DNA from: a virus
Taxonomy: Duplodnaviria > Caudoviricetes
Length of the DNA stretch: 58,438 nucleotides
IMG/VR virus record: IMGVR_UViG_3300037311_000064
Location: 1-58,438 of that record
Strand: one strand, 5' to 3'
Shown here: positions 1 to 58,438 of the stretch, piece after piece
Numbering within the stretch: position 1 is the stretch's first letter
Layout of the letters: each line of letters begins with the position of its first letter
The notes under the pieces: generated by a model
The model's database searches: none
The model's input: the letters and a program-made list of their open reading frames with translations, nothing else
What the model was told of the DNA's origin: nothing
Made by a program: the position numbers and the translations under genes

Positions 1-1738
1 TTAAGGCTTCTGCAGCCTGACGAGCTTCCGAAGTGCCTGTCACATATACAGGGTAATCATCTCCGGTGACTCTAGGTATCGTAGGCGTATTATCTACGAA
101 GTTTATTAAAGATCCCGACTGGTGAGCCTTTTGAAAGATATAAGAGGCGTCAATAAGTAAACTTGAGTTATTCGGTCTACTATTATACTGAACCGGACCT
201 TCTTGATCCGCTCTACCAAAGTTTAGCAGAAATAATCCAGGTTGATTAGGGAACTGAGAGGCATCGCTTAAAGCTAGGGTAGGGCTAATAGTACCCTCAT
301 CGATTTGTACCGTCGTGGTAGCTACTCGACCTGTCACGGTGAAAAGTTGACCAGTTGGATCAAAGATGTAAGCGGAAGGGTAGGTAGGAATGATGATGTC
401 TGGATCTTCTTGTAAAGCAGTGGAAAAACCAAGAACCGCGTTGGCTGTGCCACCAGTAATTTGGTACTCCATTGCGCCTTCTCGGGTTCTAAGGCCTACC
501 TTGTTTCGTTGCTGCCGTGCGTCATAAAAGGCTTCTAAGAAAGGTACCTGAGCGTTGATGACTCGTGAGACTTCCTCTGCAGTGGCAGCGGTTTGATCGG
601 CGAAGTCGGTCGCATGGTTGAAGGTCACAGTATATGGTATAGAGTCTACTGTCAACAATAAAGTTGAGGACGGTCCTGTGAAGTTAAAGGTCTGAGAGTT
701 TGAGAAGATCTCAGTTTTTGTTTCTTTAGGGTGAGCAGAACCTTGTAGCTTTCTTCTAAGAACTGGAACAGAAGAAGGAATCCTTACGACGATCTCGTTG
801 GGATTAACTTCATACACCGCAGCACGGACTTCTGTCTGTTTATCTAAGATAAAGTTTAATCTGGACAAACCGTTTGCTGAACCACCAAGAACTTGAATAC
901 TACCTTGAAGCCCAGGAGTGTTTGTTCTTAAGTTGAGTTTGTTACCAGTCAATGGGTCGATAAACACTGATGCTGTAATATTCTTGTTGTGCTCAGGATC
1001 GTTGTTGATCGCGTTTGTGATCTCTTGTGCTGTAGCCGCTGCTAGATTATTAAATAGGTTTGGCTTAAACCTAATCTTCCTTCGATCTCGACCATTATCA
1101 ATCTCGTACTCCAACTCTAGTACATTTGCTACAACCGCAGTAACGCCAACAGATGTAGGCATGTTCGCTGGAACAGAGCTGATCAACAGGTTGTTGTTAT
1201 CAATAACCGCAGAAACCTTAACATACTGATCGCCTGCTGCGCTCGTAGGTTTAATGTACTGGCCTGGTTGAACTTCAGTAAGAAATGCAGTGCCAGAACC
1301 TACGACTCGATCTGATCCTCGATTGAAAGTTAAAGTTCCAGTCAAAGGTAAAATATCAGCTAAGTTGTAAGGTTCGTTGTTCTGACTGTTAATGTTAGGT
1401 CTAGTAAAACCTGCACCCCAGAAAACATCAAGAAGGGCAATAATAGTTTGACGAACTTGTTTTGGAAAATAAGAAAGAACCGGAACTAGATTTCTAAAGT
1501 CTGAATCCTCGATTCCAAGTTCTGCAGTTCTACTTACGCCGACATTGTTTGCGAGAAAATCTAGATATCGATCAGAAGCTTTTGTAACATAGATCTGATC
1601 TTTGGCCTCTTTAAGCTGTACGACTACATCATCATCCGATATACCCCACGCCTTTAAAAGACCGCCAATCATTGTATTGACTTCCGGTCTATAAAGCGAA
1701 GGGATAGATTTTACTAGTCGTTTAAACTTATCGCTCAT
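1..1738 (-). CDS. Baseplate wedge protein (P2 gpI / T4 gp7-like N-terminus plus extra domains), 3' end runs off the window
   Basis: Not in the ORF track. ATG at 1738-1736; the parts I translated read MSDKFKRLVKSIPSLYRPEVNTMIGGLLKAWG...YLDFLANNVGVSR...DSDFRNLV and the frame is still open at base 1 (...DYPVYVTGTSEARQAAEAL). Directly follows the baseplate J gene and shares its ATAQE-x-x-x-AIN repeats. Confidence 0.75.
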   Translation of the reverse strand, partial: MSDKFKRLVKSIPSLYRPEVNTMIGGLLKAWGISDDDVVVQLKEAKDQIYVTKASDRYLDFLANNVGVSRTAELGIEDSDFRNLVPVLSYFPKQVRQTIIALLDVFWGAGFTRPNINSQNNEPYNLADILPLTGTLTFNRGSDRVVGSGTAFLTEVQPGQYIKPTSAAGDQYVKVSAVIDNNNLLISSVPANMPTSVGVTAVVANVLELEYEIDNGRDRRKIRFKPNLFNNLAAATAQEITNAINNDPEHNKNITASVFIDPLTGNKLNLRTNTPGLQGSIQVLGGSANGLSRLNFILDKQTEVRAAVYEVNPNEIVVRIPSSVPVLRRKLQGSAHPKETKTEIFSNSQTFNFTGPSSTLLLTVDSIPYTVTFNHATDFADQTAATAEEVSRVINAQVPFLEAFYDARQQRNKVGLRTREGAMEYQITGGTANAVLGFSTALQEDPDIIIPTYPSAYIFDPTGQLFTVTGRVATTTVQIDEGTISPTLALSDASQFPNQPGLFLLNFGRADQEGPVQYNSRPNNSSLLIDASYIFQKAHQSGSLINFVDNTPTIPRVTGDDYPVYVTGTSEARQAAEAL

Positions 1739-1740
1739 AA

Positions 1741-4700
1741 TTACCCGATGATTAAGTCTTCGTCAGCAAGGCGAGCTAACTCACCATCTGCAACAACGAT
1801 GTTCTCAGTGTGATTAGTGACCTTGACATCAAAGATTCCGTTTACGGATTGGGCTGCAGCTACGATCTCCGACAACACGACATCTTGACCAACTCTACGA
1901 GAGTTTACATATCCAAGAATTGCGCTTGATACCTGATTTAGTACTGAAGACAAGCTGACACCTTCGTCTGTCGTAATGTCTACGATCAAACGAACATTGA
2001 TCAAAACAGGAGGGATAACTTCAAATTGTGTTCCTGCTGCTCCGATACCTGGGAAGTTTGATGGGTCTCTGTCAAGGCCGTCAATAGTCCACTGTGCCAA
2101 CTGGATCAATCCAGTGTAGTACTTATAGCCGTCTGTTCCTTCGATTTGAAGTCTTTCAAAATTCAAACCATTGAAGTCCACGATGGCTCCAAGCCGTTCA
2201 GAAGTGTAACCTGAAACATCAATAACCGCATTAGCACTGTCAACCAAGTTGATAGTGTAAGGTGCAGTTGAACCTGTGATGTTTGCAATAAAAGCCAAAC
2301 GGTTGATTGCAAACTTATCACTTGCAGCAATCTCATTTGGTGCAGCGTCTACTAGAACAAACTCACCAGTAGTATTATCGTAACTTGCAATTTCAGACTT
2401 ATGTCCGGCATTCAAGCCAGAGGTAAACTCAAGCTCAAGACCGTCAAAGTATGCAGGTAAAGCTGTAATAAAGGCCGCAGAAGTAAAAGTATCATAAGGA
2501 GCTGCGTTGTCTCCAACAGTCACGCTTCCTGCCGCTCTAAGGTTAACTGGCAGACCTTTAGCCAAACCAGCGATAGAGTTTACAGTCACATCGTTAGTAG
2601 GTGCGCCTGCGACAATACTTTGAATTGCAATATCAATTGAGTTCGCAGTTCCGCCAGAAACAAAAACCTTACCAAGTGACCCTGCAGTCTTAGTAACCAA
2701 CTGTACGAAGTCACCACTGATACCAGTCACTTCTGGATCGATAGCTGTGGAGATTGTAGTGATGTTCAAATCTTGTAAATGCTTAGCGATGTTTTCTGCA
2801 GTTCTTGGAACCAAAGCAAAAGAATCACCAACCGAAGAAGCTCCTACTACAGCAGGGAATACATCGGCTACTGTGAATTGTCCAGTAGTACCGTTATAGC
2901 CAGTAACTCTTTGTAAGCGACCTTCAAGTAATCCACTAGTCCAGTAAACCCAGAAGTCATTGAAGTAATCATCATCTGGATAGCTAGATACAAGTCCAAA
3001 AGCTGTAAATGTACCGCTTCCGCCTGTAGTCACGCTTCCGCTTATAGACATAGGAACTACGAAGGTCTTATTAACTACATCACCGTCACCGATCACCACA
3101 AGTGATTGATTTGGTCCAAGTGTGTAACCCAAAGCTCCATCTAAACCTTGCCGATCTGAGTTATTAGAAAGTGAGAAGGCCAAGTTAGCTTCTTGGTTTA
3201 CTTGCTCATCCGTTGAGAAGTTTAAGATCAAATTAGCTGAACCGCCAATGACCTGAATAGCTCCATCTGCCGAGAAAGAAGTGGTCTGAAGTCTAACGGC
3301 GTTATTTACTTCTTTTAGCTTTGCGACACCGCCGAGAAGCTGACTGTTGATAGCATCAACTACTTCTTGTGCTGTAGCATTAGCAGGATCAGCAAAATCA
3401 ACTGCGTGATTAAATGTAAGAACTTGAGAAAGAACGAACTTATCGCCATTAACGATAGGATCTGTAACAGGAGTTCCTACGAAACTGATTTGGCCTGATA
3501 CTGGGTTATAACCAGATACAGTTGCGGTTTGTCCAATGTTGCTACCACTAGTAAACTCTAAGTGGAATCCAATGAAGAAACCTGAAGGATAATTTTTAAG
3601 CTGTTCAGAAACCAAGCTATCGTAAGGAGAAATTAGATCTCCTGTAGCAACAGAACCAACAAACCCCTTGTTCATTCTTACGATGAGCGTAGAAGAACCC
3701 AGACCAAAGTTGAAAGTCTCTGGCAGAGAGTCCACAAAAGCTCTAGTGTTAATAGAACCGATTGTCAAGGTATCGTTCTCTTGAAGAGGTGATAAAAGCT
3801 CAATCTGACCGTTAGATCTATTTAAGATGTAATCTCGGTTAGTTCCTTGCGAGATGTTTCCAAGATTGATTCGACTTGCTGCACCAGAAGCGTTTGAACC
3901 TCTGTATCCTTCTTTCAGGTATGCGATGGTATCACTTTCTATAGTCTCTACTTTAGTCCAAGAACCTTTACCATGAAGATTAAGTTTAATCCACTGACCT
4001 TCAACAAGATCGCTTAGGAATTGAGTCCCTACTCCAGTTACAACTTTAGAGCCACCAGTAAAGGTGATTGTTCCGGTGATCGGAGATGAATTACAAAATC
4101 CTAATTCTAATGCGGCTCCGCCGCCGATGATTCTCATAGAGGAAGCTGCGCTGTTTTCAACCTCTGAGATCAAGCTCATGCGAGTTGAATTCACTGCGAG
4201 CTGAACCTTAGATTGATGAATCTCAATGTCTGTGCGGCCTACAACCTCTGACGCCAAAGCTTGGTTTGCGTTGGAAAAATCGTTTGGTCCAAAACTGACC
4301 AGCTCTGTATCATCATCTTCACCGTTTGAAGCAACTTCAAGTTGCGGAGAGTTCCAGATAACAAGATCACCTGAGCCAGATCCACCAATAGGATAGTTAG
4401 TTGCCAGGATTAGTTTTTGAGCATCTACGATAGTTTGAACCTTTGTATAAAAGATATCTGGGTCTGTAGACAATTTTACATAATCGCCTGGGTGAATGTT
4501 CTCAAGAATAGAATTAACACCGATACCAGGGGCGCTCTTAGAAACGATACGCTGACCTGAAGCCAAAGTAAAATCGCCATCCGTAGTTGTGGTCACAGTA
4601 GTAGAAAGATCAAACGGCTGAGCATCACTGATGACAGAGGCCGTAGTTCCATCTTTAGATAATAGTTTATCGTTTTTGTACAGCTTAGCTGTGAATACGG

Positions 4701-6096
4701 TTTTGGTATTAAAGTTAAAAGCTGGCTGGGCTGTAGAAGCTTCTGAGATAGAGCACTCTTCGTTTGTACGAGCAATAGGAGTGATGAAGATCTTTCTCAA
4801 AGAGCCTTCAGTAATAGTTCGAGCCTCGATGAGGTTAGAACGCTTATTGATAGCTTGAGAAACTTCTACTGCTTTTGCTTTACCAGGAGTTCTAAAGTCT
4901 GAAGAAACGAAAGTGAAAACCTCTTCTTCATTTCCGACCTTAGTGATAAGAGTCTCTCCACCAACCAAGTTAAATGGCTCGCCAAGTTGAGAGATAAGGT
5001 TAGCCTTTACAAGAGGGAATTGCTGTAGCTGAAAGAAAGTCTCTCCGCCTGTAGCTTTGCTGATCAAAGTTTCAAGACCAGTGGGAGCGAGTTCTGGCTC
5101 TAATCCCCTACCGTTATCGATATAAACCTTTGTGGGGCCGTCAGCCAAGATAACTGGAGGAATAATGTTAGCAGATACGATTCGAGAGTTGGAGTTTGGA
5201 TCTACGATTCCGATGATTCGAGTTCGAATAGAATCTGAAGTTCCACGAGAGAGTGACTGAATAGTGTTTCTGATTCGGTCACGAAGCTCTTGATCGGACT
5301 CAACATCTCGACCATTTACAAACGGAAGTGGGTTTGTAACCACTGCTCCTGTAAAAGGCTCATTAACAAACTCGATGATAGAGTCAGAAGGGACAGTGAA
5401 AGCTCCAGATTGGATAGCTGTGACAAGCACATTATCAATTCTGTTCTCACCATCCAAAAGCGTTACTTCTTGGTTTAACTCAAAAAGAACTGCTTCGCTA
5501 AAATCGTTAGCAGGAATCCTGACCTCTGTTCCAGCAGGGATACTTCTATCGCCAAATTGAGCAAGGATAACTGTTTCATCTGTGCCGTGGTCCTTTGTGA
5601 ATGTTGTGTCTAATGTGATGGTCCAGTAAGCGCCATTGTTAACAGGTGCAGTAGAGTAAGCGATGATGGACTCTGCGTTGGCAGAACCTCGACCTACATA
5701 AACTGCTCCGGTCGCAGGGAATGAAGATGCATCATCTACATTTACGGTGTTCGATCCTGCTGTAGGTCCTGGTAGACCTGCGTAGATCTTGCTTGATATT
5801 TTATTAAAACGAGTATCGATTACGGCAATATAACCGCTGTGGGGTTGAGCTTGCAGTCGTGTTAAACCAAACTCTCTGGCTCGATTATCAAGATCAGTAC
5901 CAGTTGTAGTATCTAGGTTGTAACCTAGAATGATCTCCAGCATTGCTACATACTGTTGGAAATCTTCTTGGGCTGCTGCTTCAAGTAAAGTTAATATTAC
6001 GGAGCCAGGTGTGAAGTCGTTGATAGGCGTATTGGCCGAAACCATCGCGGCCATCCCAGCTACTATTTCTCCAGGTGCTTTAGGTGTGAAAGCCAT
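1741..6096 (-). CDS. Baseplate J / gp6-like wedge protein with a large multi-domain insertion (1451 aa)
   Basis: N-terminal DFTPGSVILTLLEA, TGTDLDNRAREFGLTR and GRDVESDQELRDRI motifs and C-terminal IGQDV-like (VGQDVVLSEIV...VNGIFDV) segment typical of baseplate J; position after gp25-like gene. Confidence 0.85.
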   Translation of the reverse strand: MAFTPKAPGEIVAGMAAMVSANTPINDFTPGSVILTLLEAAAQEDFQQYVAMLEIILGYNLDTTTGTDLDNRAREFGLTRLQAQPHSGYIAVIDTRFNKISSKIYAGLPGPTAGSNTVNVDDASSFPATGAVYVGRGSANAESIIAYSTAPVNNGAYWTITLDTTFTKDHGTDETVILAQFGDRSIPAGTEVRIPANDFSEAVLFELNQEVTLLDGENRIDNVLVTAIQSGAFTVPSDSIIEFVNEPFTGAVVTNPLPFVNGRDVESDQELRDRIRNTIQSLSRGTSDSIRTRIIGIVDPNSNSRIVSANIIPPVILADGPTKVYIDNGRGLEPELAPTGLETLISKATGGETFFQLQQFPLVKANLISQLGEPFNLVGGETLITKVGNEEEVFTFVSSDFRTPGKAKAVEVSQAINKRSNLIEARTITEGSLRKIFITPIARTNEECSISEASTAQPAFNFNTKTVFTAKLYKNDKLLSKDGTTASVISDAQPFDLSTTVTTTTDGDFTLASGQRIVSKSAPGIGVNSILENIHPGDYVKLSTDPDIFYTKVQTIVDAQKLILATNYPIGGSGSGDLVIWNSPQLEVASNGEDDDTELVSFGPNDFSNANQALASEVVGRTDIEIHQSKVQLAVNSTRMSLISEVENSAASSMRIIGGGAALELGFCNSSPITGTITFTGGSKVVTGVGTQFLSDLVEGQWIKLNLHGKGSWTKVETIESDTIAYLKEGYRGSNASGAASRINLGNISQGTNRDYILNRSNGQIELLSPLQENDTLTIGSINTRAFVDSLPETFNFGLGSSTLIVRMNKGFVGSVATGDLISPYDSLVSEQLKNYPSGFFIGFHLEFTSGSNIGQTATVSGYNPVSGQISFVGTPVTDPIVNGDKFVLSQVLTFNHAVDFADPANATAQEVVDAINSQLLGGVAKLKEVNNAVRLQTTSFSADGAIQVIGGSANLILNFSTDEQVNQEANLAFSLSNNSDRQGLDGALGYTLGPNQSLVVIGDGDVVNKTFVVPMSISGSVTTGGSGTFTAFGLVSSYPDDDYFNDFWVYWTSGLLEGRLQRVTGYNGTTGQFTVADVFPAVVGASSVGDSFALVPRTAENIAKHLQDLNITTISTAIDPEVTGISGDFVQLVTKTAGSLGKVFVSGGTANSIDIAIQSIVAGAPTNDVTVNSIAGLAKGLPVNLRAAGSVTVGDNAAPYDTFTSAAFITALPAYFDGLELEFTSGLNAGHKSEIASYDNTTGEFVLVDAAPNEIAASDKFAINRLAFIANITGSTAPYTINLVDSANAVIDVSGYTSERLGAIVDFNGLNFERLQIEGTDGYKYYTGLIQLAQWTIDGLDRDPSNFPGIGAAGTQFEVIPPVLINVRLIVDITTDEGVSLSSVLNQVSSAILGYVNSRRVGQDVVLSEIVAAAQSVNGIFDVKVTNHTENIVVADGELARLADEDLIIG

Positions 6097-6097
6097 A

Positions 6098-6517
6098 TTA
6101 CTCCACTAACGCCAGTTGCACTGGCACTTCAAGATCAGTATTCCTTAGTCTAACAAAGATGTCAAGTACATAGGTGCCTCCTAGTACTGACACATTTACT
6201 CGGGCACTTTCAAATCTTGGATCTGTCAAGATCGAATTCAAAGCCGAAGTTTTTATTGCAAAAGCATCTTTAGTCTTTTCGCCTATTTGTAAGGTAGTCC
6301 CAATGTTGGGATGAAAAGGTAAAGAGCCTTGTTCAATTTCTAACTTAAGTCTTAGAGCTTGACCTGCGTTTGGAGCGCCTGCTACGAGCTTTAGATCTTT
6401 GAGATTGCTCATCTCTAAGTCGCCGTCACCGTTGATCTTTAAGTCAACGCCAAGCTCTTTCTCAGTTTGAGACAAGCCCTTAGTTATATTATATTGTCTA
6501 TTTCTTAGAACGCCCAT
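6098..6517 (-). CDS. gp25-like baseplate wedge / sheath initiator
   Basis: 139 aa, GDL...AGQAL.L.L...GSLPFHPNIG...DPRF pattern; sits immediately before baseplate J. Confidence 0.75.
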   Translation of the reverse strand: MGVLRNRQYNITKGLSQTEKELGVDLKINGDGDLEMSNLKDLKLVAGAPNAGQALRLKLEIEQGSLPFHPNIGTTLQIGEKTKDAFAIKTSALNSILTDPRFESARVNVSVLGGTYVLDIFVRLRNTDLEVPVQLALVE

Positions 6518-8277
6518 TAATTATTACCTATCAAAAGCTTTTCGCCAGGAATCTTTACCCCATCAGCTTTCGTTTCAGCGATATAAGGGTACTTCAGGTT
6601 GTTTAAAACTGCCAAATCAGGCCAGCGCAGAACATCACCATAAGCTCGAAGTGCGATCTTCTCCAAGGTGTCTCCTTGCTCGATAGTGACCTCTCTGACT
6701 GTTGCAGGAGCCTGAAAGTCCACGATGTTCTTAAGTAAGGCTTGTCTGTCTTCGAAGTCATCCTGAATATCTTGCTGGAATAGATTGTTAGTCGCTAACA
6801 CTTGATCTAATGCCGCTACAAGCCTTTGAGTAGAGCCTAGCAGCAAGTATTCCTCAGAGGTCGCAGTCTTTAAAGGGTTAGCAATGATCGTAGGAGTTCG
6901 GTTCTGAATGGTGTCGTAATCTTCGTTTCCTAGATTAAGAGCATCAGCAATATCGTCTGCCAAGCTTTTGGCCTGGTCACGCAGGTCTTGCACATACGCT
7001 TTAGGTAAGGGTTCTTGAGCAGATTGCTCAAGTGTTGTTACCGAAGTTCTAATGAAGTTTTCTGCCTGCGCATCAGAGAGTAGCTTGTTAGAAGTAAAGC
7101 TGTCAGTTACGCCTCGCTGAGATATAACCCCTTGACTGACTACTCCAGAAGAAGCAGAAAACCCACTAGAGTTAGCTTGCACAGTATTTATTAGTGTTGC
7201 ATCTTTAATAAGGTTTTCAATAGTTTGATCAAACCTAGCTTCTTCAATTGAGAGTAAAGATTCATTTAAGTTTCGTCGTAAAGCTGCAGAGCTAGTAAGT
7301 ACATTCTTTCTGGCTTCGGCAACATCTTTTAAAGCGGTACCCAGCAGTCGCAGCGGATTGATAAAAGTCTTATCGATCTCCTGCGAGATAGATTGTACTA
7401 ACTGGTTCGTTGCTCCTACAGCGGCTCGAAACTGTTGAATAGCGGCTGTAGCGTTAGCAGATACATTGGCAATCTGATTTAAAAGAGAGTCAGGAGTAGG
7501 TTTGCTTTTAGCTTTTGATTCTAACGCTGCATCAAGAACGCCGATACATTTTAAAACGATTCTATATTGATACTGCATTGGAGCTTTTGAATTACGCTCC
7601 ATGACGAACTCAAGCGGCTCAACTAGCAGAGCTTGTTGATCTTTTTCGTTAATGAATACTAAAAACAGATCACCACGAGCTTGAACTTTCTCCTCAGAGT
7701 ACTGAACAAAGAAAGCTCTAAGAGATAGAAACTCTTCATAACCAGAGACTACAGTAGAAGATCCAGACTTACCATCACTAGACACTCCGCCTTTTCTAGA
7801 AGGTGGAGCCGTGAAGTCGCTAAAGTTTGCTTGAGCGCCTCCAAATGAATCGCGCTTTCCAGGAAATACTCCAGTAGTACCTTGAATGATAATGTCTTTA
7901 AAAACAATACCTTCGGACTCAACTATCACGCCCCTGCGAGTCGCTTGAATATTTGTGGCGAAGTTTTCCTTTTGAGTGATCGCTTGTGGAGGGATGTCAA
8001 GGTAATATGTGGGTGCGCCGGATAAAGAGCCGCCGTTTACAGCACCGTTTAATTGGGATAGGGAGATCTTTCGAAAACCGTAGCGAAGCCTTTGCTCACC
8101 TGTTCGGTTGTTGTTTCCAGTCCACTTGGTAGCATCGAATCCAGGTAAGTACTTGGATCTATTAACTAAAGCAGCTTTACCAGAGCCGCCAGGATTGGCT
8201 CTGCCAAAAATATCATTTAAGGATTTTGTGAAGTCCTCGACTATCTTGCCAAAAGGACCAAACTGTGGAAACGCCAT
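6517..8277 (-). CDS. Baseplate / tube-initiator protein with C-terminal LysM domain
   Basis: C-terminal TIEQGDTLEKIALRAYGDVLRWPDLAVLNNL...IPGEKLLI is a LysM-type motif; baseplate context. Confidence 0.7.
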   Translation of the reverse strand: MAFPQFGPFGKIVEDFTKSLNDIFGRANPGGSGKAALVNRSKYLPGFDATKWTGNNNRTGEQRLRYGFRKISLSQLNGAVNGGSLSGAPTYYLDIPPQAITQKENFATNIQATRRGVIVESEGIVFKDIIIQGTTGVFPGKRDSFGGAQANFSDFTAPPSRKGGVSSDGKSGSSTVVSGYEEFLSLRAFFVQYSEEKVQARGDLFLVFINEKDQQALLVEPLEFVMERNSKAPMQYQYRIVLKCIGVLDAALESKAKSKPTPDSLLNQIANVSANATAAIQQFRAAVGATNQLVQSISQEIDKTFINPLRLLGTALKDVAEARKNVLTSSAALRRNLNESLLSIEEARFDQTIENLIKDATLINTVQANSSGFSASSGVVSQGVISQRGVTDSFTSNKLLSDAQAENFIRTSVTTLEQSAQEPLPKAYVQDLRDQAKSLADDIADALNLGNEDYDTIQNRTPTIIANPLKTATSEEYLLLGSTQRLVAALDQVLATNNLFQQDIQDDFEDRQALLKNIVDFQAPATVREVTIEQGDTLEKIALRAYGDVLRWPDLAVLNNLKYPYIAETKADGVKIPGEKLLIGNN

Positions 8278-8325
8278 TATTTTCTTCCTATATTTTTATT
8301 TTTATCCCTTAAGAATACCACATCA

Positions 8326-9543
8326 TTAGGGGATAATGCTACTTAAAGCTGCGTTAGCCGACAGCAATCCGGCATTCAGCCCCTGTAAAGTTGTCTTTAC
8401 ACTTTTGGCATTTTCCAGCAAGCGTAGCGTTCCTCGCTGAGTATTACCTCTGTTATTTGCTATCTGATAGCGTTGCTCATAATAATCTTCAGTTTGCCCT
8501 GTATAAGCTGCCAGTATCTCGGCTAACCGAGCAGTCACCTGTCCAGACCTAGTACCCCTCTCTGACGCTAAAGAAGCCAAACCTGTGTTTGAGATATCTG
8601 TAGTCAGAAGGTAGTTCGTTAAAAAAGTGCTACTGGCGTTTATATTGCTAGCTGCAGAAGCCAGTTCCGCTACTGCATCTGGGTCATCGTTAGAGGTTAT
8701 AGCCGACAACTGATCATTTAGTTTACTAATTCGGTCATTTATTTTATCCTCAAGTAGACTAATTAAATAGTCCATAAGAGGTTGAAAATCGGGGTCCGAG
8801 GCTACTTTAGTAGTTCGTTCTGGATTAGTGAACCCTGTGAACGACTCCAGGTTAGCTCCTGCCGCGATGGTACCTGAAGGAGGTACGATTAGCTCAATAG
8901 TCAGGTTTAAACCGTATGGAGGAGGCGGTGGACTTACCACAGGGGTTGCCGTTAAAACCTTAACAACTGCCAAGTCTCCGCCATCGATGACCAAGAACAC
9001 GGTTCCTGCGACTATACCAGAGATAGGACTAGAAGCGTCCTCTAACTCTAGGGTTGTGCTAGTAGGAGTCAAAGCAGTCTTAGTTTCCAGAGTCATAGGG
9101 TAAGTGCCAGGACCATACCCATTTTGCAACACATCCTCAACATCTTCTTGATCTAGGATTAACTGCTGCTCATTGATAGGATCAGTGCTGGTGTATGCTG
9201 TGCCGTCGAACTCAGGAATACGAACTATATCTACGGCAGGTGGAGTAGGAGCGAGTCTGCCGCTGATGGGGTTACTTCCTACCGCTATGATGTCGGCTTC
9301 AACGACTGGGTTAACGATAAAGCTTCCGTTCAACGCCCTGCGTTCAGCATCATACTTTTTGATTATGGAGTCGTTGTAGTAATTAAACAACGCTTTGAAA
9401 GCGTCATCAACTTTTTGCTTTTGATCTATGATCGGATCTTGTAACGGCACGGAGTCAGCAATAGCATTTGACTGCGCAGTATTTCCTGCTACCTCTGCGT
9501 TTAATGCTGCTAATTGATCTGGAGTTGGAGTTGGTTTTGCCAT
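8326..9543 (-). CDS. Hypothetical baseplate-region virion protein (405 aa)
   Basis: Long ORF co-oriented and abutting the spike gene; helical N- and C-termini around a beta-rich core. Confidence 0.6.
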   Translation of the reverse strand: MAKPTPTPDQLAALNAEVAGNTAQSNAIADSVPLQDPIIDQKQKVDDAFKALFNYYNDSIIKKYDAERRALNGSFIVNPVVEADIIAVGSNPISGRLAPTPPAVDIVRIPEFDGTAYTSTDPINEQQLILDQEDVEDVLQNGYGPGTYPMTLETKTALTPTSTTLELEDASSPISGIVAGTVFLVIDGGDLAVVKVLTATPVVSPPPPPYGLNLTIELIVPPSGTIAAGANLESFTGFTNPERTTKVASDPDFQPLMDYLISLLEDKINDRISKLNDQLSAITSNDDPDAVAELASAASNINASSTFLTNYLLTTDISNTGLASLASERGTRSGQVTARLAEILAAYTGQTEDYYEQRYQIANNRGNTQRGTLRLLENAKSVKTTLQGLNAGLLSANAALSSIIP

Positions 9544-9544
9544 A

Positions 9545-10516
9545 TTAATCCTTCAACTTTACAGACTTGCTTAACAAAGAAGTTGGTGGAGGAACCGTTG
9601 GCGGCTGACTTGGAGTTGGGCCTCCAGGTCCAGGATTGTAGAGATGCGTGTGAGAGGTGAGCCATGAGATTAGTTGCGGTCCCAAAACTGCCAAAGCAGA
9701 AGCGCCAGTACCAACATCTACTAGATCGCCACTAAGTTCGATCTTTCCATCTTTGATCGTTACAATACTTGATCCAGCGGTAACAGTAACTTTTTTAGTA
9801 CCGTCGATTTCAACTTTTGTTCCGCCTTTCGTAGTAAAAGTAACCTTGTCTCCTTTACCGTCGTATGTAACCTTCAAACCAGTCTTGTATTCAAAATCAG
9901 TCTTTTCAGAAACAACATCGTGCTTCTGTTTTATAGTTCCCTTTTTCAAGTTGATATCAAGGCTTCCAGTTTTATCAAGCTTGATAAATGACGGCCCTGT
10001 ATCTTCAGCTTTTAACTTACCATCTGGATTATAAGGTGACTGATAGGTCACGGACCATTCGCCGTCTTTATTGATCTCTACTTTTACGCCACGAAACAAC
10101 TTCACATACCTAATACCGTCGTCCTTTTTAGCTCCTGGTTTTTTAGGATGCGTAATTGATCCCAGGATTACTGGGTCATTTATGTTTCCATTAAGGAATG
10201 ACACGACTACGATTGCACCATTTCTATTACCAAAGTTATTGGTGTTGTCGTTGGCACCTTTAAAAGCAAAATCAGCCGGTTCTAAGATCTCTTCCTCGTA
10301 GTCGTTAGCCCCATAGACAGAAGACATTCGTCGAGCAAATACATTACTAACTCCGCCTTTGCCGTTCTCTAAAGCAACTTCATATTGAACATAAGAGCCT
10401 CCAGAAGTATTCTCTTTAGAGTCTACCGGAATTACTCTTAACACTTGACCTCGCAAGAGCTGATTACCTATCGAGAAAGCTCCGCCTCCTCGTTGAGCGG
10501 CTACTTTATTGATCAC
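9545..10516 (-). CDS. Baseplate central spike (gpV/gp5-like OB fold plus beta-helix, His tip)
   Basis: GAIVVVSFLNGNINDPVILG OB-fold motif, beta-strand repeats, C-terminal SHTHLY..PG..PT metal-binding tip. Start moved to GTG at 10516 behind GAGGAGG. Confidence 0.75.
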   Translation of the reverse strand: MINKVAAQRGGGAFSIGNQLLRGQVLRVIPVDSKENTSGGSYVQYEVALENGKGGVSNVFARRMSSVYGANDYEEEILEPADFAFKGANDNTNNFGNRNGAIVVVSFLNGNINDPVILGSITHPKKPGAKKDDGIRYVKLFRGVKVEINKDGEWSVTYQSPYNPDGKLKAEDTGPSFIKLDKTGSLDINLKKGTIKQKHDVVSEKTDFEYKTGLKVTYDGKGDKVTFTTKGGTKVEIDGTKKVTVTAGSSIVTIKDGKIELSGDLVDVGTGASALAVLGPQLISWLTSHTHLYNPGPGGPTPSQPPTVPPPTSLLSKSVKLKD

Positions 10517-12236
10517 CGTAGCCTCCTCGTCCTCTGCTTGAGTTAGTATTTTCAAATGCTCCGGTAACGATAGAAGACCCTACCGCTCCAAGATCTGCAA
10601 AGCTTTGTAAGAAAGATCCATCCGAAGATATACCATGGCTAACTTGTACGACAGCTTCATAAGAATTCATACCATTACTCATCTGTCTAAAAGAATACTC
10701 TACAGACTCGATATGGTAAAGTTGTTTTTGATCAACGATCTCTAAGTTACTACCCACAGAGAAGTAAGTATTTGGACCATCAATTCTAAGCCTGCCTTTA
10801 TAAAGCATGTGACCTTTGAACAACCAGTCAGCTAACAAAGCTGCAGAAATCTTTACGATTTTATTATCTTGTAAAGTTTCGCTGAATGTGTAGTTAGTTC
10901 TGAACTCAAAACTTTTTAAACCGTACCTCTTAATAGAAGGAACATTTAAAAGTGAAACATACAAAGCGCCAACCTCTTGCCCAACAAACTCAGGAGCAAC
11001 GACGATTTGGTTTACTCGATCTCTGTTTGTTTTCGTGATAGATTTTTCTTTAATATCCACACTATTGATCTGCTGTCTTGGAAGATCTACAAAAAAAGTC
11101 TTTTGAATCTCGGCAGCCGCATCTTTAACCTTGGAATCTTTAAAAGCGTATGTAGATGAATTAGGTTTGCTTGAAAATGGAAGCTGCCTACAAACAAGAC
11201 TGGGAACTAGTTTTCCAGACTTGGGCACTAGATCAACATACATCTCATTCAAAGAAGGATTTTGAACAAAAGTCATTACCTGCCAGATAGTTCCTTGAGA
11301 TGGAAGTGTTGGGAATATAGTTTCACCTAGTAAAGGGCTGACGCCAGAAAAACTTCCGTTAGTTCCATACTTGTGTACTCCAACCTGAGTTTGTACATCA
11401 AGGATGTCAATTACTGCAGGTTGGTTTTTTTGTGGGGTGCCTTTTACTGTAGCTAGAAGCTCTTTTGGTATGTACCAGTTTTGATGACTTGCAGAAAGCT
11501 TGTCTAGGTTTCCGCCTAACATGAAGGTAGCAATACTTGTTACCATCTTGTCTGGTGTGGCAAGACCTTTATCGCCTCTACCGTTCTTTTTTGCATAATC
11601 AGCAAGCTTCTGAGAATCTCCCATGAAGTAAGTACCTAACAAAGAAGAGATCTGAGCATTCTTTAAAACAGGATTAAAATACAAATTAGTAAGAAAGACT
11701 TTTCCAATATCAGAGCCAGTAATTACATACTCTAAATAAGGAACTCCTGTTGCTGGGTCGTCCCTTTCTATAACTGTTACATCTTCTATAAAGCCAATCA
11801 TCTTGAGGCCAGAACTTGTAGAGGCGTTTTCAGGGATGTCTGCAGGCAAACCTTTCTTCATCCAGATAGTTACCCAATCGCCAACATTTATAAGTTCTGC
11901 GTAATTTAACTGCTTACCTTTAGTGGCCTGTTCGCCTCGTTCAGATCGGCCTTGTTTTAAGGTGAAAGTAAAAGTACCTGCTGGATTATCTTTTCCTTTT
12001 GATACATCGCAGCTAACAACATCGTTATCAATCTTAACTACGCTTTGAGTAGAAAAATCTGCGCCGTCAACTGTACCACCAAAGATACCGTTTTTATCTG
12101 AAGCGTCAAGCTGTATCAAACCTTTTACAGCCGGATTAGCGTAACGATAAATCCAAATTTTACAGCTATTGACCTGCGACTTTCCGGCCACAGGTAACTT
12201 TAAAACTGGATCTCGTTTTCTAAGAAAGTTGCTCAT
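10506..12236 (-). CDS. Baseplate hub (gp27/gpD-like)
   Basis: 576 aa between tape measure and spike; GTFTFTL, GFIEDV, SIKRYGLK, YHIESVEYSF motifs. Confidence 0.65.
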   Translation of the reverse strand: MSNFLRKRDPVLKLPVAGKSQVNSCKIWIYRYANPAVKGLIQLDASDKNGIFGGTVDGADFSTQSVVKIDNDVVSCDVSKGKDNPAGTFTFTLKQGRSERGEQATKGKQLNYAELINVGDWVTIWMKKGLPADIPENASTSSGLKMIGFIEDVTVIERDDPATGVPYLEYVITGSDIGKVFLTNLYFNPVLKNAQISSLLGTYFMGDSQKLADYAKKNGRGDKGLATPDKMVTSIATFMLGGNLDKLSASHQNWYIPKELLATVKGTPQKNQPAVIDILDVQTQVGVHKYGTNGSFSGVSPLLGETIFPTLPSQGTIWQVMTFVQNPSLNEMYVDLVPKSGKLVPSLVCRQLPFSSKPNSSTYAFKDSKVKDAAAEIQKTFFVDLPRQQINSVDIKEKSITKTNRDRVNQIVVAPEFVGQEVGALYVSLLNVPSIKRYGLKSFEFRTNYTFSETLQDNKIVKISAALLADWLFKGHMLYKGRLRIDGPNTYFSVGSNLEIVDQKQLYHIESVEYSFRQMSNGMNSYEAVVQVSHGISSDGSFLQSFADLGAVGSSIVTGAFENTNSSRGRGGYGDQ

Positions 12237-14461
12237 TACTGTCCTAAGTTATTGCTATCAAGTCTGTTTATAACTTCTTCAAGTTTCTTTGCAGATCTTT
12301 CAATAATCTCTGAATATGTTTTTATAGTCGTAGAAGCTTGCTTCATGCTGGTACTCATATTATCCATACCAGATTGAAAAGTTTGAAAGTCTACTTGTTG
12401 TTGAATTCTATTTAGGTCGCCTTCTTTTCCGGTTTGGTCTGTACCTCGACCTTCTAAGTCAATAGCGTCTGCAGCACCCATACCACCGCGACCAGATTTA
12501 GCAACATCTAAAGTACGCTCTGTGGTACCAAACATAGTGTTGCCCAAGATATCTCGCATATCCTGACTAAGACCAGGAAACATTTCTGTAAGATTGCTTT
12601 TGTTCGCTGTGGTTGCGCCAACAAACTTATCTATTTGTTCTGCAGAGAATTGGCCTGAACGACCTAAGATCTCTTTCATAGCTCCGCCACCTTTATTAGA
12701 GGCTTGAGCCATTAAAAGCATTTGTGCAGGATCTAAATTTACTCCAGACTCTCTTGCGGCTTTTTGAATAGCTAAAAAGTTTCCAGCGCCTGCAACACCT
12801 TGAGTTTGCGAAGATAAATCACGAATAGTGGACTGGATGTCTGCTGCTCTTGCCAAAGTTCCTTGCGTTATATCGCCTTCACCTGCAAGACCTCTAGCTC
12901 TAGATGCAAGCTCTGCAGCAATAGCATCAGCATCTTGAACTCCGCCTAAAGAAGCGTTTCGTTCTACAGCTTCTGCTGTAATTCGAGCATACTGATCAAG
13001 CTTTCCATCTTTAATACCGAAAGCCATTCCGCGACGAATAATAGCTTCCATCTTTTCTTGAGAGCCAGCGAAAGATCCTCGTTCTGCTCCAGTAATTGCT
13101 TCTCTTAATGCGCCTTGTGTTCCAACATCAACGCCAGTTCGATTCATGAAGTATTGTGATCTTGGAAGGGATGTAGCTGCTTCGTTCATTCCAACTGAAG
13201 AGCCAAGCTGCATCATTTGATTCAATGTTTCTTCTTGCCCGAAGCCCTCTTGAGTTCCTAGGAATTGTAAGGAAGTTAAGCGTTGCATTGTGTTTGCTCC
13301 GCCTAAACTTCTACCAGCTCTTCTAGCAACTTGACGACGAACATTAGAAAGCTCTCGTTGTCTAGCCATAGCGTCGCGAACAGGTTGGGTCTCTAACATT
13401 AACCTTTCACGCTCTTCTTTTTGAGCTTGTTCATATCCAGGCATCAAAGAAGATACACCGCCAACTACAGTACCGATTCCGGCTCCAATCTTACCACCAA
13501 GCATGGCTCCAGGAATTGCTCCGACACCACCTAACAAGCTACCTGCTAGACCGCCAATACCAGCGCCTGCTAAGCCACCGTACAGAGCGCCTTTACCAGC
13601 ACCAAACAATCCACTTTGAATTGCTCCGATGCCTCCGCGAAGCATATCTTGATTCTGCATGATACCTACACCAGCAAAGTCACCACTCCTAGCTAACCCA
13701 GCAATACTGGAAGCTTGAGAAGCTCTAAGGACTCTCATCTGATCGTAGTTACTTAAAACTTGAGCGCCAAGCATTCCTGCTCCAGCAACTCCAGCTAAGG
13801 CACCGCTTGCTACGCCCATAGGTCCACGCAGTAATCTACCTATTCCACCCATCCCTTGAGACAAAGCTTGTCCACCAGGAATCATGTCTAAAACGGATCT
13901 TTGATCTCCTCTACGAGAGGCTTTAAAATCTCTTAGGCGTCTACGAAGATCAGCTTGTGCTTCTAAAGATTCTTCTCGTCTACGCTCTCTGTCGTCCATA
14001 TTGGCACGAGCACGACGACGAAGTTGATCACGCTTAAACTCGTCACTATTCAAATACTCTCTTCGTTTCTGAATAGTTTCGTAAGCTTTAATTTCGTTTT
14101 GAGTTTTCTTATCAAGTTCTTGCTTGTCTTTTTGAGATGCTTGAGCTTCTTTCTGCCTGAACTTGTCATAGTTCTGTTCAAGTTTTTTGCTGTTACGCTC
14201 TTTCTCTCGTGTGATTTCTTTTTCACGGCGCATGTACGCTCGATCTTCTTCAAGACGAGCACGATCTCTCTGCTTATAGGCAGCAGCAATCTCTTTAGCT
14301 TTCTTTGCATCTTCATTTAAAGCTTTTGAACCAGTAGTACCAGGCCCTGCGCCAGTAGCACCAAGACCTTTGATATCTTTCTTAAGCGCTTCAATCTCAG
14401 TTTTTAACTTCTGAGTACCAAGGCTTACTTCTAAAATTAACTGCTTCTTTAAATCGGCCAC
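12236..14461 (-). CDS. Tail tape measure protein (741 aa)
   Basis: Charged coiled-coil N-terminus, Gly/Ala-rich hydrophobic stretch (GAGIGGLAGSLLGGVGAIPGAMLGG), located after two chaperone-like genes. Confidence 0.75.
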   Translation of the reverse strand: MADLKKQLILEVSLGTQKLKTEIEALKKDIKGLGATGAGPGTTGSKALNEDAKKAKEIAAAYKQRDRARLEEDRAYMRREKEITREKERNSKKLEQNYDKFRQKEAQASQKDKQELDKKTQNEIKAYETIQKRREYLNSDEFKRDQLRRRARANMDDRERRREESLEAQADLRRRLRDFKASRRGDQRSVLDMIPGGQALSQGMGGIGRLLRGPMGVASGALAGVAGAGMLGAQVLSNYDQMRVLRASQASSIAGLARSGDFAGVGIMQNQDMLRGGIGAIQSGLFGAGKGALYGGLAGAGIGGLAGSLLGGVGAIPGAMLGGKIGAGIGTVVGGVSSLMPGYEQAQKEERERLMLETQPVRDAMARQRELSNVRRQVARRAGRSLGGANTMQRLTSLQFLGTQEGFGQEETLNQMMQLGSSVGMNEAATSLPRSQYFMNRTGVDVGTQGALREAITGAERGSFAGSQEKMEAIIRRGMAFGIKDGKLDQYARITAEAVERNASLGGVQDADAIAAELASRARGLAGEGDITQGTLARAADIQSTIRDLSSQTQGVAGAGNFLAIQKAARESGVNLDPAQMLLMAQASNKGGGAMKEILGRSGQFSAEQIDKFVGATTANKSNLTEMFPGLSQDMRDILGNTMFGTTERTLDVAKSGRGGMGAADAIDLEGRGTDQTGKEGDLNRIQQQVDFQTFQSGMDNMSTSMKQASTTIKTYSEIIERSAKKLEEVINRLDSNNLGQ

Positions 14462-14464
14462 TTA

Positions 14465-14920
14465 CTAATCCTCAGAATTACTTGACTTAAATTGTGTAGT
14501 AATTCTATCTGGCAAATCTTTAAGGCGCTTTACTGCGGCTTTTAAGTCCTCAGAGGATTGTTTAAAATCCTTAGTCCTTTTATCTATCTGTCCCTGTTCG
14601 TATTCTACCATTTGCTCGACCATTTCTTCGTCGCTAATGTAGTCCTCGCCCATTTCCTGCTTGAGCCACTCTTCGTAATCATCCTTACCAGAAATAGTCT
14701 CGGCAACGAAGTTAGGATCTTCTTTTATGCGGTGCATAAAATAAAGGGTAGCAAGCTCCTCTAGAGTCATATCTAAGAGCTTGGAATCGTTTGGCGGCAC
14801 ATTATACTTGAAACAGTACCAGGATACCAGGAAGCGCTCAAAGCCTTCCATATTGCTGGTATCTGCGTGAAGCATGGCGTGAGCCGCCTTAATAAAGGCT
14901 AGGACTCCTAATTTGGCCAT
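14465..14920 (-). CDS. Tail assembly chaperone (second)
   Basis: WYCFKYNVPPNDSKLLDMT motif; position immediately before tape measure. Confidence 0.55.
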   Translation of the reverse strand: MAKLGVLAFIKAAHAMLHADTSNMEGFERFLVSWYCFKYNVPPNDSKLLDMTLEELATLYFMHRIKEDPNFVAETISGKDDYEEWLKQEMGEDYISDEEMVEQMVEYEQGQIDKRTKDFKQSSEDLKAAVKRLKDLPDRITTQFKSSNSED

Positions 14921-15357
14921 TACTCCTCGTCTTGTTCTTGCTGCGCCTTCTCTGCTTTAGCTTTCTTTTTAAGGTCTTCTTTGAGTTCAGCTTTCTTTTC
15001 GTCCTGCTTTCCCCAGACCTTATCAGTCCACTCTTTCTCGAAAGAAACGCAGTTTTTGTAAATCTCAAAGATTACATTCTCATCAAAAAGCTCTAGACCA
15101 AAATCAGACTTTTGCCACCACTCGGGGCTTTGAACTAAAGAAAAACGAAGCTCTGCCAAGATCTGATGAGTAAACTTCATATCAGGATCTAGGTTAGCCA
15201 GGTCCTCGTTTAGTCGGGCGGCTAGCTTTGCAGCGTTAGATTTTGCTCGTAAATTCGGGCGTTTATAGGTAAAAGTGCCCTGATAGGATTGTCCAGTATC
15301 GGAGCCTTTTACATCAATAGTAAAAGAAGTCTCCATGGACGGAAGTGTGCTAATCAT
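14920..15357 (-). CDS. Tail assembly chaperone
   Basis: YQGTFTYKRP...LVQSPEWW pattern; between tube and tape measure; AAGGAG RBS. Confidence 0.6.
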   Translation of the reverse strand: MISTLPSMETSFTIDVKGSDTGQSYQGTFTYKRPNLRAKSNAAKLAARLNEDLANLDPDMKFTHQILAELRFSLVQSPEWWQKSDFGLELFDENVIFEIYKNCVSFEKEWTDKVWGKQDEKKAELKEDLKKKAKAEKAQQEQDEE

Positions 15358-15431
15358 ATTTTCTCCTTTTCTTTTATTTATTGCCGCACTAGGCGACAGT
15401 TATATCATATCACATGATAGCGCCTAGGCTT

Positions 15432-15470
15432 AAAAAAGTAAAGGGTTGAGTACCGTTAGGCGCTCAACCC
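15432..15470 (-). terminator. Intrinsic terminator after tail tube gene
   Basis: GGGTTGAG...CTCAACCC stem followed on the minus strand by TTTACTTTTTT. Confidence 0.75.
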
Positions 15471-15498
15471 CCAGGAGATGTCTAATTTTGAGACGCTA

Positions 15499-15912
15499 TT
15501 ACAGCGAACCTTCGTCATCCATACGGATAGCTACGAAGTTCAAGGTCACTTGACCAAGGTCTCGGGCAGCAATGTTAAGGCTCTCTTCAGTACACTTAAC
15601 TCGTTGCAACAAGGCCAAGGTAGTTCCAGTGATACGATCCACAAGCTCAGCGGTCAATTCAGGCTGAGTCAGGATGTCTTGGAATCTTGGTCGAAGACCG
15701 ATTGCCATAGCTGATTGGTTAGAAACGCGAAATTGGTTTACAGAAAAGTTTACGGTGTAACCAGTCTCTGCGTACTCTACTGGATCGAGCTGATCAAGGA
15801 CATCAACAGGTTGGTGTTGATGTGCAACTGTATAACTTAATGCGTTGGCAAAAGCGACTTTTTGTCCGTTGACTCGAAATACGACTCTTGCGCCTGTTGA
15901 AGTTAAACTCAT
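15499..15912 (-). CDS. Tail tube protein
   Basis: 137 aa beta-rich protein (TGARVVFRVNGQKVAFA...PVDVLDQLDPVEY) downstream of sheath. Confidence 0.75.
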   Translation of the reverse strand: MSLTSTGARVVFRVNGQKVAFANALSYTVAHQHQPVDVLDQLDPVEYAETGYTVNFSVNQFRVSNQSAMAIGLRPRFQDILTQPELTAELVDRITGTTLALLQRVKCTEESLNIAARDLGQVTLNFVAIRMDDEGSL

Positions 15913-15924
15913 CTTATTCTCCTA

Positions 15925-16206
15925 TTACGACTCGATCTCAGCTTCAAGAGCGTCACCAGACTCTTTTGAAGCCATAGCGATGTCAAGAACTTCTTCGTTT
16001 TGTTTGCTAACACTTCCAGCAGAAGCATCAATTTGAGCTTTAACATCAGCAGCTAGCTCTTTGCTAGCCAAGCCGATTGCTAAAATTCGTTCTGTTCTTT
16101 TTGAAAGAACGCCGTCTGAATCCATGGCTGCGATCATTTCTTTTGCGGCTTTTTTGTCGCAAAGCATGATCTCTAGCTCTTTTTGTTGCTTTTTAGTTAA
16201 AGCCAT
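15925..16206 (-). CDS. Hypothetical protein with three ~30-aa helical repeats
   Basis: LTKKQQKELEIMLCDK / LSKRTERILAIGLASK / VSKQNEEVLDIAMASK. Confidence 0.6.
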   Translation of the reverse strand: MALTKKQQKELEIMLCDKKAAKEMIAAMDSDGVLSKRTERILAIGLASKELAADVKAQIDASAGSVSKQNEEVLDIAMASKESGDALEAEIES

Positions 16207-16217
16207 AGTTACCTACC

Positions 16218-18026
16218 TTATGCGCTCTGACGAATATTGTCTAGAGTAATTCTGCTCAAGATGAAGTCAACACCTTGTACAGGAGTGATAGTAATATCGA
16301 TCAAAGCGGTATTACCGTTCAAGCTAACCAATAGATCTTTGAATCCTGTTCCACCGTTCGTGTCGTCACCAACAATAATATCGGCTCGCAAGAAAGAATC
16401 CATGATAGCGATAACAGTGTTTCGGATTGCTTGTGCAGTTCCTGTGGCAGCTTTGTTACCAACAAAAATCGCTTCAAGTTGTTGACGCAAGTTGTAAGCA
16501 ACATAATCAGCAGCTTCAAGAACAGATACTCGGTTAAATACGAAGTTAGGATCAACTCCATAAGTAGTGTTGTGAACTACTACTCGGAAGCCTCCGCTAT
16601 CAGCTTGCTCAAGAGGAACAAGGCCTGCATCGATTGCCAAGTCAATCTGAGTTTTTGAGTTGTAATCCTGGTGCTTGATTGCGTTAGCATTGATGAACTT
16701 AAATGTTGCAGGAGTTCCGACTGGAGTTCCGGCTTGGATTCCAGCTACTAGACAAGAAGCTCCCCAAGGATCTACAAACTTCAAGTTACCGTCTGCGCCC
16801 AAAATCTCAACATCTTGAAAAAGCATAGAAGCTCTTTCGTGATTCAAGTTTTGAGCTGCGGTTTGAGCGGCTGCAAAAGAAGCTTTTTTAGCAACATAGC
16901 AGTTTCGCTCAGATCGGTTCTTAGTATTCGAAGCTGTAATACAGTGAGTCAAAGCTTGCAGGTTGACTGCGTCTACAGTGAAAGTAGAAGCAGGGTCTGT
17001 ATCGCCAAGTGGAATCAACGCTGAAGCATCTCGTGCTACAAGAGGTACAACGATGTTGCATCGCTCAGCAAGCAAAGCATCAAAACCAGCTTGGAAGTTC
17101 GAGTTGGCGGAGGCTCCGCGAGCACCGCCAGACAACAAGCTAGCAGCCAAGTTAGCTGGCAAGCCTTCAACTTCAGATTGAATCTCAGCAGAAACTAAGC
17201 TTGAGCTTGCATTGATGATATCTGCAAGTTCTTTTTGAGCTTTTCTCAAAACAGCAGCAGAAAGAACGCTAACTGGAGTCATAACCCAGTCAAGATCAGA
17301 AGCTGCAACTTGAGCAGGCTTAGGCAGAGCAGAGCTTGCTGTGTATACAGGAGAAGCGTCAATCAAAGCTACAAGGTCAGCTACAGTCTTATTTGCCAGA
17401 GGGATAGTAAGATCATCAGCAGGTGTCGAACCTGTTTCAAGAACCAACGCTTTTGCTCCAGCAACCAACTTAACTTCTACAGCGCAAGCTGCATCAGCAC
17501 CTGTGTACTGAATAGAGATTACTGATTGATAAGCATTTTCAGGAAGAGTTTCTGTCAAACCACCTTTTTTAAGAGTGATAACTTTATTGTTGGCAGAGCT
17601 TCCGTTTGCTACGGAAACGCTAATAAGATTTTCATCTTCTCCAAAGTTCAAAGACTTCAACAACAAAACTCCAGCAGGAGCTGCTGTTTGCAGCATTCGT
17701 TGCGAACGAGTGCTTGCATTAGTTTTGTAAACTCGAATCAAAGATGCGCCGTTTGCTACTCGATTGTCACGAGCAGGAGCAATCAGCATACGCGCTGCGT
17801 CAACAATCGGACCAGACTTGTACTTCTCGATAAGAGCTGCAAGATCTTCGCTTGTGAAAGTTTGTACACCGTCAGCAGAGCCAGGAGCACCGCCGAGCGC
17901 TTCGCCGATAATTGCTACGACTCCAGTAGTGGAAAGCGGAAAACCACCAGACAGATTTACTTTTGTCTGAGAGTACGCTCCAGGCTTAGCGATACTGGCA
18001 CCGTTAAAATTTACCTTGATTGCCAT
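16218..18026 (-). CDS. Tail sheath protein
   Basis: PGAYS...GVVAIIGEALGG N-terminus and C-terminal FNRVSVLEAADYV...ITPVQGVDFI typical of contractile sheath; 602 aa. Confidence 0.92.
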   Translation of the reverse strand: MAIKVNFNGASIAKPGAYSQTKVNLSGGFPLSTTGVVAIIGEALGGAPGSADGVQTFTSEDLAALIEKYKSGPIVDAARMLIAPARDNRVANGASLIRVYKTNASTRSQRMLQTAAPAGVLLLKSLNFGEDENLISVSVANGSSANNKVITLKKGGLTETLPENAYQSVISIQYTGADAACAVEVKLVAGAKALVLETGSTPADDLTIPLANKTVADLVALIDASPVYTASSALPKPAQVAASDLDWVMTPVSVLSAAVLRKAQKELADIINASSSLVSAEIQSEVEGLPANLAASLLSGGARGASANSNFQAGFDALLAERCNIVVPLVARDASALIPLGDTDPASTFTVDAVNLQALTHCITASNTKNRSERNCYVAKKASFAAAQTAAQNLNHERASMLFQDVEILGADGNLKFVDPWGASCLVAGIQAGTPVGTPATFKFINANAIKHQDYNSKTQIDLAIDAGLVPLEQADSGGFRVVVHNTTYGVDPNFVFNRVSVLEAADYVAYNLRQQLEAIFVGNKAATGTAQAIRNTVIAIMDSFLRADIIVGDDTNGGTGFKDLLVSLNGNTALIDITITPVQGVDFILSRITLDNIRQSA

Positions 18027-18037
18027 TTTTTCTCCTC

Positions 18038-18262
18038 TTAGTAGGACTTAAAGAGCTTTTCAAACTCTGATTTAGTTGCGTTCAGTTTTCCAGCCTGTTC
18101 TGCGTAAAGTCGCATTGCAGGTTTGTGATGAGACTGAACTAACCTATCTTTTAACAGGACTTGAAAATATATGTCGAATTCGACAACCTCTTCAGAATCC
18201 TTGGCTGCTTCTATTAGATTATCAGCTTCTGCTTGTTCTTTTTTTAGTTTCTTGTCCTTCAT
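18038..18262 (-). CDS. Hypothetical protein
   Basis: 74-aa ORF in operon orientation between neck and sheath. Confidence 0.55.
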   Translation of the reverse strand: MKDKKLKKEQAEADNLIEAAKDSEEVVEFDIYFQVLLKDRLVQSHHKPAMRLYAEQAGKLNATKSEFEKLFKSY

Positions 18263-18309
18263 TATTACACCCTGTAGTTTACCACAGCAAATGACGCCTT
18301 TTCACCGTA

Positions 18310-19233
18310 TTAGGAATCAGTTGGGCTGGTCTTGGTTGTGGAAGTGGGCGTAACTCCATCTGGTGCCCTAACCGTTAATTCGAAACAATCAATCAAAGCT
18401 ACCTGCTCTTGGTCCCAGTCAAACTCCGTAATACAATTGACCTCAATAAACCGGCTAAATACATTCTCGCCTTGGTACTCGTCAACTCTATCAAAGATAC
18501 CGCCTATCCCATAGTCTAAATGAATTCCTCGATTAATTAAAGCGTCCATTCGAGACTTTAGGATGTATGTCAAAATATAATAAAGGTACTTAACGATATG
18601 CACATCGTTTTTGGCATGAACTCCTAGGGAGATAGTCTCCTCTAAGCGAATCATACGCCTAGACATCCTCTGATTACCTATACTGGATATGATGTCTCCA
18701 GGCAGCGTCAGTTCCGGTTCTCCACCAGAGCCGATATTAATATACTTATTTCCAGCTAAGTTACTGTTTCCACTACGGATTGTGAATTCTACGCCGTTTG
18801 AATCCCTAAAGATCATACCTGGGCATAGGTTAGAAAGGTCGGTACCTGGGTCTAGTTGAAGCTTTCCTGAAACGGTATCATAGCTAAGGGGTTGCACATC
18901 TGCAATCCTAACAATAGGCGCTATAGGCGTATCTACATCCTCTGCCTCATTGCTAAACTGTTGAAGCTTAGGGGTTTCCGAACTCTTAACGATCTGTATC
19001 GAGATACAAGGGACAGCAGTAGGTACTTGAGCAAAAGAGTGTACTATTCTAACTTGGTTATTTTGAATGTAGGTCTTAAGCTTGTTGATGTGATCTTGCC
19101 CATACTGGTTATTAAAGAAGGTAGAGCGAAACTTGCTAAACAGGTCATCAAAAGCGGCAGGGTTAGCTCGGAGATTACCCAAACCATCCCTAATAACCGT
19201 TTCGATTGTAAACTCTGTTAGCGGCGCTGACAT
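18310..19233 (-). CDS. Putative tail terminator / neck protein
   Basis: Position just upstream of sheath; VPCISI..SSE pattern. Confidence 0.5.
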   Translation of the reverse strand: MSAPLTEFTIETVIRDGLGNLRANPAAFDDLFSKFRSTFFNNQYGQDHINKLKTYIQNNQVRIVHSFAQVPTAVPCISIQIVKSSETPKLQQFSNEAEDVDTPIAPIVRIADVQPLSYDTVSGKLQLDPGTDLSNLCPGMIFRDSNGVEFTIRSGNSNLAGNKYINIGSGGEPELTLPGDIISSIGNQRMSRRMIRLEETISLGVHAKNDVHIVKYLYYILTYILKSRMDALINRGIHLDYGIGGIFDRVDEYQGENVFSRFIEVNCITEFDWDQEQVALIDCFELTVRAPDGVTPTSTTKTSPTDS

Positions 19234-19938
19234 CTATGCTCCTATAAGCCTTTCAACTATAGTATCAAATGTTTTCTGAACTTCCAAGTCCAACTTGCCA
19301 AGGATATCTTGCCCCTCGTATGGGCTAGAAGGCCATGTGGAGTCCTCTGTAACCCTGCGAAGGACCATGTAAGAAGTCTGGGTTGAGTTAGGCTTTTGAG
19401 ACCTAATCAACCCTTCTACCGCCTTGGCCCTTTGAACTATTCTTTCCTCTTCTCTGACCCCAGGACGAGCTGAAAACTTCACTTGCTTCTTCTCTGGTTT
19501 AGAGAAAGCGGCCATCAGATCGTCTGCACTTTTAAATGACTGAACTTGTAGCTTTTGACCTTGGATGCTGATGTTACCACTTGAGTCGGCATCTTTACCG
19601 ATAGGCACATCTACATAGTTCTTTTTTTGACCTTTATTATACTGAGCACGAGGACCTTCCATGATCATTTTACTGATCTCTCCGGTCTTGATACCGTCTT
19701 CCATCATGTTGGCAAGCTTACCTTCGACCGAGATGACATAAATGCCATCATCGATTTTAGAAAACTTATACCCAGCATTCCATTTAGCAAATCCACTGCG
19801 ACCAAAACTTTGGCTTGCAAGCTGACGACCTCGATCATACAAAGCAGAAGCCGTAGCACTACCTATGAGAGCAAGCTTCTCTTTAAAACCAGATACAAGT
19901 TGATCGGCTGATAATTCCAGCTTTGCTTTAATCTTCAT
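19234..19938 (-). CDS. Putative neck / tail-completion protein
   Basis: ANMMEDG...YVDVPI...YMVLRRVT..S.W pattern; neck-module context. Confidence 0.45.
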   Translation of the reverse strand: MKIKAKLELSADQLVSGFKEKLALIGSATASALYDRGRQLASQSFGRSGFAKWNAGYKFSKIDDGIYVISVEGKLANMMEDGIKTGEISKMIMEGPRAQYNKGQKKNYVDVPIGKDADSSGNISIQGQKLQVQSFKSADDLMAAFSKPEKKQVKFSARPGVREEERIVQRAKAVEGLIRSQKPNSTQTSYMVLRRVTEDSTWPSSPYEGQDILGKLDLEVQKTFDTIVERLIGA

Positions 19939-20725
19939 TTGGATCGTAGTCGTCGTTTCTTCGTAAAACCTGACCAGTAGCTTTATCTTTTCTATCTAAC
20001 AGGTAGTCTCGACGCAAGATCCAAGTTTCAGGAAGTTTGACATAGGTTTTATCGCCTACAACTTTGTAAGCGTTTTGTGGGATGTCAGAGTTGGCTAAAT
20101 CTTTGGCCACATTATACTGAGAAAAGCGGTCTCTATGTACTGCCTTAGTAACTCTAAAAACAGGGTGGTACTTATAGTAGATAGACATGATCTCGCGATC
20201 AAGCGGTCTGTTTGTTCCAAGCCATCTAATAGAGCCGTTTTGATCTAAGTCAAAATCTGTTCCATGATGAAACCTAACAGTTTGATTGTTTCTAACAACA
20301 AACACCGCATTTACTTCGCAAGCTGGATACTTTAGTTTATCGACGATGGGTCCAGACATTGGCGTATCTTGACGCTGAACTAGCTCGTAGAAATTTTCTT
20401 TAAAATCAAGAAGGTCTACTCTAGAGAATGTTTGAAGACTAACTCCAACTCTAAAAGTCGCCATTACTTCGTCAATGCTAAAAGTTCCGTGAACCTTAAA
20501 TTGTTCAATTAATTCTTGCTGCTGAAACAAAGCCATGGTCTCAAAGCAGTCAAAATCAATCATATTATTTTCGCAAATAGGGCAGTTAGGATCATGATCA
20601 AAAGATTCAATAGAAGTCATGTTCGGGCAAGTCGTTGACTTCCAAACTCTGACTCGAACCCCCAGATCCTTAACTAACTGGTCAAGTCGAGTAACATCAA
20701 TACCGCGTGTTACTGGTTTACTCAA
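19928..20725 (-). CDS. Putative head closure / neck protein with Cys cluster
   Basis: TCPN...HDPNCPICEN motif and YYKYHPVF, resembling SPO1/Twort-type neck proteins; TTG start. Confidence 0.55.
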   Translation of the reverse strand: MSKPVTRGIDVTRLDQLVKDLGVRVRVWKSTTCPNMTSIESFDHDPNCPICENNMIDFDCFETMALFQQQELIEQFKVHGTFSIDEVMATFRVGVSLQTFSRVDLLDFKENFYELVQRQDTPMSGPIVDKLKYPACEVNAVFVVRNNQTVRFHHGTDFDLDQNGSIRWLGTNRPLDREIMSIYYKYHPVFRVTKAVHRDRFSQYNVAKDLANSDIPQNAYKVVGDKTYVKLPETWILRRDYLLDRKDKATGQVLRRNDDYDPNED

Positions 20726-21500
20726 CTTCGGGTTTCCTTGCTTTATAAGCTTTTACATACTCTTTCAGTTCTTTACGCTGAATCTTAGCTTCTTTTTTGT
20801 CGTCTGCATGAGAGGGAGACTCAAGAACATTCACTAAACGCTTATGCTCTTCAGCCAGCTTCTTCTTATCTTCTGCTTTGCTGACAGGTTGACAAGATCC
20901 TTCGGAGTACGGTTTTTTACCTGGAGTAGGTTTGTATCCTGCCCAGCATCGGCTCTTAGCTTTCTCAATTACATAATTTTGTAACTGTTGATTATTCAAG
21001 AACTCTTGACGAAGATCTTCGGGCATCTTTTTAAAGATTTCATGTACTGCGTCAGATAAAGATTTTTTCATTGAGCATCTCCAGCGTTTTAGCGCGGCTC
21101 CTTTTGGAGTTAATTTTCCATCTTTGGAAGTCGGTCCTTTTACTCCCGACATTCGAGCGCAGAAGCTTTTTCTTCTTCCAGCTCGTTTTCCTTTTGGATT
21201 CTTCTCCGTTACAGGGGCTTTTAATTTTGATCCAGTTTCTCGATTATACTTCTCGCGAAACTTAGCATTTAGACCGCCAGTAGGTGAATGACGCTTCTTG
21301 TTATAGCCGTGAAAAGGTTTGGCCTTTTCAATCGCTTCGGCAAGCTCGTCATCACTCATCTCAGACCAGTTAGGAAATTGATCTTCCATGGCTAGAAAAA
21401 GCTCTTCATCATGATCAGGAGTAATATCGCCTTTGCTTAGAGATTCGGCGTACTCCTGATAGTAGATATCCTCTTCTAGGTCTAAGATTAAATCTTTCAT
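20718..21500 (-). CDS. Putative internal head protein with DUF6321-like basic domain and CWxGY motif
   Basis: GGLNAKFREKYNRETGSKLKAPV...RRKSFCARM...ALKRWRC and RCWAGYKPTPGKKPYSEGSC segments separated by IEKA/MKKS/VSKA motifs. Confidence 0.6.
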   Translation of the reverse strand: MKDLILDLEEDIYYQEYAESLSKGDITPDHDEELFLAMEDQFPNWSEMSDDELAEAIEKAKPFHGYNKKRHSPTGGLNAKFREKYNRETGSKLKAPVTEKNPKGKRAGRRKSFCARMSGVKGPTSKDGKLTPKGAALKRWRCSMKKSLSDAVHEIFKKMPEDLRQEFLNNQQLQNYVIEKAKSRCWAGYKPTPGKKPYSEGSCQPVSKAEDKKKLAEEHKRLVNVLESPSHADDKKEAKIQRKELKEYVKAYKARKPEVE

Positions 21501-22306
21501 TTCTTTTGTGCGGCAATTTCTGCCTTAAGTTCTTCTTCTGTGTAAGCTTTGTTGTTAATCTTGCTTCCGTTTGCTACATAGTCTTGTGGCGGTCGTTTAG
21601 CGTTAGCTACGATTGTGCCTTCTTTGCTATGAGACAAAACGGAACCAATGCTGTAATCTTGAAACAAACCATCAGCAAACTTAACTTCTTTCTTAGGTTC
21701 TACAACCTCTGTTCCAGCAGCTTCTTTAACTTGCTCAGCTTCTGGAGCAACTGTTTGCAAGGCCTTTAAAAGAACATCAACAGCAATGAGCTTTTGACGC
21801 TCAGAGTCTGTAATCTCCTTTTCACTAAAAGCTTTTGCTAGACGGCCTGCAACTTGCTTTTTAACTTCTTCAGACTTTTTCATGTTCAAGTCTTTCATTA
21901 AAGAAGAAATCTGTTTTTTACGCTTTTGCACTTCTTCCATACAGCGTTTCATCATTTCCTTATCTTGCTTAGCATGCGCTGCTCGCATCATAGCGTCTAA
22001 GGACATTGCCACATCGTAATCTGAAATTTGCTTTTCCACTCTTTTCTCCTCTGTTAAAATCATTGATTTTTTAGCGTCATCTTTTTGAGCTGGTTTAGAA
22101 TCTGGACCTTTGTACTTTCGTTTTCCGGTTTTGGTCTGGATATACTTTCCACCTTTAGGGCCAACATATACTGCGGCCTGCTCTTTTTCAGGCTTATCGG
22201 CTTGCTCTTTCTTTTTGCTTTCTTTTGGGGCTTTTGGCTCATCCATCTTTTTACGCTCAGCTTTGAGCTTTTGGACGAGCTTCTTAATCTTCTGTTTAGA
22301 GTCCAT
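21497..22306 (-). CDS. Lys-rich hypothetical (putative internal head) protein
   Basis: YVGPKGGKY...TGKRKY motif; highly charged; hxK[A/S] motifs. Confidence 0.6.
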   Translation of the reverse strand: MDSKQKIKKLVQKLKAERKKMDEPKAPKESKKKEQADKPEKEQAAVYVGPKGGKYIQTKTGKRKYKGPDSKPAQKDDAKKSMILTEEKRVEKQISDYDVAMSLDAMMRAAHAKQDKEMMKRCMEEVQKRKKQISSLMKDLNMKKSEEVKKQVAGRLAKAFSEKEITDSERQKLIAVDVLLKALQTVAPEAEQVKEAAGTEVVEPKKEVKFADGLFQDYSIGSVLSHSKEGTIVANAKRPPQDYVANGSKINNKAYTEEELKAEIAAQKK

Positions 22307-23085
22307 TACAGTCCTTCCTTTTTTCTTCGTTGAGCAGAAGCTACCAGATCCTCTTTGAACTTTTTCATAGCAGATCTATACTCGTCCTGCAAAGCAAAAA
22401 CCTTTTTTCTAGTCATACCAGCTTCTGGAAGCTTACTTCTATCATCTTGATGCGCGGTATCCAACATGTTCATAGCTCGTTGTTTTAGCTCAGTTAGCTC
22501 ACCCATTTGTCTCTGAAGCTTCATTTTATCGGCAGGGTGTAGCTTATCTTTAAGAGAATCAAAGAACACTTTGGTTTGTTGTTTGGCGTCTTCTCCAGCA
22601 GCTCTTTTAGGAGAGGCGTCCTCGTGGGAGTCGTGAGCTTCGCCTGTAGCGATGTTAACCCACATGGTCTCCCCTGTACGCTTACTTACGACCTTCTTAC
22701 GACCGTTCCTAATAGTACCTACAGGATCTCCTTGTTTCATATTACCAGATGCTGCTGGCTTTGCGCTAGGGCTTTTGGCGTTCTCCCCTACCTGGGCTAC
22801 GAGCTTATTAGGCCCTGATAAGGTCCTAGGTCCATCAGCCTTCTCAAGCTCACTATTCTCTAGTGATTTACTCAACATTGATAAAAGCTTCTCACGAGGA
22901 TAAGCGAACTTATTGGCCTTAATGTCCTCTAGGATGCAGATCTTAGAGTCCGGTTGAGTTAAGACTTTGTAATCGTTGTTGAACAAAGTAATATAAGTGC
23001 CTTGCTCAGGCATCTTACCTTTTATCAAGGTTTCCTTGAGCTTGGCAAGCTTTCGGGATTTTATGAAATCCTTGATGGTTGACAT
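22306..23085 (-). CDS. Hypothetical (putative internal head) protein
   Basis: DPVGTIRNGRKKV motif; FIKS/LIKG/LSKS/LEKA motifs; 1-nt overlaps with neighbours. Confidence 0.6.
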   Translation of the reverse strand: MSTIKDFIKSRKLAKLKETLIKGKMPEQGTYITLFNNDYKVLTQPDSKICILEDIKANKFAYPREKLLSMLSKSLENSELEKADGPRTLSGPNKLVAQVGENAKSPSAKPAASGNMKQGDPVGTIRNGRKKVVSKRTGETMWVNIATGEAHDSHEDASPKRAAGEDAKQQTKVFFDSLKDKLHPADKMKLQRQMGELTELKQRAMNMLDTAHQDDRSKLPEAGMTRKKVFALQDEYRSAMKKFKEDLVASAQRRKKEGL

Positions 23086-23741
23086 TACTTCCTCGACATC
23101 TGTTTAATCGCAAACAAGGTTTGCTGAAAAGACTCTTTATAGAGATCCCAATCAGTCAGTAAAGCTTGAGCAGCTTCGGAGTCTGATTTGTAATCTGCAA
23201 ACTTTTGATTGCGTCTCCAAGATTTAAGCGCTTTGCGAATAACTTCTTGGTCAGCCTTTTTATGTTTAAAATCATCTACGAAAGCTTTAATAGACTTTCG
23301 AAGCTCTAATTCTACATCACCAAACTTGATCTTAAGAGACATACCTTGAGCAGGCGCAGCGACTACCGGCTTAGCTTCCATGTCCTCGCCTTCTGACTGT
23401 GTAAGATCGTAATCACCAACACAACCTTTAACCATAAGGGTTTTAGCGACCATAGCAAGAGTATGAGCGTCAAACTTTTCAACTATCTGACCAGTCTCAT
23501 CTTGAAAAAATCCGCTAAAAAGGCCTGCATCTTTGTTAGCTAAAGTCAAAACTCCCTTTTGAAGGGTAATCTTATGAACCTGCTCGCCCTTCTTTATTTG
23601 AGAAGCAAGTTTATCTAAAAAAGGCTTTGGAGTTCCTTCTTCTGCAGCTTGTTGATCTTTAGCATCAATGATGATCTGCGAATCTGGGAAATCGTAAGAC
23701 TTGGCTAGAAAATCTTTTACAAAAGTTTTTGGTGTTTTCAT
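23085..23741 (-). CDS. Hypothetical (putative internal head) protein
   Basis: 218-aa ORF in operon; LAKS/LRKS/IRKA motifs. Confidence 0.6.
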   Translation of the reverse strand: MKTPKTFVKDFLAKSYDFPDSQIIIDAKDQQAAEEGTPKPFLDKLASQIKKGEQVHKITLQKGVLTLANKDAGLFSGFFQDETGQIVEKFDAHTLAMVAKTLMVKGCVGDYDLTQSEGEDMEAKPVVAAPAQGMSLKIKFGDVELELRKSIKAFVDDFKHKKADQEVIRKALKSWRRNQKFADYKSDSEAAQALLTDWDLYKESFQQTLFAIKQMSRK

Positions 23742-23747
23742 AAATCC

Positions 23748-24539
23748 TTACGGCACTGTAAACGCAAAGCCATTATAATATTTGTGCGCTACTTTGATGT
23801 ACTCTTCAAGTTTTTTTCTATAAGATTCAATTCGAGCAGAGTAAAGACCTGAGTTTGACGAAGCTGTTGTAGCTTTACCAACTCCAGCGCCGTCCATGTT
23901 AACATTCTCACTGGCGATTGGAGTTCCTAGAGTGATATCACCCAACATCTCAAATAAAGAGATTGAGGCTTGTAGGCCAATCATCTCATTAAGAATAACA
24001 GGAATCTGATCATTACAAAATCCTGCTGTATAAGTGACTTCAAACATGTGCGGCCAATGATCTTTAGATCCAAAGATAATAGGAACATAGCTGCCGCCCT
24101 GGGTAATTACCAAGCTATTAAAGGTACCCTGAACCGGAGCTAGCTGTACCTGCGCAGCTTCCTTTTCAACAACAAACCACTCTGGAGGAAAGTTCACAAG
24201 CTCTCTGTTATTAGGAAACTTCGCTTTTAGTGTTGTGACTTCTTTAACAGGTCGCTTTTTTAATTGTAAAAAGTTGAACTCTTGATAATCAACGGCTCGA
24301 TAGTCGTGCTTGTCTACTATCTCAGTTGGAAAGATAACAACATCCAACTTGTGCTCAATATACGAAACTGCGGCGTTAATGTGATGTTGATAAACTTCAT
24401 CAGGAATCGGGTTTCCTTTGACATCTGTCATGTCAATACCAAAAAGATAGCGCAACTTCAATTGCTCAGGTGTAATAAGACCTTCTGCTCTTGAGAAGCC
24501 AGCAGAGGAAACTGCATTTGGAGGAAACTGAAAACTCAT
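23748..24539 (-). CDS. Head-tail adaptor / neck protein
   Basis: LKLRYLFGID...INAAVSYIEHKLD...LKKRPV...VTYTAGF...IPVILNEMI pattern of SPO1/Twort-like adaptors. Confidence 0.7.
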   Translation of the reverse strand: MSFQFPPNAVSSAGFSRAEGLITPEQLKLRYLFGIDMTDVKGNPIPDEVYQHHINAAVSYIEHKLDVVIFPTEIVDKHDYRAVDYQEFNFLQLKKRPVKEVTTLKAKFPNNRELVNFPPEWFVVEKEAAQVQLAPVQGTFNSLVITQGGSYVPIIFGSKDHWPHMFEVTYTAGFCNDQIPVILNEMIGLQASISLFEMLGDITLGTPIASENVNMDGAGVGKATTASSNSGLYSARIESYRKKLEEYIKVAHKYYNGFAFTVP

Positions 24540-24547
24540 TTTTATTC

Positions 24548-24808
24548 CTAAACCCTAAAGAAAGGGTCTTCTTGTGTGTTGCAGTAGATCATCTTTTGCG
24601 GATTTTCTTCTGCCACTTTTTCAATTAAGAATATCGGATTAAACTCCAACATTCTGTCCATCAAAAGAACCTTTAGAGCTTTCTGTACTTGCTCATCAGA
24701 GTTCTTATATTTTTCAAGCATGCGCTCAAAGAACAAGATGTCGTTCGGATTTTTTCTTGCGTACTCTAAGTCTGCCTCTAGTTGTTCAACTTTGCTGTAG
24801 GCTTTCAT
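24548..24808 (-). CDS. Hypothetical protein
   Basis: 86-aa ORF, ATGA overlap with upstream peptidase. Confidence 0.55.
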   Translation of the reverse strand: MKAYSKVEQLEADLEYARKNPNDILFFERMLEKYKNSDEQVQKALKVLLMDRMLEFNPIFLIEKVAEENPQKMIYCNTQEDPFFRV

Positions 24809-25212
24809 TTTTTCTTCCTAAAATCCCAACGAGCTTTGCCCTTTACTGTAAGAGGCCTGCTATCGATGTGCGTAAAAGTATCATAGCGTCCAAGACCGTT
24901 AAAACTTGGCTCGCAGATATCAGCTACTTGGTCAGGGGTTAAACCTGCTACAGTAATATCTGTTGCGTCGCCGACTACATGTCTAGAGCTTGTAGCTCCA
25001 CCAACGGCTTTGTTGTGATCAGGGCAGCGGTAGGCTGAAGTAATTTTAATAGATCTGCCTAGTCGGTCACGAAGCTTCTGTAAAGCCTCTACATGATCTA
25101 AGTCAATTATAGTCTCAGAGCATTTAGAGCAAGAGCAATCAAACTCACTACTATTAAAGTTTTTAGTGAGTTGTACATTTGCCTTTTTCTTAAACGCTCT
25201 TAACTTAGCCAT
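24805..25212 (-). CDS. Peptidase M15A family (putative endolysin)
   Basis: LTKNFNSSEFDC, ITSAYRCPDHNKAVGGATSSRH..GDATDI, GLGRYDTFTHID Zn-peptidase motifs; ATG at 25212. Confidence 0.88.
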   Translation of the reverse strand: MAKLRAFKKKANVQLTKNFNSSEFDCSCSKCSETIIDLDHVEALQKLRDRLGRSIKITSAYRCPDHNKAVGGATSSRHVVGDATDITVAGLTPDQVADICEPSFNGLGRYDTFTHIDSRPLTVKGKARWDFRKKK

Positions 25213-25592
25213 TAGCAACTTCCATCAAGTATAACTTTTTGCAGACCAAACTGCAATACCGCAAACTTAGTATCCAATCCTTCTACGATTTTTACAACTA
25301 AATTCTGCCCAATAACTTGAGCTGTCTCAAGTTCGGACAATTCAAACTCTACGATTGATCTGTCATCGGCGAAAGTAAAAGCGCAAGTCTTAGTTAAGAT
25401 AGTGTTATCTGAGCGCTTTAAATCAACTGTGATAACAGCGGCTGGGTCTGGAATGTACCGGATTTTTTTGTCTGCTTGCCACAGACGCAGGATAACTTTT
25501 GCAGTTTGACCTGAAGCAAAGCTAAACACTTTTCCCAATGAGTGCGAATTTAATTGAGGATTGCTGGATACAACATCTAGAGTTAGTACCAC
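25212..25592 (-). CDS. Hypothetical beta-rich virion protein
   Basis: 126-aa ORF tightly packed in operon. Confidence 0.55.
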   Translation of the reverse strand: MVLTLDVVSSNPQLNSHSLGKVFSFASGQTAKVILRLWQADKKIRYIPDPAAVITVDLKRSDNTILTKTCAFTFADDRSIVEFELSELETAQVIGQNLVVKIVEGLDTKFAVLQFGLQKVILDGSC

Positions 25593-25593
25593 A

Positions 25594-25986
25594 TTAACCT
25601 CCTAAAAGCTTGATAAGCTCTACAATACCTGCTACCGCAGTGGCTACGGCTGCAAGCCAAATGATACCCTTCTTAGTAGTTAGAATCCATTTCCATGGAG
25701 TTTCCAAAACAGATACGCGTTTATCAAGCGTTTGAACATTTTCTGACATTTCTTTTCTAAGAGCAGCTTCTCGAAGCTTATTGTCAGCTTCCAGCCTATC
25801 GCTTCTTTTGGCGTGCTCAGCCAAAAGCTCGTTTTGATGTGCGTCTAAAACCCTGATGGCCTCAAACTCTTGCTCAGTTCGAAGAACATGTAAATCTAGC
25901 TTTTTATCTAAAGAGGTTACTACTTCGTGGGTTTTATCAAGCTTATCTAGCATTCTGGCAATTAACTGTTCATCAAGCTTACTCAT
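25594..25986 (-). CDS. Putative holin-like membrane protein
   Basis: Coiled coil followed by single C-terminal TM helix (GIIWLAAVATAVAGIVELI); near M15 peptidase. Confidence 0.5.
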   Translation of the reverse strand: MSKLDEQLIARMLDKLDKTHEVVTSLDKKLDLHVLRTEQEFEAIRVLDAHQNELLAEHAKRSDRLEADNKLREAALRKEMSENVQTLDKRVSVLETPWKWILTTKKGIIWLAAVATAVAGIVELIKLLGG

Positions 25987-25993
25987 AAGTCCT

Positions 25994-26494
25994 CTATACT
26001 TCTACGCTATTCATTTGTTTTAGAGCTTCTTCTATGTGGTCAGGTCGTACTAAAAAAGACGGCCTATCAAACTTTGCCCCTAGTTCAAGCAGGAGTTCTG
26101 CCAACAGCTCAGAACAAATATAACCACGGCTATTGTCTATTATTTTACACTGAAATCCAAGTAAATCACAAGCATCTTTGATAACGATCTTGGCTAATTC
26201 CTTATAACCGTAATCCTCACCTGCAAGGTCTATACAGCGCTGCATAAGCTTTACATGCTGCTCATCTTGAATCTCAATCTCATAAGCTTTTATAAGATTA
26301 TTCTCTTGAAGCATCCGTTCCATAGACAAGAAATGAACGCTTCCATGAGCGGCGTGATAAACTAATACTCTACTAATTTTGTCAGACTTCCAAGCTACAA
26401 AAACATGGGAATAAGGTTTTTGAATCCAAAGCTTTATGGCTTCGGCACCCACCTTCCAAGACTTTGGGCTTGAGAATCCAACAATAAGTTTCAT
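25994..26494 (-). CDS. Permuted papain-like amidase (YiiX/YebB-type NlpC/P60)
   Basis: PYSHV N-terminal His, G.DYG, YICSELLA Cys and RPDHI motifs in permuted order. Confidence 0.75.
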   Translation of the reverse strand: MKLIVGFSSPKSWKVGAEAIKLWIQKPYSHVFVAWKSDKISRVLVYHAAHGSVHFLSMERMLQENNLIKAYEIEIQDEQHVKLMQRCIDLAGEDYGYKELAKIVIKDACDLLGFQCKIIDNSRGYICSELLAELLLELGAKFDRPSFLVRPDHIEEALKQMNSVEV

Positions 26495-26961
26495 TACAGC
26501 ATCCTAGAGGCTATAAGAGCTGACCAGCGGTTTATCATCTCTTGTGTTACGAATCCAGAAGGTTGCTTTTGAGAGAGTCTGTGTAAGGCTGTTGGCCAAG
26601 CTCCTTCTCGAATCCTAGTTAGAACATCGGCAAAATCATCAAACATTTGATCTGACTGCTCTACCGTGATACCTAATAGAGTGTTTTCAGCGTAAAGATC
26701 TCTAAGAAGTTCACTCGCGTTATCTTGATAATGCTTAATTCGTGATTTAATAAGCTTAGGTAGATCAGGCATCTGACTTGCAGAAGGTTGAAGTTGATTC
26801 CCTACCAATACCCAACCTAACTCTGGTTCAACTAGTAAGTCGTGAATGTCTAAAATTAATTGATGCTTTTTAGCTAAATCCGAAAACTCAGACTCAGAAA
26901 TTACCTTGATATCTACTACGGTATTGTCATCAAGAACTGCGTGCTTTCTCATATTACTCAT
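26494..26961 (-). CDS. Hypothetical protein (possible fibre chaperone)
   Basis: HAVLDDNTVVDI...PELGW pattern resembles tail-fibre assembly proteins. Confidence 0.45.
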   Translation of the reverse strand: MSNMRKHAVLDDNTVVDIKVISESEFSDLAKKHQLILDIHDLLVEPELGWVLVGNQLQPSASQMPDLPKLIKSRIKHYQDNASELLRDLYAENTLLGITVEQSDQMFDDFADVLTRIREGAWPTALHRLSQKQPSGFVTQEMINRWSALIASRML

Positions 26962-27490
26962 CCAACTTGTTTAAGTCTAGGAATCTTACATCAGAGCGCA
27001 GCCTTACAATGCTGTCATAAGATCCTAAGTGGTTAACATAGATTCGATCTCTAAAAGTTTTAGATAGTCGAGTCAAAACTACTTCCACCATTAAGGTGGA
27101 GTCTCCATCCAGTTCTGCCGAAGTTAAAGCGGAAAGATTTACATCAGCAAAAAAATAATTATTTACAGTGGGTGTGCCGGTCACTACGGTAAGCAACTCT
27201 TCTGTCCAATTCGGAGTCGTGACTTTAAAAATTCTAAAAGTGCAAGAGCCTGCGTTGTCAACGCTTCCAAAATCTAAGTTGTAAAGGTAAGCTGCTAAGC
27301 GAATACTATCAAAATCTGAAGTATCAAACTCTGCGGCAAGTTTTAACCTACGATCACCAACAGTAAAAGCAGAAAAAGGCCCTATCAAAATCTGCGATCT
27401 TTTTGATTGGTTAACTAAAAAACGCTTATTAATATCGCGTTTTAAAATCTGCCACTTTCTAGAACTGTGAGGTGCCAGTAACTTTCCCAT
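26954..27490 (-). CDS. Hypothetical virion protein
   Basis: 178-aa ORF in operon. Confidence 0.55.
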   Translation of the reverse strand: MGKLLAPHSSRKWQILKRDINKRFLVNQSKRSQILIGPFSAFTVGDRRLKLAAEFDTSDFDSIRLAAYLYNLDFGSVDNAGSCTFRIFKVTTPNWTEELLTVVTGTPTVNNYFFADVNLSALTSAELDGDSTLMVEVVLTRLSKTFRDRIYVNHLGSYDSIVRLRSDVRFLDLNKLDE

Positions 27491-27491
27491 A

Positions 27492-28847
27492 CTATGATCC
27501 TAATGGGCTAAAGGCGTGGAACGACTCTCTTACGACTCCGTCCACTTCTATAGTTAGAGTTACTGAGAAATAAGTTAGATCAGTAATTAATGCGGCAGAA
27601 ACAGGGGTAATTAAAAATCTACCATCAACATTTGCTGAAATACCTATTTGAGTTAAACCTGGAACTGGGGTTCCTGCTGCGTCGTAAACTGTATAGCTTG
27701 CTGTGCCAAGAGCGGCACCTTTTTTAACTTTACCGTCAGCTTCGCACCACAAAAATCCAATTAATTGATTTAATCCATTAACGCTAAAGTGGGCAAAACA
27801 CTCGTAAGAAGGTACTTTACCGAGTATAGGCAGGTACTCTGATCTAATAACTGAATCGACTTCAACGGAAACTCTCACAATATAAAATGATAAATCGGCA
27901 GTTAATGAGCTGAGAACTGGAGTAATTTTAAATTGGCCGTTGGCATCGGCGACAATACCAGACTCAGCCATTCCAGGAACTAGGGTTCCATTTTGATCAA
28001 AAACTTGATAAGAGGCTGTTCCAAGCCTTGCTGGATTTGTGATTATTTGCTCTGCTGCGGATGCCCAGAAAGTTCCAGTTAATTCGTTATCAGTAGTTAA
28101 ACCAAACGCGCCGTCAATTTCATATTCAGGTACCGGCTGGATTAAAGGTACATAATCAGATCGGTCAGCCCCATCTACCTCAACAGTAACTCTAACCATA
28201 TAATGATCTAAGTTTTGATTTAAAGAGGAGTTTACTGGAGTGATTTTGAATTGACCGTTTGCGTCCGCAATAATTCCTGACTGAGACATGCCGACAACGG
28301 CGATTCCGTTTTTATCAAAAACTTGATAAGATGCGGTTCCTAAAACTGAATTTGAACTTGTTGCAAGAATTGAGTTTTTTAAAGCCCAAATAGTCCCCTG
28401 AAATTGTCCAGAAGCATTTAATGCAAAAGCACCTTCTGCATTGTAAACTTCTGCCGATGTGAATACTCCAGTGGAAATAACAGAATCAGAGATTAAGTTT
28501 GTGTCTCTATTTCCTACAGCATCAACAGCTCTGACGCCTAAGTGATAAATAGTTCCGTTTACTAAAAATTGACCATCAGGAGTAGTCCAAGTATCAAATT
28601 GAAGCTTATCTGTAATTCCTACAATATTACTTAAGTTAAAAAGACCAAAAGCTGAACCAGCCTGGATATAGATCTCATAATAAATTGGAGTGCTAGGGTC
28701 TGATGCTGCGGCCCAGGTGGTTCTAATTTGACCTCTGGATTCTACACGCGCCTCCACAAGTCCTGCAAAAGTGGGTGGAGTTAGATCCACTATGCAGGCT
28801 TGAGATGAGCCTTGATAAAAACTGTCGCTGACTAAAATATCAGCCAT
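27492..28847 (-). CDS. Virion protein with FN3-like N-domain and three ~105-aa Ig-like repeats
   Basis: Three copies of LGTASY.V.D..G..V.G....GI.A...G.F.ITPV...L...L..Y.V....EVD...R. Confidence 0.7.
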   Translation of the reverse strand: MADILVSDSFYQGSSQACIVDLTPPTFAGLVEARVESRGQIRTTWAAASDPSTPIYYEIYIQAGSAFGLFNLSNIVGITDKLQFDTWTTPDGQFLVNGTIYHLGVRAVDAVGNRDTNLISDSVISTGVFTSAEVYNAEGAFALNASGQFQGTIWALKNSILATSSNSVLGTASYQVFDKNGIAVVGMSQSGIIADANGQFKITPVNSSLNQNLDHYMVRVTVEVDGADRSDYVPLIQPVPEYEIDGAFGLTTDNELTGTFWASAAEQIITNPARLGTASYQVFDQNGTLVPGMAESGIVADANGQFKITPVLSSLTADLSFYIVRVSVEVDSVIRSEYLPILGKVPSYECFAHFSVNGLNQLIGFLWCEADGKVKKGAALGTASYTVYDAAGTPVPGLTQIGISANVDGRFLITPVSAALITDLTYFSVTLTIEVDGVVRESFHAFSPLGS

Positions 28848-30907
28848 TAATCCTCCTTAAGGCTCGGTCTAATATCCACACCAGGAGGTGAAGAGAAAGT
28901 GTACCTAATCAAAGTCCCAACAACATTTGGAACTGTGCCTAAAGGCAGCCAAGTTAAACCGTTGTCCGTGGAGTATTGAAAGTTAGCAATATTAGCTACA
29001 GTATTATGGTTAACTAACAAGGCATCTGACAAATCGTAAGCTCTAAAAAACAACTGAGGAACACTGGTGCTATAAGCTTTTTTAAGCCTAAATGCTACTC
29101 TCGATGGCGAAAGGTTAGAAGAAAGGTCTCTTGAAAACTCCCAATTATCAGAGATTTCAAAATTACTTTCTAATCCCAAAAAGAACTCTTGAAGTTGCGC
29201 AGGAATACAGGTGTCTAAAGAAAGCGTATCAAACAAAATCTTAAATTGGACTTGGGTTCCAGTGGCAAAAAGAGTTAGATCTTCTGCAAACGGTATGTTA
29301 GTCCAACCACCAGATATACTTCCAAAACCAGAAGTTCTATATTGAATCTTCAAAGACCCAGTAACATCAAATAGCTTGTCTGTTGTAGTCAAAAATTTAT
29401 AAACAGAACTTGGTGTATCTAGAACTTTAGTGATAATATAACTGTGATCAAATAAAGAATCCGATCTTAGATCGGCCAGTATAGTGCCTCTTTGACCTGT
29501 GACGCCGGTCGCTCCAGTAAGCACGCACCAACCATCTTCAATGTCTAGTGCTGCGGCGGTGACAAAACCTAATTCAACTACATCACTGACAGTATTTTCT
29601 CTAAATTTGTTATTGATTCCAGCAAAAATTCTATCAATCTGATTGTTAACAACCGGCTTCATGATCAAAATATTATTGTTAGTTAAGTATACAGCTCGAT
29701 CTAAAACATTTGACCAAGTAGCGATTGTTACCGTAGGAGAGGTGATTTGGTTAACTGTTCCTAAAATATTAGATGTAACTAAAGATGGCCATGATGTGGC
29801 ACCTGGAGTTAACTCGCTCAAGCGACCTAAGTACAAGTTAGAAGTGGTACAGAAGAATACACACGGTTGACCGCTGTTACTTGTATGTCCTGGTACTGCA
29901 TAATCTTCTGAATCTGCTTGTATCAAAGTTCCAGTAAGCGCAGGAAGATTTCCTGTTTTACGAACCCAAGCTGAACCAGTGGTGCCAAAAGCTCTGCAAA
30001 CATCCGCAGTGCCTGCTGTAGTTATGTTAATAGCTGCTCCGCCTGAAGTTGCAGATACTTGAAAATCGTTTGCTGTTGGGTTTCTTACAAAATAAGTTGT
30101 GTTGTTAGTAAGACCTGCAGCTCCAGAAAGATTTGTAATGAAAATAGGCGTATTGTCTGCAAAACCGTGAGAAGCTATCGTAAATCTATCCGTACCTGCA
30201 TCTATGGTTGCCGCAGAAAGAGGGCAGTTTAAAGCGGCATTAGTGCTATAGACATAAAATTGATGTGTTGCAGACACGCCATTATGAACATACACTCGAT
30301 TGTTTGGTCGGTCTAAAGTAACACCAGTAGAAGCGATGTTTAACTGACCTACTCCAATAGCTGCTGGATCTTGCAAAAAGTAAGTAGCTTTTTGATTTAA
30401 ACCAGTTGCAAAAGGAAATAATGGTCCAGGGCCTACAGGAGTAAAATCTGCTAAATCCACATTGTTAACGCAATATAGTCCACCATTAATGGCTACAGAA
30501 CCTGAAGTAGCTAAAAATATTCTCCAGCCTGTTGGGCCACCGTCGTCTAAAACTTTAAAGCCTCTGTAAGTATGAGTAGTCGCGGCAAGATCAGCTAAGT
30601 TCATTCGAATAATACCGTTGTAAGAGACAGCGCCATTAGTTAGATTTACAGTATGACAACTAATAGACGCAATACCGCCAGCCTCTGCAGTGATATGAAA
30701 TAACCTACCATTAGGAGACATATAACTTAAAACTGGTATAACAGTACCTGCGGTATCTGCAAGAACATCTACAAAACGATTTAAGGGAGGACCTAAAACT
30801 TCGGCTCCATCTACAATCTTTGAAAGTACTCTTCCTTGAATTGTTGTTTTATTTTGATCATAAATTGAAACAACATCTGCAAGAAGATTTGCTCTAACTG
30901 TTTTCAT
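28847..30907 (-). CDS. Fibre/appendage-like virion protein (686 aa)
   Basis: Beta-rich; contains TDRFTIASHGF.D..PI...GLTNNTTYFVR...NDFQVSAT.GG.AINIT module common in phage fibres. Confidence 0.6.
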   Translation of the reverse strand: MKTVRANLLADVVSIYDQNKTTIQGRVLSKIVDGAEVLGPPLNRFVDVLADTAGTVIPVLSYMSPNGRLFHITAEAGGIASISCHTVNLTNGAVSYNGIIRMNLADLAATTHTYRGFKVLDDGGPTGWRIFLATSGSVAINGGLYCVNNVDLADFTPVGPGPLFPFATGLNQKATYFLQDPAAIGVGQLNIASTGVTLDRPNNRVYVHNGVSATHQFYVYSTNAALNCPLSAATIDAGTDRFTIASHGFADNTPIFITNLSGAAGLTNNTTYFVRNPTANDFQVSATSGGAAINITTAGTADVCRAFGTTGSAWVRKTGNLPALTGTLIQADSEDYAVPGHTSNSGQPCVFFCTTSNLYLGRLSELTPGATSWPSLVTSNILGTVNQITSPTVTIATWSNVLDRAVYLTNNNILIMKPVVNNQIDRIFAGINNKFRENTVSDVVELGFVTAAALDIEDGWCVLTGATGVTGQRGTILADLRSDSLFDHSYIITKVLDTPSSVYKFLTTTDKLFDVTGSLKIQYRTSGFGSISGGWTNIPFAEDLTLFATGTQVQFKILFDTLSLDTCIPAQLQEFFLGLESNFEISDNWEFSRDLSSNLSPSRVAFRLKKAYSTSVPQLFFRAYDLSDALLVNHNTVANIANFQYSTDNGLTWLPLGTVPNVVGTLIRYTFSSPPGVDIRPSLKED

Positions 30908-30914
30908 ACTTCTC

Positions 30915-31601
30915 CTAAATTACAATGCTCCAAGCATCACCGTCGAATCTATACTCATTACCTACTAAAGTGTAGTTAAAAACTTTTCTTGCAGTAACTC
31001 CAGGAAAAGTTGAGCTTGTGTAATCAAATTGAACAACTCTTCTTAAGCGTTTGTTACTAAAATCTGCCCACACAACATTTCGTTCTCGATCAGCGGAATC
31101 TAAGATTTGCTTTCTTAAATTGTTTACAAAATATCTTAAGGTTCCGTTTGCTTGTCCATCTTCTGTTCCGGCTACCAGAATATTATCTCTAGTAGCTTGG
31201 ATATCCCTTATCTCAAGTGTAGCATTTAATGCATTTAAAACATCTACAAGACCTGAAACTACATCTTGTAAGGTACCTTCAGTCGCTAACTCTGAAGGAT
31301 TTTGAAGCTCGGCTAAAACCGCATCTACTGCTGATTTTAGCTCTACATCGTGAGTTCTCAAGCGTCTTGTATTATCAACTTCTGCACTTGCACCTGTTAC
31401 GGCGTCTTCTATGCTCAAACCGTCGATTAAGACATCGCCCTCAATTACAGCAGTCGTAGGCAAAGGATTAGAACTGGTAATCGGATTACCATCTTGATCT
31501 ACAACCAAAACCCTTTTAGCATCGGCTCTTTCCTCATGCTCATTTTGGATTATGGTGCGCTGATCGGTAATTTGATTGCCTCTAATCCTTTGATTAGGCA
31601 T
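30915..31601 (-). CDS. Hypothetical virion protein
   Basis: VDQDGNPITSSNPLP and LATEGTL motifs seen in phage structural proteins. Confidence 0.55.
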   Translation of the reverse strand: MPNQRIRGNQITDQRTIIQNEHEERADAKRVLVVDQDGNPITSSNPLPTTAVIEGDVLIDGLSIEDAVTGASAEVDNTRRLRTHDVELKSAVDAVLAELQNPSELATEGTLQDVVSGLVDVLNALNATLEIRDIQATRDNILVAGTEDGQANGTLRYFVNNLRKQILDSADRERNVVWADFSNKRLRRVVQFDYTSSTFPGVTARKVFNYTLVGNEYRFDGDAWSIVI

Positions 31602-31612
31602 CTAGACCTCTA

Positions 31613-32005
31613 TTAAGGTTTACAGATCGCGACTTGTACTGCTGCGTTTGAAGATCTAATTCTTAAAGATTTTTGATCATTCGAAGCTAAGCCAGTAAAC
31701 AACATTGCAACATGGTTAGGTGGAAGAGCTAGGCCATTAGCAATAGTGGGGGCAGAGCCAGGAACTGTGTCGTGATCTCCGATCCACAAAAACTGAGTTG
31801 AACCACTAGTATTGCAAACTCTTAGTGTTCCTCTCTCGGGAACATCCACTCCAGCAGCTAAACTTGAATCTGGTACGATCAAGTCTACAGCTATAATCTC
31901 GCCATTTGTAGAACGGCTTACTCCCGAAGCATCGTTGTGCTGATCGTTAGCAATCGAGCTTGGGTTTCTAGAAGCTTTTCTAAGATTAGTTTGTTGGTTA
32001 CTCAT
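31613..32005 (-). CDS. Hypothetical beta-sandwich virion protein
   Basis: LRVCNTSGSTQFLWIG...NGLALPP pattern. Confidence 0.55.
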   Translation of the reverse strand: MSNQQTNLRKASRNPSSIANDQHNDASGVSRSTNGEIIAVDLIVPDSSLAAGVDVPERGTLRVCNTSGSTQFLWIGDHDTVPGSAPTIANGLALPPNHVAMLFTGLASNDQKSLRIRSSNAAVQVAICKP

Positions 32006-32294
32006 CTTCTTCCTCGTTTAATTCGTCTTCTAGTGAAGACCTCTTTTTTGTGATAGTTCGATTTACCTTTTCAATTTCATTTCTAAAAAAGAAAAGTAAA
32101 TCCCTGTACCTCTTGAAATCAGACCTCATAAAATCTAGTTGAAGGTCTCTTCCTTGTCCTAGATTATCCTGAAACACGAATAAAACTGTAGGTTTATCAT
32201 ACTTACCTACAGAAACCTCGGTACGCAGGAACTTTAGGCCGTGCATTTCTAAAAATGGGCATAAAGCTAGGTTGTCTGTCTTGAACTCTTTCAT
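31998..32294 (-). CDS. Hypothetical protein (DUF5659-like)
   Basis: FKTDNLALCPFL..HG......V.....TVLFVF pattern. Confidence 0.5.
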   Translation of the reverse strand: MKEFKTDNLALCPFLEMHGLKFLRTEVSVGKYDKPTVLFVFQDNLGQGRDLQLDFMRSDFKRYRDLLFFFRNEIEKVNRTITKKRSSLEDELNEEEDE

Positions 32295-32340
32295 ACACCA
32301 CAGGTTATATCAAGTTTATCATAAAGGCAAGCGTCTTTAT

Positions 32341-32424
32341 AAAAAAAGCCCCTGACAGAACGCCAGGGGCCAAGGAGGAGGAAGTGATCCATGGGAGGGG
32401 TGATCACAAGACCATTGCGGTCCT
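32341..32424 (-). ncRNA. Candidate small RNA with anti-Shine-Dalgarno tracts
   Basis: Own promoter; hairpin AGGACC/GGTCTT; hairpin GTGATC/GATCAC with loop ACCCCTCCCATG; single-stranded TTCCTCCTCCTT; terminator GCCCCTG/CAGGGGC + T7. Confidence 0.65.
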
Positions 32425-32430
32425 AGTATT

Positions 32431-32460
32431 AATATAACACTCTATTTAGGACTTTTTCAA
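32431..32460 (-). promoter_or_regulatory. sigma70-type promoter of the candidate sRNA
   Basis: TTGAAA (32460-32455), 18 bp, extended TG-T-TATATT (32439-32431). Confidence 0.55.
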
Positions 32461-32994
32461 TAGGCTACGCCAGGAGTCATTTTCGACAGTTCCATCCCAG
32501 TTGTTATTTTTGATCGCGTTTTCACTTCTAGACAGATATTGCAAATTCTCAATAACATGCAATCCGCATATTTCGGGATGATTTAGAGGGATAATGTGAT
32601 CGACCTCCATACCTTCTGGGCAATTCTTATAAAAATCAAAAATAGCCTTTTTATTTGCCCACTTTGGGGTTGCTAATTTTTTATAAGCTCTGTACCCAGC
32701 CGTATAAGCGGTTTGATACTTTCTAAATTTTAGATAGTTGTTTTCTATCCACTTTCTATGATTATAAAAGTACTGCTGTTTATTATTGTTGTAATGAAGC
32801 TTGTTTAAAGCTTTCTTTCTTTCTTTTACATCATCCCTTTGTCTGTAAATCTTATCTCTACCAGCGCGTCTATAATTTCTTGATCTTTCATTTTTACAAG
32901 ATTTACACTCAGCTCCAACACCTTGAGGTTTTCTTTTATCTTTAGCAAAATCACTTACGAGTTTTTCTATTTTACAAACAGAACAAATTTTCAT
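32446..32994 (-). CDS. HNH homing endonuclease
   Basis: N-terminal KICSVC...CKSC zinc finger; ATPKWAN, EVDHIIPL...CGLHVIENLQYL...N..K.N; lower GC than flanks. Confidence 0.9.
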   Translation of the reverse strand: MKICSVCKIEKLVSDFAKDKRKPQGVGAECKSCKNERSRNYRRAGRDKIYRQRDDVKERKKALNKLHYNNNKQQYFYNHRKWIENNYLKFRKYQTAYTAGYRAYKKLATPKWANKKAIFDFYKNCPEGMEVDHIIPLNHPEICGLHVIENLQYLSRSENAIKNNNWDGTVENDSWRSLLKKS

Positions 32995-33016
32995 ATCGGT
33001 CGTGCCGCTTTCAAGT

Positions 33017-33046
33017 AAAAAATTAGGCAGATTTCTCTGCCTAATT
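33017..33046 (-). terminator. Intrinsic terminator after major capsid gene
   Basis: AATTAGGCAGA-N4-TCTGCCTAATT inverted repeat with T-run on minus strand. Confidence 0.8.
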
Positions 33047-33061
33047 CTTAACCATTAAAGG

Positions 33062-34519
33062 TTATGCAGACCTTCCAATATTTTCAATAAGGAAGTGTTT
33101 GCGAGGAGTATAAACAATCGGAGTTCCGTACAAGAGCTGCATCCAGCGGTACGCAGTAGCGATAACCGCAAGGTCCATCTTCATCAACGGAGCCAATTGC
33201 TTGAAGCGAAGAGCTTCTGCATCCTTAGTCAACAGGTAAGCCTGAGAAAGACCAGGAAGCTTGTGGTTAAGGTCTCGGAGAGTAGCTGCGCCACCGACTG
33301 CTGCAGGAGCTACGAACGCGATAAACTCGTGTCCAACTGCAGAGTTACGAGGAGAGCGGTATACCGCGTAAGCGATAGCACCAGCAACACCAGCGATAGC
33401 AACATTCACTCGCTCGCCAGCAGCAACTGCCTGAGCAGCAGAAACTGGAGAAACAGGACCTTCGCCTGCCTCAGTGATAGCAGTTACACGGTAAGTGTAA
33501 GTGCCAGCATCAGCAGCAGTCATCTTTGAAAGAGCGTCAACAGCTACAGACAAAGTAGGAGCAGCAGGAGCAGCGATTCCGGCCAACGGAGCAGCAGGAG
33601 TGCGCTTAGGACGCTGGAACACGCTAGACATCAACTGGAATTCACCAGCAGCGGCTACGAAAGACTGGAGTACGAAACCAGCTTTACCAGCGGCAACACC
33701 CATTGGGTTGATACGCTCTTTAGGGAAGAACTGACGGCCAAGGTCAGAGTGAGCTTTAGTATCCATCAACATTACAGACGGAACACCAAAGTTTTCACCG
33801 ACAACTCGGGCAGCATCTTCAAGAAGATCAGAATCCATAACATCGCCACGGATGTCGCGGATAACATCTTCTTCAACACCGTAACCAGTGAAAGCCTTAG
33901 CTTTAGCAGAAGCATCAGTGTTACCTTTACGGATCTGCTTATCAAGACCTTCCCAAGCAGTGTCATCATCGAGGATGGCTGCGTCAGCACCGTCAAAAAC
34001 TCCAGAAGCAGACGCATAGTGTCCACGACCAGAAGTCAATGCACGCTCTACGATCTCAAGGATTCGCATAGTGCCGTTCTTGATTTCACGAGCGATAGCA
34101 TCGCCGTGAGCGTTTCGAACGAGCGTGTACACATGAGTCAACTCACGAGTAACGCCGATGAAACGCACTCTTTGGATCTGACGGCTGTAAGAAGCATCTT
34201 CAGATCGGGGAAGAGCGCCTTCCTTAATGAAGCCACGGCCTTGATCACCGTAAGCATCAGTTCGGTTGTACTCTTCGATAGTGTTGAAAGCTTGATCTTT
34301 ATCGATCATCGGCCACAACTTGAGATGTTTCATATCATAAGTGACAGACTTCAGAGAAGAATCCAAAGATTCTACTTGAAGCGCTCCACCACCAGTTCGG
34401 GTGTTGGGGGCACCGGCATAGGGAATGCCAGCTTCGAGGGCCTTGTTGAGTTCATCAACTTCGTTCGCAGTAGTTGCGCCGAATCCCTCTCCAAAATTTA
34501 CGAAATTATATTGGTTCAT
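33062..34519 (-). CDS. Major capsid protein (SPO1/Twort-like)
   Basis: ELNKALEAG...GGALQVESLD..LK..T, EEYN...YG..GRGFIKEG.LP, FKQLAPLMKMDLA, LLYGTP...PRK....NI; FN3-like insertion TYTYRVTA...GE; strong codon bias. Confidence 0.92.
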   Translation of the reverse strand: MNQYNFVNFGEGFGATTANEVDELNKALEAGIPYAGAPNTRTGGGALQVESLDSSLKSVTYDMKHLKLWPMIDKDQAFNTIEEYNRTDAYGDQGRGFIKEGALPRSEDASYSRQIQRVRFIGVTRELTHVYTLVRNAHGDAIAREIKNGTMRILEIVERALTSGRGHYASASGVFDGADAAILDDDTAWEGLDKQIRKGNTDASAKAKAFTGYGVEEDVIRDIRGDVMDSDLLEDAARVVGENFGVPSVMLMDTKAHSDLGRQFFPKERINPMGVAAGKAGFVLQSFVAAAGEFQLMSSVFQRPKRTPAAPLAGIAAPAAPTLSVAVDALSKMTAADAGTYTYRVTAITEAGEGPVSPVSAAQAVAAGERVNVAIAGVAGAIAYAVYRSPRNSAVGHEFIAFVAPAAVGGAATLRDLNHKLPGLSQAYLLTKDAEALRFKQLAPLMKMDLAVIATAYRWMQLLYGTPIVYTPRKHFLIENIGRSA

Positions 34520-34541
34520 AGGTTCTCCTTAATAAAACCTT

Positions 34542-35417
34542 TTAGTTTGAATGTCGCTTTTTAGCTTCTTCCATCACAAGCGCACGAACTGCTGGGTTAC
34601 TCAAATTTTTGGTAACTTCGAATTCAGCGATGTGCTGAGAGGTGATTCCTTTACCTGCTTTCTGAAGATCAAGCATTGTATCCAATACCTGAGATTTTGA
34701 AAGAGTAGTTTCGCTAGAACCACCTTTCTCAAGAGTCTCAAGGGTACTTACTGCTTGGCCGCTGTGAGCTGGCTGTGAGGAAAGTTTTTTAATTTCATCA
34801 GACATAGACTTGATCAAGCTGTCTTTCTCGTTCAAACGAGCGTCGAAAGCTTTTTTCAGGTCTTCGATTTGAGCACTGACAGCTTGAACAACTGACTTTG
34901 CAACATCAGTAGAAGCTTCTTTTTCAGCTTGCTCAGACTCTTCGCGCCAAGCTTTAATAAGCTCAAGCTCTTCAGAATCCAAAACTTGAGAAAGCTCTTC
35001 GATAGATTTTTTCATGCTCTTCTTGTGCTTCTCTTTTTCGTGCTCTTTTACTTCTTCTTTAGCTTCTTTATCAGCAAGTTTTTTCATTGCTTCTTTGTCA
35101 GCTTTTTGAAGATCAGCTTCTTTTTCTTCAGACTTTTTGGACTCTTCTTTTTCGTCCTCTTCGTCTTCTTCTTTTTCATCTTCAGACTTTTTAGCTTTAG
35201 CTTTTTCAGCTTGCTCTGCGCTCATCGGAGAACCAGACTTAATCTTGTCTTTTCCGCCGTTAGCGTCCTTGTCTGTATCTTTTGACTCTTCACTTTTAGC
35301 AACTTCTTCTTTTGCTTCTTCAGCAGGTTGCTCTTCAGTTCCAAGAGTCTCATCGATGATCGCATCGATTGACTTTAGAATTTCTTCTTCAGTCATTTTC
35401 TTTTTAGCTTCCGACAT
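34542..35417 (-). CDS. Capsid scaffolding protein
   Basis: E/K-rich coiled coil between protease and capsid; many hxK[S/A] motifs; ATG at 35417 behind AAGGAG. Confidence 0.7.
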   Translation of the reverse strand: MSEAKKKMTEEEILKSIDAIIDETLGTEEQPAEEAKEEVAKSEESKDTDKDANGGKDKIKSGSPMSAEQAEKAKAKKSEDEKEEDEEDEKEESKKSEEKEADLQKADKEAMKKLADKEAKEEVKEHEKEKHKKSMKKSIEELSQVLDSEELELIKAWREESEQAEKEASTDVAKSVVQAVSAQIEDLKKAFDARLNEKDSLIKSMSDEIKKLSSQPAHSGQAVSTLETLEKGGSSETTLSKSQVLDTMLDLQKAGKGITSQHIAEFEVTKNLSNPAVRALVMEEAKKRHSN

Positions 35418-36261
35418 TTTCGTCTCCTTCAATGCTCTTGAGCCTCGATGCGAGAACCTTCAAAAGATCAACTGGATCTTCGTCAGGATGCAACTCACAT
35501 AAGCGCTGCATGATTGATTTTAACACTCGTTTTTGACTTTTTTTGTCTTTTTTGGCAATATGCTTGAGCTTAGCGTCTAACGACTCCTTCGTCATCGCTT
35601 CGCCACCTGTTCGTTGAGCAGGAGCTTTCGTGCCACCTGCACCGGCTGCCAGCGCCTTTTCTACTGCTCCCTGGATCATGCTCTCAAGCTCTGACTTCTC
35701 AGCGGAGATGTATGCTGGCTCTGGAATATCTTCCAACTTACCAGATGCCAATGATTTTGCAAGGTCTACATAGGTGAATGGATTTACAGGGTCCAAAGTC
35801 AAAGCTACCTTGTCGATTCTTGCTTTTCGAATAACTTGGCGATTGACTGGATCTCTCTGCAAGATCTTTCCTTCAATGCTCATGTGTACGCGAGGTCCAG
35901 TGCTTTTCTTAAGTGATTTCAAGATGTTATAGAAAGCTTTAGCTCTTTCTTGATGTTTAAATAGGTAGCCTTTTACCAACAGAGCTTTTTGACCTTCGTG
36001 GGTAATAAAGTCAGCTTCTTCGATCTGACCAATTACATTCTCTGGTCCTTTCTGGTGATCGACATTAAACAACCCCCGACCAGCCTTTAACAAGGAGATA
36101 TCTAGACCATTTTGGTCAACTACTTCACCTTGAAGGTCCGCGTCTGGTGTAGATGCGATACCCTTGATCGACCACTCTTCATCACCATCAGCGTTTTTAG
36201 ATTTTTCAATCTCTACTGGGATATGAAATTGAAAAGATTTAATGATTTTATCTTCAGACAC
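35404..36261 (-). CDS. Prohead (maturation) protease
   Basis: IKGIASTPDADLQGEVV, FNVDHQ, IGQI, HMSIEGKI, VALTLDPVNPFT motifs of HK97/U35-type proteases. Confidence 0.88.
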   Translation of the reverse strand: MSEDKIIKSFQFHIPVEIEKSKNADGDEEWSIKGIASTPDADLQGEVVDQNGLDISLLKAGRGLFNVDHQKGPENVIGQIEEADFITHEGQKALLVKGYLFKHQERAKAFYNILKSLKKSTGPRVHMSIEGKILQRDPVNRQVIRKARIDKVALTLDPVNPFTYVDLAKSLASGKLEDIPEPAYISAEKSELESMIQGAVEKALAAGAGGTKAPAQRTGGEAMTKESLDAKLKHIAKKDKKSQKRVLKSIMQRLCELHPDEDPVDLLKVLASRLKSIEGDENVGS

Positions 36262-36306
36262 AAATGACCTCGGGCGTGAGTTTTTAACGCCTCAAGAAAT
36301 AGATTA

Positions 36307-36564
36307 TCACAAGCCAGTGAGCTTTTTTACTTTCTCAAGCTCTGCAAGCTTTCGTTTTGCTTTAACTATGGCCTTTTTCTCTATGGAAGTTACCGCAGCT
36401 ATGGACATTCCTAGTAGCTTTGCTATCTCCGCTAGGGTGTGAGGGCGAGTGTTTAAACGCATGTAGGTAAAGAAGCAATTGTAGTGCTCGGGGGAGTTTA
36501 CCCACCAAGCATCAGGATCTTCCTGACATCTACAAGCATCTTTGTGTACGATCTTTGCACTCAT
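36307..36564 (-). CDS. Small sigma-region-4-like HTH protein
   Basis: PHTLAEIAKLLGMSIAAVTSIEKKAIVK matches sigma70 r4 HTH; Cys-rich N-terminus; first gene of late operon. Confidence 0.7.
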   Translation of the reverse strand: MSAKIVHKDACRCQEDPDAWWVNSPEHYNCFFTYMRLNTRPHTLAEIAKLLGMSIAAVTSIEKKAIVKAKRKLAELEKVKKLTGL

Positions 36565-36748
36565 GTCTCAAATTTAGACGAAATAAGCAATTTAGTCAAG
36601 TTGCTAAAATCTCTCAACTTTTGACGGTATGCGTCATAATTTGATACGCTAGGAGCTTGACAGTGCTGTAAATCGGTGGTAATAATATATTAGCTTCTGT
36701 ATATGTAAGCTATCTGATAGTTAATAACCTATATGAATAAGCTACTAG

Positions 36749-36786
36749 CTTAAGCTTATTCAACTTAAGCTTATTCAACTTAAGCT
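36749..36786. repeat. Tandem 15-bp repeat CTTAAGCTTATTCAA (2.5 copies) in AT-rich divergent intergenic region
   Basis: Copies at 36749-36763 and 36764-36778, partial at 36779-36786. Confidence 0.85.
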
Positions 36787-36865
36787 AGCTTCTCATTTAA
36801 TCAAAATAGGGAAAGCCAATCTTTAAAACAAATTCCAAAGTTGACGAAGTTCCGCCGCCAAGCAC

Positions 36866-36905
36866 TTTGACCTACGAAAAGGTCAAAATAGGTTGACTTT
36901 GACCT
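36866..36905. promoter_or_regulatory. Operator-like inverted repeat TTTGACCT-N6-AGGTCAAA plus third half-site
   Basis: 36866-36887 palindrome; TTTGACCT again at 36898-36905, just upstream of ORF 36928. Confidence 0.45.
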
Positions 36906-36927
36906 GTAAACCTGCGAAATTATCAAA

Positions 36928-37455
36928 ATGAGTTATCACAGGGACAATAGATCAGAAAAAGAATATGAAAGCTTTGTTCGTAGAAGTTGGAAGGAAGAAG
37001 ATGAATTCCTTAAAGCAATCAACAAAGCTCTTCCTGAAGGTGTAGAGTTTGAGCTTTCCGGTTCTGATAAAGACCGAGTATTCCAGTCTGAAGCCACTAG
37101 AAAAAAAGTAACTTCCGCCAGCGATTTTGTAATTAAAGGCTTAGGAAAGACTCTTCATGTTGGTTTTCAAACGAGCTTTACAAAGATTAAGTTCCTAACT
37201 CCTAAAGAAACTGAGCAGGTCAGTCCTATACGAAAAGTTCAAGGTGTTTCCGTTACATACCGCAAGCAATACAACGATTATGTGGTTTTTCATTTTACTG
37301 AGGAATTCTTAAGCAAAAACAATGAAGTTTTTAAAAATGATCGAATGGGCAACAAATTGACAAGATTCTTTTCTGAAAAGGTAGTTGCTCAACACACAGT
37401 AAAAACTCCCAAAGATGTGGCAGATCGCCTTCTTAAGATTTTAGAATCCCTTTAA
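36928..37455 (+). CDS. Hypothetical protein (possible PD-(D/E)xK-like nuclease fold)
   Basis: 175-aa ORF; E...SDF.I......V.FQTS pattern is only weakly nuclease-like. Confidence 0.5.
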   Translation: MSYHRDNRSEKEYESFVRRSWKEEDEFLKAINKALPEGVEFELSGSDKDRVFQSEATRKKVTSASDFVIKGLGKTLHVGFQTSFTKIKFLTPKETEQVSPIRKVQGVSVTYRKQYNDYVVFHFTEEFLSKNNEVFKNDRMGNKLTRFFSEKVVAQHTVKTPKDVADRLLKILESL

Positions 37456-37463
37456 TAATTTTC

Positions 37464-37492
37464 TTGACATATTTTTGAATCCAGTCCAAACT
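37464..37492 (+). promoter_or_regulatory. sigma70-type promoter upstream of structured RNA
   Basis: TTGACA (37464-37469), 17 bp, weak -10 CAAACT; predicted start at about G37499 coincides with the 5' end of the closing helix. Confidence 0.5.
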
Positions 37493-37498
37493 GGTCAT

Positions 37499-37716
37499 GT
37501 GCTGCGGCGTGGAAAGCTGTAAACGGACGAGGCTTTGGCACGGTGAAAATCCGTGGTGGGTAGCGAGCGGTTTACTGGAGACACGCGATTAAGTGTAGGG
37601 GTGCTAGCGATTAACTTCGGAACCTTGCTTAACAAAAGGGGTCGTGGGGCTGTACACCGGCCATGACAGAAGCTTGTAAACCCTCAAGCACAATCAGAGT
37701 AGCGTCTGATCAGCAC
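37499..37716 (+). ncRNA. Candidate ~218-nt multi-helix structured RNA with tRNA-like ends
   Basis: GTGCTG/CAGCAC closing helix; GCGTG/CACGC; GTAAAC/GTTTAC; CACGG/CCGTG; TTAAG/CTTAA; GTCGTGG/CCATGAC; GCTTG/CAAGC; ATCAGA-GTAGCG-TCTGAT; GC-richer than flanks. Confidence 0.7.
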
Positions 37717-37731
37717 GCTTTTGGAGGAAAT

Positions 37732-38652
37732 GTGAGCGGCGGATTAAAAGCAAAGTTTCAAAAACTTAGACAAAAAAGCGCATCTCAAATGCGCGTTTGG
37801 TCAAACGGAACTATTTCATCTAAGAAAACAGCAATAGATAGTTTAAACTTTGTTCTTCATTATGGCGCACCTGCTGTTTGGGAAGGTATTAGGGCGTACA
37901 GACAAGAAGACGGCTCAACTAAGATTTGGCTTTTAGCTCCGCACATTCAACGACTTTTTAACTCAGCAAAAATCTTAAACATAAAAATTCCTTACACTGA
38001 GGCGGAGCTTATTAAGGCCTGTAATGAGCTTGTAGAATCTTGTGGTGGAGGTGATCTTTACCTTCGCCCAATTGCTTACACAACTCAAGATGCGGAATCG
38101 GTCAGAGCACAGACTTCTGCCATAAACATGGACATCTACGCGTTTCCTCTAAACGCATCCAATAAGGATGCAGGTATCACAGCTAGAATTTCAGCCACTC
38201 CTCGCGGCTATCCTCAGTATCAGATGCAAGCTAAAACTACTTCAAACTATGCGGTTCTTCACAACTGCAAGCATGAGTTCGAGGGTGTAGACGAGGTTCT
38301 TTTTTGTGATAACGACGGTTACATTGTGGAAGCTAGCGTCGCAAATATATTCATGGTCAAGAATAAAACAGTATTTACTCCACCTCAGACAGGCTCGATA
38401 CTTTCTGGCTTGACTCGCATGTATGTAGCAAGTAAGCTTTCAGAAGCTGGCTATCAAGTTATTGAACGCAGATTAACCAAAGCAGATATTTACACGGCAG
38501 ATGAACTTTTTATGACTGGAACTTATGTAGAAGTGGTTCCAATCATTAAGGTTGATGGAAGAGAAATTGGCGACGGTCAACCTGGCTCAGTAACTAGGGC
38601 AGCTTTATACAATCTAAGACTAGACACCCGAGGGGTTAAAAGAAATGGATAA
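37732..38652 (+). CDS. ilvE: Branched-chain amino acid aminotransferase (PLP fold IV)
   Basis: LHYG..VWEGIRAY, HIQRLFNSA, YLRP, AKTTSNY (catalytic Lys), EASVANIF, ILSGLTR, ADELFMTGT..EVVPI..VDGR. Start moved to GTG 37732 behind GGAGG. Confidence 0.85.
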   Translation: MSGGLKAKFQKLRQKSASQMRVWSNGTISSKKTAIDSLNFVLHYGAPAVWEGIRAYRQEDGSTKIWLLAPHIQRLFNSAKILNIKIPYTEAELIKACNELVESCGGGDLYLRPIAYTTQDAESVRAQTSAINMDIYAFPLNASNKDAGITARISATPRGYPQYQMQAKTTSNYAVLHNCKHEFEGVDEVLFCDNDGYIVEASVANIFMVKNKTVFTPPQTGSILSGLTRMYVASKLSEAGYQVIERRLTKADIYTADELFMTGTYVEVVPIIKVDGREIGDGQPGSVTRAALYNLRLDTRGVKRNG

Positions 38653-38899
38653 TCTGAAGATTTTGATTCAATCTCCTGATTCTGACAAGATCAAGATTAC
38701 TAATTCGAATCTGTGGTCTGAAGTCTGCACATCTAGAAAAGATGCTGAATTTTGGGCTAACCACTTTTCGTCAAGAAAAGTTCCTTTTGTGATGGCTCAG
38801 TTTGATACTACACTTTTAAACAAAGATAATCAAAAAATGCACCGCAGAGTTTATGGCGTTTTTGTAGACATGCGTAAATGGGAGGCTGAAAATGTTTAA
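38645..38899 (+). CDS. Hypothetical protein
   Basis: 84 aa, overlaps neighbours in operon fashion. Confidence 0.55.
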   Translation: MDNLKILIQSPDSDKIKITNSNLWSEVCTSRKDAEFWANHFSSRKVPFVMAQFDTTLLNKDNQKMHRRVYGVFVDMRKWEAENV

Positions 38900-39458
38900 T
38901 AGCAAAGCGGTCGCAAATAATTTCTGGGAGTCAAAGGGCTGGCTTAGGGATAAGATCTCTGACTTGACAGGGACCATTAGATCTTTTCTACGAAAAGTAA
39001 AAAGATCCTTTGATTTCGCAGTTCACGGTTGGAACTCTTACGACTGGGATTACGGTTACTTGCTGGAGCTTATTGAGTTTAAGTTAAAAAGAATGAAGAA
39101 AGAGATTGATAACGGACATCATGTTCCAGATAAAACCACTAATCAAAGCCTGCGAATTTGTATCAAGCTATTAAAAAAGATTAATTTTAGAGACTATCAC
39201 TATTTTATGGATCTCCATAATAAGAAGTGGGGAGATTGTGAGTGGGTTTGGCACCGAACTGATGAAGAAGGTAAAGAAATACCCAACGGTGCCAGCCGAG
39301 TTGAGTTTAAAAGGCCTAACGCAGTTACAGAAGAAGAAAAAGCTAAAGAGCGTGAGGAGTTTAGAATTGCTTACAAGTTAGATGATGCTCAAAGAGAGCG
39401 AGATGTTCGATGGCTTTTTAATATTATGGCTAAGTATCACCAGTGCTGGTGGGATTGA
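38892..39458 (+). CDS. Hypothetical phage protein (WD-Y...WWD family)
   Basis: WNSYDWDYGYLLELIEFKLKRM and terminal WWD typical of a widespread phage family; GGAGG RBS. Confidence 0.65.
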   Translation: MFNSKAVANNFWESKGWLRDKISDLTGTIRSFLRKVKRSFDFAVHGWNSYDWDYGYLLELIEFKLKRMKKEIDNGHHVPDKTTNQSLRICIKLLKKINFRDYHYFMDLHNKKWGDCEWVWHRTDEEGKEIPNGASRVEFKRPNAVTEEEKAKEREEFRIAYKLDDAQRERDVRWLFNIMAKYHQCWWD

Positions 39459-39464
39459 GGAAGT

Positions 39465-39668
39465 ATGAAAAAGAAGATTAGTAAAGCTGACTTTTTAAAA
39501 CTAACTATGGATGCTGCAGAGCGTTTGACTCGAAAAGAGCATAACCTTCGCGAAGAATCGCACTTAAATACGCAGCATTGGTATTTTAGAAACGGAGCTT
39601 ATGCTATGGCAGTTGAGATCTTAAAAGAGCAATACGAGGTTGTGGATGAAAGTCCGACTAATAGCTAA
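39465..39668 (+). CDS. Hypothetical protein
   Basis: 67 aa with GAGG RBS. Confidence 0.5.
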   Translation: MKKKISKADFLKLTMDAAERLTRKEHNLREESHLNTQHWYFRNGAYAMAVEILKEQYEVVDESPTNS

Positions 39669-40329
39669 AACTATAATCTGCGACGAAGATCTTAAAAAAG
39701 AACTTGCGTCAGTTGGATCAGAAAATTTGATCATGTATTGTGCTAGAGTTTCTAATCCTGCAAACCAAACTTCTGGTAATACTAAGCTTTTGGATTACTG
39801 CTTGAAGCATGGTCATGTCTCTATCTTTGAGATGGCGAATATGGTATTTGAGATTGAAACCTCACGAGCAATCGCTGCTCAGATCTTGCGACACCGTTCG
39901 TTCTCTTTTCAAGAATTTTCACAAAGGTACGCAGCAGCCCAGAGCATTGAAGTTTACGAAGCCCGATCACAAGATCCAAAAAATCGCCAAAACTCGAATG
40001 ATGATATGGAGCAGCACGATAAGGATTGGTTTCAATGGCTGCAAGAAGAACATAATAAGCAGTGCATGGAAAAGTATAAACAGGCCTTGGCAAGAGGGGT
40101 AGCTAAGGAGCAAGCAAGATTCCTTCTTCCTTTGTCTACCACTACGCGCCTGTACATGAACGGTTCTATTCGCAGTTGGATTCATTATCTCCAGCTACGC
40201 TGTGGAAACGGTACTCAAAAAGAGCATCAAGAAATTGCTTTGGCCATCAGAGATCTCTTCGTAAAAGAATTACCAATTATCGGGGAGGCTTTGGGATGGA
40301 CCAGCCCAGCAACAACGACCCAAGGGTAG
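39646..40329 (+). CDS. thyX: FAD-dependent thymidylate synthase
   Basis: YCARVSNP, HGHVSIFE, QILRHRSFSFQEFSQRY signature, EQARFLLP, GSIRSWIHY..LR....TQKEH. Confidence 0.95.
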   Translation: MKVRLIAKTIICDEDLKKELASVGSENLIMYCARVSNPANQTSGNTKLLDYCLKHGHVSIFEMANMVFEIETSRAIAAQILRHRSFSFQEFSQRYAAAQSIEVYEARSQDPKNRQNSNDDMEQHDKDWFQWLQEEHNKQCMEKYKQALARGVAKEQARFLLPLSTTTRLYMNGSIRSWIHYLQLRCGNGTQKEHQEIALAIRDLFVKELPIIGEALGWTSPATTTQG

Positions 40330-40502
40330 TAATGACTAAGAACGACTTAGAGCAAATTCGCTCTTTAGCTATAAAGCTATATGTTGATCTTGATCCAAGA
40401 GCTTTAAAAATGGACGATTCTCAATTTAGGACATATTGCTATGTTCAAGCCACCCAAGCATGGCTCAGAACGAGAGGTCTTCTTAAAATAATTCTTGACT
40501 AA
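40296..40502 (+). CDS. Hypothetical protein
   Basis: ATG 40296 behind GGGGAGG (track start 40176 overlaps thyX). Confidence 0.5.
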   Translation: MDQPSNNDPRVVMTKNDLEQIRSLAIKLYVDLDPRALKMDDSQFRTYCYVQATQAWLRTRGLLKIILD

Positions 40503-40542
40503 CCTGACATTATCATGCACGATGATCTTAGGAGGAGATCAC

Positions 40543-40761
40543 ATGGACCCAAAAAACTGTAAGCATAAATGGATTCAAGTTCCAAAACACTCAATGTATG
40601 GAGTTGTACATCAGGATGAGTGTGAGCACTGCGGCTCTATAGGCGTTCTTTCGGAGAAGCCTGATGAGAATGGGTTTTATCAGATCGTCCCTCAACCCTT
40701 TGCTGAAGTGATCGATTTAAACCAATACCGCGAAAAAAGAAAGGCGGTAGCCAATGGCTAA
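40543..40761 (+). CDS. Small Zn-finger-like protein
   Basis: CKHKW...CEHCG; ATG 40543 behind GGAGGAG and a TTGACT-type promoter. Confidence 0.6.
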   Translation: MDPKNCKHKWIQVPKHSMYGVVHQDECEHCGSIGVLSEKPDENGFYQIVPQPFAEVIDLNQYREKRKAVANG

Positions 40762-41053
40762 GCTAACACAAGCAAAAGTAGCAATCGAAAAAGCTAAGAA
40801 AAACGCCCTTAAGCGTAAAGCAACCGTAAAAGCTAACATCTTAGCTCAGGCTCAGATGGCCATCGAAAAGATGGTAGAAGACGGCGTAGTACGAGCTTAT
40901 GTTCCCATAGCTGAAGACGACTTCATGTGGGGCGCTAAGTTAGCTAAAGCTGATTTAATCGCAGCAGGCTACGAAGTTACCTTTGAGAAGCAAAACGAAG
41001 AAGATGAAGACGAAACCCCCGATATGGTCATCTCAATGGAGCACCTAAAATAA
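40754..41053 (+). CDS. Hypothetical protein
   Basis: 99 aa, basic N-terminus, acidic C-terminus. Confidence 0.6.
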   Translation: MAKLTQAKVAIEKAKKNALKRKATVKANILAQAQMAIEKMVEDGVVRAYVPIAEDDFMWGAKLAKADLIAAGYEVTFEKQNEEDEDETPDMVISMEHLK

Positions 41054-41103
41054 TTCTTGACTGAATTACTAGGGTATGTGATGATCAATATAGGGAGGTT
41101 TTT

Positions 41104-41955
41104 ATGCAAGGTTTATCAGTGGTGCCAAGTACAACTTCAATACATTACTATGTCACCGCGTTCTTGATGGGGTTAGGTTCTGAGAATACCCGAAAGGCAT
41201 ATCAGAAGGATCTTCAGGCTTTTATGGGGTTTGGACCTAACGAGGCCACGGATATCACCAGGCAGCATGTTTTAGAGTATCGAGACTCGCTAGTGGCTTC
41301 TGGACTGGCTCCGGCTTCTATTAATCGAAAGATGTCGGCTATCAGGAGCTTTACAGACTTCGTGCGAGGACAAGGCGTACTGAACACCGACCCATTTGCA
41401 GGCGTAAAGCTTCCCAAGACCTCTGTTAAAGATCCTACTCAGGCGTTTACCGATGAAGAAGTCAAAAAGATGCTCAAGCTTTCCGAGCGCGATGTTCGGG
41501 ATCATTTGATACTTAGCCTCTTATTCTTTGCTGGCCTTCGTCGATCTGAAGCCGCTCAACTTTTAGATTCAGATCTGTCTTTGATGGATGGCGTGATGGT
41601 CATCAGGGTTTTTGGTAAAGGCGGAAAGTTCAGGATGATCCCTTGTCATCCCAAGCTTCAACAAGCTTTGGTGAACTATCAAACAGCCGCGAGACCTTTT
41701 GGCTCTTTGCTTGGCGTTAAAGACCACACCATCTTCAATACCGTAAAAAAGTACGCAAAGCTTGCTGGGGTTACTCGCAGGGTGTCTCCACACTCATGCC
41801 GTGCCACAGCAATCTCTCAGTTACTGGAAAATGGTGAGTCTCCGCGAAATGTCGCTGACTTTGCCGGTCACGCAAGTATCACTACGACTTTGGGATCTTA
41901 CGATAAGAAACGAGATGGAATTAAAAACTCTTCAGCACTAAAGCTGAAATTTTAA
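41104..41955 (+). CDS. Tyrosine recombinase (XerC/D-like)
   Basis: SAM-like N-domain (SENTRKAYQKDL, LAPASINRKMSAIRSF), catalytic GLRRSE, GKGGK, PHSCR, AGHAS..TT...Y. Confidence 0.92.
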   Translation: MQGLSVVPSTTSIHYYVTAFLMGLGSENTRKAYQKDLQAFMGFGPNEATDITRQHVLEYRDSLVASGLAPASINRKMSAIRSFTDFVRGQGVLNTDPFAGVKLPKTSVKDPTQAFTDEEVKKMLKLSERDVRDHLILSLLFFAGLRRSEAAQLLDSDLSLMDGVMVIRVFGKGGKFRMIPCHPKLQQALVNYQTAARPFGSLLGVKDHTIFNTVKKYAKLAGVTRRVSPHSCRATAISQLLENGESPRNVADFAGHASITTTLGSYDKKRDGIKNSSALKLKF

Positions 41956-41967
41956 GAAAGGCACATC

Positions 41968-42537
41968 ATGAAATACCTAGCACTTGACACTGAAACTGGA
42001 GGATTCGAAGGTACCTCATTACTTACTGCTTACTTTATGGTTCTGAACGAGAACTTTGAAGAGCTTGACAACCTTTACCTAGAGGTTAAACCTGATGACG
42101 GTCAGTACATCGTTACAGGCCAAGCTTTGCAGGTAAATGGAATCGATCTTAAAACTCACGACAAGCGAGCTATTACCTACAAAGAGGCAGGTACAAAACT
42201 TTACTCATTCTTAAATGGCAACAGCATCCTAGGAAGTACAAAGTTGATTCCAGTCGGCCACAATGTCGTGTTTGACATCATGAAGATTCAAGAACACTTG
42301 ATGAGCAAGAATACCTGGAACAAGTTTGTATCTTATCGAACCTTGGATACAGGTACCATCACTCGTGCGTGCATCGCTGCAGGATTGATTCCTAGCGAAG
42401 TGTCAGGAAGCCTGTCTTCTGTGGCCGAGCACTTTAACATCAATACTTCAGCGGCCCACACTGCAGATGGAGATGTTTTGATGACGGTTCAGGTGCTAGA
42501 GCAGCTTTTGGAGACTATGCGCCGTGGAGCAAAGTGA
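41968..42537 (+). CDS. DEDDh 3'-5' exonuclease (DnaQ-like)
   Basis: LDTETGG, GHNVVFD, LDT, AHTADGDV. Confidence 0.88.
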   Translation: MKYLALDTETGGFEGTSLLTAYFMVLNENFEELDNLYLEVKPDDGQYIVTGQALQVNGIDLKTHDKRAITYKEAGTKLYSFLNGNSILGSTKLIPVGHNVVFDIMKIQEHLMSKNTWNKFVSYRTLDTGTITRACIAAGLIPSEVSGSLSSVAEHFNINTSAAHTADGDVLMTVQVLEQLLETMRRGAK

Positions 42538-42970
42538 TGTTTACAAGCTAGTCCTGCACCCAGACCCCAGGCTTAAAAAGAAGCTTACGGAAGAGGTACA
42601 TTGGATTACTGACGAGCATAAAGCTATAGCGGAGAAGATGCTTCGTACCATGTATCAAAGCAAGGGTGTTGGTTTGTCAACTCCGCAAGTCGGCCTTGAG
42701 ATTCGTCTTATAGTTCTAGATGATGGTACAGGACCTTTGGTGATGTTTAACCCCTTTGTTACGAACAAGCTTCCAAAAACAAAGGGCGGACTTGAGGGTT
42801 GTTTAAGTTTTCCAAAGCTATACAAGCATGTAAAGCGTTATGAAACTATAGCAGTTCGGTATAGAGGTTTAGATAATGTAGTTCGAGAAGAGCAATTTTC
42901 TGGATTACAAGCGAGGATAATTTTACACGAGATTGACCATTTAAACGGTCTAACATTTTTAGAGAGGTGA
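42524..42970 (+). CDS. def: Peptide deformylase
   Basis: GVGLSTPQVG, EGCLSFP, HEIDHLNG motifs; HPDPRL N-terminus. Confidence 0.95.
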   Translation: MEQSDVYKLVLHPDPRLKKKLTEEVHWITDEHKAIAEKMLRTMYQSKGVGLSTPQVGLEIRLIVLDDGTGPLVMFNPFVTNKLPKTKGGLEGCLSFPKLYKHVKRYETIAVRYRGLDNVVREEQFSGLQARIILHEIDHLNGLTFLER

Positions 42971-43215
42971 ACATGAAAGATGCAGTACTTGTAAAACCAG
43001 AAGATAAGTTTTCGGCCCTTCGCTTGTTACAGTTTTTAGTAACTGCTGTAGACGGTTTGAGAGAAAAGCTTAATACCGAGCAGGACGAGAATATCAAACA
43101 AGTAATCAGGGGAGCAATTGGAGCGTATGTAGAGCTTCACACGGTTCTTCTAGAGCAAGTTCGCTTATCTCGTATCGATGAGGGCGGCGAAGGAAGTGGA
43201 CATTACGATGCTTAA
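42967..43215 (+). CDS. Hypothetical protein
   Basis: Helical 80-aa ORF overlapping neighbours. Confidence 0.5.
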   Translation: MNMKDAVLVKPEDKFSALRLLQFLVTAVDGLREKLNTEQDENIKQVIRGAIGAYVELHTVLLEQVRLSRIDEGGEGSGHYDA

Positions 43216-43570
43216 GATTCTTTTGGTGGGCGACAAACCCTCTAGTAAGAATAAAGATCCTAATGTCGCTTTTGTAGGCACCAAGTCTTTTACTACTATT
43301 CAGCAGTGGTTAAAGGCTATGGGATTGGAAAACTCTAAAATCGTCATGATCAATAGAGTTGACCCTTCGTTCCATAACCTAGTTATTCAAGCTACACTTG
43401 GTCGTTATAAGATCATCGCTTTAGGCAACGAAGCCAAAAAAGCTCTTGCGCATCTTGGCGTTGCCAATTTTTTCTGCCTACCGCATCCCTCTGGACGCAA
43501 CAGAAAACTCAACAATAAAAAGTTTGTGGCAGAGTTACTTCAACAGTGTAAAAGCTGGATTGTGTCTTAA
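43208..43570 (+). CDS. Uracil-DNA glycosylase superfamily protein (minimal)
   Basis: ILLVGDKPS, AFVGTKS, IIALGNEA, LPHPSGRNRKLN motifs; ATG 43208. Confidence 0.75.
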   Translation: MLKILLVGDKPSSKNKDPNVAFVGTKSFTTIQQWLKAMGLENSKIVMINRVDPSFHNLVIQATLGRYKIIALGNEAKKALAHLGVANFFCLPHPSGRNRKLNNKKFVAELLQQCKSWIVS

Positions 43571-43896
43571 AAGTCTATGCGCCAAACTACGCCAACTTCC
43601 TCTTTACCGATAGTCATAGATGTAGCACCGATCCTAGTTGGATTTGGTACTGCGAATGTTGCGTTTTGTCCATTTGCAAAACGAACTATGTACACAGCCG
43701 CACCGCCTATCACTTGGGCAGTCATCGAAGGGTTGATATACTGTATGGCTTTCTTTTCCCATTTTCTGCGTGTAGTGTCTAAACCAGCTTCTATGCCTGT
43801 TTGTACGGCAGCTTGTTCAAGCGCAGTTCTACAAGCAGGTTCATACTGCGATTCAATGTTTAAACATAATGCCAATACTAAAGGACCAACGGTCAT
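43567..43896 (-). CDS. Hypothetical protein, lone minus-strand gene
   Basis: 109 aa with hydrophobic N-terminus and terminal aromatic beta strand (VGVVWRIDF); fills the gap between plus-strand genes. Confidence 0.5.
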   Translation of the reverse strand: MTVGPLVLALCLNIESQYEPACRTALEQAAVQTGIEAGLDTTRRKWEKKAIQYINPSMTAQVIGGAAVYIVRFANGQNATFAVPNPTRIGATSMTIGKEEVGVVWRIDF

Positions 43897-43910
43897 AGGA
43901 AAACTCTACC

Positions 43911-44126
43911 ATGAAAAGAATAATTAGGCTAGTATATTTGTCAATAATTATAGGTTTGATACTTTTGCTGTCTCATCTTGAGGCATGGAATCGTGGGTAC
44001 GATACTGGTTACAAATCAGCCATGAGTGATGTTGTGTTAGGTATTGAGACACCTGAAAACTTTTTTATTAAATTGTTTGACATCAGGGTACCTAAGCGGT
44101 TAGAACAGAAGGAGGAGGCAAGATGA
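43911..44126 (+). CDS. Small membrane protein
   Basis: N-terminal TM helix followed by GYDTGY. Confidence 0.55.
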   Translation: MKRIIRLVYLSIIIGLILLLSHLEAWNRGYDTGYKSAMSDVVLGIETPENFFIKLFDIRVPKRLEQKEEAR

Positions 44127-44395
44127 TCAAGGTTAAAGGTATCGGAGATTCAGAGCTAAGTTGGAACTACGAAACGCCACCTAAAACTTTTCGCAAGGTG
44201 GGAAGTAGAACAGATGCTGATGGTAACTTTGCGATTGAAGTTTACAAGCTAAAAAGCTTCAACAAGATTACTAAAGAGGCAATCTACAAGAAAGCCAAAA
44301 ACGAAAAGGCTAAAGCTTTAGAGCCTTCTGATATTGGATTTAACTTTGCTGCGCCTAAACAGCGCAACAAACACGAGGAAGAAGAAGAGTTTTAA
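44123..44395 (+). CDS. Hypothetical protein
   Basis: GGAGG RBS; 90 aa. Confidence 0.6.
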   Translation: MIKVKGIGDSELSWNYETPPKTFRKVGSRTDADGNFAIEVYKLKSFNKITKEAIYKKAKNEKAKALEPSDIGFNFAAPKQRNKHEEEEEF

Positions 44396-44419
44396 TAACA
44401 AACCCATAAGGAGGGATTT

Positions 44420-44914
44420 ATGGTCACATCAACACAAAACAATAAGCTTTTAGTTAAGCTTGCTCAAGATCGAAGCTATCGTTTCTTGAAAAACGGAACA
44501 GTTCAAAAGAAAGGCTCAGACGGCAAGTTCCGCACTGTAGGCAGTGATCGACATGGTTACACTGTTGTACAGTATCGTGGAAAGAAGCTGGTAGTAGCTC
44601 GTGCTATCGCTGTTCGAGAGGCACTGAATGAAGGTGCAACCGGCACTTTGATTTCTAAGCTTTTGACGAACACGGTCATCTTGCACAAGAATCGCAAGAG
44701 CGCCGATAACCGAGTAGTTAACTTGCGCCCTATCCGAGCAGGAAAGTATCCTAAGACTCAAAAGCGCGGATTGACTGTTGCTCAGATCGAGAAGATGGTT
44801 GCTTTGTTCTGCGAGGGTTTCAGCGTAGCTAAGATTGCTCGTCGCTTTCGTCGTAAAGTCAGCCGATCTTACATCAGTCGAATCATCAAGCGCGAACTTG
44901 GCGTGGAGGCATAA
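44420..44914 (+). CDS. Basic HNH-like protein with C-terminal HTH
   Basis: VILHKNRKSADNRVVNL (HNH-like) and GFSVAKIARRF..KVSRSYISRII (HTH). Confidence 0.65.
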   Translation: MVTSTQNNKLLVKLAQDRSYRFLKNGTVQKKGSDGKFRTVGSDRHGYTVVQYRGKKLVVARAIAVREALNEGATGTLISKLLTNTVILHKNRKSADNRVVNLRPIRAGKYPKTQKRGLTVAQIEKMVALFCEGFSVAKIARRFRRKVSRSYISRIIKRELGVEA

Positions 44915-45126
44915 TGCGAAGCGTCACAGTAGATTTCCGAGTCACTACTAGTGACTTGATGGATGTAAAAAATTGTTACGACCTTTACAACACGGAAGTT
45001 GCTGTGCGTTTCATGTTTGAAAAGCAGAATACTGGGCTGCGCTTCATCAAGATCGTAAGCGCAGATCCAGATCCTATTAACCATGACGCTGTGCTCATGA
45101 GGGTACAGGCGGAGCATGTTGAATGA
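44914..45126 (+). CDS. Hypothetical protein
   Basis: GGAGG RBS, TAATG coupling. Confidence 0.55.
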   Translation: MRSVTVDFRVTTSDLMDVKNCYDLYNTEVAVRFMFEKQNTGLRFIKIVSADPDPINHDAVLMRVQAEHVE

Positions 45127-45323
45127 AACTTTATGTCGTAATCATGGGTGAAAACTTTGAGGACGCTAAAGAGGCTCACGGAGAGAGCTTTTTCCCTTCA
45201 GTGGAAGAAGCTAGACTTTGGTGCCAGATTAGTTTGGACCCAGGTGAGAGATACATGATCTGCGATGAGAATGGTGGACTTCTTTATATCGGAGTCACGC
45301 CTAGACTGGTAGGTAGAGCGTGA
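45123..45323 (+). CDS. Hypothetical protein
   Basis: ATGA coupling. Confidence 0.55.
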   Translation: MKLYVVIMGENFEDAKEAHGESFFPSVEEARLWCQISLDPGERYMICDENGGLLYIGVTPRLVGRA

Positions 45324-45544
45324 CAAGAAAAGAAGCAAACTTAGAGTTGTTAAAGCATCTCACTGAAGCTGCAAAAACTTTTGATCAGTTAAGGTTTAAT
45401 CAACTGCTATTAGTGGTAGGGGTCGTAACTAAGTCTGACGATTTCTACGAAGAGTCTGAAGTAACTTTAGACAGAACCCTAGCTAAGCTAGAAGAGCTTT
45501 ATCTAGCTATTTTGGAGAAGCATGGTAAAGGTACAGAAGAGTAA
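45320..45544 (+). CDS. Hypothetical protein
   Basis: LRFNQLL...DDFYEES..TL pattern of a small phage family; GTGA coupling. Confidence 0.55.
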   Translation: MTRKEANLELLKHLTEAAKTFDQLRFNQLLLVVGVVTKSDDFYEESEVTLDRTLAKLEELYLAILEKHGKGTEE

Positions 45545-45872
45545 GTTCGGCAGGGGAGTTTTTACGACTCGCCCGATTAAAAAAGGTCAAACCGTTTTGG
45601 TCGATGATCTTCTATTGCTTCCGGCAAACGACTACGATAAGTCGTTGGTGATCAAGCGATACGCTTTTGCGTATGAAGACGCCTTCATGTGCTGTGCCAT
45701 CGCTTTAGGTAAAAGCTCGCTTATCAACCACTCCACTAGACCTAACTGCGATTATGAACCTACGACTGACGAAAATGGATTTCCTAAGCTCGAAGTATAC
45801 GCTTTAAAAAATATTCCAGCAGGAACCGAGTTAAAGATCGATTATGGGTACGACCCAACGGAGCCTTCATGA
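45522..45872 (+). CDS. SET-domain lysine methyltransferase (stand-alone)
   Basis: S..GRGVFTTRPIKKG, SLINHS..PNC, ALKNIPAGTELKIDYG are the canonical SET motifs. Confidence 0.9.
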   Translation: MVKVQKSKFGRGVFTTRPIKKGQTVLVDDLLLLPANDYDKSLVIKRYAFAYEDAFMCCAIALGKSSLINHSTRPNCDYEPTTDENGFPKLEVYALKNIPAGTELKIDYGYDPTEPS

Positions 45873-46129
45873 AAGATAACAGAGTAAAAGTCCAGGTAAT
45901 GCTGGACCTAGAGACAATCAATTTTATTAAAGATGTTGCAAGACTTGCAGGCACAGACCAGAACACGGTGGTCAATGTAATCCTTGCCACAAAACTCCTT
46001 CAGTGGGAAAGGGAAGACAATGACGCCACAAAGAAAAGCTCAGATAAAAGCAGTGATGGAAAGTCACCTAAAAAGCCTAGGTTGGCCAAGCGTGCCAAAC
46101 GCCGATCAACTCGTTCTAAACGAAGTTGA
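45869..46129 (+). CDS. Putative ribbon-helix-helix DNA-binding protein with basic tail
   Basis: VKVQVMLD.ET..FIKDVA...GTDQNTVVNVIL then K/R-rich tail. Confidence 0.45.
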   Translation: MKDNRVKVQVMLDLETINFIKDVARLAGTDQNTVVNVILATKLLQWEREDNDATKKSSDKSSDGKSPKKPRLAKRAKRRSTRSKRS

Positions 46130-46253
46130 GAACATGTTCCGTCTCCTTTTGAAACAGAACCTAGTTTCTTATGGAGACTACGAACAGTTCTACTTAGCCG
46201 CAATCTCTTCCTACGAGCGTGCGCAACTAAGAAAAGCTGGATTTAATGTTTGA
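46020..46253 (+). CDS. Hypothetical protein
   Basis: ATG 46020 (MTPQRK) behind AAGGGA; overlaps previous gene by 110 nt. Confidence 0.5.
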   Translation: MTPQRKAQIKAVMESHLKSLGWPSVPNADQLVLNEVENMFRLLLKQNLVSYGDYEQFYLAAISSYERAQLRKAGFNV

Positions 46254-46278
46254 CAGAAATAGTTAAGTATATTATGAT
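46250..46278 (+). promoter_or_regulatory. Near-consensus sigma70 promoter
   Basis: TTGACA-17 bp-TATGAT upstream of AAA ATPase. Confidence 0.75.
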
Positions 46279-46297
46279 TTTAGGATCGAGGTAATAA

Positions 46298-47212
46298 ATG
46301 AAGAAAGATAGAAGCTACGACGGTTACTCAAAAGAGAACGACAAGTATTACATCACACGAAGGGTACACAATAAGCAGGATGAGCTTCTGCCAGGTATCT
46401 ACCGTATTGATTTTGACCTAGAGAGAAAGCAGGTTTACCTGTACGAGACTGAGCTTAAGCATGATGAGCTGATTGATCTGCCAAACGCAGAGTATCAAGA
46501 AATCTTGCGAGTTATGGGTCGATTTTTGAAGGTTCGTCAGGGGTATGAGGATCTTGGGTTCTTGTACAAACGAAATGTGCTGATGTACGGTGTACCTGGA
46601 AGTGGTAAGACCTGCCTGGTAAACCGTATTGCTGAAGCTGCCGTTAAAGACAACGAAGCAATCTGCATCTTCATCGACCGAAAGACTGCGCAAGCCGGTG
46701 CCGACGGTGTACAGATGCTGGAGTTTATCCTAAACTGGCTTAAGGATACTAACCCAGACTCTTTGCTAGTTTTGATCTTTGAAGAGATCGATGAGATGAT
46801 CGCTCGAAACGAGCACCAGCTTCTAGTATTCCTCGATGGTCAGATGCAACGGCCAAACACGATCTGCTTGGGAACTACAAACTTCATTCAAAAAGTACCA
46901 CCGCGATTTCTTCGTCCAGGTCGATTTTCACAAACCGTGGAAATCAAGCTTCCTAACTTGACTGCTAGACGCTATTACCTTGAAGTCAAGCTGGGTAAAG
47001 ATTACCCTCACATTGAGCTTTGGTCTAAGAGCAGCAAAGGCATGAGTATTGATGATCTAAAAGAGATTATTCAATCTTGCCACCTGCTACAAGAACCATT
47101 CGAAAGAGTTATCGCACGCCTTCGAAAGACCAAAGGTTTAGCCGGAATGGATGACGAATCTGAAACTGATGATGAATGGATTCCAGATGTTTCTGAAGAG
47201 GCTGAACGATGA
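46298..47212 (+). CDS. AAA+ ATPase
   Basis: YKRNVLMYGVPGSGKT Walker A, LIFEEID Walker B, GTTN, RPGRF. Confidence 0.9.
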   Translation: MKKDRSYDGYSKENDKYYITRRVHNKQDELLPGIYRIDFDLERKQVYLYETELKHDELIDLPNAEYQEILRVMGRFLKVRQGYEDLGFLYKRNVLMYGVPGSGKTCLVNRIAEAAVKDNEAICIFIDRKTAQAGADGVQMLEFILNWLKDTNPDSLLVLIFEEIDEMIARNEHQLLVFLDGQMQRPNTICLGTTNFIQKVPPRFLRPGRFSQTVEIKLPNLTARRYYLEVKLGKDYPHIELWSKSSKGMSIDDLKEIIQSCHLLQEPFERVIARLRKTKGLAGMDDESETDDEWIPDVSEEAER

Positions 47213-47439
47213 TAACAGAGACCTTCTACCTATCGGACGAAAGTAACCTAGAGCGAGCTTGCGAGATAACAGGCTTAGCTCCCGATGAGATAGAAGATGT
47301 GGTTGGTCGTTTTACAAAGACTAGTCACCGATATGGCTCATTACGAGGCGAAGTTGTAATTTTTATTGACGGTAAGGTAGTCATCAGGCATCATTTCAAC
47401 AAGAAGAAGCTATGGGAGGGTTTTTATGAAGACTGTTAA
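47209..47439 (+). CDS. Hypothetical protein
   Basis: 76 aa, ATGA coupling. Confidence 0.5.
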   Translation: MITETFYLSDESNLERACEITGLAPDEIEDVVGRFTKTSHRYGSLRGEVVIFIDGKVVIRHHFNKKKLWEGFYEDC

Positions 47440-47944
47440 AATCAATGGTAGTCGCGCTAAAGGTAGAGAACTTATCGTAGATGATGAGGACTTTGAGTTA
47501 GTAAGTTCTTATAAATGGTATGTAGAGATTGGCGATAGTGGGACTTACGAAAAAGTTCGCGGATACAAAGACGGCAAAAAGGTTTATATTGGCCGTCTAA
47601 TACTGAATCATAATGGTGATAATAATTACCATGTAAACCATAAAAATCATAATGTTTTTGATAATCGCAGGGAGAATCTGGAGCTTATTCACCGCGACGA
47701 AAACAATAGATTTAGAAAAAAGCACACAAGAAACTCTACTGGTTTTAAAGGGGTCACGCGCCACCCTAAAAAGAAAGACAAATTCGTTGCACAAATAGAG
47801 ACAAGAATTAACGGCAGTAGAAAGGCTTATAATCTTGGAACTTTTGATACCGCCGAAGAAGCTGCAAGAGTTTATGATAAGAAGTGTATTGAGTTACAAG
47901 GAAAGTTTGCACTAACTAATTTTCCAAAAGAAGAGTATGTATGA
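47426..47944 (+). CDS. HNH-AP2 homing endonuclease
   Basis: IVDDEDFE, VNHKNHNVFDNRRENL, STGFKGV, LGTFDTAEEAARVYD...G.FA.TNF. Confidence 0.9.
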   Translation: MKTVKINGSRAKGRELIVDDEDFELVSSYKWYVEIGDSGTYEKVRGYKDGKKVYIGRLILNHNGDNNYHVNHKNHNVFDNRRENLELIHRDENNRFRKKHTRNSTGFKGVTRHPKKKDKFVAQIETRINGSRKAYNLGTFDTAEEAARVYDKKCIELQGKFALTNFPKEEYV

Positions 47945-48600
47945 GACATTTCACCAGCGATCATCACTTTTGGCATTCAAATATTCTTAAGTACTGCCCT
48001 AACAGGCAATACGCAAGCGTGGAGGAGATGAATGAAGCTCTTATTGAAAAATGGAACACGGTTGTTAAACCGAGTGACGAGGTATATTACCTTGGTGACT
48101 TCTCCCTCAACACAAGGGCTATCAAAGTTCGAGAGCGCCTTAACGGTACTGTTTATCTTATTCCTGGCAATCACGATAAATGCCATTCAGTAGTTTATAA
48201 GAAAAGCGAAGAGAAAAAGAAAAACAGCTTCAAGCTTTACGAAGATGCTGGATTCATTATCTTGCCAGAAAAGTTTTCTACTGTTTTGCAGCTTAATGAG
48301 CACGCAGCAGAAGAAGACAAGATTGCAGCACAACTTTGCCACCTTCCATATCAAGAAGACCCAAACAGCGAGTATACTCCTCGATTTATGGAGATCAGGC
48401 CAAAGCCAACTATTTTAAATCAAGTCCTTGTACACGGCCATGTACACCAACACTGGCGATCAAAATTATACACTGATCCCAGTTTGGGACAGTTTCCTAT
48501 GATTAATGTTGGCGTGGATGTTTGGAACGAGTATCCGGTACCTGAGACGGCACTTTATATTTTTGCAAAAGGTTTGCTTGACCAGCTAGGTCAAAAGTAG
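47941..48600 (+). CDS. Calcineurin-like metallophosphoesterase
   Basis: FTSDHHFWH, YLGDFS, GNHD, HGHVH, INVGVD. Confidence 0.9.
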   Translation: MRHFTSDHHFWHSNILKYCPNRQYASVEEMNEALIEKWNTVVKPSDEVYYLGDFSLNTRAIKVRERLNGTVYLIPGNHDKCHSVVYKKSEEKKKNSFKLYEDAGFIILPEKFSTVLQLNEHAAEEDKIAAQLCHLPYQEDPNSEYTPRFMEIRPKPTILNQVLVHGHVHQHWRSKLYTDPSLGQFPMINVGVDVWNEYPVPETALYIFAKGLLDQLGQK

Positions 48601-48623
48601 TATTGTCAAAAACAGGAGGGTTT

Positions 48624-48968
48624 ATGAAGATTCATCCAGACAGTCCGGCACCTAAGTCACAAGTAAAAAGGGTAGCAACTCTTATTGGCCTTGATCAGAT
48701 AGACTATGGGGTTTCTTACTCTTTAGTAAAAACTGGTGCCAAAAAAGAATCTAGCCTTGGTTATCCAGATGCTATGGTTGCTATTAAAGAAGGTGAGTTT
48801 GAGCTTGTAGGCGTCAACACTGATGAGGGTTGCCTAGTTTGGCTTGTTGGCTACGAGAGTCGCGGTTTTAATTGGTTTAAGACTAGCCCAGTGAAATCCT
48901 GTAAAAAAATTAAAAACGGATTCCGAATTGAAACTGAAAACTCTTTCTATGAGTTGAGGAAAGTGTGA
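48624..48968 (+). CDS. Hypothetical protein
   Basis: ATG 48624 behind GGAGG and TTGACC-17-TATTGT promoter; TSPV...ETENSFYEL motif. Confidence 0.6.
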   Translation: MKIHPDSPAPKSQVKRVATLIGLDQIDYGVSYSLVKTGAKKESSLGYPDAMVAIKEGEFELVGVNTDEGCLVWLVGYESRGFNWFKTSPVKSCKKIKNGFRIETENSFYELRKV

Positions 48969-49246
48969 GCCAACTCAGGATTCAGTCTAGTCATTTAGCT
49001 CTTCGCTTTTACAAGCACGACGGCTGGACGAAAGAGCTTCTTAATCAGTATCTTCTGTACGGAGAAGTTCTTGATGTTTGGAAAGATCAAGAGGTGCGAG
49101 ATTACTGGTTCTTGAATCACGAAAAGAACTCACACCTTGATATGGAGCGTTTGGTTAAAGATTTGAACCCTAGAGTTTTTAATTGGTCAAACGAAGAGCT
49201 TTCGGGAGAGCAAGCTCTTAGTTATTTAAAAGAGATGAATTGGTAG
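48965..49246 (+). CDS. Hypothetical protein
   Basis: GTGA coupling, GAGG RBS. Confidence 0.55.
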   Translation: MSQLRIQSSHLALRFYKHDGWTKELLNQYLLYGEVLDVWKDQEVRDYWFLNHEKNSHLDMERLVKDLNPRVFNWSNEELSGEQALSYLKEMNW

Positions 49247-49254
49247 GAGGATGC

Positions 49255-49614
49255 ATGAGAATCGGTAAGTATGAGTTTGGGTTGGTAAAACCTTTTGGTT
49301 GGTACAGCTTTCAGAAAGATACTAAATGCCTTTCTGGATGTACTATCTACATGTTTGGGCCGTTCTTTTTCACCATCCTAGCTAATGACTGTATTTCGTA
49401 CATTGAAGGTGAAACTGATGAGTGCATCGTAAAAGTCGAGCCTGTAAAAGAAACTCCGATGATGGGACTAGCAAAGCAGCTTGAGATGGCTATGTACTAT
49501 CCTGACAAGGCTTTGGCTCGTGATCGCAAGCGACAAAGAAAGAAGGTAAACAATGGCAAAGCGCTCCCCAAAAGAAAAAAGAAGCGTGTATCTCGTTCAA
49601 AAAATAAGAGATGA
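49255..49614 (+). CDS. Hypothetical protein with basic C-terminal tail
   Basis: ATG 49255 behind GGAGG. Confidence 0.55.
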   Translation: MRIGKYEFGLVKPFGWYSFQKDTKCLSGCTIYMFGPFFFTILANDCISYIEGETDECIVKVEPVKETPMMGLAKQLEMAMYYPDKALARDRKRQRKKVNNGKALPKRKKKRVSRSKNKR

Positions 49615-49837
49615 GTGGACACACACTTTGGGTATCTTTTCTACCTTTGCCTTAGCTGAAGCCGAGGCGAACAGGTATATTAGTCATTATGGTTTTGAAG
49701 GCTACCCAAAAAAGTTTGAGCGTTATGCTCCGAGTGGTTGGAGAAAACAAACCGCTGATGATGACTGGGGTAGTACCTCTTTCTACATCTTAAAGTATGA
49801 GCTAGATCTTGGTAGCACACAACTGGGAGGTAAGTAG
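49553..49837 (+). CDS. Hypothetical protein
   Basis: VYLV.......TLGIFST..LAE pattern of small phage proteins. Confidence 0.55.
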   Translation: MAKRSPKEKRSVYLVQKIRDEWTHTLGIFSTFALAEAEANRYISHYGFEGYPKKFERYAPSGWRKQTADDDWGSTSFYILKYELDLGSTQLGGK

Positions 49838-50151
49838 TGTTTGAACACGATGGCTTCACCTACACAGAAGCTGAGCTTGCGATGATCAAAGAGCTTCGTT
49901 GCGGAAAAATCTTACACTCTTACCGCGCTCTCGCACGCAAGTTCACCCGAGCAAACCCAGAGTTTGTAAAACGCAACAAGCTTGAAGAGATGGCAGATAA
50001 AGAGTACATGCTAAAAGAGTTAGCTCACGCCATCACCGTTAAAGAAGCAAAAGAGATGACACCTTGGGAAAACGGTAATCAACTGCTTGGTCAAGATCTT
50101 TGCATGGCAGCAGCGAAGTACTATGGAGAGGAAAATGAAGGGGAGTGGTAA
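49837..50151 (+). CDS. Hypothetical protein
   Basis: GGAGG RBS; SYRALA...GNQLLGQDLC.AA motif. Confidence 0.6.
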   Translation: MFEHDGFTYTEAELAMIKELRCGKILHSYRALARKFTRANPEFVKRNKLEEMADKEYMLKELAHAITVKEAKEMTPWENGNQLLGQDLCMAAAKYYGEENEGEW

Positions 50152-50305
50152 CTTAACCATTTTTACCGTAGAAGATGATATCGCTAACATGAAGCGACAC
50201 AGAGATAAGTTCATCAAGGCTATGGGCAAAGAAACCTACAAAAGGTTGCTTAAGAAACTGAAGGATTACAAGAAAGAAAAGGATCTGAAAAATGGACGAG
50301 CCTAA
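50135..50305 (+). CDS. Small basic hypothetical protein
   Basis: ATG 50135 behind GGAGAGG. Confidence 0.45.
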   Translation: MKGSGNLTIFTVEDDIANMKRHRDKFIKAMGKETYKRLLKKLKDYKKEKDLKNGRA

Positions 50306-50495
50306 GTACGGATACATGTGTGCAACTGACTTCAACTGGGAAGTGGGAGAAGCTCTTGGCGGAACAACCGTTTATCCCAGCGTTGAAGACTTAAAGCATC
50401 ACCGCAAGTGCGTTGAGCAGTGCGGCGTCGTAAAGGTTGAGGTAAAGCTCGTTGAGGTCGTAGAGCCAGGTAAAGGTTGGAGGCAAGATGGATAA
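50292..50495 (+). CDS. Hypothetical protein
   Basis: GYMCATDF..E.G.A.GG..VYPS.EDL...RKCV.QCG.V.V pattern. Confidence 0.6.
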   Translation: MDEPKYGYMCATDFNWEVGEALGGTTVYPSVEDLKHHRKCVEQCGVVKVEVKLVEVVEPGKGWRQDG

Positions 50496-50733
50496 CTGTC
50501 CAAAGTGCAAAGTTTCGTGGATTGGAGAACCCATTCCAGAAGACATCGCACATCACTACTCAGGTACACACTGGCGCAGGGAGATTGGTATCGACGGCGG
50601 CATGCTTGGTATCTATGATGGTATCGTTGCCTTAAAATGCCCAGACTGTAAAAACCTATTCCCACAAAATGACTCAGAATGGGCCAAATCAATGTTTTAT
50701 GAATATTTGCTTGCGGTTTCTGAACAAGCATAG
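50488..50733 (+). CDS. Zn-ribbon hypothetical protein
   Basis: CPKC...W.REIGI...YDG....CPDC. Confidence 0.65.
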   Translation: MDNCPKCKVSWIGEPIPEDIAHHYSGTHWRREIGIDGGMLGIYDGIVALKCPDCKNLFPQNDSEWAKSMFYEYLLAVSEQA

Positions 50734-50772
50734 TATAGTGAATTGATCAAGTATCTATAAAGGAGTGCGGAC

Positions 50773-51027
50773 ATGAAGAAGCCAGTGAAGGTAAACCCTT
50801 TTGATCCTATAGAGCCAGGACTACCTATGGAACATTACGATGATGGAACCATCAAGCGTAAGTCTTTAGGGGTGCCGGTTAGGTTGATGATGGCAACTGA
50901 GATTGTTTCCGGTATGTTGGCAAACTCTGAGGTTACTGATAAATTTTCAAACATAGCTAAGCTTGCTTTGGCTATGGCAGATGAGTTGATCAAGCAGCAT
51001 AACGAAGAGATTGAGAGGTTGCCGTGA
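50773..51027 (+). CDS. Hypothetical protein
   Basis: AAGGAG RBS; G...R...A...GMLAN...A..MADELI motif. Confidence 0.65.
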   Translation: MKKPVKVNPFDPIEPGLPMEHYDDGTIKRKSLGVPVRLMMATEIVSGMLANSEVTDKFSNIAKLALAMADELIKQHNEEIERLP

Positions 51028-51182
51028 GTATCTGGGTTTTAGTTTTGATCAGCGGTTTAAATACCTCTCAGATCCAACTCTTTGTTAATACTTTTGACTC
51101 TAAGCAAAAATGCGAAAAAAGAGCTTCAGAAATGTCAGATCACTATAAAAAAGCTTGTATCAAGACTGAGGTCAATAAATGA
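51024..51182 (+). CDS. Small secreted/membrane protein (52 aa, below track cut-off)
   Basis: MSIWVLVLISGL...FDSKQKCE...AC; GTGA and ATGA couplings on both sides. Confidence 0.55.
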   Translation: MSIWVLVLISGLNTSQIQLFVNTFDSKQKCEKRASEMSDHYKKACIKTEVNK

Positions 51183-51337
51183 AGTACTTGCTAGGTAGGA
51201 CTTTCTTTTATATCTTGATGTTGTGGGCTTTCGTGGACCGTGATGTAACGGTAGCTTCGGCTTTGACGATCTATGTGATATCGGTGGTAGCTATCATCTT
51301 CTTGCTATTCAGGGAGATGGAAAAGGAGCAGCTATGA
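51179..51337 (+). CDS. Small two-TM membrane protein (52 aa, below track cut-off)
   Basis: MKYLLGRTFFYILMLWAFVDRDVTVASALTIYVISVVAIIFLLFREMEKEQL; ATGA couplings. Confidence 0.55.
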   Translation: MKYLLGRTFFYILMLWAFVDRDVTVASALTIYVISVVAIIFLLFREMEKEQL

Positions 51338-51666
51338 ACAAGTGGATTTTTTTGACAGCAGCGCTGTCTATAACTTTCATGGGGATGCTACAGATTCCAC
51401 TAATGATTAGAAATAGAGAACTGGCAAGGCAGCTTACCCTCGAAAGGGGCGATGAGGTCGAGATCGTTAAGTTTTCTAGAACCGAGATGGACAACGGCTT
51501 GCTGAACGATTGTAAGGTTACTTATCTTGACCGAGTTGCAGTGAGCACGGACAATGTGGTCTTTTTATTGCTTCAGAACTGCTCGCACCCTTATTTTGCA
51601 GACAAGCAGGTTTGGTACGAGGTTAGACCCTTTTCAACCATAAGGAAAAAGTATGAAACGAAGTGA
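51334..51666 (+). CDS. Membrane-anchored hypothetical protein
   Basis: N-terminal TM helix; AAGGAG RBS. Confidence 0.55.
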   Translation: MNKWIFLTAALSITFMGMLQIPLMIRNRELARQLTLERGDEVEIVKFSRTEMDNGLLNDCKVTYLDRVAVSTDNVVFLLLQNCSHPYFADKQVWYEVRPFSTIRKKYETK

Positions 51667-51943
51667 GGCGCTTAAACTTATCGCAAATCAGTTGGACTTC
51701 TTAAAAGGCCGGTTTCACGGTCTTCGAACCAACTTCTCAGAGTCGGAGCTAAAAGAAGCTGATGTCATCCTGACTACCCTTGAAGACGCTGGCATGCAAC
51801 CGCCCAACATCACGCTTGAGCAGTTGATTCCAACAGCCGACCTAAAACCTGTTTCCGAACCCAAACACTACTATGCGTGCTGGGAACCGGAGACCGAAAA
51901 AGACGAAGACCCTTTCTTGAGCAGATCCAGTGGGGCCGTATGA
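51653..51943 (+). CDS. Hypothetical protein (MKRSE...GM.PP...WE family)
   Basis: Paralogous to the next gene. Confidence 0.6.
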   Translation: MKRSEALKLIANQLDFLKGRFHGLRTNFSESELKEADVILTTLEDAGMQPPNITLEQLIPTADLKPVSEPKHYYACWEPETEKDEDPFLSRSSGAV

Positions 51944-52206
51944 AACGCCCCGAGATGCGAGAGATCATCAGACAAGAACTCCTAAAAACCGTAGGCGGTG
52001 ACGCAGCCAAACACATGGCCGAAGATATCCTCTTTCTAATCGAAAAAGCCGGTATGCGACCACCTTGTTTACCTGACCAATATTGTCAAGCTTTACTTGA
52101 TGTTTACATTGACCCAAACCTAAACCAGTGGGAAGAAGAGGTAGTAAAAGACCAGAAGGTAATGGAAAGAGTAAAGCTAAGGGAAGAATGGAGAAATAAG
52201 CCATGA
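51940..52206 (+). CDS. Hypothetical protein (paralog of preceding gene)
   Basis: MKRPEM...IL..IEKAGMRPP...WE; ATG 51940. Confidence 0.6.
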   Translation: MKRPEMREIIRQELLKTVGGDAAKHMAEDILFLIEKAGMRPPCLPDQYCQALLDVYIDPNLNQWEEEVVKDQKVMERVKLREEWRNKP

Positions 52207-52937
52207 GGGTATACCGGAAGAAGTATGAGACTTTAGTTGGAAAAGTTATAAATGATAGAACTGTAATTAAAGCTTTATCAAAAGGAAGGGTTTTGGTTTC
52301 TTGCAATTCTTGTGGAGAAAAGGCTAATGTAGTAGGGACTAATATTTATAAAGTAAGATGTAAGTGCGTTAGGGAGCCTTATAAAATACACGGTTTTAGT
52401 AGCACTAGTGAGTATATATCTTGGAGATCAATGATTGAAAGATGTACAGACCCTTCACAAAAACATTATAAATTATATGGCGGAGCTGGTATTAAAGTTT
52501 GTGATCGTTGGTTAGATATCAAGAATTTTATGGAGGATATGGGTAAAAAACCAACCCCAAAACACACTTTAGATAGAAAGGATTCTACGAAAGGGTACTT
52601 TCCAGAAAATTGTAGATGGGCCACGCCAGCAGAGCAAGCCAGAAATAGAAAAAGTAATATCCTGGTAGAATTAAATGGTGAAAAGCTTTGTTTAAAAGAT
52701 TACTGCCTTGCTTTAAATGTAAATTACAACTTAGTTCGTCGTAGGTTATCTGAGGGTAAAACTCTTGAAGAAGCTGTTAAACCTATACAAACAGCTTACC
52801 TATCAAAAACATTAGATCCAAAAGAAGTCAAGAAGCTAGTTGACGCTGGTTTAACTTACAAAGAAGTAGCGAATAAACTTGGTGTCAAGTATTGGCATAT
52901 AAAACGGGTGTATCACAAGCTTAAGGGGGTAAAATGA
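52203..52937 (+). CDS. HNH-type homing endonuclease with C-terminal HTH
   Basis: EYISWRSMIERC...YGGAGIKVCDRW...F.EDMG.KP...TLDRKD..KGY.PENCRWAT..EQARN; low GC. Confidence 0.85.
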   Translation: MRVYRKKYETLVGKVINDRTVIKALSKGRVLVSCNSCGEKANVVGTNIYKVRCKCVREPYKIHGFSSTSEYISWRSMIERCTDPSQKHYKLYGGAGIKVCDRWLDIKNFMEDMGKKPTPKHTLDRKDSTKGYFPENCRWATPAEQARNRKSNILVELNGEKLCLKDYCLALNVNYNLVRRRLSEGKTLEEAVKPIQTAYLSKTLDPKEVKKLVDAGLTYKEVANKLGVKYWHIKRVYHKLKGVK

Positions 52938-53194
52938 GCAAGATTAAACCAGGCGATGTGATCAAGCACGAGAAGTTCATGGATGTGTGCTTTTTGGTGT
53001 ATGGAGTTTCTCAGAAGGATGATGGCTTCGGCATTGTCGGATGCTGGATGAACATGGGCTACACCAGATCTTGGATGATCGATAGCGGTCAGATCTTCAT
53101 CAAGCACGAGGATATTCCTAAATGGGCAGTCTGCACCGATGAAGGTTCTAAACCCTGTATCCGGTACTGCACCTGGGTCAGCCTAGCTTCATAA
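52934..53194 (+). CDS. Hypothetical protein
   Basis: 86 aa, last gene before an 800-bp non-coding gap. Confidence 0.55.
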   Translation: MSKIKPGDVIKHEKFMDVCFLVYGVSQKDDGFGIVGCWMNMGYTRSWMIDSGQIFIKHEDIPKWAVCTDEGSKPCIRYCTWVSLAS

Positions 53195-53434
53195 CGCAAC
53201 GCGTCAAATACATACAGTCAGGATAAATATACGGTAGCCTCCTAGAAGCGCACCGTTCGCTTTCAGTTCGCTTTTCCTCGCAGGGGCGGAACTGTACCCC
53301 TATTCTATATTGCTTCAAAGTGTGATGCCTTTAGGAGCGTTTTATCACTAAAGTTTCTCTGAAATCAAATATTTAGCTTCTGAGAACTTTTAAAAAAATT
53401 TAAAAAATATTTGACCTGAAAACTTCTAGATTCA

Positions 53435-53596
53435 CGATAATAATATTATCGACGCACTGCGTCACATACAATTTTTCAAAAAATTATGAGGGAGACCCCT
53501 TAGCACCCAGTCTGGGCCGATCACTGGAAGCAGCCCATCCCCCCGTAATCATTAAGGATTCTCATATTGATACATTCACGATAATATACATTATCG
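53435..53596. repeat. Two copies of palindrome CGATAAT-N3/4-ATTATCG
   Basis: 53435-53451 and 53579-53596, both preceded by ATTCA and followed by A. Confidence 0.75.
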
Positions 53597-53808
53597 AGAG
53601 TTGTCTCATTTTGATACGCGTTTTTCTTTTTTTGAAAATTCTCTATAATGTTTGAATGCGTTTCACCGGATACCCTTTGGAGTCGTTCCAATGCGTCCGA
53701 TTGACAGCGCTGAAACTAGGCATGCATTCGGTCCAGTCTTATCAATCCTTATAATTGACAGCATTGAACCAATCTCATTCTGATACAACATGCCCTTTTT
53801 TGTCACCT

Positions 53809-53948
53809 TGTCTATAAGTTCGACAGCGCTGAAGCTATTGAATTCACTAGGCTATTCTGAAAACGGTATCATTTGACTATAAGTTCAACACTTTCTCAAT
53901 ACGAGAATCCAGTGATTTCAAGCACTTAGCTTTGGCATCGTGCATGCA
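53809..53948 (+). promoter_or_regulatory. sigma54 promoter module 1 (UAS, IHF box, -24/-12)
   Basis: TGG-CATCGTGCAT-GCA (GG 53934-35, GC 53946-47); IHF-like TTTCAAGCACTTA 53916-53928; dyads TGTCTA-N5-TCGACA 53809 and GACTA-N5-TCAACA 53875. Confidence 0.75.
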
Positions 53949-54002
53949 TTCTTATAAGGCAAGACGGTCAAGACGACGGTCAAAACAAAGGAGCGTATCA
54001 CT

Positions 54003-54287
54003 ATGAAACAGAATAATCGTGGACAGGCAGTTTGTGCCTCATTATGGAACGCGATCACTGAAGAACTCACCTTGTCTCAATATGAGAAGACAATGGGTGG
54101 GGACATGTCTTATAAGGCTAAGGCGCTTAAGGCAATGGAAGTGTCTCGTTCTAAGACAGTACAGGCATTGTGTATCGATCTGATACAGGCTTATGAGTAT
54201 CATTTTGAGCCATTGTCTTATAAGGCTGAACTAGATCAATTGAGAACGGCGCTAGGCGCTGATGTCTCAGAATGGGACGGCAACTAA
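54003..54287 (+). CDS. Hypothetical early protein
   Basis: AAAGGAG RBS; downstream of sigma54 promoter. Confidence 0.65.
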   Translation: MKQNNRGQAVCASLWNAITEELTLSQYEKTMGGDMSYKAKALKAMEVSRSKTVQALCIDLIQAYEYHFEPLSYKAELDQLRTALGADVSEWDGN

Positions 54288-54314
54288 CTTTTTTAAAATA
54301 CTTGACAGAATACC

Positions 54315-54341
54315 TCAAGTTTTGAGAAAATAGACCGATAA
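54315..54341 (+). promoter_or_regulatory. sigma28 (FliA)-type promoter 1
   Basis: TCAAGTTTT...ACCGATAA, 15 bp between TCAA and -10. Confidence 0.8.
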
Positions 54342-54392
54342 GAGATAAGAACGGCGGACGATGAACGGACGCCGAAACAAAGGAGTATCAAT

Positions 54393-55184
54393 ATGAGTCA
54401 AATTCAAGTGTTCGATAAGAATCAAGGTTTTAATGTTTCAGAACGATACAAGGCTGTCAATACAGCCCAATTAGTGTCTCATTTTGAGAATGCTGGCTAT
54501 ACGGTGGCAAGTCTCAAAACGAGTCGCGTTCGAAACGCTGAAAAACAAGGGTATCAAAAGCATCTTCTCAGATTGAGACATCCAGACTTGACGCTGAATG
54601 CCTTATCAGGATTGACGCCGGAAATCATTGTCTCAAATTCATACGATGGGACTTCAGCATTTCGTCTCATGATGGGAATTTTCCGCTTGGTCTGTGCGAA
54701 TGGTCTCATTGTGGGACAGGCTTATGAGTCAATTCGAGTCGTTCATGTTGGCGACGCATTGACTAAGGTCTTGGACGCGGCGCATCGTGTTCAAGTCCAG
54801 ACTCAAGAGATCGGGTCTCAAATCGAGACATGGTCCAAGATTGAACTCACTGATTCTCAGATTGAGTCGTTTGCAAGACAGGCCTCAAAACTTATCTTGC
54901 CGTCTCAAGATGATACGAATGTGATTCCCATTGTGAGACATCAAGACTTGCTCCGCGTTCGACGGTCGGACGATCAAGGTCGAGACCTTTGGACAGTGTT
55001 CAATCGCATTCAAGAGAATGCCTTGCAAGGCGGTCTGTCTTATAGTCGAGTCAATGAGACCGGACGCGTTCGAAACATGACAGCGCGTCGAATTCAGGCC
55101 ATTGACAGGTCTGTCCAAGTCAATCGGTCCCTTTGGGACTTAGCGTCTCAGATTGAGACTAAGGGCTTGATCACAGCGGCTTAA
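54393..55184 (+). CDS. DUF932/DUF945 family protein
   Basis: VSERY....T, KHLLRLR, PEIIVSNSYDGTSAF....GIFRLVCANGLIVG, RRSDD...DLWTVFNRIQEN...GG, VNRSLW. Confidence 0.88.
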   Translation: MSQIQVFDKNQGFNVSERYKAVNTAQLVSHFENAGYTVASLKTSRVRNAEKQGYQKHLLRLRHPDLTLNALSGLTPEIIVSNSYDGTSAFRLMMGIFRLVCANGLIVGQAYESIRVVHVGDALTKVLDAAHRVQVQTQEIGSQIETWSKIELTDSQIESFARQASKLILPSQDDTNVIPIVRHQDLLRVRRSDDQGRDLWTVFNRIQENALQGGLSYSRVNETGRVRNMTARRIQAIDRSVQVNRSLWDLASQIETKGLITAA

Positions 55185-55193
55185 TTTGATACG

Positions 55194-55226
55194 GCGCTCG
55201 TCTCAAAATGAGATGGGCGCTTTTTT
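55194..55226 (+). terminator. Intrinsic terminator built on the palindrome
   Basis: GCGCTCGTCTCA-AAA-TGAGATGGGCGC-TTTTTT. Confidence 0.8.
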
Positions 55227-55248
55227 CTGATTTTTTCGCATTCAGGCC

Positions 55249-55275
55249 TCAAGTTTTAAAACATTCGACCGATAA
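55249..55275 (+). promoter_or_regulatory. sigma28 (FliA)-type promoter 2
   Basis: TCAAGTTTT...ACCGATAA, 15-bp spacing. Confidence 0.8.
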
Positions 55276-55321
55276 GAGATAAGAACACGGTCAAGACGAC
55301 CGAAAACAAAGGAGTATCAAA

Positions 55322-56065
55322 ATGAGATTATTAACTGAAGCTCACGCGAACGCAAAAACGGCTAAAAATGAGACGATGGGTGATTTTCTGTCTTATATTC
55401 TACACTTAGCGCCTTATAAGCTTAGCGGCGTCAATGTCTGTCCCATGGCCTCAAGGGGATGCGCCGCCGCTTGTTTGAACACGGCGGGACGCGGTCGATT
55501 CGACTCAATCCAAGAGGCCCGTCTCAAAAAGACACGCCGTTTTATTGACTCACGGTCTGAATTCATGGCCGATCTAGTCAAGGACTTGACCGCCGTTGAA
55601 CGCAAGGCCTTGAAACTAGGCAAGACCGCCGTCGTTCGACTCAATGGGACTTCAGACATTGACTGGACAGTGATCAAGACAGACGACGGTCGGACAGTGT
55701 TCGAGCGTTTCAGCTCGATACAGTTTTATGATTATACCAAAGTGATACGCCGTCTCGAAAAGATGCGTCTCAATCCGATACCCAATTATCACTTGACATT
55801 TTCTCGAAGTGAGTCAAACCACGACGAGTGTCTCAAAGCGATACAGTTGGGGTTCAATGTTGCCGCCGTGTTTCAAACTGAGAATTTTCCCGAGTCGTTT
55901 CAAGGTCGTCCCATCATTGACGGTGATTCTCACGACTTGCGTTTCTTAGACATGCGTCCAGCGGACGGTCTAGGCGCATTCGTGGGACTCAAGGCCAAGG
56001 GACAAGCGAAAAAAGACACAAGCGGCTTTGTGATTCAAATTGAGACAGTTGCAAAGGCAGCCTAA
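55322..56065 (+). CDS. Phage Gp88-like protein (Cys cluster, radical-SAM-like)
   Basis: NVCPMASRGCAAACLNTAGRG, VRLNGTSDIDW, QFYDYTK, NYHLTFS.SE, DGDSHDLRFLD, VGLKAKG.A.KD.SGFV. Confidence 0.8.
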   Translation: MRLLTEAHANAKTAKNETMGDFLSYILHLAPYKLSGVNVCPMASRGCAAACLNTAGRGRFDSIQEARLKKTRRFIDSRSEFMADLVKDLTAVERKALKLGKTAVVRLNGTSDIDWTVIKTDDGRTVFERFSSIQFYDYTKVIRRLEKMRLNPIPNYHLTFSRSESNHDECLKAIQLGFNVAAVFQTENFPESFQGRPIIDGDSHDLRFLDMRPADGLGAFVGLKAKGQAKKDTSGFVIQIETVAKAA

Positions 56066-56100
56066 GCGTCTCAATATGAAACATTCTAATCAAGTGCTCC

Positions 56101-56126
56101 GCCGTCTCAGGATGAGACGGTTTTTT
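56101..56126 (+). terminator. Intrinsic terminator built on the palindrome
   Basis: GCCGTCTCA-GGA-TGAGACGGT-TTTTT. Confidence 0.8.
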
Positions 56127-56131
56127 CTTTT

Positions 56132-56474
56132 GAGTCCAGCGGTCCAGACTAGAGTCGAACGGTCTAGGCCTGTCAATGCTGGACCGTCCAGCGTTCAAGG
56201 TCTAGAGTCCGGTCCTGTCAAGGCGCGGCGTCCAGCGGTCGAGTCAAGGCCATGCGACGCGTTCAAAGGTCCAGCGGCGTCAATTCAAGGCGCGTCAAGG
56301 CATTCAGTCCAGCGGTCTAGAGTCGAGTCCAAAGGTCGAAACGCCGCGTCAAGGCCATGCATTGACGGTCAAGGTCTAGAGTCTAGGCCTGTCAATCGGA
56401 TGCCTTGCAAGGCCTGTCAATGCGTCGAGTCCGGTCCAGCGTCCAGTCAATCCGACCGATTGAATGCGTCGAAC
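56132..56474 (+). repeat. Non-coding array of strand-biased GTCNA(G) words
   Basis: About 30 GTCCA/GTCAA/GTCGA/GTCTA in ~340 bp, almost none on the opposite strand. Confidence 0.85.
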
Positions 56475-56630
56475 TATTTGACATGTCGAGAAGATCGACA
56501 AAACAGCGTTTTTCAGAGTCGAATCAATGGCTTGACTCACTTGACAGCGCTGAAGCGACTAGAAGTTCGACAGAGTCTCAATATGGGATCTGAATGTTTT
56601 CAATGGCTTAGTCGTGGCATGCATCATGCA
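56467..56630 (+). promoter_or_regulatory. sigma54 promoter module 2 (UAS, IHF boxes, -24/-12)
   Basis: TGG-CATGCATCAT-GCA (GG 56616-17, GC 56628-29); IHF-like TTTCAATGGCTTA 56598-56610 and consensus AATCAATGGCTTG 56522-56534; dyads at 56467, 56484, 56557. Confidence 0.78.
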
Positions 56631-56665
56631 TTAATAATTAATGAGAACGAAACGAGGGTATCAAT

Positions 56666-56953
56666 ATGAAACGCAGTTTCAAATTGGTACGACTTCAGGA
56701 CTTGACCGGCACTAGTGGGACCGGAGTCGTGGCTCAAGGTGAGACACAACCTGATGGGCGTACCATTATGAGATGGATTGTCCAAGCAAACTTGGCCGAT
56801 GGATCAAAACGAGAAATCAAAACCACGACTCATTATGAGACATGGCAAGATGTCGTTTTGCTACACGGTCACGGTGGGCGTACCATTTTGAGATGGGACG
56901 ACACAGGTGAGAGTGTCTCAGATTGGGACTTGCTTGGAGTCAAGGCAGCATAA
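56666..56953 (+). CDS. Hypothetical early protein
   Basis: F.LVR.QD.TG.SGTGVVA.G...DG....RW...HGHGG.T...W pattern of a recurrent phage family. Confidence 0.75.
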   Translation: MKRSFKLVRLQDLTGTSGTGVVAQGETQPDGRTIMRWIVQANLADGSKREIKTTTHYETWQDVVLLHGHGGRTILRWDDTGESVSDWDLLGVKAA

Positions 56954-56967
56954 AGGAGTGTATCAAA

Positions 56968-57030
56968 ATGGAACTATTGAGTTTGGCATTGTCTTTGCTT
57001 GTGTTCCTATATGGGACATGCTACGAGTGA
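56968..57030 (+). CDS. Candidate 20-aa hydrophobic peptide
   Basis: AAAGGAG RBS and palindrome at start like neighbours; MELLSLALSLLVFLYGTCYE. Confidence 0.4.
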   Translation: MELLSLALSLLVFLYGTCYE

Positions 57031-57061
57031 TGTATTAAAATGAGAAAGTTGACTGATTGAC

Positions 57062-57089
57062 TCAAGTTTTTCAGTCAATCGACCGATAA
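57062..57089 (+). promoter_or_regulatory. sigma28 (FliA)-type promoter 3
   Basis: TCAAGTTTT...ACCGATAA, 16-bp spacing. Confidence 0.78.
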
Positions 57090-57146
57090 GAAGTAAAACA
57101 AACCCCTAGTCTCGGAATGAGACAGGGCAAACAAAGGAGTATCAAA

Positions 57147-57638
57147 ATGGGATATACACATTATTGGACATTCAAGAAAGCGCCTCGTGGTGAGGCGGTT
57201 CAAACTGAGAAAGCGTATCAAAAAGCGATCATCGAGTGTACCAAGGTGATACAGTACTACTCCCAAGAGTTCGGCGGTCTGTCTGGTTTTTCAGCGCATG
57301 CGCCGCTTGGTCTGTATCGTGGACTTGAGGTCAATGGTTCATCCCGAGTCGGTCAATGTGAGTCGTTCTCACTTCGAGAACGCTACTCCCTGAATAAGAT
57401 TCCAGACTTTTGTAAGACCAACGCGTATCCTTATGATACAGTCGTCGTCGCTTGTCTTATCATCTTGAAACGCCGCCTAGGCGATCTCATTGAGGTACAC
57501 TCCGACGGTCGTCGAGACGACTGGAACGATGGTCTAGTTCTTGCACAGAAAGTTCTCGGATTGAAACGCTTGGGTATCCCCGAGTCAATCCGTCCCAATG
57601 TTAAGACCCCCGAACTGTCTCAGGATGAGGCAGTCTAA
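57147..57638 (+). CDS. Hypothetical early protein (MGYTHYW family)
   Basis: MGYTHYW...E.F...FCKT...PYD.VV.ACL....SDG...DW; ATG 57147 behind AAAGGAG. Confidence 0.75.
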   Translation: MGYTHYWTFKKAPRGEAVQTEKAYQKAIIECTKVIQYYSQEFGGLSGFSAHAPLGLYRGLEVNGSSRVGQCESFSLRERYSLNKIPDFCKTNAYPYDTVVVACLIILKRRLGDLIEVHSDGRRDDWNDGLVLAQKVLGLKRLGIPESIRPNVKTPELSQDEAV

Positions 57639-57648
57639 CTCCTTGTTT

Positions 57649-57684
57649 CCCCTGCCGTCTCGTAGTGAGACGGTGGGGGTTTTT
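57649..57684 (+). terminator. Intrinsic terminator built on the palindrome
   Basis: CCCCTGCCGTCTCG-TAG-TGAGACGGTGGGGG-TTTTT. Confidence 0.75.
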
Positions 57685-57715
57685 AACCTACTACCTACCA
57701 AAGGAGCGCCCCAAA

Positions 57716-58153
57716 ATGAAACAGTATACCCTCTCCGAATCTCAAGTTGAGACCCTACTTCGAGCGCTGTCCAACGAGTCGAGCGTCGATCAAGAACTAG
57801 AGTCAAGGCGCGTCTTGACACCCGAAGACATCCGAAGTCGGGCCAAGGCAAGAGTCGAGATCAAGCGTCTACTCCGTGGACAGTTGACGCCGGTCGTACT
57901 CCCCGAAGTGAAACGCGCTATTGATAAGGCCTTGACAGTGTTCGACGAGTCCCTAGTCAATGGTCTAGGCAATGGTCAAGACGATGCATTGACAGCGATG
58001 GACTCCGAACTAGTCCAGCGTCCCATGCGCGAAGCAAGGGCCAAGCTGTATAGCGCGGCGTCGGAGTTTTGTTTGCAAATAGGCCTCAAGTTTTCGAGTG
58101 ATTCTGCCGATAAGAGTGAAACAAACCAGGAGGATCAAAATGAAACAGTCTAA
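57716..58153 (+). CDS. Hypothetical early protein
   Basis: ATG 57716 behind AAAGGAG. Confidence 0.6.
   Translation: MKQYTLSESQVETLLRALSNESSVDQELESRRVLTPEDIRSRAKARVEIKRLLRGQLTPVVLPEVKRAIDKALTVFDESLVNGLGNGQDDALTAMDSELVQRPMREARAKLYSAASEFCLQIGLKFSSDSADKSETNQEDQNETV
58086..58113 (+). promoter_or_regulatory. sigma28 (FliA)-type promoter 4 (inside preceding ORF)
   Basis: TCAAGTTTT...GCCGATAA (consensus -10), 16-bp spacing. Confidence 0.8.
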
Positions 58154-58355
58154 TGTGATCAAGCTTGTGCCTCGAAATGAGAATTTTAACGAGGACCTAG
58201 TGATGGTCCAGAACTTGCAACAAATGATCGATGCTCTCGTTTTGAAACACGGTGCGCATTTAGTCCTTGCAAACTTGCCGAGCATGGTGCAAGATGCACA
58301 GACCAAGGCCCGAGCATCGAGACAAGAAGTCAAGCAAAGAAAGGTAGGCTCATAA
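58140..58355 (+). CDS. Hypothetical early protein
   Basis: ATG 58140 behind AGGAGG. Confidence 0.6.
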   Translation: MKQSNVIKLVPRNENFNEDLVMVQNLQQMIDALVLKHGAHLVLANLPSMVQDAQTKARASRQEVKQRKVGS

Positions 58356-58438
58356 TGGGACAGTCAAAGGTTTTTATTGCAAGGCATCAACTAGGTGCCC
58401 GACAGTGGTTCACCGTCTACATTGACGGTCTTGAGTGT
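58355..58438 (+). CDS. Hypothetical protein, truncated by window end
   Basis: TAATG coupling; MGQSKVFIARHQLGARQWFTVYIDGLEC... Confidence 0.45.
   Translation, partial: MGQSKVFIARHQLGARQWFTVYIDGLEC

Follow-up and report, generated by a model that had tools for sequence, protein, structure and literature searches.

What is encoded on the minus strand between the major capsid gene and the next late gene of this uncultured phage, and what might it do? The original prediction placed here a stand-alone small RNA (sRNA) of about 84 nt that displays anti-Shine-Dalgarno (anti-SD) sequences and resembles the 3′ end of 16S rRNA. We examined the locus within the window, by which we mean the whole 58,438-nt stretch of IMG/VR record IMGVR_UViG_3300037311_000064, and compared it with related phage genomes, with known RNA families and with the literature.

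Anatomy and predicted fold of the RNA unit

A promoter, two hairpins, an unpaired linker and a terminator all lie where they had been predicted, on the minus strand at 32341–32460 (Table 1). The hexamers TTGAAA and TATATT are separated by an 18-nt spacer, and in a promoter scan of the window the site scored 10/12 plus the TG extension. The extended −10, TGTTATATT, has no second exact copy in the window. The 5′ end of the RNA is predicted at ~32424–32427 on the basis of its distance from the −10. Both the minimum free energy fold and the centroid fold of the window RNA contain exactly the two hairpins and the terminator hairpin (−32.2 kcal/mol), with a fold z of −2.68 and 2 of 200 shuffles folding equally well. 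Scans of the single sequence found 5 sites resembling promoters where 4.0 were expected, 2 resembling terminators where 1.9 were expected and, for the linker 12-mer with up to one mismatch, 2 occurrences across the window where 0.5 were expected. Such single-sequence scans are by themselves no evidence for the unit, and the support beyond chance is comparative.

Table 1. Features of the RNA unit and its surroundings (window coordinates)
Feature	Position	Strand	Details
Major capsid gene terminator	33017..33046	−	Upstream of the RNA unit; −20.6 kcal/mol, z = −6.4
HNH / endonuclease VII-like ORF, free-standing, 182 aa	32446..32994	−	phrog_1035, E = 1.5e-19; weak HNH_3
−35 hexamer TTGAAA	32455..32460	−	Within the final codons of the inserted endonuclease ORF
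Extended −10 TGTTATATT	32431..32439	−	TG 32439-32438; TATATT 32436-32431
Hairpin 1, AGGACC-GCAAU-GGUCUU	32408..32424	−	6-bp stem, loop GCAAN
Hairpin 2, GUGAUC-12 nt loop-GAUCAC	32384..32407	−	6-bp stem, C-rich loop ACCCCUCCCAUG
Unpaired linker UUCCUCCUCCUU	32372..32383	−	12 nt; main anti-SD seed
Intrinsic terminator	32341..32371	−	10-bp GC-rich stem 32371-32347, loop GUUCU, U7 tail 32347-32341
Conserved non-coding block	32295..32340	−	Between sRNA terminator and 98-aa ORF; no covariation
98-aa ORF	31998-32294	−	Next gene after the RNA unit; SD-less start

Conservation, covariation and coding potential

The RNA unit was found in nine distinct genomes belonging to one phage clade, namely the window phage and eight relatives, whose major capsid proteins are 86–97% identical. 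All nine members carry it directly downstream of the capsid gene, and each of five phage records (5/5), including a complete 118-kb genome, holds one copy. Across 22 core pairs and 9 genomes, 196 of 198 stem cells pair, with compensatory double changes in 9 of the 22 pairs. For a 24-pair set, 93.5% of cells pair and the covariation score was reached by none of 500 shuffles, and slid controls, in which the 3′ partner was shifted by 1–3 columns, gave 31–51% pairing. RNAalifold, run independently, recovered the same three hairpins. Double changes affect three of the six pairs of hairpin 1, four pairs of hairpin 2 (the stem of which is 8 bp long in three relatives) and two pairs of the terminator stem, where 100% of cells pair. 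A unit that is found once in each of nine genomes, always at the same position, and that covaries is more than chance. The check for covariation among related phages that had been proposed with the original prediction came out in its favor.

Two loops, GCAA in hairpin 1 and GUUCU in the terminator, are invariant (9/9). An anti-SD mechanism does not account for them.

The strand of the RNA could be read from the pairs themselves. G-U pairs account for 28 of the paired cells on the minus strand, and the opposite strand would pair just 170 of 198, so the minus strand is the folded RNA. This bears on one alternative, in which the purine tracts would instead belong to a mini-ORF on the plus strand (GGAGG followed by ATG at 32391, encoding MGGVITRPLRS). 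In the window an SD-like AAGGAGGAGGAA does lie 10 nt before that ATG. Among the nine genomes, however, three lack a start codon within 18 nt, one has a two-codon ORF, and the rest have differing frames and peptides. This lack of conservation, together with the G-U pairs that mark the minus strand as folded, contradicts the mini-ORF, to which we attach almost no probability; the original prediction had named it as a possible refutation, and the outcome favors a non-coding RNA. Single-nucleotide indels in the linkers of members L003 and L007 likewise point to non-coding sequence. With no ORF conserved on either strand, the unit is predicted to be non-coding.

Exposed anti-SD tracts and likeness to the 16S tail

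The linker contains UUCCUCC in all nine genomes, CCUCCUCC in eight and CCUCCUU in seven. The loop of hairpin 2 has CCUCC in 7/9 and a run of at least four C in 8/9. Predicted unpaired probabilities are ~0.9–1.0 for the linker and ~0.7–1.0 for the loop. The claim that the RNA displays anti-SD sequences is thus borne out, in the form of a pyrimidine tract that is kept throughout and predicted to be accessible.

Since this exposed stretch copies the sequence with which the ribosome docks on mRNA, the RNA probably masks ribosome binding sites (RBSs). The explanation that we favor, at somewhat better than even confidence, is that of a stand-alone RNA of ~85 nt pairing in trans with purine-rich RBSs, which could belong to the host or to the phage. 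A host sigma-70-type RNA polymerase would start at the extended −10 after the capsid terminator and would stop at the strong intrinsic terminator. The folded transcript would consist, from its 5′ end, of a GCAA-loop hairpin, a hairpin with a C-rich loop (CCCCUCC), the single-stranded 12-nt UUCCUCCUCCUU tract and a U-tailed terminator hairpin. The two exposed C/U-rich tracts would then pair in trans with Shine-Dalgarno regions of mRNAs (GGAGG, AAGGAGGAGG), and this pairing would compete with the 30S subunit and lower translation.

A closer copy of the 16S tail could act differently, as a decoy that draws off a tail-recognizing factor (a nuclease, a toxin or a modifying enzyme, for example), or as a free anti-SD competing globally with ribosomes, in either case without particular mRNAs as partners. 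The window sequence invites this reading, since GGAUCAC, then UUCCU, then CCUCCUU come near the 16S tail, and CCUCCUU is kept in most linkers; a specific target conserved among phage genomes was not found (see below). However, GAUCAC forms the 3′ half of the hairpin 2 stem. Six of the nine members have it (TGGAUCAC occurs in 2/9); in the others its place is taken by CAGUUAC (two members) or CGACUAC (one), covarying with its partner. The proposed resemblance to the 16S 3′ end is therefore literal in the window and holds for CCUCCUU, but beyond CCUCCUU it is a covarying stem, so that the generic anti-SD core alone is conserved. The linker tract is moreover (UCC)n-like, with one UCC unit lost in L004, a C added in L003 and a U-to-G change in L027. 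As it tolerates the loss and addition of units, a pairing seed fits it better than a precise mimic. We know of no candidate partner factor for a mimic, and we consider that reading improbable.

Candidate targets

A 4-mer SD core lies within 25 nt of 58 of the 88 predicted starts. In the window, the best predicted sites for trans pairing outside the RNA locus were the early-gene RBS at 44123 (AAGGAGGAGG, −21.7 kcal/mol) and the early-gene RBS at 47426 (AUGGGAGGG against the loop, −21.1 kcal/mol). We did not detect a conserved phage target: the extended match at the early gene of 90 aa is eroded among its orthologues, where AAGGAGGAGG becomes AAAGAGGAGG, ACAGGAGGCGG, CAGGAGC or CAGGAGT, and genome-wide target scans of five genomes had no top site in common.

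The original prediction had offered silencing of the phage's own early genes, said to have strong SD sequences, as one possible role. Linker pairing did not differ between early and late starts in the window (p = 0.63) or in the complete relative (p = 0.20), so preferential pairing with early-gene RBSs was not supported. A bias in GGAGG starts, at 8/50 early versus 2/38 late, did not reach significance (Fisher p = 0.18). One result agrees with the original prediction: a generic 16S-tail comparator paired better with early starts in the window (median −7.8 versus −5.9 kcal/mol for late starts, p = 0.0096). On the side of a possible host, the linker complement had 14 matches against 9 control matches in G001, the single metagenome-assembled genome (MAG) with a member in its bin, which is no enrichment, and the sole exact chromosomal match lies within a coding region.

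That no conserved mRNA target was found in the phage genomes would also suit an RNA that acts as a protein sponge, its tract and loops titrating a host protein that binds single-stranded RNA (S1, Hfq or a cold-shock protein, for example). Hfq commonly binds terminator hairpins that end in a U7 tail, as the one here does, and three single-stranded motifs (GCAA, the tract and GUUCU) are invariant in 9/9. The C-rich tracts nevertheless complement SD cores precisely, for which pairing is the simpler reading, and we hold a sponge to be as improbable as a mimic of the 16S tail.

Promoter, insertion hot spot and downstream genes

Both promoter hexamers are kept in 9/9 genomes, with a TTGAA[A/T] −35 located 16–18 nt upstream of the −10 and a spacer that varies in sequence and length. 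TGTTATATT is identical in eight of the nine; L004 has TGGTATTCT. In L002 and L005, a terminator equivalent to that of the window capsid gene directly precedes the sRNA promoter, and in the window the two are separated by the inserted endonuclease ORF, which is not part of the RNA. The unit is predicted to form its own transcription unit, having a promoter of its own and terminators on both sides. The claim of a stand-alone, non-coding, minus-strand unit that runs from promoter to terminator is upheld by its anatomy, by the strand bias of the G-U pairs and by the non-conservation of ORFs.

Endonuclease genes are inserted at exactly this point in three genomes (the window, L007 and L029). The ORF is absent from L002, L003, L005, L006 and the contigs of runs X3–X5, and in the X3–X5 contigs likeness to the window breaks at 32441, inside the promoter spacer. 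L029 is a MAG contig that ends within an endonuclease ORF of at least 338 aa after the capsid gene, and it is therefore uninformative on the RNA. The −35 stands at the proper distance in genomes with and without an insertion. That the promoter is kept each time at a hot spot for homing endonucleases is a further, indirect sign of the importance of the RNA to the phage.

The same hot spot could instead be that of a promoter-terminator cassette without any RNA function, in which transcription from an early-type promoter runs into a terminator at a site of recombination and insertion. Such a reading would account for the three insertions and for the break within the spacer, and it has a precedent in the PeSL cassettes of T4-type phages, which are described in PMC2839356 as strong sigma-70-like promoters with terminator stem-loops that mediate shuffling. 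As in PeSLs and in lambda pR′-tR′, a sigma-70-type promoter is joined to an efficient terminator within the phage genome, and in this case the pair sits at a hot spot of insertion. Unlike the multi-copy PeSLs, near-identical copies of which are dispersed in large numbers over plastic regions, however, the unit is single-copy, as is TGTTATATT in the window, and a covarying structured RNA lies between promoter and terminator. These ~60 nt keep covarying hairpins and an invariant tract, which a by-product would not, and a functionless cassette appears to us slightly less probable even than a sponge or a mimic.

A cis-acting leader or attenuator is a stronger contender than these, although we still judge it unlikely. 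Its promoter would mainly serve the downstream head-completion and tail genes, with the terminator as a regulated stop, the hairpins and tract binding a factor, and the short RNA as a by-product. It would be akin to a put-type antitermination RNA or to lambda pR′-tR′, the short terminated product of which is the '6S' RNA. The unit does share the orientation of the ~32-kb late-gene run and lies immediately upstream of it, which also counts against action in trans. We recognized no second clear sigma-70 promoter in the stretch from the terminator to the 98-aa ORF, and the invariant GCAA and GUUCU loops would suit contacts with a protein or with polymerase. Against a leader, the consensus fold of the read-through transcript (8 sequences, downstream leader included) contains no alternative antiterminator pairing and leaves the linker unpaired. 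The 98-aa gene has no GGAGG that the tract could sequester, the terminator is strong and is maintained by compensatory changes, and the conserved 45-nt block that follows it could carry the signals of the 98-aa gene itself.

That block is unique in the window. A late-promoter motif within it was considered and rejected, as it shows no recurrence above chance and the site near 15400 differs by an indel. Elsewhere in the window, an 85-aa sigma-70 region-4 protein is encoded at 36307–36564.

Distribution and host clues

An exact 24-mer search found no further copies of the RNA. Pattern scans returned 6 + 8 stretches in viral contigs, 37 in metagenome contigs and 33 in genome contigs, and a promoter-plus-hairpin-1 pattern gave 29 more in viral contigs. 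Applied to these stretches, model R1 accepted records that were already known, plus the weak L092 (20.4 bits, E = 0.19). L022 and L024 were rejected as members: they have 19 nt in common with the RNA, but in a coding region and on the other strand. More distant capsid relatives (L008–L020, 31–44% identity) have just a plain terminator after the capsid gene. The window has no DNA match in INPHARED, and the identity of its capsid protein to those of SPO1-like Bacillus phages does not exceed 34%. None of the sequencing runs recorded as containing this DNA is an RNA run. The unit appears to represent a new RNA family that is restricted to a single clade of uncultured phages, one whose capsid protein is SPO1-like.

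Clues to the host are inconsistent. Three MAG labels disagree, naming Proteobacteria, Saccharibacteria and Chitinophaga, and the nearest homologues of the aminotransferase gene are at most 38% identical and scattered over many phyla. The RNA was found in 0 of 30 relatives of G001, and because G001 holds just 16S positions 9–873, its 16S tail is unreadable.

Comparison with known RNAs

The Infernal/Rfam comparison proposed with the original prediction found no family that reached threshold. At gathering score, the window and five loci gave nothing but a tRNA in L007; the E-value mode, over 1 kb, gave sub-threshold matches only; and ARAGORN reported 0 genes in the window. The best sub-threshold matches were all sRNAs, aligned through a CCUCC-type tract or loop with a terminator behind it, as here: anti-hemB RF02837 (25.0 bits against a gathering score of 49.5), CyaR RF00112 (24.9 against 47), MmgR/suhB RF00519 (22.5 against 41) and Betaproteobacteria toxic sRNA RF02278 (19.0 against 50).

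Several of the closest parallels are sRNAs encoded by bacteria themselves. The cuckoo or CcsR-type sRNAs of Alphaproteobacteria, in the account given in parts of PMC4615179, carry an anti-SD-like motif, CCUCCUCC(C), that is thought to pair with RBSs; they have 2–4 adjacent hairpins with CCUCCUCCC in each loop, and are chromosomal and often multi-copy. The phage RNA shares the CCUCCUCC motif, the adjacent hairpins and the terminator, but its CCUCCUCC tract is an unpaired linker, and it is single-copy and phage-borne. It has one C-rich loop (CCCCUCC), the loop of hairpin 1 being GCAAN, and so departs from the cuckoo pattern; we detected no homology to cuckoo RNAs. LhrC of Listeria and RsaE/RoxS and RNAIII of Firmicutes are host-encoded RNAs of ~100 nt that block RBSs through C-rich motifs. 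As in these, C-rich motifs occupy a hairpin loop and the single strand before the terminator, whereas the RNA described here is phage-borne and has a longer motif, (UCC)3, and the Rfam models of LhrC, RsaE/RoxS and RNAIII gave no match at E up to 10. Mentions of the UCCC motif and of LhrC occur in passages of PMC12282133 and PMC4615179.

Among phages, the c4 RNA of the temperate P1 and P7 has loops that pair around the ant RBS and stop translation, as summarized in part of PMC12197685. Like c4, the RNA would be a phage-encoded blocker of RBSs, but it has a generic anti-SD seed with no specific target conserved, and it comes from what looks to be a large phage with an SPO1-like capsid. T4 RegB is a protein endoribonuclease that cuts early mRNAs at GGAG Shine-Dalgarno sequences. 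This analogy is functional only, as the RNA would mask such sites, and an early-gene bias was not found. Our full-text literature searches returned no phage-borne sRNA with anti-SD seeds, though Table S1 of PMC12197685, which contains 38 phage sRNAs of unknown function, could hold one.

Significance

Regulatory RNAs known from large uncultured phages that are probably virulent are few; the phage sRNAs described so far stem mostly from prophages of enterobacteria (PMC12197685). A conserved RNA that shows the docking sequence of the ribosome suggests that translation initiation is controlled by RNA during infection. The RNA is easily testable, because a gene of 85 nt can be expressed in trans against reporter RBSs, and if it acts broadly, it could serve as a compact and portable translation repressor.

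A wider idea is that unrelated phage lineages have converged on an abundant "free anti-Shine-Dalgarno" RNA encoded after the major capsid gene, which would globally re-weight initiation or decoy a factor that recognizes the 16S tail. We regard this as doubtful, rather more so than a cis-acting leader. If it were true, such an RNA would mask strong GGAGG sites and spare late messages with weak or absent SD sequences, such as that of the next gene, and the present family of the SPO1-like-capsid clade would be one instance of it.

Genomic setting of the RNA unit

At 58,438 bases, the window is estimated to be ~50% complete, with a GC content near 42%. Structural genes lie on the minus strand across bases 1-36,261, and early-type genes, encoding a class IV aminotransferase, ThyX, a tyrosine recombinase, an AAA ATPase, and an HNH-AP2 endonuclease, lie on the plus strand across bases 36,900-58,438 (see table). 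The major capsid protein (MCP) shares at most ~34% identity with its counterparts in SPO1-like Bacillus phages, with 342 of 342 matching records below 60%, and no INPHARED record matches the window DNA. The labels of three metagenome-assembled genomes (MAGs) that bin contigs of relatives disagree with one another. The nearest genome homologues of the aminotransferase are ≤38% identical and scattered across many phyla. Heading the late minus-strand block is an 85-aa ORF that matches Sigma70_r4 (26.0 bits vs a Pfam cut-off of 24.1) and, weakly, a PHROG sigma-factor family; it may encode a small late-transcription factor. The window has no tRNA genes; two relatives each have a single gene for tRNA-Met (CAT), a few kb away from that for the capsid protein (G008, 44592-44669; G009, 109468-109544, which is L007 1313-1386).

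Coordinates of features in the window and of endonuclease genes in two related contigs
Feature	Position	Strand	Remark
Head maturation protease	35404-36261	-	
Scaffold-like acidic ORF	structural block within 1-36,261	-	
MCP	33062-34519	-	
Tail genes	structural block within 1-36,261	-	
85-aa ORF	36307-36564	-	
MCP terminator	33046-33017	-	
HNH / endonuclease VII-like gene, window	32446-32994	-	182 aa
HNH / endonuclease VII-like gene, L007	5563-6189		208 aa
HNH / endonuclease VII-like gene, L029	960-1973		at least 338 aa
-35 TTGAAA	32460-32455	-	18-nt spacer before -10
Extended -10 TGTTATATT	32439-32431	-	
Hairpin 1	32424-32408	-	AGGACC/GCAAU/GGUCUU
Hairpin 2	32407-32384	-	GUGAUC/12-nt loop/GAUCAC
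Linker UUCCUCCUCCUU	32383-32372	-	
Terminator	32371-32341	-	10-bp GC-rich hairpin, then U7
45-nt non-coding block	32295-32340	-	
Class IV aminotransferase	37663-38652	+	E = 2e-44
ThyX	39640-40329	+	E = 2e-47
Tyrosine recombinase	41104-41955	+	E = 3e-20

The sRNA unit lies between the endonuclease ORF and a 98-aa ORF (31998-32294), and the promoter, two hairpins, linker, and terminator of the original prediction are all present there, every one of them minus-strand. Both the minimum-energy and the centroid fold consist of precisely hairpin 1, hairpin 2, and the terminator hairpin (-32.2 kcal/mol; z = -2.68; 2 of 200 shuffles as good). A consensus scan scored the promoter at 10/12, with TG, and also listed the terminator. 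Judged from the window alone, the unit is suggestive only, because promoter-like sites (5 vs 4.0 expected) and terminator-like sites (2 vs 1.9 expected) in the 2-kb region are at chance level, and the linker 12-mer occurs, with ≤1 mismatch, twice vs 0.5 times expected.

The unit is confined to one phage clade

Searching with the MCP returned 19 viral loci, six of them close (L002-L007, 86-97% identity), the next at 44% and the remainder at 31-36%, together with the MAG contigs L027 (91%), L028 (86%), and L029 (87%). The sRNA unit was found directly 3' of the MCP gene in all six close viral loci and in L027 and L028, which, with the window, gives nine distinct members; L029 was left out, its contig ending inside an endonuclease ORF after the MCP gene. 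A covariance model built from these nine, R1, found exactly one copy per member and a single copy in each of five whole phage records, one of them a complete genome of 117,954 bases with terminal repeats. R1 found no copy in 13 distant MCP loci or in 30 relatives of the MAG containing L027, and degenerate-pattern scans of viral, metagenome, and genome collections yielded 74 loci, and 24 new loci with a second pattern, none of them a new member. In distant MCP relatives, a plain MCP terminator stands alone at the sRNA position. Together, these searches and the plain terminator indicate that the family is confined to one clade. An exact 19-nt match to the linker and terminator foot in two unrelated viral contigs (L022 6251-6269; L024/L032 ~1500) was dismissed as chance because it lies on the opposite strand inside a coding region, in a glutamate-rich stretch.

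Structure and conservation of the RNA

The proposed helices covary across the nine members. Over 24 aligned pairs, 93.5% of cells pair, nine pairs are changed on both sides, and none of 500 column shuffles scored as high for covariation; as a control, shifting the 3' partners by 1-3 columns lowered pairing to 31-51%. Two extra pairs added to hairpin 2 hold in just three of nine sequences, and RNAalifold, unprompted, gives a 22-pair version in which 196 of 198 cells pair. Because 28 of the cells are G-U, the opposite strand would pair only 170/198, which identifies the minus-strand transcript as the folded molecule.

The hairpin-1 loop GCAA(N) and the terminator loop GUUCU are kept in all nine sequences, and the full linker CCUCCUCC in eight; among the linker variants, one UCC unit is missing from L004, L003 and L007 carry an additional C and U, respectively, and L027 shows a U to G change. 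The loop of hairpin 2 differs between members in both length and sequence, with CCUCC in 7/9 and a run of at least four C in 8/9. Both the linker and this loop are predicted to be open. The likeness to the 16S rRNA tail that was first proposed holds for the anti-Shine-Dalgarno (anti-SD) core of the linker (UUCCUCC, 9/9), but its GAUCAC part, found in 6/9, forms one arm of a covarying stem, which weakens the reading of the sRNA as a 16S-tail mimic or decoy. Single-nucleotide indels among members exclude a minus-strand reading frame. A peptide read from the plus strand, the competing explanation named with the original prediction, was rejected: the mini-ORF is not conserved, with three of nine genomes lacking a start codon, one having a two-codon ORF, and the rest differing in frame.

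Promoter, insertion site, and flanking sequence

Relatives lacking the endonuclease show, after the MCP stop, a strong terminator, then TTGAAA within ~15 nt, 16-18 unconserved bases, and TGTTATATT. The hexamers are present in 9/9 (as TTGAAT and TATTCT in L004), and since they are conserved while the spacer varies in sequence and length, they have the pattern characteristic of a promoter under selection. In the window, the stretch between MCP terminator and sRNA promoter is occupied by the endonuclease ORF, whose final codons provide the -35. Three other sequencing runs gave contigs that have the sRNA but no endonuclease; these part from the window at 32441, within the spacer, and again show a correctly spaced TTGAAA. 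Free-standing HNH / endonuclease VII-like genes occupy this spot in three genomes, those of L007 and L029 being homologous to the window's, and the insertion is absent from four close relatives and from the contigs of the three other runs. As the -35 is correctly spaced in every genome with a readable promoter region (L029 ends before it), whether endonuclease-bearing or endonuclease-free, the promoter has survived repeated insertions. A second promoter-like copy in L007 (TTGACT-17-TATTCT, preceded by TGT) heads its endonuclease gene. Such an insertion hot spot would also fit a PeSL-like cassette by-product (PMC2839356), but the single copy and covarying interior of the unit do not.

The sRNA promoter is of host sigma-70 type, like the best early-region promoters, and for this reason we infer expression from early on, possibly with a late boost by read-through from the MCP gene.

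The non-coding block 3' of the U-tract is strongly conserved in all relatives reaching that far, is unique in the window, and shows no covariation among relatives; it could hold a phage-specific promoter or translation signal. It contains a 5-codon mini-ORF (ATG...TAA/TAG) whose frame and stop are kept in relatives. Elsewhere, at ~15400-15440 (-), TGATATGATATAACTGT follows another strong late-region terminator and resembles TGATATAACCTGT, which immediately precedes the 98-aa gene; they are an indel apart, and the window shows no enrichment of the motif.

The main rival to a separate RNA gene is a cis-acting leader or attenuator of the late operon, with which the position and orientation of the unit agree; pairing to ribosome-binding sites does not account for the invariant loops GCAA and GUUCU. 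We consider it unlikely: the consensus fold offers no alternative structure, no antiterminator forms and the pyrimidine tract stays unpaired when the downstream leader is included, and the next gene, the 98-aa ORF, whose ATG comes after the conserved block, has no SD to sequester. The unit is very probably a genuine gene for a conserved, structured, non-coding RNA, equipped with a promoter and terminator of its own.

Predicted mode of action and targets

We lean towards anti-SD pairing in trans as the way in which the sRNA works. The C/U-rich tracts of the linker and hairpin-2 loop, complementary to SD cores, would pair with purine-rich ribosome-binding sites and so compete with the 30S subunit; this C-rich-seed mechanism is the best supported. 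Conceivably, the RNA could instead act as a sponge that titrates a protein.

A 4-mer SD core is present at 58 of the 88 predicted starts of the phage. With the sRNA's own locus set aside, the linker's best genome-wide site in the window falls at the ribosome-binding site of early gene 44123 (a 90-aa product), AAGGAGGAGG, at about -21 kcal/mol; complementarity decays in four orthologues, which counts against a specific phage target. For the hairpin-2 loop, the best site is that of the HNH-AP2 gene 47426, AUGGGAGGG (47401-47430, +; -21.1 kcal/mol). AUGGGAGGG is a perfect 9-nt complement of the window's loop, and the L003 loop is identical. Also against a specific phage target, scans of five genomes gave no top pairing site in common, predicted linker pairing shows no difference between early and late starts (p = 0.63 in the window; p = 0.20 in the complete relative), and GGAGG is no more than nominally commoner at early starts (8/50 vs 2/38, p = 0.18). 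The stronger SDs first ascribed to early genes were borne out: with a generic 16S-tail comparator, early starts show better pairing than late starts (p = 0.0096), a difference that the repeated register of the sRNA removes. In the one MAG examined, which bins L027, the linker complement is not enriched, and its sole exact chromosomal copy is within coding sequence.

Comparison with known RNAs

On the sRNA, every Rfam model stays below its gathering score. The best were anti-hemB (25.0 bits vs 49.5), CyaR (24.9 vs 47), MmgR/suhB (22.5 vs 41), and a betaproteobacterial toxic sRNA (19 vs 50), and because each aligns a CCUCC-type tract adjoining the terminator to the sRNA while scoring below gathering, the relationship is a likeness of kind rather than membership. 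The layout nearest to that of the phage sRNA is found in LhrC and RsaE/RoxS, where C-rich sequence occurs both in a loop and in a single strand, along with a terminator. Cuckoo RNAs are defined (PMC4615179) as having 2-4 hairpins with CCUCCUCCC in each loop; the phage sRNA falls outside this definition because its motif sits in the linker. The c4 RNA of phages P1/P7 blocks a ribosome-binding site, as proposed here, but that of one specific mRNA (PMC12197685). Herelleviridae transcriptome papers report non-coding RNAs, with none of anti-SD sRNA type in the portions available (PMC9241854; PMC12282133), and full-text literature searches yielded no phage-encoded anti-SD sRNA. The sRNA would represent a new family within a known class of regulators; its members so far come from nine related genomes of uncultured phages.

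Follow-up and report, generated by a model that had tools for sequence, protein, structure and literature searches.

Binding sites that lie within coding sequence are the rule for the iterons of lambda-type replication origins. The nearest precedent for the locus described here is the set of 17-bp dyad repeats of the Cluster O mycobacteriophages, a 7-3-7 palindrome present in more than 30 copies, about one-third of them in coding sequence, whose function is left unexplained; a transcriptional role was judged unlikely, given that most repeats are not near promoters, and deletions between repeats were observed (PMC4351075).

Distribution of the palindrome along the window

The window, that is, the whole stretch of 58,438 nt of virus DNA that was analyzed, contains 37 matches to the palindrome GTMTCA-N3-TGAKAC (GTMTCANNNTGAKAC) with no more than one mismatch, compared with 0.39 expected (sd 0.57, largest count 2) from 100 dinucleotide-preserving shuffles of the whole window. 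Thirty-two of these fall within 4.2 kb (53559-57753), and all 32 coordinates listed in the initial annotation match the motif at this threshold. Counting from 53300 onward versus before it, there are 4 versus 0 perfect matches, 28 versus 5 with one mismatch, 23 versus 6 with two, and 16 versus 51 with three; with up to two mismatches, the last 5.1 kb hold 55 sites and the remaining 53.3 kb hold 11. The earlier estimate of more than 50 copies, including about 20 at two mismatches, is borne out by these counts. The island, which is truncated by the end of the contig, and its genes, all on one strand, are as follows.

53559..58361, no strand assigned: part of the palindrome island inside the window, 55 sites with ≤2 mismatches, 10.7 per kb
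Site starts (≤2 mismatches), 53-54 kb: 53559, 53603, 53772, 53995, 54074, 54143, 54172, 54197, 54264, 54385, 54435, 54476, 54511, 54565, 54630, 54664, 54703, 54815, 54854, 54902, 54925
Site starts, 55 kb: 55145, 55178, 55200, 55314, 55360, 55521, 55707, 55734, 55767, 55830, 55870
Site starts, 56 kb: 56032, 56068, 56104, 56575, 56658, 56676, 56731, 56760, 56827, 56880, 56915, 56960
Site starts, 57-58 kb: 57032, 57109, 57139, 57238, 57425, 57457, 57617, 57657, 57739, 58132, 58347
54003..54287, + strand: first island gene, 94 aa, no family, 5 sites
54393..55184, + strand: DUF932 protein, 263 aa (PF06067, E 4e-36), 12 sites
55322..56065, + strand: GP88-family protein, 247 aa (PF17338, E 7.8e-45), 8 sites
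56666..56953, + strand: 95-aa protein, phrog_7499, 6 sites
57147..57638, + strand: gene X, 163 aa, no family, 4 sites
57707..58153, + strand: acidic protein, 148 aa, no family, 2 sites
58140..58355, + strand: 71-aa protein, no family, start-associated site at 58132

The G+C content of the island is 0.46-0.49 versus about 0.42, and several other words are also skewed in it. Outside the island, five sites with up to one mismatch occur (6459, 15480, 36565, 38794, and 43970), including the following two.

36565..36579, no strand assigned: isolated site adjoining the start codon of an 85-aa Sigma70_r4-only gene (36307-36564, minus strand)
15480..15494, no strand assigned: isolated site between two structural-arm ORFs

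The former, located in a divergent control region, has a counterpart at one to three mismatches in the records G001 and G005, and sequences near-identical to the latter, each one mismatch away from the motif, are found in G002 (17282) and G003 (11572).

Placement, symmetry, and selection of the sites

Some sites coincide with, or adjoin, putative signals of expression.

53559..53617, + strand: pair of sites within the 0.8 kb of intergenic DNA upstream of the first island gene
53567-53594 and 53611-53639, + strand: sigma-70-like promoter matches (consensus matches only)
54315..54342, + strand: sigma-28-like promoter (TCAAGTTT, 12-13 nt, CCGATAAG)
55249-55276, 57062-57090, and 58086-58114: three further sigma-28-like promoters
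53995..54009, + strand: start-associated site, the ATG of CDS 54003 being motif positions 9-11
55193..55221, + strand: intrinsic-terminator-like hairpin after DUF932, with the palindrome (site 55200) as stem-loop core and its spacer as the 3-nt loop
56101..56121, + strand: terminator-like hairpin after GP88, built on the perfect site 56104
57649..57679, + strand: terminator-like hairpin downstream of gene X, formed from site 57657

The right halves (TTGATA) of sites 53559 and 53603 coincide with the -35 hexamers of the sigma-70-like matches. The four putative sigma-28-like promoters were called by matching to the sigma-28 consensus; downstream of each, a palindrome site lies within 20-45 bp, site 57109 occupying 12-26 nt downstream of the -10 element. 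The Shine-Dalgarno GGAG of CDS 54003 ends at motif position 1, and the ATG register of site 53995 is shared by sites 54385, 55314, 56658, 57139, and 58132, that is, at six of the seven CDS starts, with CDS 57707 lacking a start-associated site. The best three plus-strand terminators all contain the palindrome. A weak signal of a similar kind is seen in G009, where a degenerate site (2-4 mismatches) has a fixed place beside TAGAAT in five repeated promoter-like cassettes. The description of the island as an early region is plausible, as it consists of small genes with their own promoters and terminators, and the G001 island runs directly into homologs of rIIA and rIIB, which are early genes in T4.

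The two halves form a strict dyad: within the island, 27 of the 30 exact left halves and 20 of the 21 exact right ones are paired at the 3-bp spacer, and exact halves there never occur at any of the other spacings between 0 and 11 bp. Sites in the window have 4.82 pairs per site compared with 4.86 after shuffling, that is, no covariation; likewise, across 488 sites from seven islands, positions 3 and 13 do not covary (chi2 p = 0.28), and a full 6-bp stem is possible in 68 (14%) versus 94 ± 7 with shuffled halves. Because the two halves do not covary, hairpins are unlikely. Independent variation of the halves at a fixed spacer had already been proposed and holds here; the strict spacer, the few orphan halves, and the lack of covariation also favor the proposed site for what would be a dimeric dsDNA-binding protein over a hairpin. 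The spacing of the sites themselves is irregular and shows neither a 20-bp nor a helical period.

Codon-preserving controls comprised 500 shuffles of each type over the seven CDS (3264 bp), counting only sites wholly within a CDS. The real sequence holds 20 such sites with up to one mismatch and 37 with up to two, compared with 1.67 ± 1.19 (maximum 6) and 7.31 ± 2.09 (maximum 13) when synonymous codons are shuffled and the proteins kept, and with 0.05 and 0.45 when codon order is shuffled, so that the codon-shuffle check proposed in the initial annotation falls out in favor of the motif. As described there, the sites use different reading frames, here all three (offsets 2/1/0 in 17/16/4 sites), and leave motif-shaped peptides in the proteins (LSQYEK, VSHFEN, GSQIET, DSQIES, ASQIET, PSQDDT, and LLRLRH); the four sites in the frame in which TGA is a stop have TGG, CGA, or TCA in its place. 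Site density is equal within CDS (37 in 3264 bp) and outside them (18 in about 1.9 kb). Comparing four genes between the window and G001, synonymous third positions are conserved at 74 of 90 (82%) in site cores versus 245 of 458 (53%) outside (Fisher p = 1.8e-7). The same genes hold 30 sites in the window versus 26 in G001, 18 of them at identical positions, and gene X has four sites in each with no position in common; the number of sites is maintained despite turnover of their positions. This supports selection of the motif at the DNA level, overriding codon and even amino acid choice.

Related islands and the same palindrome elsewhere

Six other phage records carry the same dense carpet of sites, giving seven islands with 6.4-10.9 sites per kb and the same consensus, spread over two myovirus lineages with about 30% capsid protein identity; a third phage type, G007, has the motif at low copy. 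The carpet accompanies a gene set of GP88 (7/7 islands), the 160-aa X (6/7), and DUF932. Sites with up to one mismatch lie within the island in 29 of 34 cases for G005, 32 of 34 for G009, and 29 of 31 for G010. It should be noted that the window, at CheckV 50%, is a genome fragment whose right end is no more than the end of a contig: the island continues about 2 kb further in relatives, and G001 has 8 kb more sequence beyond it. Because the island is internal in three complete records (86-93 kb of 118 kb in G005, 48-60 kb of 176 kb in G009, and 135-146 kb of 169 kb in G010), the initial view of it as the first-entering DNA is unsupported. An AAA_25 helicase-like gene lies within the G001 and G005 islands; the primase-helicase and DNA polymerase genes of G005 are about 35 kb away. 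Sigma-28-like promoters are mostly absent from the four islands of the 170-kb lineage. The island is mosaic, with GP88 and DUF932 subtypes and X similarity out of step with the capsid phylogeny; gene order varies among the window, G001, and G005, and two contigs break inside it.

A search of IMG/VR with a two-site version of the motif returned at least 117 stretches; among the 117 matches listed, 7 are carpets, 102 have at least two sites within 60 bp, and 8 have no such pair. The largest arrays among these matches have 5-9 near-perfect copies with a 17-32 bp period. Again among the matches listed, an ORF of at least 120 aa covers the array in 78 of 102, encoding HTH_36 in 35 of the 78 and matching Phage_rep_O, DnaT, DnaD_N, or DnaB_2 in others, and 16 loci have a DnaB-like helicase cluster at a distance of about 1.1 kb. 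The C/A degeneracy of position 3 recurs in the arrays, as the search pattern permitted. Judging by this gene context, the palindrome in short tandem arrays is apparently an origin iteron inside lambda-O-like initiator genes in dozens of phage contigs. Homologs of the iteron-type initiators were not found in the carpet phages by tblastn, with PF13730 at E ≤ 1, or with an HMM of the initiator N-termini, and profile-profile comparison with the seven island families gave no homolog.

Interpretation of the island and candidate binding proteins

We tentatively favor, at somewhat short of an even chance, that the island is a dense array of sites for one homodimeric dsDNA-binding protein that silences or organizes an early accessory module; protein binding, the dimeric state, and the repressive effect are each what we infer from the site pattern. 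One sequence-specific protein with 2-fold symmetry would dock at all sites, with selection bearing on site number as well as on the DNA sequence as such. Sites are placed wherever coding permits, freely in two frames and with TGA softened to TGG or CGA in the third, and ribosome-binding/ATG regions and terminator stems offer cost-free places. When present, the protein would occupy one site per 50-100 bp over 5-11 kb, occlude promoters at the sites that overlap -35-like hexamers or adjoin sigma-28-like promoters downstream, and form one roadblock after another; the outcome would be an all-or-none, timed shut-off or silencing of GP88, X, DUF932, and the small ORFs upstream of rIIA/rIIB. That the same palindrome is arrayed inside wHTH (HTH_36) initiator genes of other phage contigs supports its reading as a protein site. 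Against silencing, most sites do not lie near promoters, a handful of operators would suffice rather than 10 per kb, and expression of the island genes is nevertheless needed at some point.

The protein bound might instead be a replication initiator, the island then being a diffuse origin or loading zone, or a sink that sequesters the lambda-O-type initiator of a resident prophage, satellite, or co-infecting phage, whose replication would be blocked or hijacked. The arrays in initiator-like ORFs and the nearby helicase clusters among the matches listed, the common degeneracy at position 3 (though permitted by the pattern), and the AAA_25 gene of two islands are consistent with this, and titration fits selection on site number; however, the carpet phages showed no initiator homolog in the searches above, their sites are irregularly spaced, the replication genes of G005 are distant, and the shared sequence may be coincidence, as any palindrome query would find some user among 2.9 million contigs. 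We consider the initiator reading unlikely. The initial annotation had suggested that many copies of a host protein are recruited to the first-entering DNA for cloaking it from nucleases, for localizing or pulling the genome, or for sponging a host master regulator. One conserved host factor would explain an identical consensus in lineages with such divergent capsids and in G007; a sponge, too, fits selection on site number, no phage binder was found among the profiles searched, and the sigma-28-like promoters come without a recognizable phage sigma factor and therefore point to use of host machinery in the island. This is nevertheless doubtful, given the internal islands of the complete records, the mere contig end of the window, the scarcity of sigma-28-like promoters in the 170-kb lineage, and a motif that travels with one gene set where a genome-wide cloak would need spread.

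Hairpins or protein sites in mRNA could control translation start, termination, or decay of early transcripts, much as T4 RegA or RegB do, as the fixed register at start codons, the palindrome-based terminators, and the single coding strand might suggest, but we regard this as very improbable: compensatory changes are absent, full stems are fewer than with shuffled halves, density within CDS in all frames equals that outside, isolated sites are conserved in control regions elsewhere, and start-codon and terminator placement is explained by cost-free spots for a DNA site. There is also only a slim chance that the sites are shared 15-bp microhomologies that promote shuffling of the accessory module, be it inside one phage or from phage to phage, by analogy with the PeSL cassettes of T4. 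The mosaic structure, the variable gene order, the contig breaks, and the repeat-mediated deletions reported for Cluster O (PMC4351075) would fit; yet microhomology needs neither purifying selection on each site at synonymous positions nor a strict dyad with a fixed spacer, and a benefit in evolvability would be weak against the cost of rewriting proteins. That the sites simply follow from base composition, from codon usage, or from a recurring peptide motif would agree with the higher G+C content and other skewed words, but three frames and noncoding DNA all carry sites at equal density, and dinucleotide, synonymous-codon, and codon-order shuffles fall short 10- to 400-fold, which refutes it and leaves it next to no probability.

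For the homodimeric binder of the favored silencing array, Sigma70_r2, HU, and ParB_N profiles gave no match above cut-off in the carpet phages, HTH_3 gave one weak sub-threshold match only (in the window), and HTH_36 is absent from those tested (G000, G001, G005, G007, and G008); none of the profiles searched revealed a DNA-binding protein co-occurring with the carpet. The absence of the r4-type 85-aa protein from G009 and G010 speaks against it as a candidate. Among island proteins, X best tracks the motif across phages: it is the second most conserved (65-71%) of the 31 G005 ORFs common to G009 and G010 (median identity 31%) and the only one of them with >50% identity that also occurs in G007, and its homologs of at least 56% identity co-occur with the motif, whereas homologs at 47% and 43% are not accompanied by it. 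With its invariant residues (His, His, Asn, Lys, Asp, and Cys) and no HTH, X looks more like an enzyme; its profile gave no match in the PDB. We consider a phage-encoded binder that travels with the module more likely than a host-encoded one, and the conserved 160-aa X would be the only lead to it.

The initial statement that no such system has been described needs to be qualified, since the Cluster O dyads and the lambda-type iterons are similar; it is in its density of sites, about tenfold above both, that the island differs from them.

Number, anatomy and turnover of the sites

All 32 positions between 53559 and 57739 at which the initial annotation had placed a 15-bp palindrome, GTMTCA-N3-TGAKAC, match GTMTCANNNTGAKAC with at most one mismatch, and the window as a whole holds 37 such matches where 0.39 would be expected. 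The concentration that it described is borne out by the rest of the window: Sites with up to two mismatches number 55 after position 53300 versus 11 in the other 53.3 kb, and the three-mismatch class is at background level (16 after 53300, 51 before). The seven coding sequences (CDS) of this site-packed region, the island, hold 20 sites with at most one and 37 with at most two mismatches, against only 1.67 and 7.31 in synonymous shuffles and 0.05 and 0.45 when codon order is shuffled; given this excess over both controls, the motif drives codon choice as well as amino-acid sequence, and the claim that the palindrome is written into genes stands. A compositional artefact is excluded. Peptides of the types first pointed out (SQxE, SHFE, and LRLR) are shaped by sites, sites are present in all three reading frames, and four that fall in the frame of the TGA stop carry TGG, CGA, or TCA instead. 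Sites are equally dense within genes, where 3264 bp of CDS carry 37, and beyond them, with 18 in some 1.9 kb.

The count matrix describes a dyad, Y-GT(C/A)TCA-www-TGA(G/T)AC-R, whose left half is mirrored by the right across a spacing of 3 bp only; orphan halves are rare, as 27 of 30 left and 20 of 21 right halves belong to paired sites. Gaps between sites range from 18 to 471 bp (median 53.5), with no periodicity or helical phase among the island sites (R ≤ 0.12). The preference for a dimeric protein on double-stranded DNA over hairpins, already voiced in the initial annotation, agrees with the lack of compensatory change between halves: The window sites have 4.82 complementary positions each versus 4.86 ± 0.07 once right halves are permuted across sites, and a full 6-bp stem is possible in 68 of the 488 sites of seven islands versus 94 ± 7 with shuffled halves. 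Pairing is thus no better than in the shuffled sets, in a test that is conservative for pairing since the sites were picked by their likeness to a palindromic consensus. Likewise, the half-sites do vary independently, as had been noticed (position 3, C/A, against position 13, G/T; chi2 p = 0.28).

Six of the seven CDS starts bear a site in one register, with GGAG ending at motif position 1 and ATG at positions 9-11, which suggests an optimal ribosome-binding site laid, at no cost, over a binding site. These start-linked copies (6 of the 55 sites) do not differ in kind from the rest of the palindrome family. The palindrome also forms the stem-loop core of the three strongest plus-strand terminator-like hairpins, and two sites ahead of the first island gene coincide with -35-like hexamers. 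The island genes are probably driven by four putative promoters, in which TCAAGTTT is followed after 12-13 nt by CCGATAAG (or, in a second notation, TAAAGTTT after 11-12 nt by GCCGATAA), matching the sigma-28 (FliA) consensus:

54315-54342, plus strand, sigma-28-like promoter
55249-55276, plus strand, sigma-28-like promoter
57062-57090, plus strand, sigma-28-like promoter
58086-58114, plus strand, sigma-28-like promoter

Such promoters are confined to the island and the sequence just beyond it. Eight occur on the minus strand of G005, a complete relative of 117,954 b, between 83541 and 91743 (locus L114), and one at about 3890-3923 of locus L014; the four islands of a 170-kb lineage mostly lack them. 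No Sigma70_r2 domain was found in G005, and the early genes may therefore depend on the flagellar sigma factor of the host.

Other repeats occur in and beside the island. Its sole 471-bp gap is a repeat-laden stretch (56120-56560) with the words GTCCAGCGGTC, GGTCTAGAGTC, and CCTGTCAATGC and an imperfect duplication of about 174 bp; this is open in one frame (56040-56669) yet looks noncoding, and nothing in G001, a 78-kb relative, corresponds to it at the nucleotide level. In the complete phage G009, the island has a comparable block, made of 11-13-bp tandem repeats (L257 5984-6263). A second short palindrome, GTCTTATAAGRC, is found at 53950-55425 (e.g., 54106, 54213, 55036, 55390, and 55413); its half-site resembles that of the main motif without the spacer, it influences the encoded peptides (the first gene has SYKA twice), and its core CTTATAAG occurs four times in the island and nowhere in the remaining 53 kb. 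In the 0.8-kb intergenic region before the island, two copies of an AT-rich palindrome, TCACGATAATA..ATTATCG (about 53432-53454 and 53576-53599), are interleaved with the first sites and may be operators of another regulator.

Comparison of four genes between the window and G001 places 18 of 30 window sites at the aligned position of a G001 site (26 in G001). Synonymous third positions are conserved at 74 of 90 positions in site cores versus 245 of 458 outside (p = 1.8e-7), and in the gene for a 163-aa protein, X, both phages have four sites, of which none is shared. Conservation of third positions together with this turnover argues that individual sites are under purifying selection, and that their number is held by gain and loss.

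Distribution of the island and the genes that travel with it

The window, an IMG/VR virus record, belongs to the linear class, with a CheckV completeness estimate of 50% for its 58,438 b. Its main features outside the promoters are:

1-36261, minus strand, structural genes
33062-34519, minus strand, major capsid protein, about 34% identity to SPO1-like Bacillus phages in a capsid search
36307-36564, minus strand, 85-aa protein comprising little beyond a sigma-70 region 4 helix-turn-helix (HTH) (PF04545, 26 bits)
36928 through the window end, plus-strand genes
45522-45872, SET-domain protein of 116 aa (PF00856, E 5e-17)
52203-52937, HNH endonuclease, just upstream of the island

The plus arm encodes a class IV aminotransferase, ThyX, a tyrosine recombinase, an exonuclease, and a peptide deformylase, besides a UDG-family protein, a SET-domain protein, an AAA ATPase, and HNH endonucleases; the phage-encoded SET-domain gene has ThyX, the peptide deformylase, the class IV aminotransferase, and the tyrosine recombinase as neighbors. 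The 85-aa gene heads the structural arm, apparently leaderless behind a TTGACA-N17-TAAATT promoter, and is kept in G001 and G005; it was not found in G009, G010, or G007. A DNA similarity search against isolated phages gave no match to the window. The best capsid match, at only about 34%, permits no host call, and neither do the matches of GP88, an island gene family, in bacterial genomes (at most 50% identity, scattered over many phyla and mostly in MAGs). DUF932, a second island family, is found in isolated phages, jumbo phages among others, at no more than 34% identity. Synteny links the window to G001 (at 9.6-67.2 kb of the latter) and to G005, and because both continue further, the right end of the window is a mere contig end, which leaves the first-entering DNA of the initial annotation unsupported. 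The host-takeover module of SPO1-like phages lies in a long terminal redundancy; the G005 contig is joined by an overlap of 122 bp that does not mark physical ends.

Sites with at most one mismatch are confined in the same way in the relatives: 37 of 38 in G001 (63,250-70,290), 14 of 16 in G002 (289-1855, at a contig end), and 29 of 34 in G005 (85.8-93.4 kb; 83 of 108 with up to two mismatches). A scan of 2.9 million IMG/VR contigs with a two-site pattern returned, among the matches listed, four further carpets of this kind: G009 (complete, 175,837 b), with 32 of 34 sites at up to one and 89 of 115 at up to two mismatches in 48-60 kb; G010 (complete, 168,807 b), with 29 of 31 and 79 of 93 in 135-146.2 kb; G008, with 80 sites at a contig end; and G011, with 28 sites within 4 kb and a border on either side. 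Capsid identity to the window is just 29-30% in G009, G010, and G008, which makes them a second, deep lineage. All seven islands share the consensus GTCTCA-www-TGAGAC at 6.4-10.9 sites per kb. In G007, a complete 55-kb phage without capsid homology, all four sites with at most one mismatch lie in the first 8.5 kb. Among 80 other GP88 loci examined, only that of G001 has a carpet; others have promoter-embedded palindromes at about one per kb, which are ordinary operators or promoters. Some GP88-bearing contigs (L085 560-5987, L046 554-7372, and L056) have repeated early-promoter cassettes of their own: One has the operator ACCGGT-N4-ACCGGT exactly between TTGACA and GTTATA in nine copies, another the extended -10 TGATATAATGG in 11 copies, and a third TGTTGT-N6-ACAACA about once per 1-2 kb.

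GP88 is encoded in all seven islands, X in six, and DUF932 and a 201-aa zinc-ribbon/coiled-coil protein in five each; in G007, X, DUF932, and GP88 stand in this order behind one sigma-28-like promoter. The subtypes of GP88 and DUF932 disagree with the capsid tree (GP88 identity 22-27% vs. 53-84%), and X is 59-71% identical throughout the islands. Among 31 G005 ORFs common to G009 and G010 (median identity 31%), X is second only to ribonucleotide reductase. Homologs of X with at least 56% identity accompany the motif, whereas those with 47% and 43% (L012 and L013) do not, and the GP88 of these two loci is nearer to that of the window than is the GP88 of G005. Because its conservation and identity track the motif, X is the only phage-encoded lead for the binding protein. 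Its family has at least 151 homologs, all unnamed, in which the N-terminus (MGYTHYW) does not vary, nor do His, His, Asn, Lys, Asp, and Cys residues; X has no HTH and looks enzyme-like. Neither X, a 94-aa protein, GP88, nor DUF932 has PDB relatives by sequence, a profile search of the PDB with X was empty, and the ESM Atlas neighbors of X and of the 94-aa protein are hypothetical proteins.

Searches for HTH_3, HTH_36, HU, and ParB_N gave nothing above cut-off, many small phage ORFs being without a family; for ParB_N this covers five records (G000, G001, G005, G009, and G010), of which G010 has a subthreshold match that contains stop codons. A conserved site marks the start of the 85-aa region 4 protein, a candidate that fails as the universal binder because its family is absent from G009 and G010. 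The HNH endonuclease at 52203-52937, also a candidate, has no nucleotide-level counterpart in G001. A GHKL ATPase and its partner beside the island, considered as a MORC-like compaction pair, prove to be homologs of rIIA and rIIB. In both lineages they follow the island immediately downstream, with synteny in G005 (83883-85940 and 82591-83511), G009, and G010, and the island of G001 runs into them (L010 10854-12920 and 13288-14256). In T4, rIIA and rIIB are early genes, and the homologs adjoining the island thus lend support to the early setting assigned to this region at the outset. The rIIB-like protein is unusually conserved between the lineages (51-58%).

Apparent iteron arrays with the same palindrome and readings of the carpet

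The two-site search of IMG/VR found at least 117 stretches; among those listed, seven are carpets, 102 have two or more sites within 60 bp, and the remaining eight have no site pair within that distance. The figures that follow likewise refer to the matches listed. The largest arrays have 5-9 near-perfect copies with a period of 17-32 bp. An ORF of at least 120 aa lies over the array in 78 of the 102, and 37 loci form one BLAST cluster with proteins of about 281 aa. HTH_36 is present in 35 of the 78 array ORFs, single or few ORFs match Phage_rep_O (E 1.4e-20), DnaT, DnaD_N, or DnaB_2, and in 16 loci the array has a DnaB-like helicase cluster at a distance of about 1.1 kb. The arrays encode SQxET repeats, which are present in the consensus of the initiators. 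Examples, besides about 100 other loci, are:

L173, 2378-2587, tandem array
L154, 9597-9805, tandem array
L191, 4043-4187, tandem array
L146, 11286-11368, tandem array

In lambda, the iterons of the origin lie inside the initiator gene O, and by analogy the tandem arrays in HTH_36 and O-like genes are apparently lambda-type origins with iterons in the initiator gene. Such an initiator is not encoded by the carpet phages, as far as searched: No HTH_36 initiator matched at E ≤ 1 in G000, G001, G005, G007, or G008, no iteron-type initiator was matched by tblastn, HMM, or profile-profile searches of carpet phages, and the replication genes of G005 are about 35 kb from its island. The N-terminus of the initiators, compared profile to profile with seven island families, gave probabilities of at most 2.2% and was dismissed as a link. 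The sharing of the sequence may be coincidental, because some user of any query motif is to be expected among 2.9 million contigs, or the carpet may address that class of proteins.

We consider it quite probable that the sites arrayed in the carpet serve one dimeric double-stranded DNA-binding protein and are selected for their number. For what the array does, repression of an early accessory module is a plausible though tentative reading: The dimeric binder would occlude the promoters of the module, the bound sites would act as serial roadblocks to its transcription, and the binder itself would move with the module. We hold this with less confidence than the array itself. Against it, the binder was not found, the sites are in excess of regulatory need, and the authors who described comparable repeats in Cluster O mycobacteriophages judged a transcriptional role of those repeats unlikely. 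An iteron-type role, as an origin field or a decoy for an initiator, draws on the identity of the sequence with the arrays in HTH_36 genes; it is unlikely, given that the arrangement differs and that the carpet phages have no initiator. We would give no better chance to a protein recruited from the host. A function as an RNA element, for which the halves show no compensatory pairing, is very improbable, and we rate microhomology for recombination equally low.

Among the outside chances, less probable than an iteron-type role at large, is a decoy in the strict sense, in which the island, addressed by its sequence, would offer about 100 iteron copies per genome to the lambda-O-type initiators of other mobile elements that share the host. 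It is similarly doubtful that a large lytic phage would in this way soak up or appropriate the replication initiator of a rival. Were it so, the palindromes would be weapons in phage-phage or phage-satellite conflict, carried inside the coding sequence of an exchangeable module; as the palindrome is identical to the iterons of many lambda-O-like initiators, decoying of replication proteins between phages is testable. Should the array of dimer sites, our preferred reading, be correct, the selection behind it would be so strong as to alter proteins, restrict synonymous change, and outlast transfer between lineages with capsids only 30% identical. One protein docking at each 50-100 bp over 5-11 kb would create a chromatin-like, sequence-addressed domain of the phage genome, and a 15-bp site with a small gene set would be a portable system for studying how accessory early genes are silenced, timed, or shielded.

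Comparison with known systems

Stoperators lie beyond promoters, including at gene boundaries, and block elongating RNA polymerase; they are asymmetric sites of 13-14 bp, oriented with transcription and bound by the monomeric immunity repressor of temperate phages, and are spread genome-wide at about 0.5 per kb. As repressor-binding sites of Cluster A mycobacteriophages (PMC9283540, in the portion available), they are the mechanistic model for the repression reading. In contrast to them, the island sites are symmetric with no definable orientation, restricted to the island (29 of 34, 32 of 34, and 29 of 31 in G005, G009, and G010), and about 20 times denser. The lambda-type iterons of the metagenomic arrays resemble the carpet in the identical palindrome, written into coding sequence and shaping the protein, and by analogy they would be bound by a dimeric wHTH protein. 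They differ in having 3-9 tandem copies with a period of 17-32 bp in one gene beside a helicase gene, whereas the carpet has 55-115 irregular sites over many genes and no encoded initiator.

The conserved inverted repeats of phiC31 and the C1 operators of P1 serve one regulator through some 15-20 dispersed sites near early promoters and terminators; they are intergenic, about tenfold fewer than the sites of the carpet, and none lies in coding sequence. ParB-parS, Noc, SlmA, and MatP-matS share with the carpet palindromes tolerated in genes and a many-copy function in one domain, at densities orders of magnitude lower. The motif matches none of the parS, matS, SlmA, or Noc consensus sequences as known to us, in agreement with the first assessment. 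Start-associated sequences are conserved short motifs just upstream of many start codons. Described in Cluster K mycobacteriophages (PMC4351075, in the part available), they are like the island in having a motif fixed at starts, which in the island applies to only 6 of 55 copies.

Searches of the literature for the half-site strings, for stoperators, and for dense palindromes in early genes found nothing closer than the repeats of Cluster O mycobacteriophages, and the DUF932 literature, at the level of the listed records, held nothing functional. The Cluster O dyad repeats, typified by Corndog, are the closest described thing: 34 nearly invariant copies of TGTTCGG-N3-CCGAACA lie genome-wide, denser toward the right end and about a third in coding sequence, with some loss and gain between relatives and the motif absent from other phages (PMC4351075). 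The available part of that account suggests that they bind a dimeric protein, leaves their function unexplained, and judges a transcriptional role unlikely (PMC4351075). Island and Cluster O sites are alike in inverted halves, a spacer of exactly 3 bp that is A/T-rich (mostly AAA/TTT in Cluster O; AAA/TTT/ATT in the islands), and dozens of copies, some in genes; the likeness is one of architecture alone, as the sequences differ and the hosts and phage types are unrelated. The islands have 55-115 degenerate copies, about 80% of them within 5-11 kb at 6-11 per kb, and, unlike Cluster O, sites fused to start codons and terminators. The initial statement that no such system had been described therefore holds for this density, for which nothing was found, and needs amending for the dyad repeats of Cluster O, which are similar (PMC4351075, as far as available). 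If our reading is true, the islands would give a first handle on those repeats, from which they differ in an about tenfold higher density, confinement to an exchangeable island, fusion to starts and terminators, and recurrence in distant lineages.

Follow-up and report, generated by a model that had tools for sequence, protein, structure and literature searches.

The window analysed here is a 58,438-nucleotide stretch of DNA from an uncultured tailed phage (IMG/VR record IMGVR_UViG_3300037311_000064). Four copies of TCAAGTTT-N11/12-(A/G)CCGATAA are located near its end, all on the + strand, at 54315, 55249, 57062 and 58086. Read in the sigma-28 register, the sites are TCAAGTTT-N11-ACCGATAA at 54315 and 55249, TCAAGTTT-N12-ACCGATAA at 57062, and TCAAGTTT-N12-GCCGATAA at 58086. 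Each is followed by a leader of ~20–50 nt, three of which contain a hairpin, and by a small gene; intrinsic terminators close three of the four units. The block is composed of the following features:

53603–57753, no strand assigned: dense array of the 15-bp palindrome GTCTCA-N3-TGAGAC, coinciding with the promoter block
54315–54341, + strand: putative promoter P1, with the -35 octamer TCAAGTTT at 54315–54322, an 11-nt spacer and the -10 octamer ACCGATAA at 54334–54341; upstream of the DUF932 gene
54393–55184, + strand: gene of a 263-residue DUF932 protein (Pfam PF06067, 4e-36; phrog_12094, 1.7e-55)
55193–55221, + strand: intrinsic terminator downstream of the DUF932 gene, 13 pairs followed by a T run, with a palindrome copy (55200) as the hairpin tip
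55249–55275, + strand: putative promoter P2, TCAAGTTT-N11-ACCGATAA, upstream of the GP88-family gene
55322–56065, + strand: gene of a 247-residue GP88-family protein (Pfam PF17338, 7.8e-45; phrog_1617, 9e-68)
56101–56121, + strand: intrinsic terminator downstream of the GP88 gene, built on an exact palindrome copy (56104)
57062–57089, + strand: putative promoter P3, TCAAGTTT-N12-ACCGATAA, upstream of the 163-residue protein gene
57147–57638, + strand: gene of a 163-residue protein with no Pfam or PHROG family; the hairpin in its leader contains a palindrome copy (57109; -12.6 kcal/mol, z -2.7)
57649–57679, + strand: intrinsic terminator downstream of the 163-residue protein gene, built on a palindrome copy (57657)
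58086–58113, + strand: putative promoter P4, TCAAGTTT-N12-GCCGATAA, upstream of the 71-residue protein gene
58140–58355, + strand: gene of a 71-residue protein with no family

A scan of the window for CTCAAGTTTT-N9-12-CCGATAAG returned exactly four matches, on the + strand only, and the same pattern had no match in 100 dinucleotide-preserving shuffles. The matches start at 54314, 55248, 57061 and 58085, one base before the coordinates of the sequence-only reading, which mark the T of TCAAGTTT. That reading had described four sigma-28-type sites, each 25–60 bp upstream of a start codon with a strong ribosome-binding site, and none elsewhere in the window, and the scans agree with it. The -10 octamers of P1 to P4 end 51, 46, 57 and 26 nt before the start codon, respectively, and AAGGAG or AGGAGG lies 7–8 nt upstream of the ATG at each site. 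CCGATAA occurs nine times in the window, and only the four copies at the promoter sites are preceded by the upstream element. A looser scan of the window ([GT]TT-N11-14-CCGATA) adds only two sites, at 18713 and 47307, both within genes and without a -35 match. The count of four is a minimum: the record stops 325 nt past the last site, and the complete relative G001 (117,954 b) has four further sites past the point where the window ends.

The sigma-28 consensus of E. coli is TAAAGTTT-N11-GCCGATAA, as given in the available text of PMC2859248. The window sites differ from it in one or two of 16 letters, matching it at 7/8 positions in the -35 octamer and 7–8/8 in the -10 octamer, with spacers of 11–12 nt. 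The two close relatives G001 and G002 have eight and nine such sites; seven of the sites in the relatives carry the consensus -35 octamer TAAAGTTT, and five of these match the entire consensus exactly. The three related phages have 21 sites in all, every one on the coding strand; in 20 cases, a ribosome-binding site and start codon follow 20–67 nt downstream. The orthologs of P1 are at 91762 (- strand) in G001 and at 64308 in G002. Identity over four orthologous sets is 94/96 in the -35 octamer and 93/96 in the -10 octamer (97–98%), 60/113 (53%) in the spacer, 99/240 in the 20 nt downstream, and 156/252 in the 21 nt upstream. With conservation limited to the octamers and the spacer free to vary, the footprint is that of a bipartite promoter and not of a recombination core. 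The octamers and spacer length of the phage sites are those of the class 3 flagellar promoters of E. coli and Salmonella, which are read by sigma-28 (FliA), as far as the available text of PMC2859248 describes them. Unlike the class 3 consensus, the phage sites have near-invariant flanking letters, a C preceding the -35 octamer and a G following the -10 octamer, each in 21/22 sites. Furthermore, the class 3 promoters head flagellar and chemotaxis genes, whereas the phage array heads small accessory genes. We found no published description of a similar sigma-28 promoter array on phage DNA. By every sequence criterion applied, the four sites are sigma-28-type promoters, and there is little doubt from their conservation and placement that they would act as promoters.

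The sequence-only reading had set a phage-encoded sigma factor against its proposal of a host reader. Four six-frame family searches identified no sigma-factor gene in G001, and Sigma70_r2 had no match in the window or in G001. FliA_WhiG (TIGR02479) matched in none of six phage records. No sigma domain was detected in 20 mid-size ORFs from the half of G001 that is missing from the window; seven of these, and many smaller ORFs, have no family. In the search for a T7-type RNA polymerase, the control itself gave no match. The motif is also common to three unrelated phage contigs, G003–G005, in which Sigma70_r2 has one weak match, below the cut-off, in G003. A single sigma-like piece was identified:

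36307–36564, - strand: gene of an 85-residue protein with a sigma-70 region-4-like helix-turn-helix (PF04545, 26 bits), at the head of the structural arm

This ORF is also the sole match of TIGR02937, below the cut-off. The protein lacks region 2, is conserved in G001 and G002, and has no homolog among five Bdellovibrionales genomes. We do not claim it as the reader of the promoters. As neither the window nor the complete relative yielded a phage sigma gene or FliA/WhiG homolog, a host sigma-28 holoenzyme is the likeliest reader, and we consider it likely that the sites are read in this way.

The palindrome array provides a link to a host lineage. Nineteen of the 23 window copies with at most one mismatch are inside 53603–57753, as are 40 of the 48 with at most two mismatches inside 53.5–58.4 kb. 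The palindromes are co-located likewise in G001 (63/75 copies in 84–94 kb) and G002 (59/66 copies in 62–70 kb). In a sample of 61 Bdellovibrionales genomes, the palindrome has a median of 34 copies, versus 6 for the reversed control. An excess, defined as at least 15 copies and at least three times the reversed control, is present in 46 of these genomes and absent in 15; elsewhere, it was found in 1/146 genomes (0/25 mixed genomes and 1/121 of another phylum). Exact copies number 0–2 in 101 genomes of a third phylum, that of a Desulfocucumaceae MAG and Bacillota going by that title, versus 14 and 9 in two Bdellovibrionales genomes. Terminators and one sigma-28-type promoter of the proposed host lineage incorporate this palindrome too, as do those of the phage. 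On the Bd16 chromosome, one TNAAG-type promoter has the palindrome over its -35 element, as at sites in G002. The 15-bp palindrome is thus a chromosomal signature of Bdellovibrionales.

The capsid protein of the phage is 91% identical to one encoded on a 14,980-b contig in the MAG 'Proteobacteria bacterium SG_bin7', the only MAG with a long (15-kb) sister-phage contig. This MAG is among the genomes sampled from the order that includes B. bacteriovorus Bd16, has a FliA gene, and displays the palindrome excess (37 versus 4 copies). Its RpoD has Bdellovibrio-type names at 76 of the best 80 loci, at 72–89% identity. TNAAG-N15/16-CCGATAA is enriched in Bdellovibrionales genomes over the control (25 versus 6, 21 versus 3, and 21 versus 10). 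None of 11 flagellin genes from two Bdellovibrionales genomes has the strict site upstream; inspection by eye revealed looser variants only. The sequence-only reading had proposed a Bdellovibrio-like host. The sister contig and the palindrome signature are two independent, if indirect, lines of evidence for it; on the other side, 384 Bdellovibrionales genomes contain no convincing CRISPR-like match to the phage, and the ThyX tree, which is neutral, gives the phage gene a long branch that falls outside the Bdellovibrionota clade. The IlvE-like gene did not point to a host, reaching no more than 38% identity with genes from many phyla, and no Def gene was found. Overall, a host within Bdellovibrionales appears reasonably probable.

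In B. bacteriovorus, TTAAG-N16-CCGATA is present in 92 of 140 mapped attack-phase promoters and was assigned to FliA, according to the available text of Karunker et al. 2013 (PMC3627812). All phage sites fit this motif, as described there, in the form TNAAG-N15/16-CCGATA, and three sites of the relatives have TTAAG itself. The comparison with Bdellovibrio FliA promoters suggested by the sequence-only reading is thus favorable, and Bdellovibrio FliA may read the sites. The phage sites are nearer the full enterobacterial consensus than the inspected host flagellin upstream regions. The cultured Bdellovibrio phage phi1422 is a 45-kb dwarf myovirus, as far as the available text of PMC3391216 and record JQ177062 describe it. 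It contains no palindrome copies (at most one mismatch) and no sigma-28-type sites. Its GC content of 44% and that of the window (~40–49%) are both below that of B. bacteriovorus. The lineage of the window has genomes of ~118 kb, in contrast to the 45 kb of phi1422, which infects Bdellovibrio, the host group proposed for the window. Another sequenced Bdellovibrio phage is the microvirus phiMH2K. The last 4.2 kb of the window have no DNA in common with any record of the phage collection.

We propose that all four sites function as sigma-28-class (FliA/SigD/WhiG) promoters, each heading a short unit of promoter, leader, strong ribosome-binding site and small accessory gene, and that they are read by host RNA polymerase carrying sigma-28. 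The host would most likely be a member of Bdellovibrionales. In this order, sigma-28 is more than a flagellar factor, being the principal sigma of free-swimming attack-phase cells. To our knowledge, the attack phase is also the only stage of Bdellovibrionales open to a phage from outside; therefore, expression of the block probably begins immediately upon injection. The saturation of the block with a palindrome that is a signature of the order suggests that phage and host share a further layer of regulation. The motif, its placement and conservation, the absence of a detectable phage sigma gene and both host links are observations; reading by sigma-28 holoenzyme, early expression and coupling to the host life cycle are inferred. 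In its entirety, the combination of host sigma-28, a Bdellovibrionales host and the attack-phase link is the best explanation overall and, in our view, a fairly probable one. An uncultured phage of the 118-kb type would thus carry a block of small accessory genes under near-perfect copies of a bacterial flagellar-gene promoter. In the proposed host lineage, this use of sigma-28 would have a particular rationale; moreover, the palindrome of that lineage is found where the sites are.

The same host sigma-28 reading could apply to another motile bacterium, such as a freshwater proteobacterium or a member of Bacillota, with the Bdellovibrionales signals due to coincidence or mis-binning. The sigma-28 consensus is nearly universal, and the promoters therefore do not name the host. 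The capsid protein is nearest to those of SPO1-like Bacillus phages (34%; range 31–34%), 228 of 342 matching phage records are from Bacillus phages, and the ribosome-binding sites are strong and Gram-positive-like. Short sister pieces of 2–2.7 kb are present in Saccharibacteria and Chitinophaga MAGs of other phyla, and phi1422 lacks both motifs. However, the palindrome excess in Bdellovibrionales, its scarcity in the putative Bacillota genomes, the sole long sister contig in a Bdellovibrionales MAG, and the host terminators and promoter built on the phage palindrome make such a host rather unlikely. Whichever the host, the motif may instead be read by a phage-encoded specificity factor that the family searches missed, such as a very divergent sigma, a split sigma of the T4 gp55/gp33 kind, or a protein that modifies the polymerase, and the block would then be of the middle class. 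The conserved 85-residue protein and the ORFs with no family are in line with this. Nevertheless, octamers and spacing alike are those of the cellular sigma-28 consensus, and a reader of both octamers is expected to have regions 2 and 4. Region 2 is missing from the 85-residue protein, whose gene opens the structural arm. The unrelated G003–G005 have the motif and no FliA/WhiG family match, which points to a shared cellular reader. We therefore regard a phage factor as improbable.

Far less probable still is that the repeats are recombination sites at cassette boundaries, or operators resembling the sigma-28 consensus, with transcription from nearby sigma-70 promoters. P1 is overlapped by a sigma-70-like TTGACA-18-GAAAAT (10/12 letters), TTGAC(T/C) is located 7–8 nt upstream of several sites in the relatives, and gene content between the sites varies among the window, G001 and G002. 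However, most sites have no upstream TTGAC, conservation is restricted to the octamers, and the strand, ribosome-binding-site distance and downstream terminators are those of transcription units.

The host-takeover module of SPO1 resembles the block in being an array of short units with their own strong promoter and ribosome-binding site in a large myovirus. The early genes of SPO1 have housekeeping (sigma-A) promoters, and its later classes depend on sigma factors that the phage itself encodes. In contrast, the block in the window has sigma-28-type promoters, and no sigma factor was found in its phage. The early timing of the block genes is suggested by their layout. The sequence-only reading had further proposed that sigma-54 is active in the infected cells and that the phage later switches to sigma-70-type promoters. 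For sigma-54, three candidate boxes (TGGCAT-N5-NTGC) were identified, only one of which has a counterpart, in one relative. Sigma-70-like matches in 45.0–58.4 kb number 28, versus 20.2 +/- 5.2 in shuffles.

The pattern CTCAAGTTTT-N9-12-CCGATAAG matches the window four times, always on the plus strand, at 54314, 55248, 57061, and 58085 (P1–P4), and has 0 matches over 100 shuffles of the sequence. In the sigma-28 register, two of the sites read TCAAGTTT-N11-ACCGATAA, one reads TCAAGTTT-N12-ACCGATAA, and one reads TCAAGTTT-N12-GCCGATAA. The E. coli sigma-28 consensus is given as TAAAGTTT-n11-GCCGATAA in PMC2859248. All four sites have the -35 octamer TCAAGTTT, resembling TAAAGTTT, and the -10 octamer (A/G)CCGATAA, resembling GCCGATAA, separated by spacers of 11, 11, 12, and 12 nucleotides. 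The heptamer CCGATAA occurs nine times in the window, four of them with the upstream element, and a looser scan of the window added just two matches, both inside genes and without a -35 match. This confirms the sequence-only reading, which had seen four sigma-28-type sites here and none elsewhere in the window.

The -10 octamers of P1–P4 end 51, 46, 57, and 26 nucleotides before an ATG, respectively, and AAGGAG or AGGAGG lies 7–8 nucleotides 5' of each start codon. Three of the four predicted leaders form a hairpin directly 5' of a free Shine-Dalgarno sequence (-13.0, -7.2, and -12.6 kcal/mol; z of -4.0, -2.2, and -2.7), and the fourth is too short for folding. The genes and terminators of the block are:

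Behind P1: gene for a DUF932 protein (PF06067, 4e-36)
Behind P2: gene for a GP88-family protein (PF17338, 7.8e-45)
Behind P3: gene for a 163-residue protein without family
Behind P4: gene for a 71-residue protein without family
55193-55221: strong intrinsic terminator after unit 1
56101-56121: strong intrinsic terminator after unit 2
57649-57679: strong intrinsic terminator after unit 3

The window record is linear, 58,438 bases long, and 50% complete according to CheckV, with freshwater as its source type. It is organized in two arms:

About 36.6 kb to base 1, minus strand: structural genes, including a prohead protease, the major head protein, and tail proteins
36.9 kb to the record end, plus strand: long array of small genes, including an exonuclease and the four genes below
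37663-38652, plus strand: class IV aminotransferase gene
39640-40329, plus strand: ThyX gene
41104-41955, plus strand: tyrosine recombinase (XerC/D-like) gene
52203-52937, plus strand: HNH endonuclease gene

The best identity of the major head protein is 34%, to SPO1-like Bacillus phages, and its matches in 342 phage records each stay below 60% identity. The last 4.2 kb (54200-58438) have no DNA similarity among 50,697 phage records. A scan of IMG/VR with TCAAGTTT-N11-13-CCGATAAG returned 101 stretches; among the matches listed (80), six loci have at least two matches. We examined the records behind five of these six, setting aside L083 and all single-match contigs, which may be chance occurrences. 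Two of the records are close relatives of the window phage. G001 (117,954 bases, with a 122-base terminal repeat) is rated 100% complete, G002 has 78,422 bases, and their head proteins are 87% and 90% identical to that of the window, respectively. G001 and the window share synteny at 65–75% nucleotide identity, and the counterpart of its 29–88 kb is absent from the window. Near its promoter block, at 73–81 kb (L143, L144), G001 encodes a macro domain protein, a metallophosphatase, an RNA ligase, FKBP, ClpP, a trypsin-like peptidase, an S8 peptidase, and a collagen-like protein; it also has one tRNA-Met.

When the head protein was searched against 185,579 species genomes, three loci matched. 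Two are on contigs of 2–2.7 kb, one in a Saccharibacteria MAG and one in a MAG of Chitinophaga. The third, with 91% identity, is located on a 14,980-base contig of the MAG 'Proteobacteria bacterium SG_bin7'. This contig encodes a ThyX and an 85-residue HTH protein that are 87% and 75% identical to those of the window, and its DNA is 65–78% identical over window 38.8–46.5 kb. Judged by these identities, the contig is a sister phage.

Sites of the same type are arrayed on one strand in both relatives, eight at 83.5–91.8 kb of G001 and nine at 64.0–73.3 kb of G002, and a reversed control pattern has 0 matches in each. The record end therefore cuts a longer array, whose first half is the four sites of the window. 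Orthologues of all four precede orthologous genes in both G001 and G002. In pairwise comparisons of the four orthologous sets, the -35 octamer is identical at 94 of 96 positions and the -10 octamer at 93 of 96 (97–98%), compared to 60 of 113 in the spacer (53%), 99 of 240 in the 20 nucleotides downstream (41%), and 156 of 252 in the 21 nucleotides upstream. All 21 sites of the three phages have T[C/A/T]AAGTTT at -35, an unchanged CCGATAA, and a spacer of 11 or 12 nucleotides. Conserved octamers with a free spacer are as expected for a two-part promoter footprint. By their octamers, spacing, and selective conservation, P1–P4 classify as predicted promoters of the sigma-28 (FliA/SigD/WhiG) type. 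A search for RNA runs containing window 53000-58438 returned none. Further sites of G001 precede genes for a GHKL-type ATPase of 685 residues, an AAA_25 ATPase, and small ORFs.

Housekeeping promoters (TTGACA-N16-18-TATAAT) do not account for the four sites: a sigma-70-like match of 10 of 12 letters overlaps P1 only, and P2–P4 lack one. The region contains 28 such matches, compared to 20.2 ± 5.2 in shuffles. For sigma-54, which the sequence-only reading regarded as active in the host together with sigma-28, the block has three candidate boxes of the form TGGCAT-N5-NTGC:

53933-53947, plus strand: sigma-54-like box 1
56615-56629, plus strand: sigma-54-like box 2
56984-56998, plus strand: sigma-54-like box 3

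Boxes 1 and 2 are each followed, after 36–58 nucleotides, by the RBS-ATG of a gene lacking a sigma-28-type site. One counterpart of the boxes lies in G001 (92573, minus strand), the G002 promoter block has no counterpart, and the pattern TGGCAC-N5-TTGC with two mismatches matches the whole window 50 times versus 41 expected.

The phage could also supply the reader of the sites itself, as the sequence-only reading had considered. Known phage sigma factors include gp28 and gp33/34 of SPO1, gp55 of T4, and gp36 of phiEco32. In six-frame family searches, Sigma70_r2 has 0 matches in the window, the complete G001, and G002, and FliA_WhiG matches 0 of 6 phage records. A sigma domain is likewise absent from 20 mid-size ORFs of the G001 half missing in the window; these include a dNMP kinase, dUTPase, RuvC-like protein, macro domain, metallophosphatase, RNA ligase, FKBP, ClpP, and trypsin-like peptidase, and seven of the 20 are without family. 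Sigma70_r4 and TIGR02937 match only an ORF of 85/86 residues, apart from a weak match within the HNH endonuclease gene. The ORF (36307-36564, minus strand) encodes the 85-residue protein with a sigma-70 region-4-like HTH (26 bits to r4, TIGR02937 below cut-off), which is conserved in G001, G002, and the MAG contig. By these family searches of the window, G001, and G002, which found no homologue bearing region 2, a phage-encoded sigma factor is the less likely reader and would have to be very divergent. T7-type RNA polymerase (PF00940) has no match, but its control likewise matched 0 of 14 genomes, making this negative uninformative. Since octamers and spacing alike follow the cellular consensus, a phage reader should resemble sigma-28, and none was found. 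The same site is positioned directly before the RBS-ATG in three phage contigs unrelated to the window by head protein (L157 in G003 1-20000, L154 in G004, and L155–L156 in G005), which points to a common cellular reader. Because these searches found no sigma-28-like phage factor and the site recurs in unrelated phages, we infer that the host sigma-28 holoenzyme is the likely reader. FliA_WhiG passes the cut-off in two MAGs, with 193 bits in that of the sister contig and 276 bits in a second one of the Bdellovibrionales. G005 contains about ten sites on both strands, and a 188-residue ORF of G003 matches Sigma70_r2 weakly (15 bits).

The promoter block contains numerous copies of a 15-bp palindrome, GTCTCA-N3-TGAGAC. 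With at most two mismatches, 40 of the 48 copies in the window lie in 53.5–58.4 kb, 63 of 75 in G001 at 84–94 kb, and 59 of 66 in G002 at 62–70 kb. The palindrome array (53603-57753 in the window), spanning genes, leaders, and terminators, is therefore co-located with the sigma-28-type block in the three phages. In the window, copies are found in coding DNA, in one leader hairpin, and at the tips of all three terminators, and degenerate copies extend over the RBS-ATG region. The gene of the 85-residue HTH protein, at the head of the structural arm, directly follows a palindrome copy at 36565.

Copies of the palindrome with at most one mismatch in bacterial chromosomes, compared with a reversed control pattern
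B. bacteriovorus Bd16: 66 copies, control 12
MAG 'Proteobacteria bacterium SG_bin7': 37 copies, control 4
Two further Bdellovibrionales genomes: 55 and 35 copies, control 5 and 1
One Pseudobdellovibrionaceae MAG: 1 copy, control 4
61 genomes drawn evenly from the order Bdellovibrionales: median 34, control median 6
25 genomes from many other phyla: median 1, maximum 7, control not above pattern
121 genomes from the phylum of an Enterobacterales MAG: at most 15 copies

The palindrome is an order-wide chromosomal signature of the Bdellovibrionales that is common to this phage. An excess, defined as at least 15 copies and at least three times the control, is reached by 46 of the 61 genomes of the order, 0 of the 25 mixed genomes, and 1 of the 121 genomes from the Enterobacterales phylum; the other 15 genomes of the order are without it. 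Palindrome density differs between the order sample and the 25 mixed genomes with p = 5e-13 (Mann-Whitney test). Exact copies number 0–2 in 101 genomes from the phylum of a Desulfocucumaceae MAG, and 14 and 9 in two Bdellovibrionales genomes. In Bd16, several exact copies form the tips of terminator-like hairpins, clearly so at 3 of 14 sites fetched. Another exact copy lies across the -35 of a sigma-28-type promoter, an arrangement also seen in the phage. The unrelated contigs G003–G005 have 0–1 copies and probably other hosts. A literature search found no paper on this palindrome, and its presence in both the Bdellovibrionales chromosome and a phage is, as far as the literature was searched, previously undescribed.

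The RpoD of the sister-contig MAG is, by sequence, nearest to the Bdellovibrionales: its best 80 loci comprise 76 with Bdellovibrio-type names (72–89% identity), three with uninformative names, and the MAG itself. The MAG is present in the genome sample from the order of B. bacteriovorus Bd16 and carries a FliA gene. The host predictions proposed from the sequence alone gave no further support. Window 38439-58438 (20 kb), compared with 384 genomes of the order, has some match in 36, and none is a convincing CRISPR spacer-like match; beyond the sister contig, these are thyX stretches (67–73% identity, seven genomes) and matches of 26–61 nucleotides, several in an A/T-rich stretch. The IlvE-like aminotransferase is uninformative, with 41 loci of at most 38% identity in many phyla and archaea, and peptide deformylase was not found among the window ORFs scanned. 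ThyX has its closest cellular identities, 57–63%, in Bdellovibrionota. In a tree of 81 rows built by a quick method, the phage pair has a long branch outside the Bdellovibrionota clade, next to a 3-kb 'Deltaproteobacteria' contig, and ThyX was rejected as host support. The 85-residue HTH protein as a copy of a host regulator was also rejected, with no homologue in five Bdellovibrionales genomes.

Among promoters of the proposed host group, Karunker et al. (PMC3627812) report TTAAG-N16-CCGATA in 92 of 140 B. bacteriovorus attack-phase promoters and propose FliA as a global attack-phase regulator. TNAAG-N15/16-CCGATAA occurs 25, 21, and 21 times in Bdellovibrionales genomes versus 6, 3, and 10 for the control, and 14 of 67 among the matches listed for three genomes hold GAGAC or GTCTC by eye. 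The pattern TMAAGTTT-N11-13-CCGATAAG proved too strict, with four matches in three genomes among 21 relatives of the MAG. The suggested comparison with the host FliA logo failed on flagellin promoters, as none of 11 flagellin genes from two Bdellovibrionales genomes has the strict site on its 5' side. The cultured Bdellovibrio phage phi1422 (L396, JQ177062, 45 kb) differs from the window phage in having 0 palindrome copies with at most one mismatch and 0 sigma-28-type sites; therefore, neither feature is general to phages of Bdellovibrio. The Bdellovibrio-like host of the sequence-only reading is thus supported by the co-binned sister contig and the palindrome common to the order, but not by spacers, ThyX, or phi1422. 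On balance, a host within the Bdellovibrionales is somewhat favored. The earlier interpretation as a whole stands in part, on stronger grounds than its author could know.

A periplasmic predator would be accessible to a phage only as a free attack-phase cell, in which, according to PMC3627812, the sigma-28 holoenzyme drives two thirds of mapped promoters. With consensus sigma-28 promoters, hairpin leaders, strong RBS, and terminators, the small accessory proteins (DUF932, GP88 family, and unknowns), and the ATPases further along in the relatives, may be expressed immediately, strongly, and in insulated units. The palindrome array suggests a factor that gates or ends expression of the block, either a dimeric protein bound to DNA or one that binds RNA hairpins. 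It might be of host or phage origin, with the 85-residue HTH protein as a candidate, and the palindrome calls for a search for it. A bolder and rather doubtful proposal is that these are lytic phages of about 118 kb that infect obligate bacterial predators and have their first genes wired to the predator life cycle through sigma-28. Attack-phase transcription would run on sigma-28, hence takeover cassettes with consensus sigma-28 promoters; the control word of the predator would recur throughout the block, in leaders, terminators, coding DNA, and start sites; and a host or phage factor could switch the block at prey entry and the turn to growth.

In textbook lytic phages, expression begins from housekeeping-sigma promoters or relies on a polymerase or sigma factor brought by the phage itself. 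A block dependent on an alternative host sigma factor would tie infection to the physiological state of the host, which in a Bdellovibrio-like host would be the attack phase, the sole phage-exposed stage. If the bolder proposal is true, a predatory host would set the timing of the virus through its developmental sigma switch. The sigma-28 reading, if it holds, would give genomic access to large phages of predatory bacteria; the searched literature on Bdellovibrio phages contained only small sequenced ones (phi1422 and microviruses). Bdellovibrio engineering would gain ready-made strong attack-phase promoters, leaders, and terminators. Because the sites match the E. coli consensus, a simple experimental test is feasible. 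A literature search found no paper on sigma-28-dependent phage promoters, and the window together with the three unrelated contigs suggests that phages widely use such promoters and that this has been overlooked.

The head of the block (53195-54002) is an 800-nucleotide segment without ORFs, containing A/T runs, sigma-70-like hexamers, two TTCACGATAATA..TATTATCGA palindromes (at about 53433 and 53577), and two copies of the 12-mer GACAGCGCTGAA. This 12-mer has three copies in all (0.04 expected), at 53703, 53822, and 56543 on the plus strand, all in non-coding DNA of the block and twice within TTGACAGCGCTGAA. The segment 56130-56600 is ORF-poor and rich in short GTC-words (GTCCAGCG, GTCAAGGC, and GTCTAGAG), without a tandem array according to TRF. 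A related metagenome contig skips 42 nucleotides at window 56149-56192.
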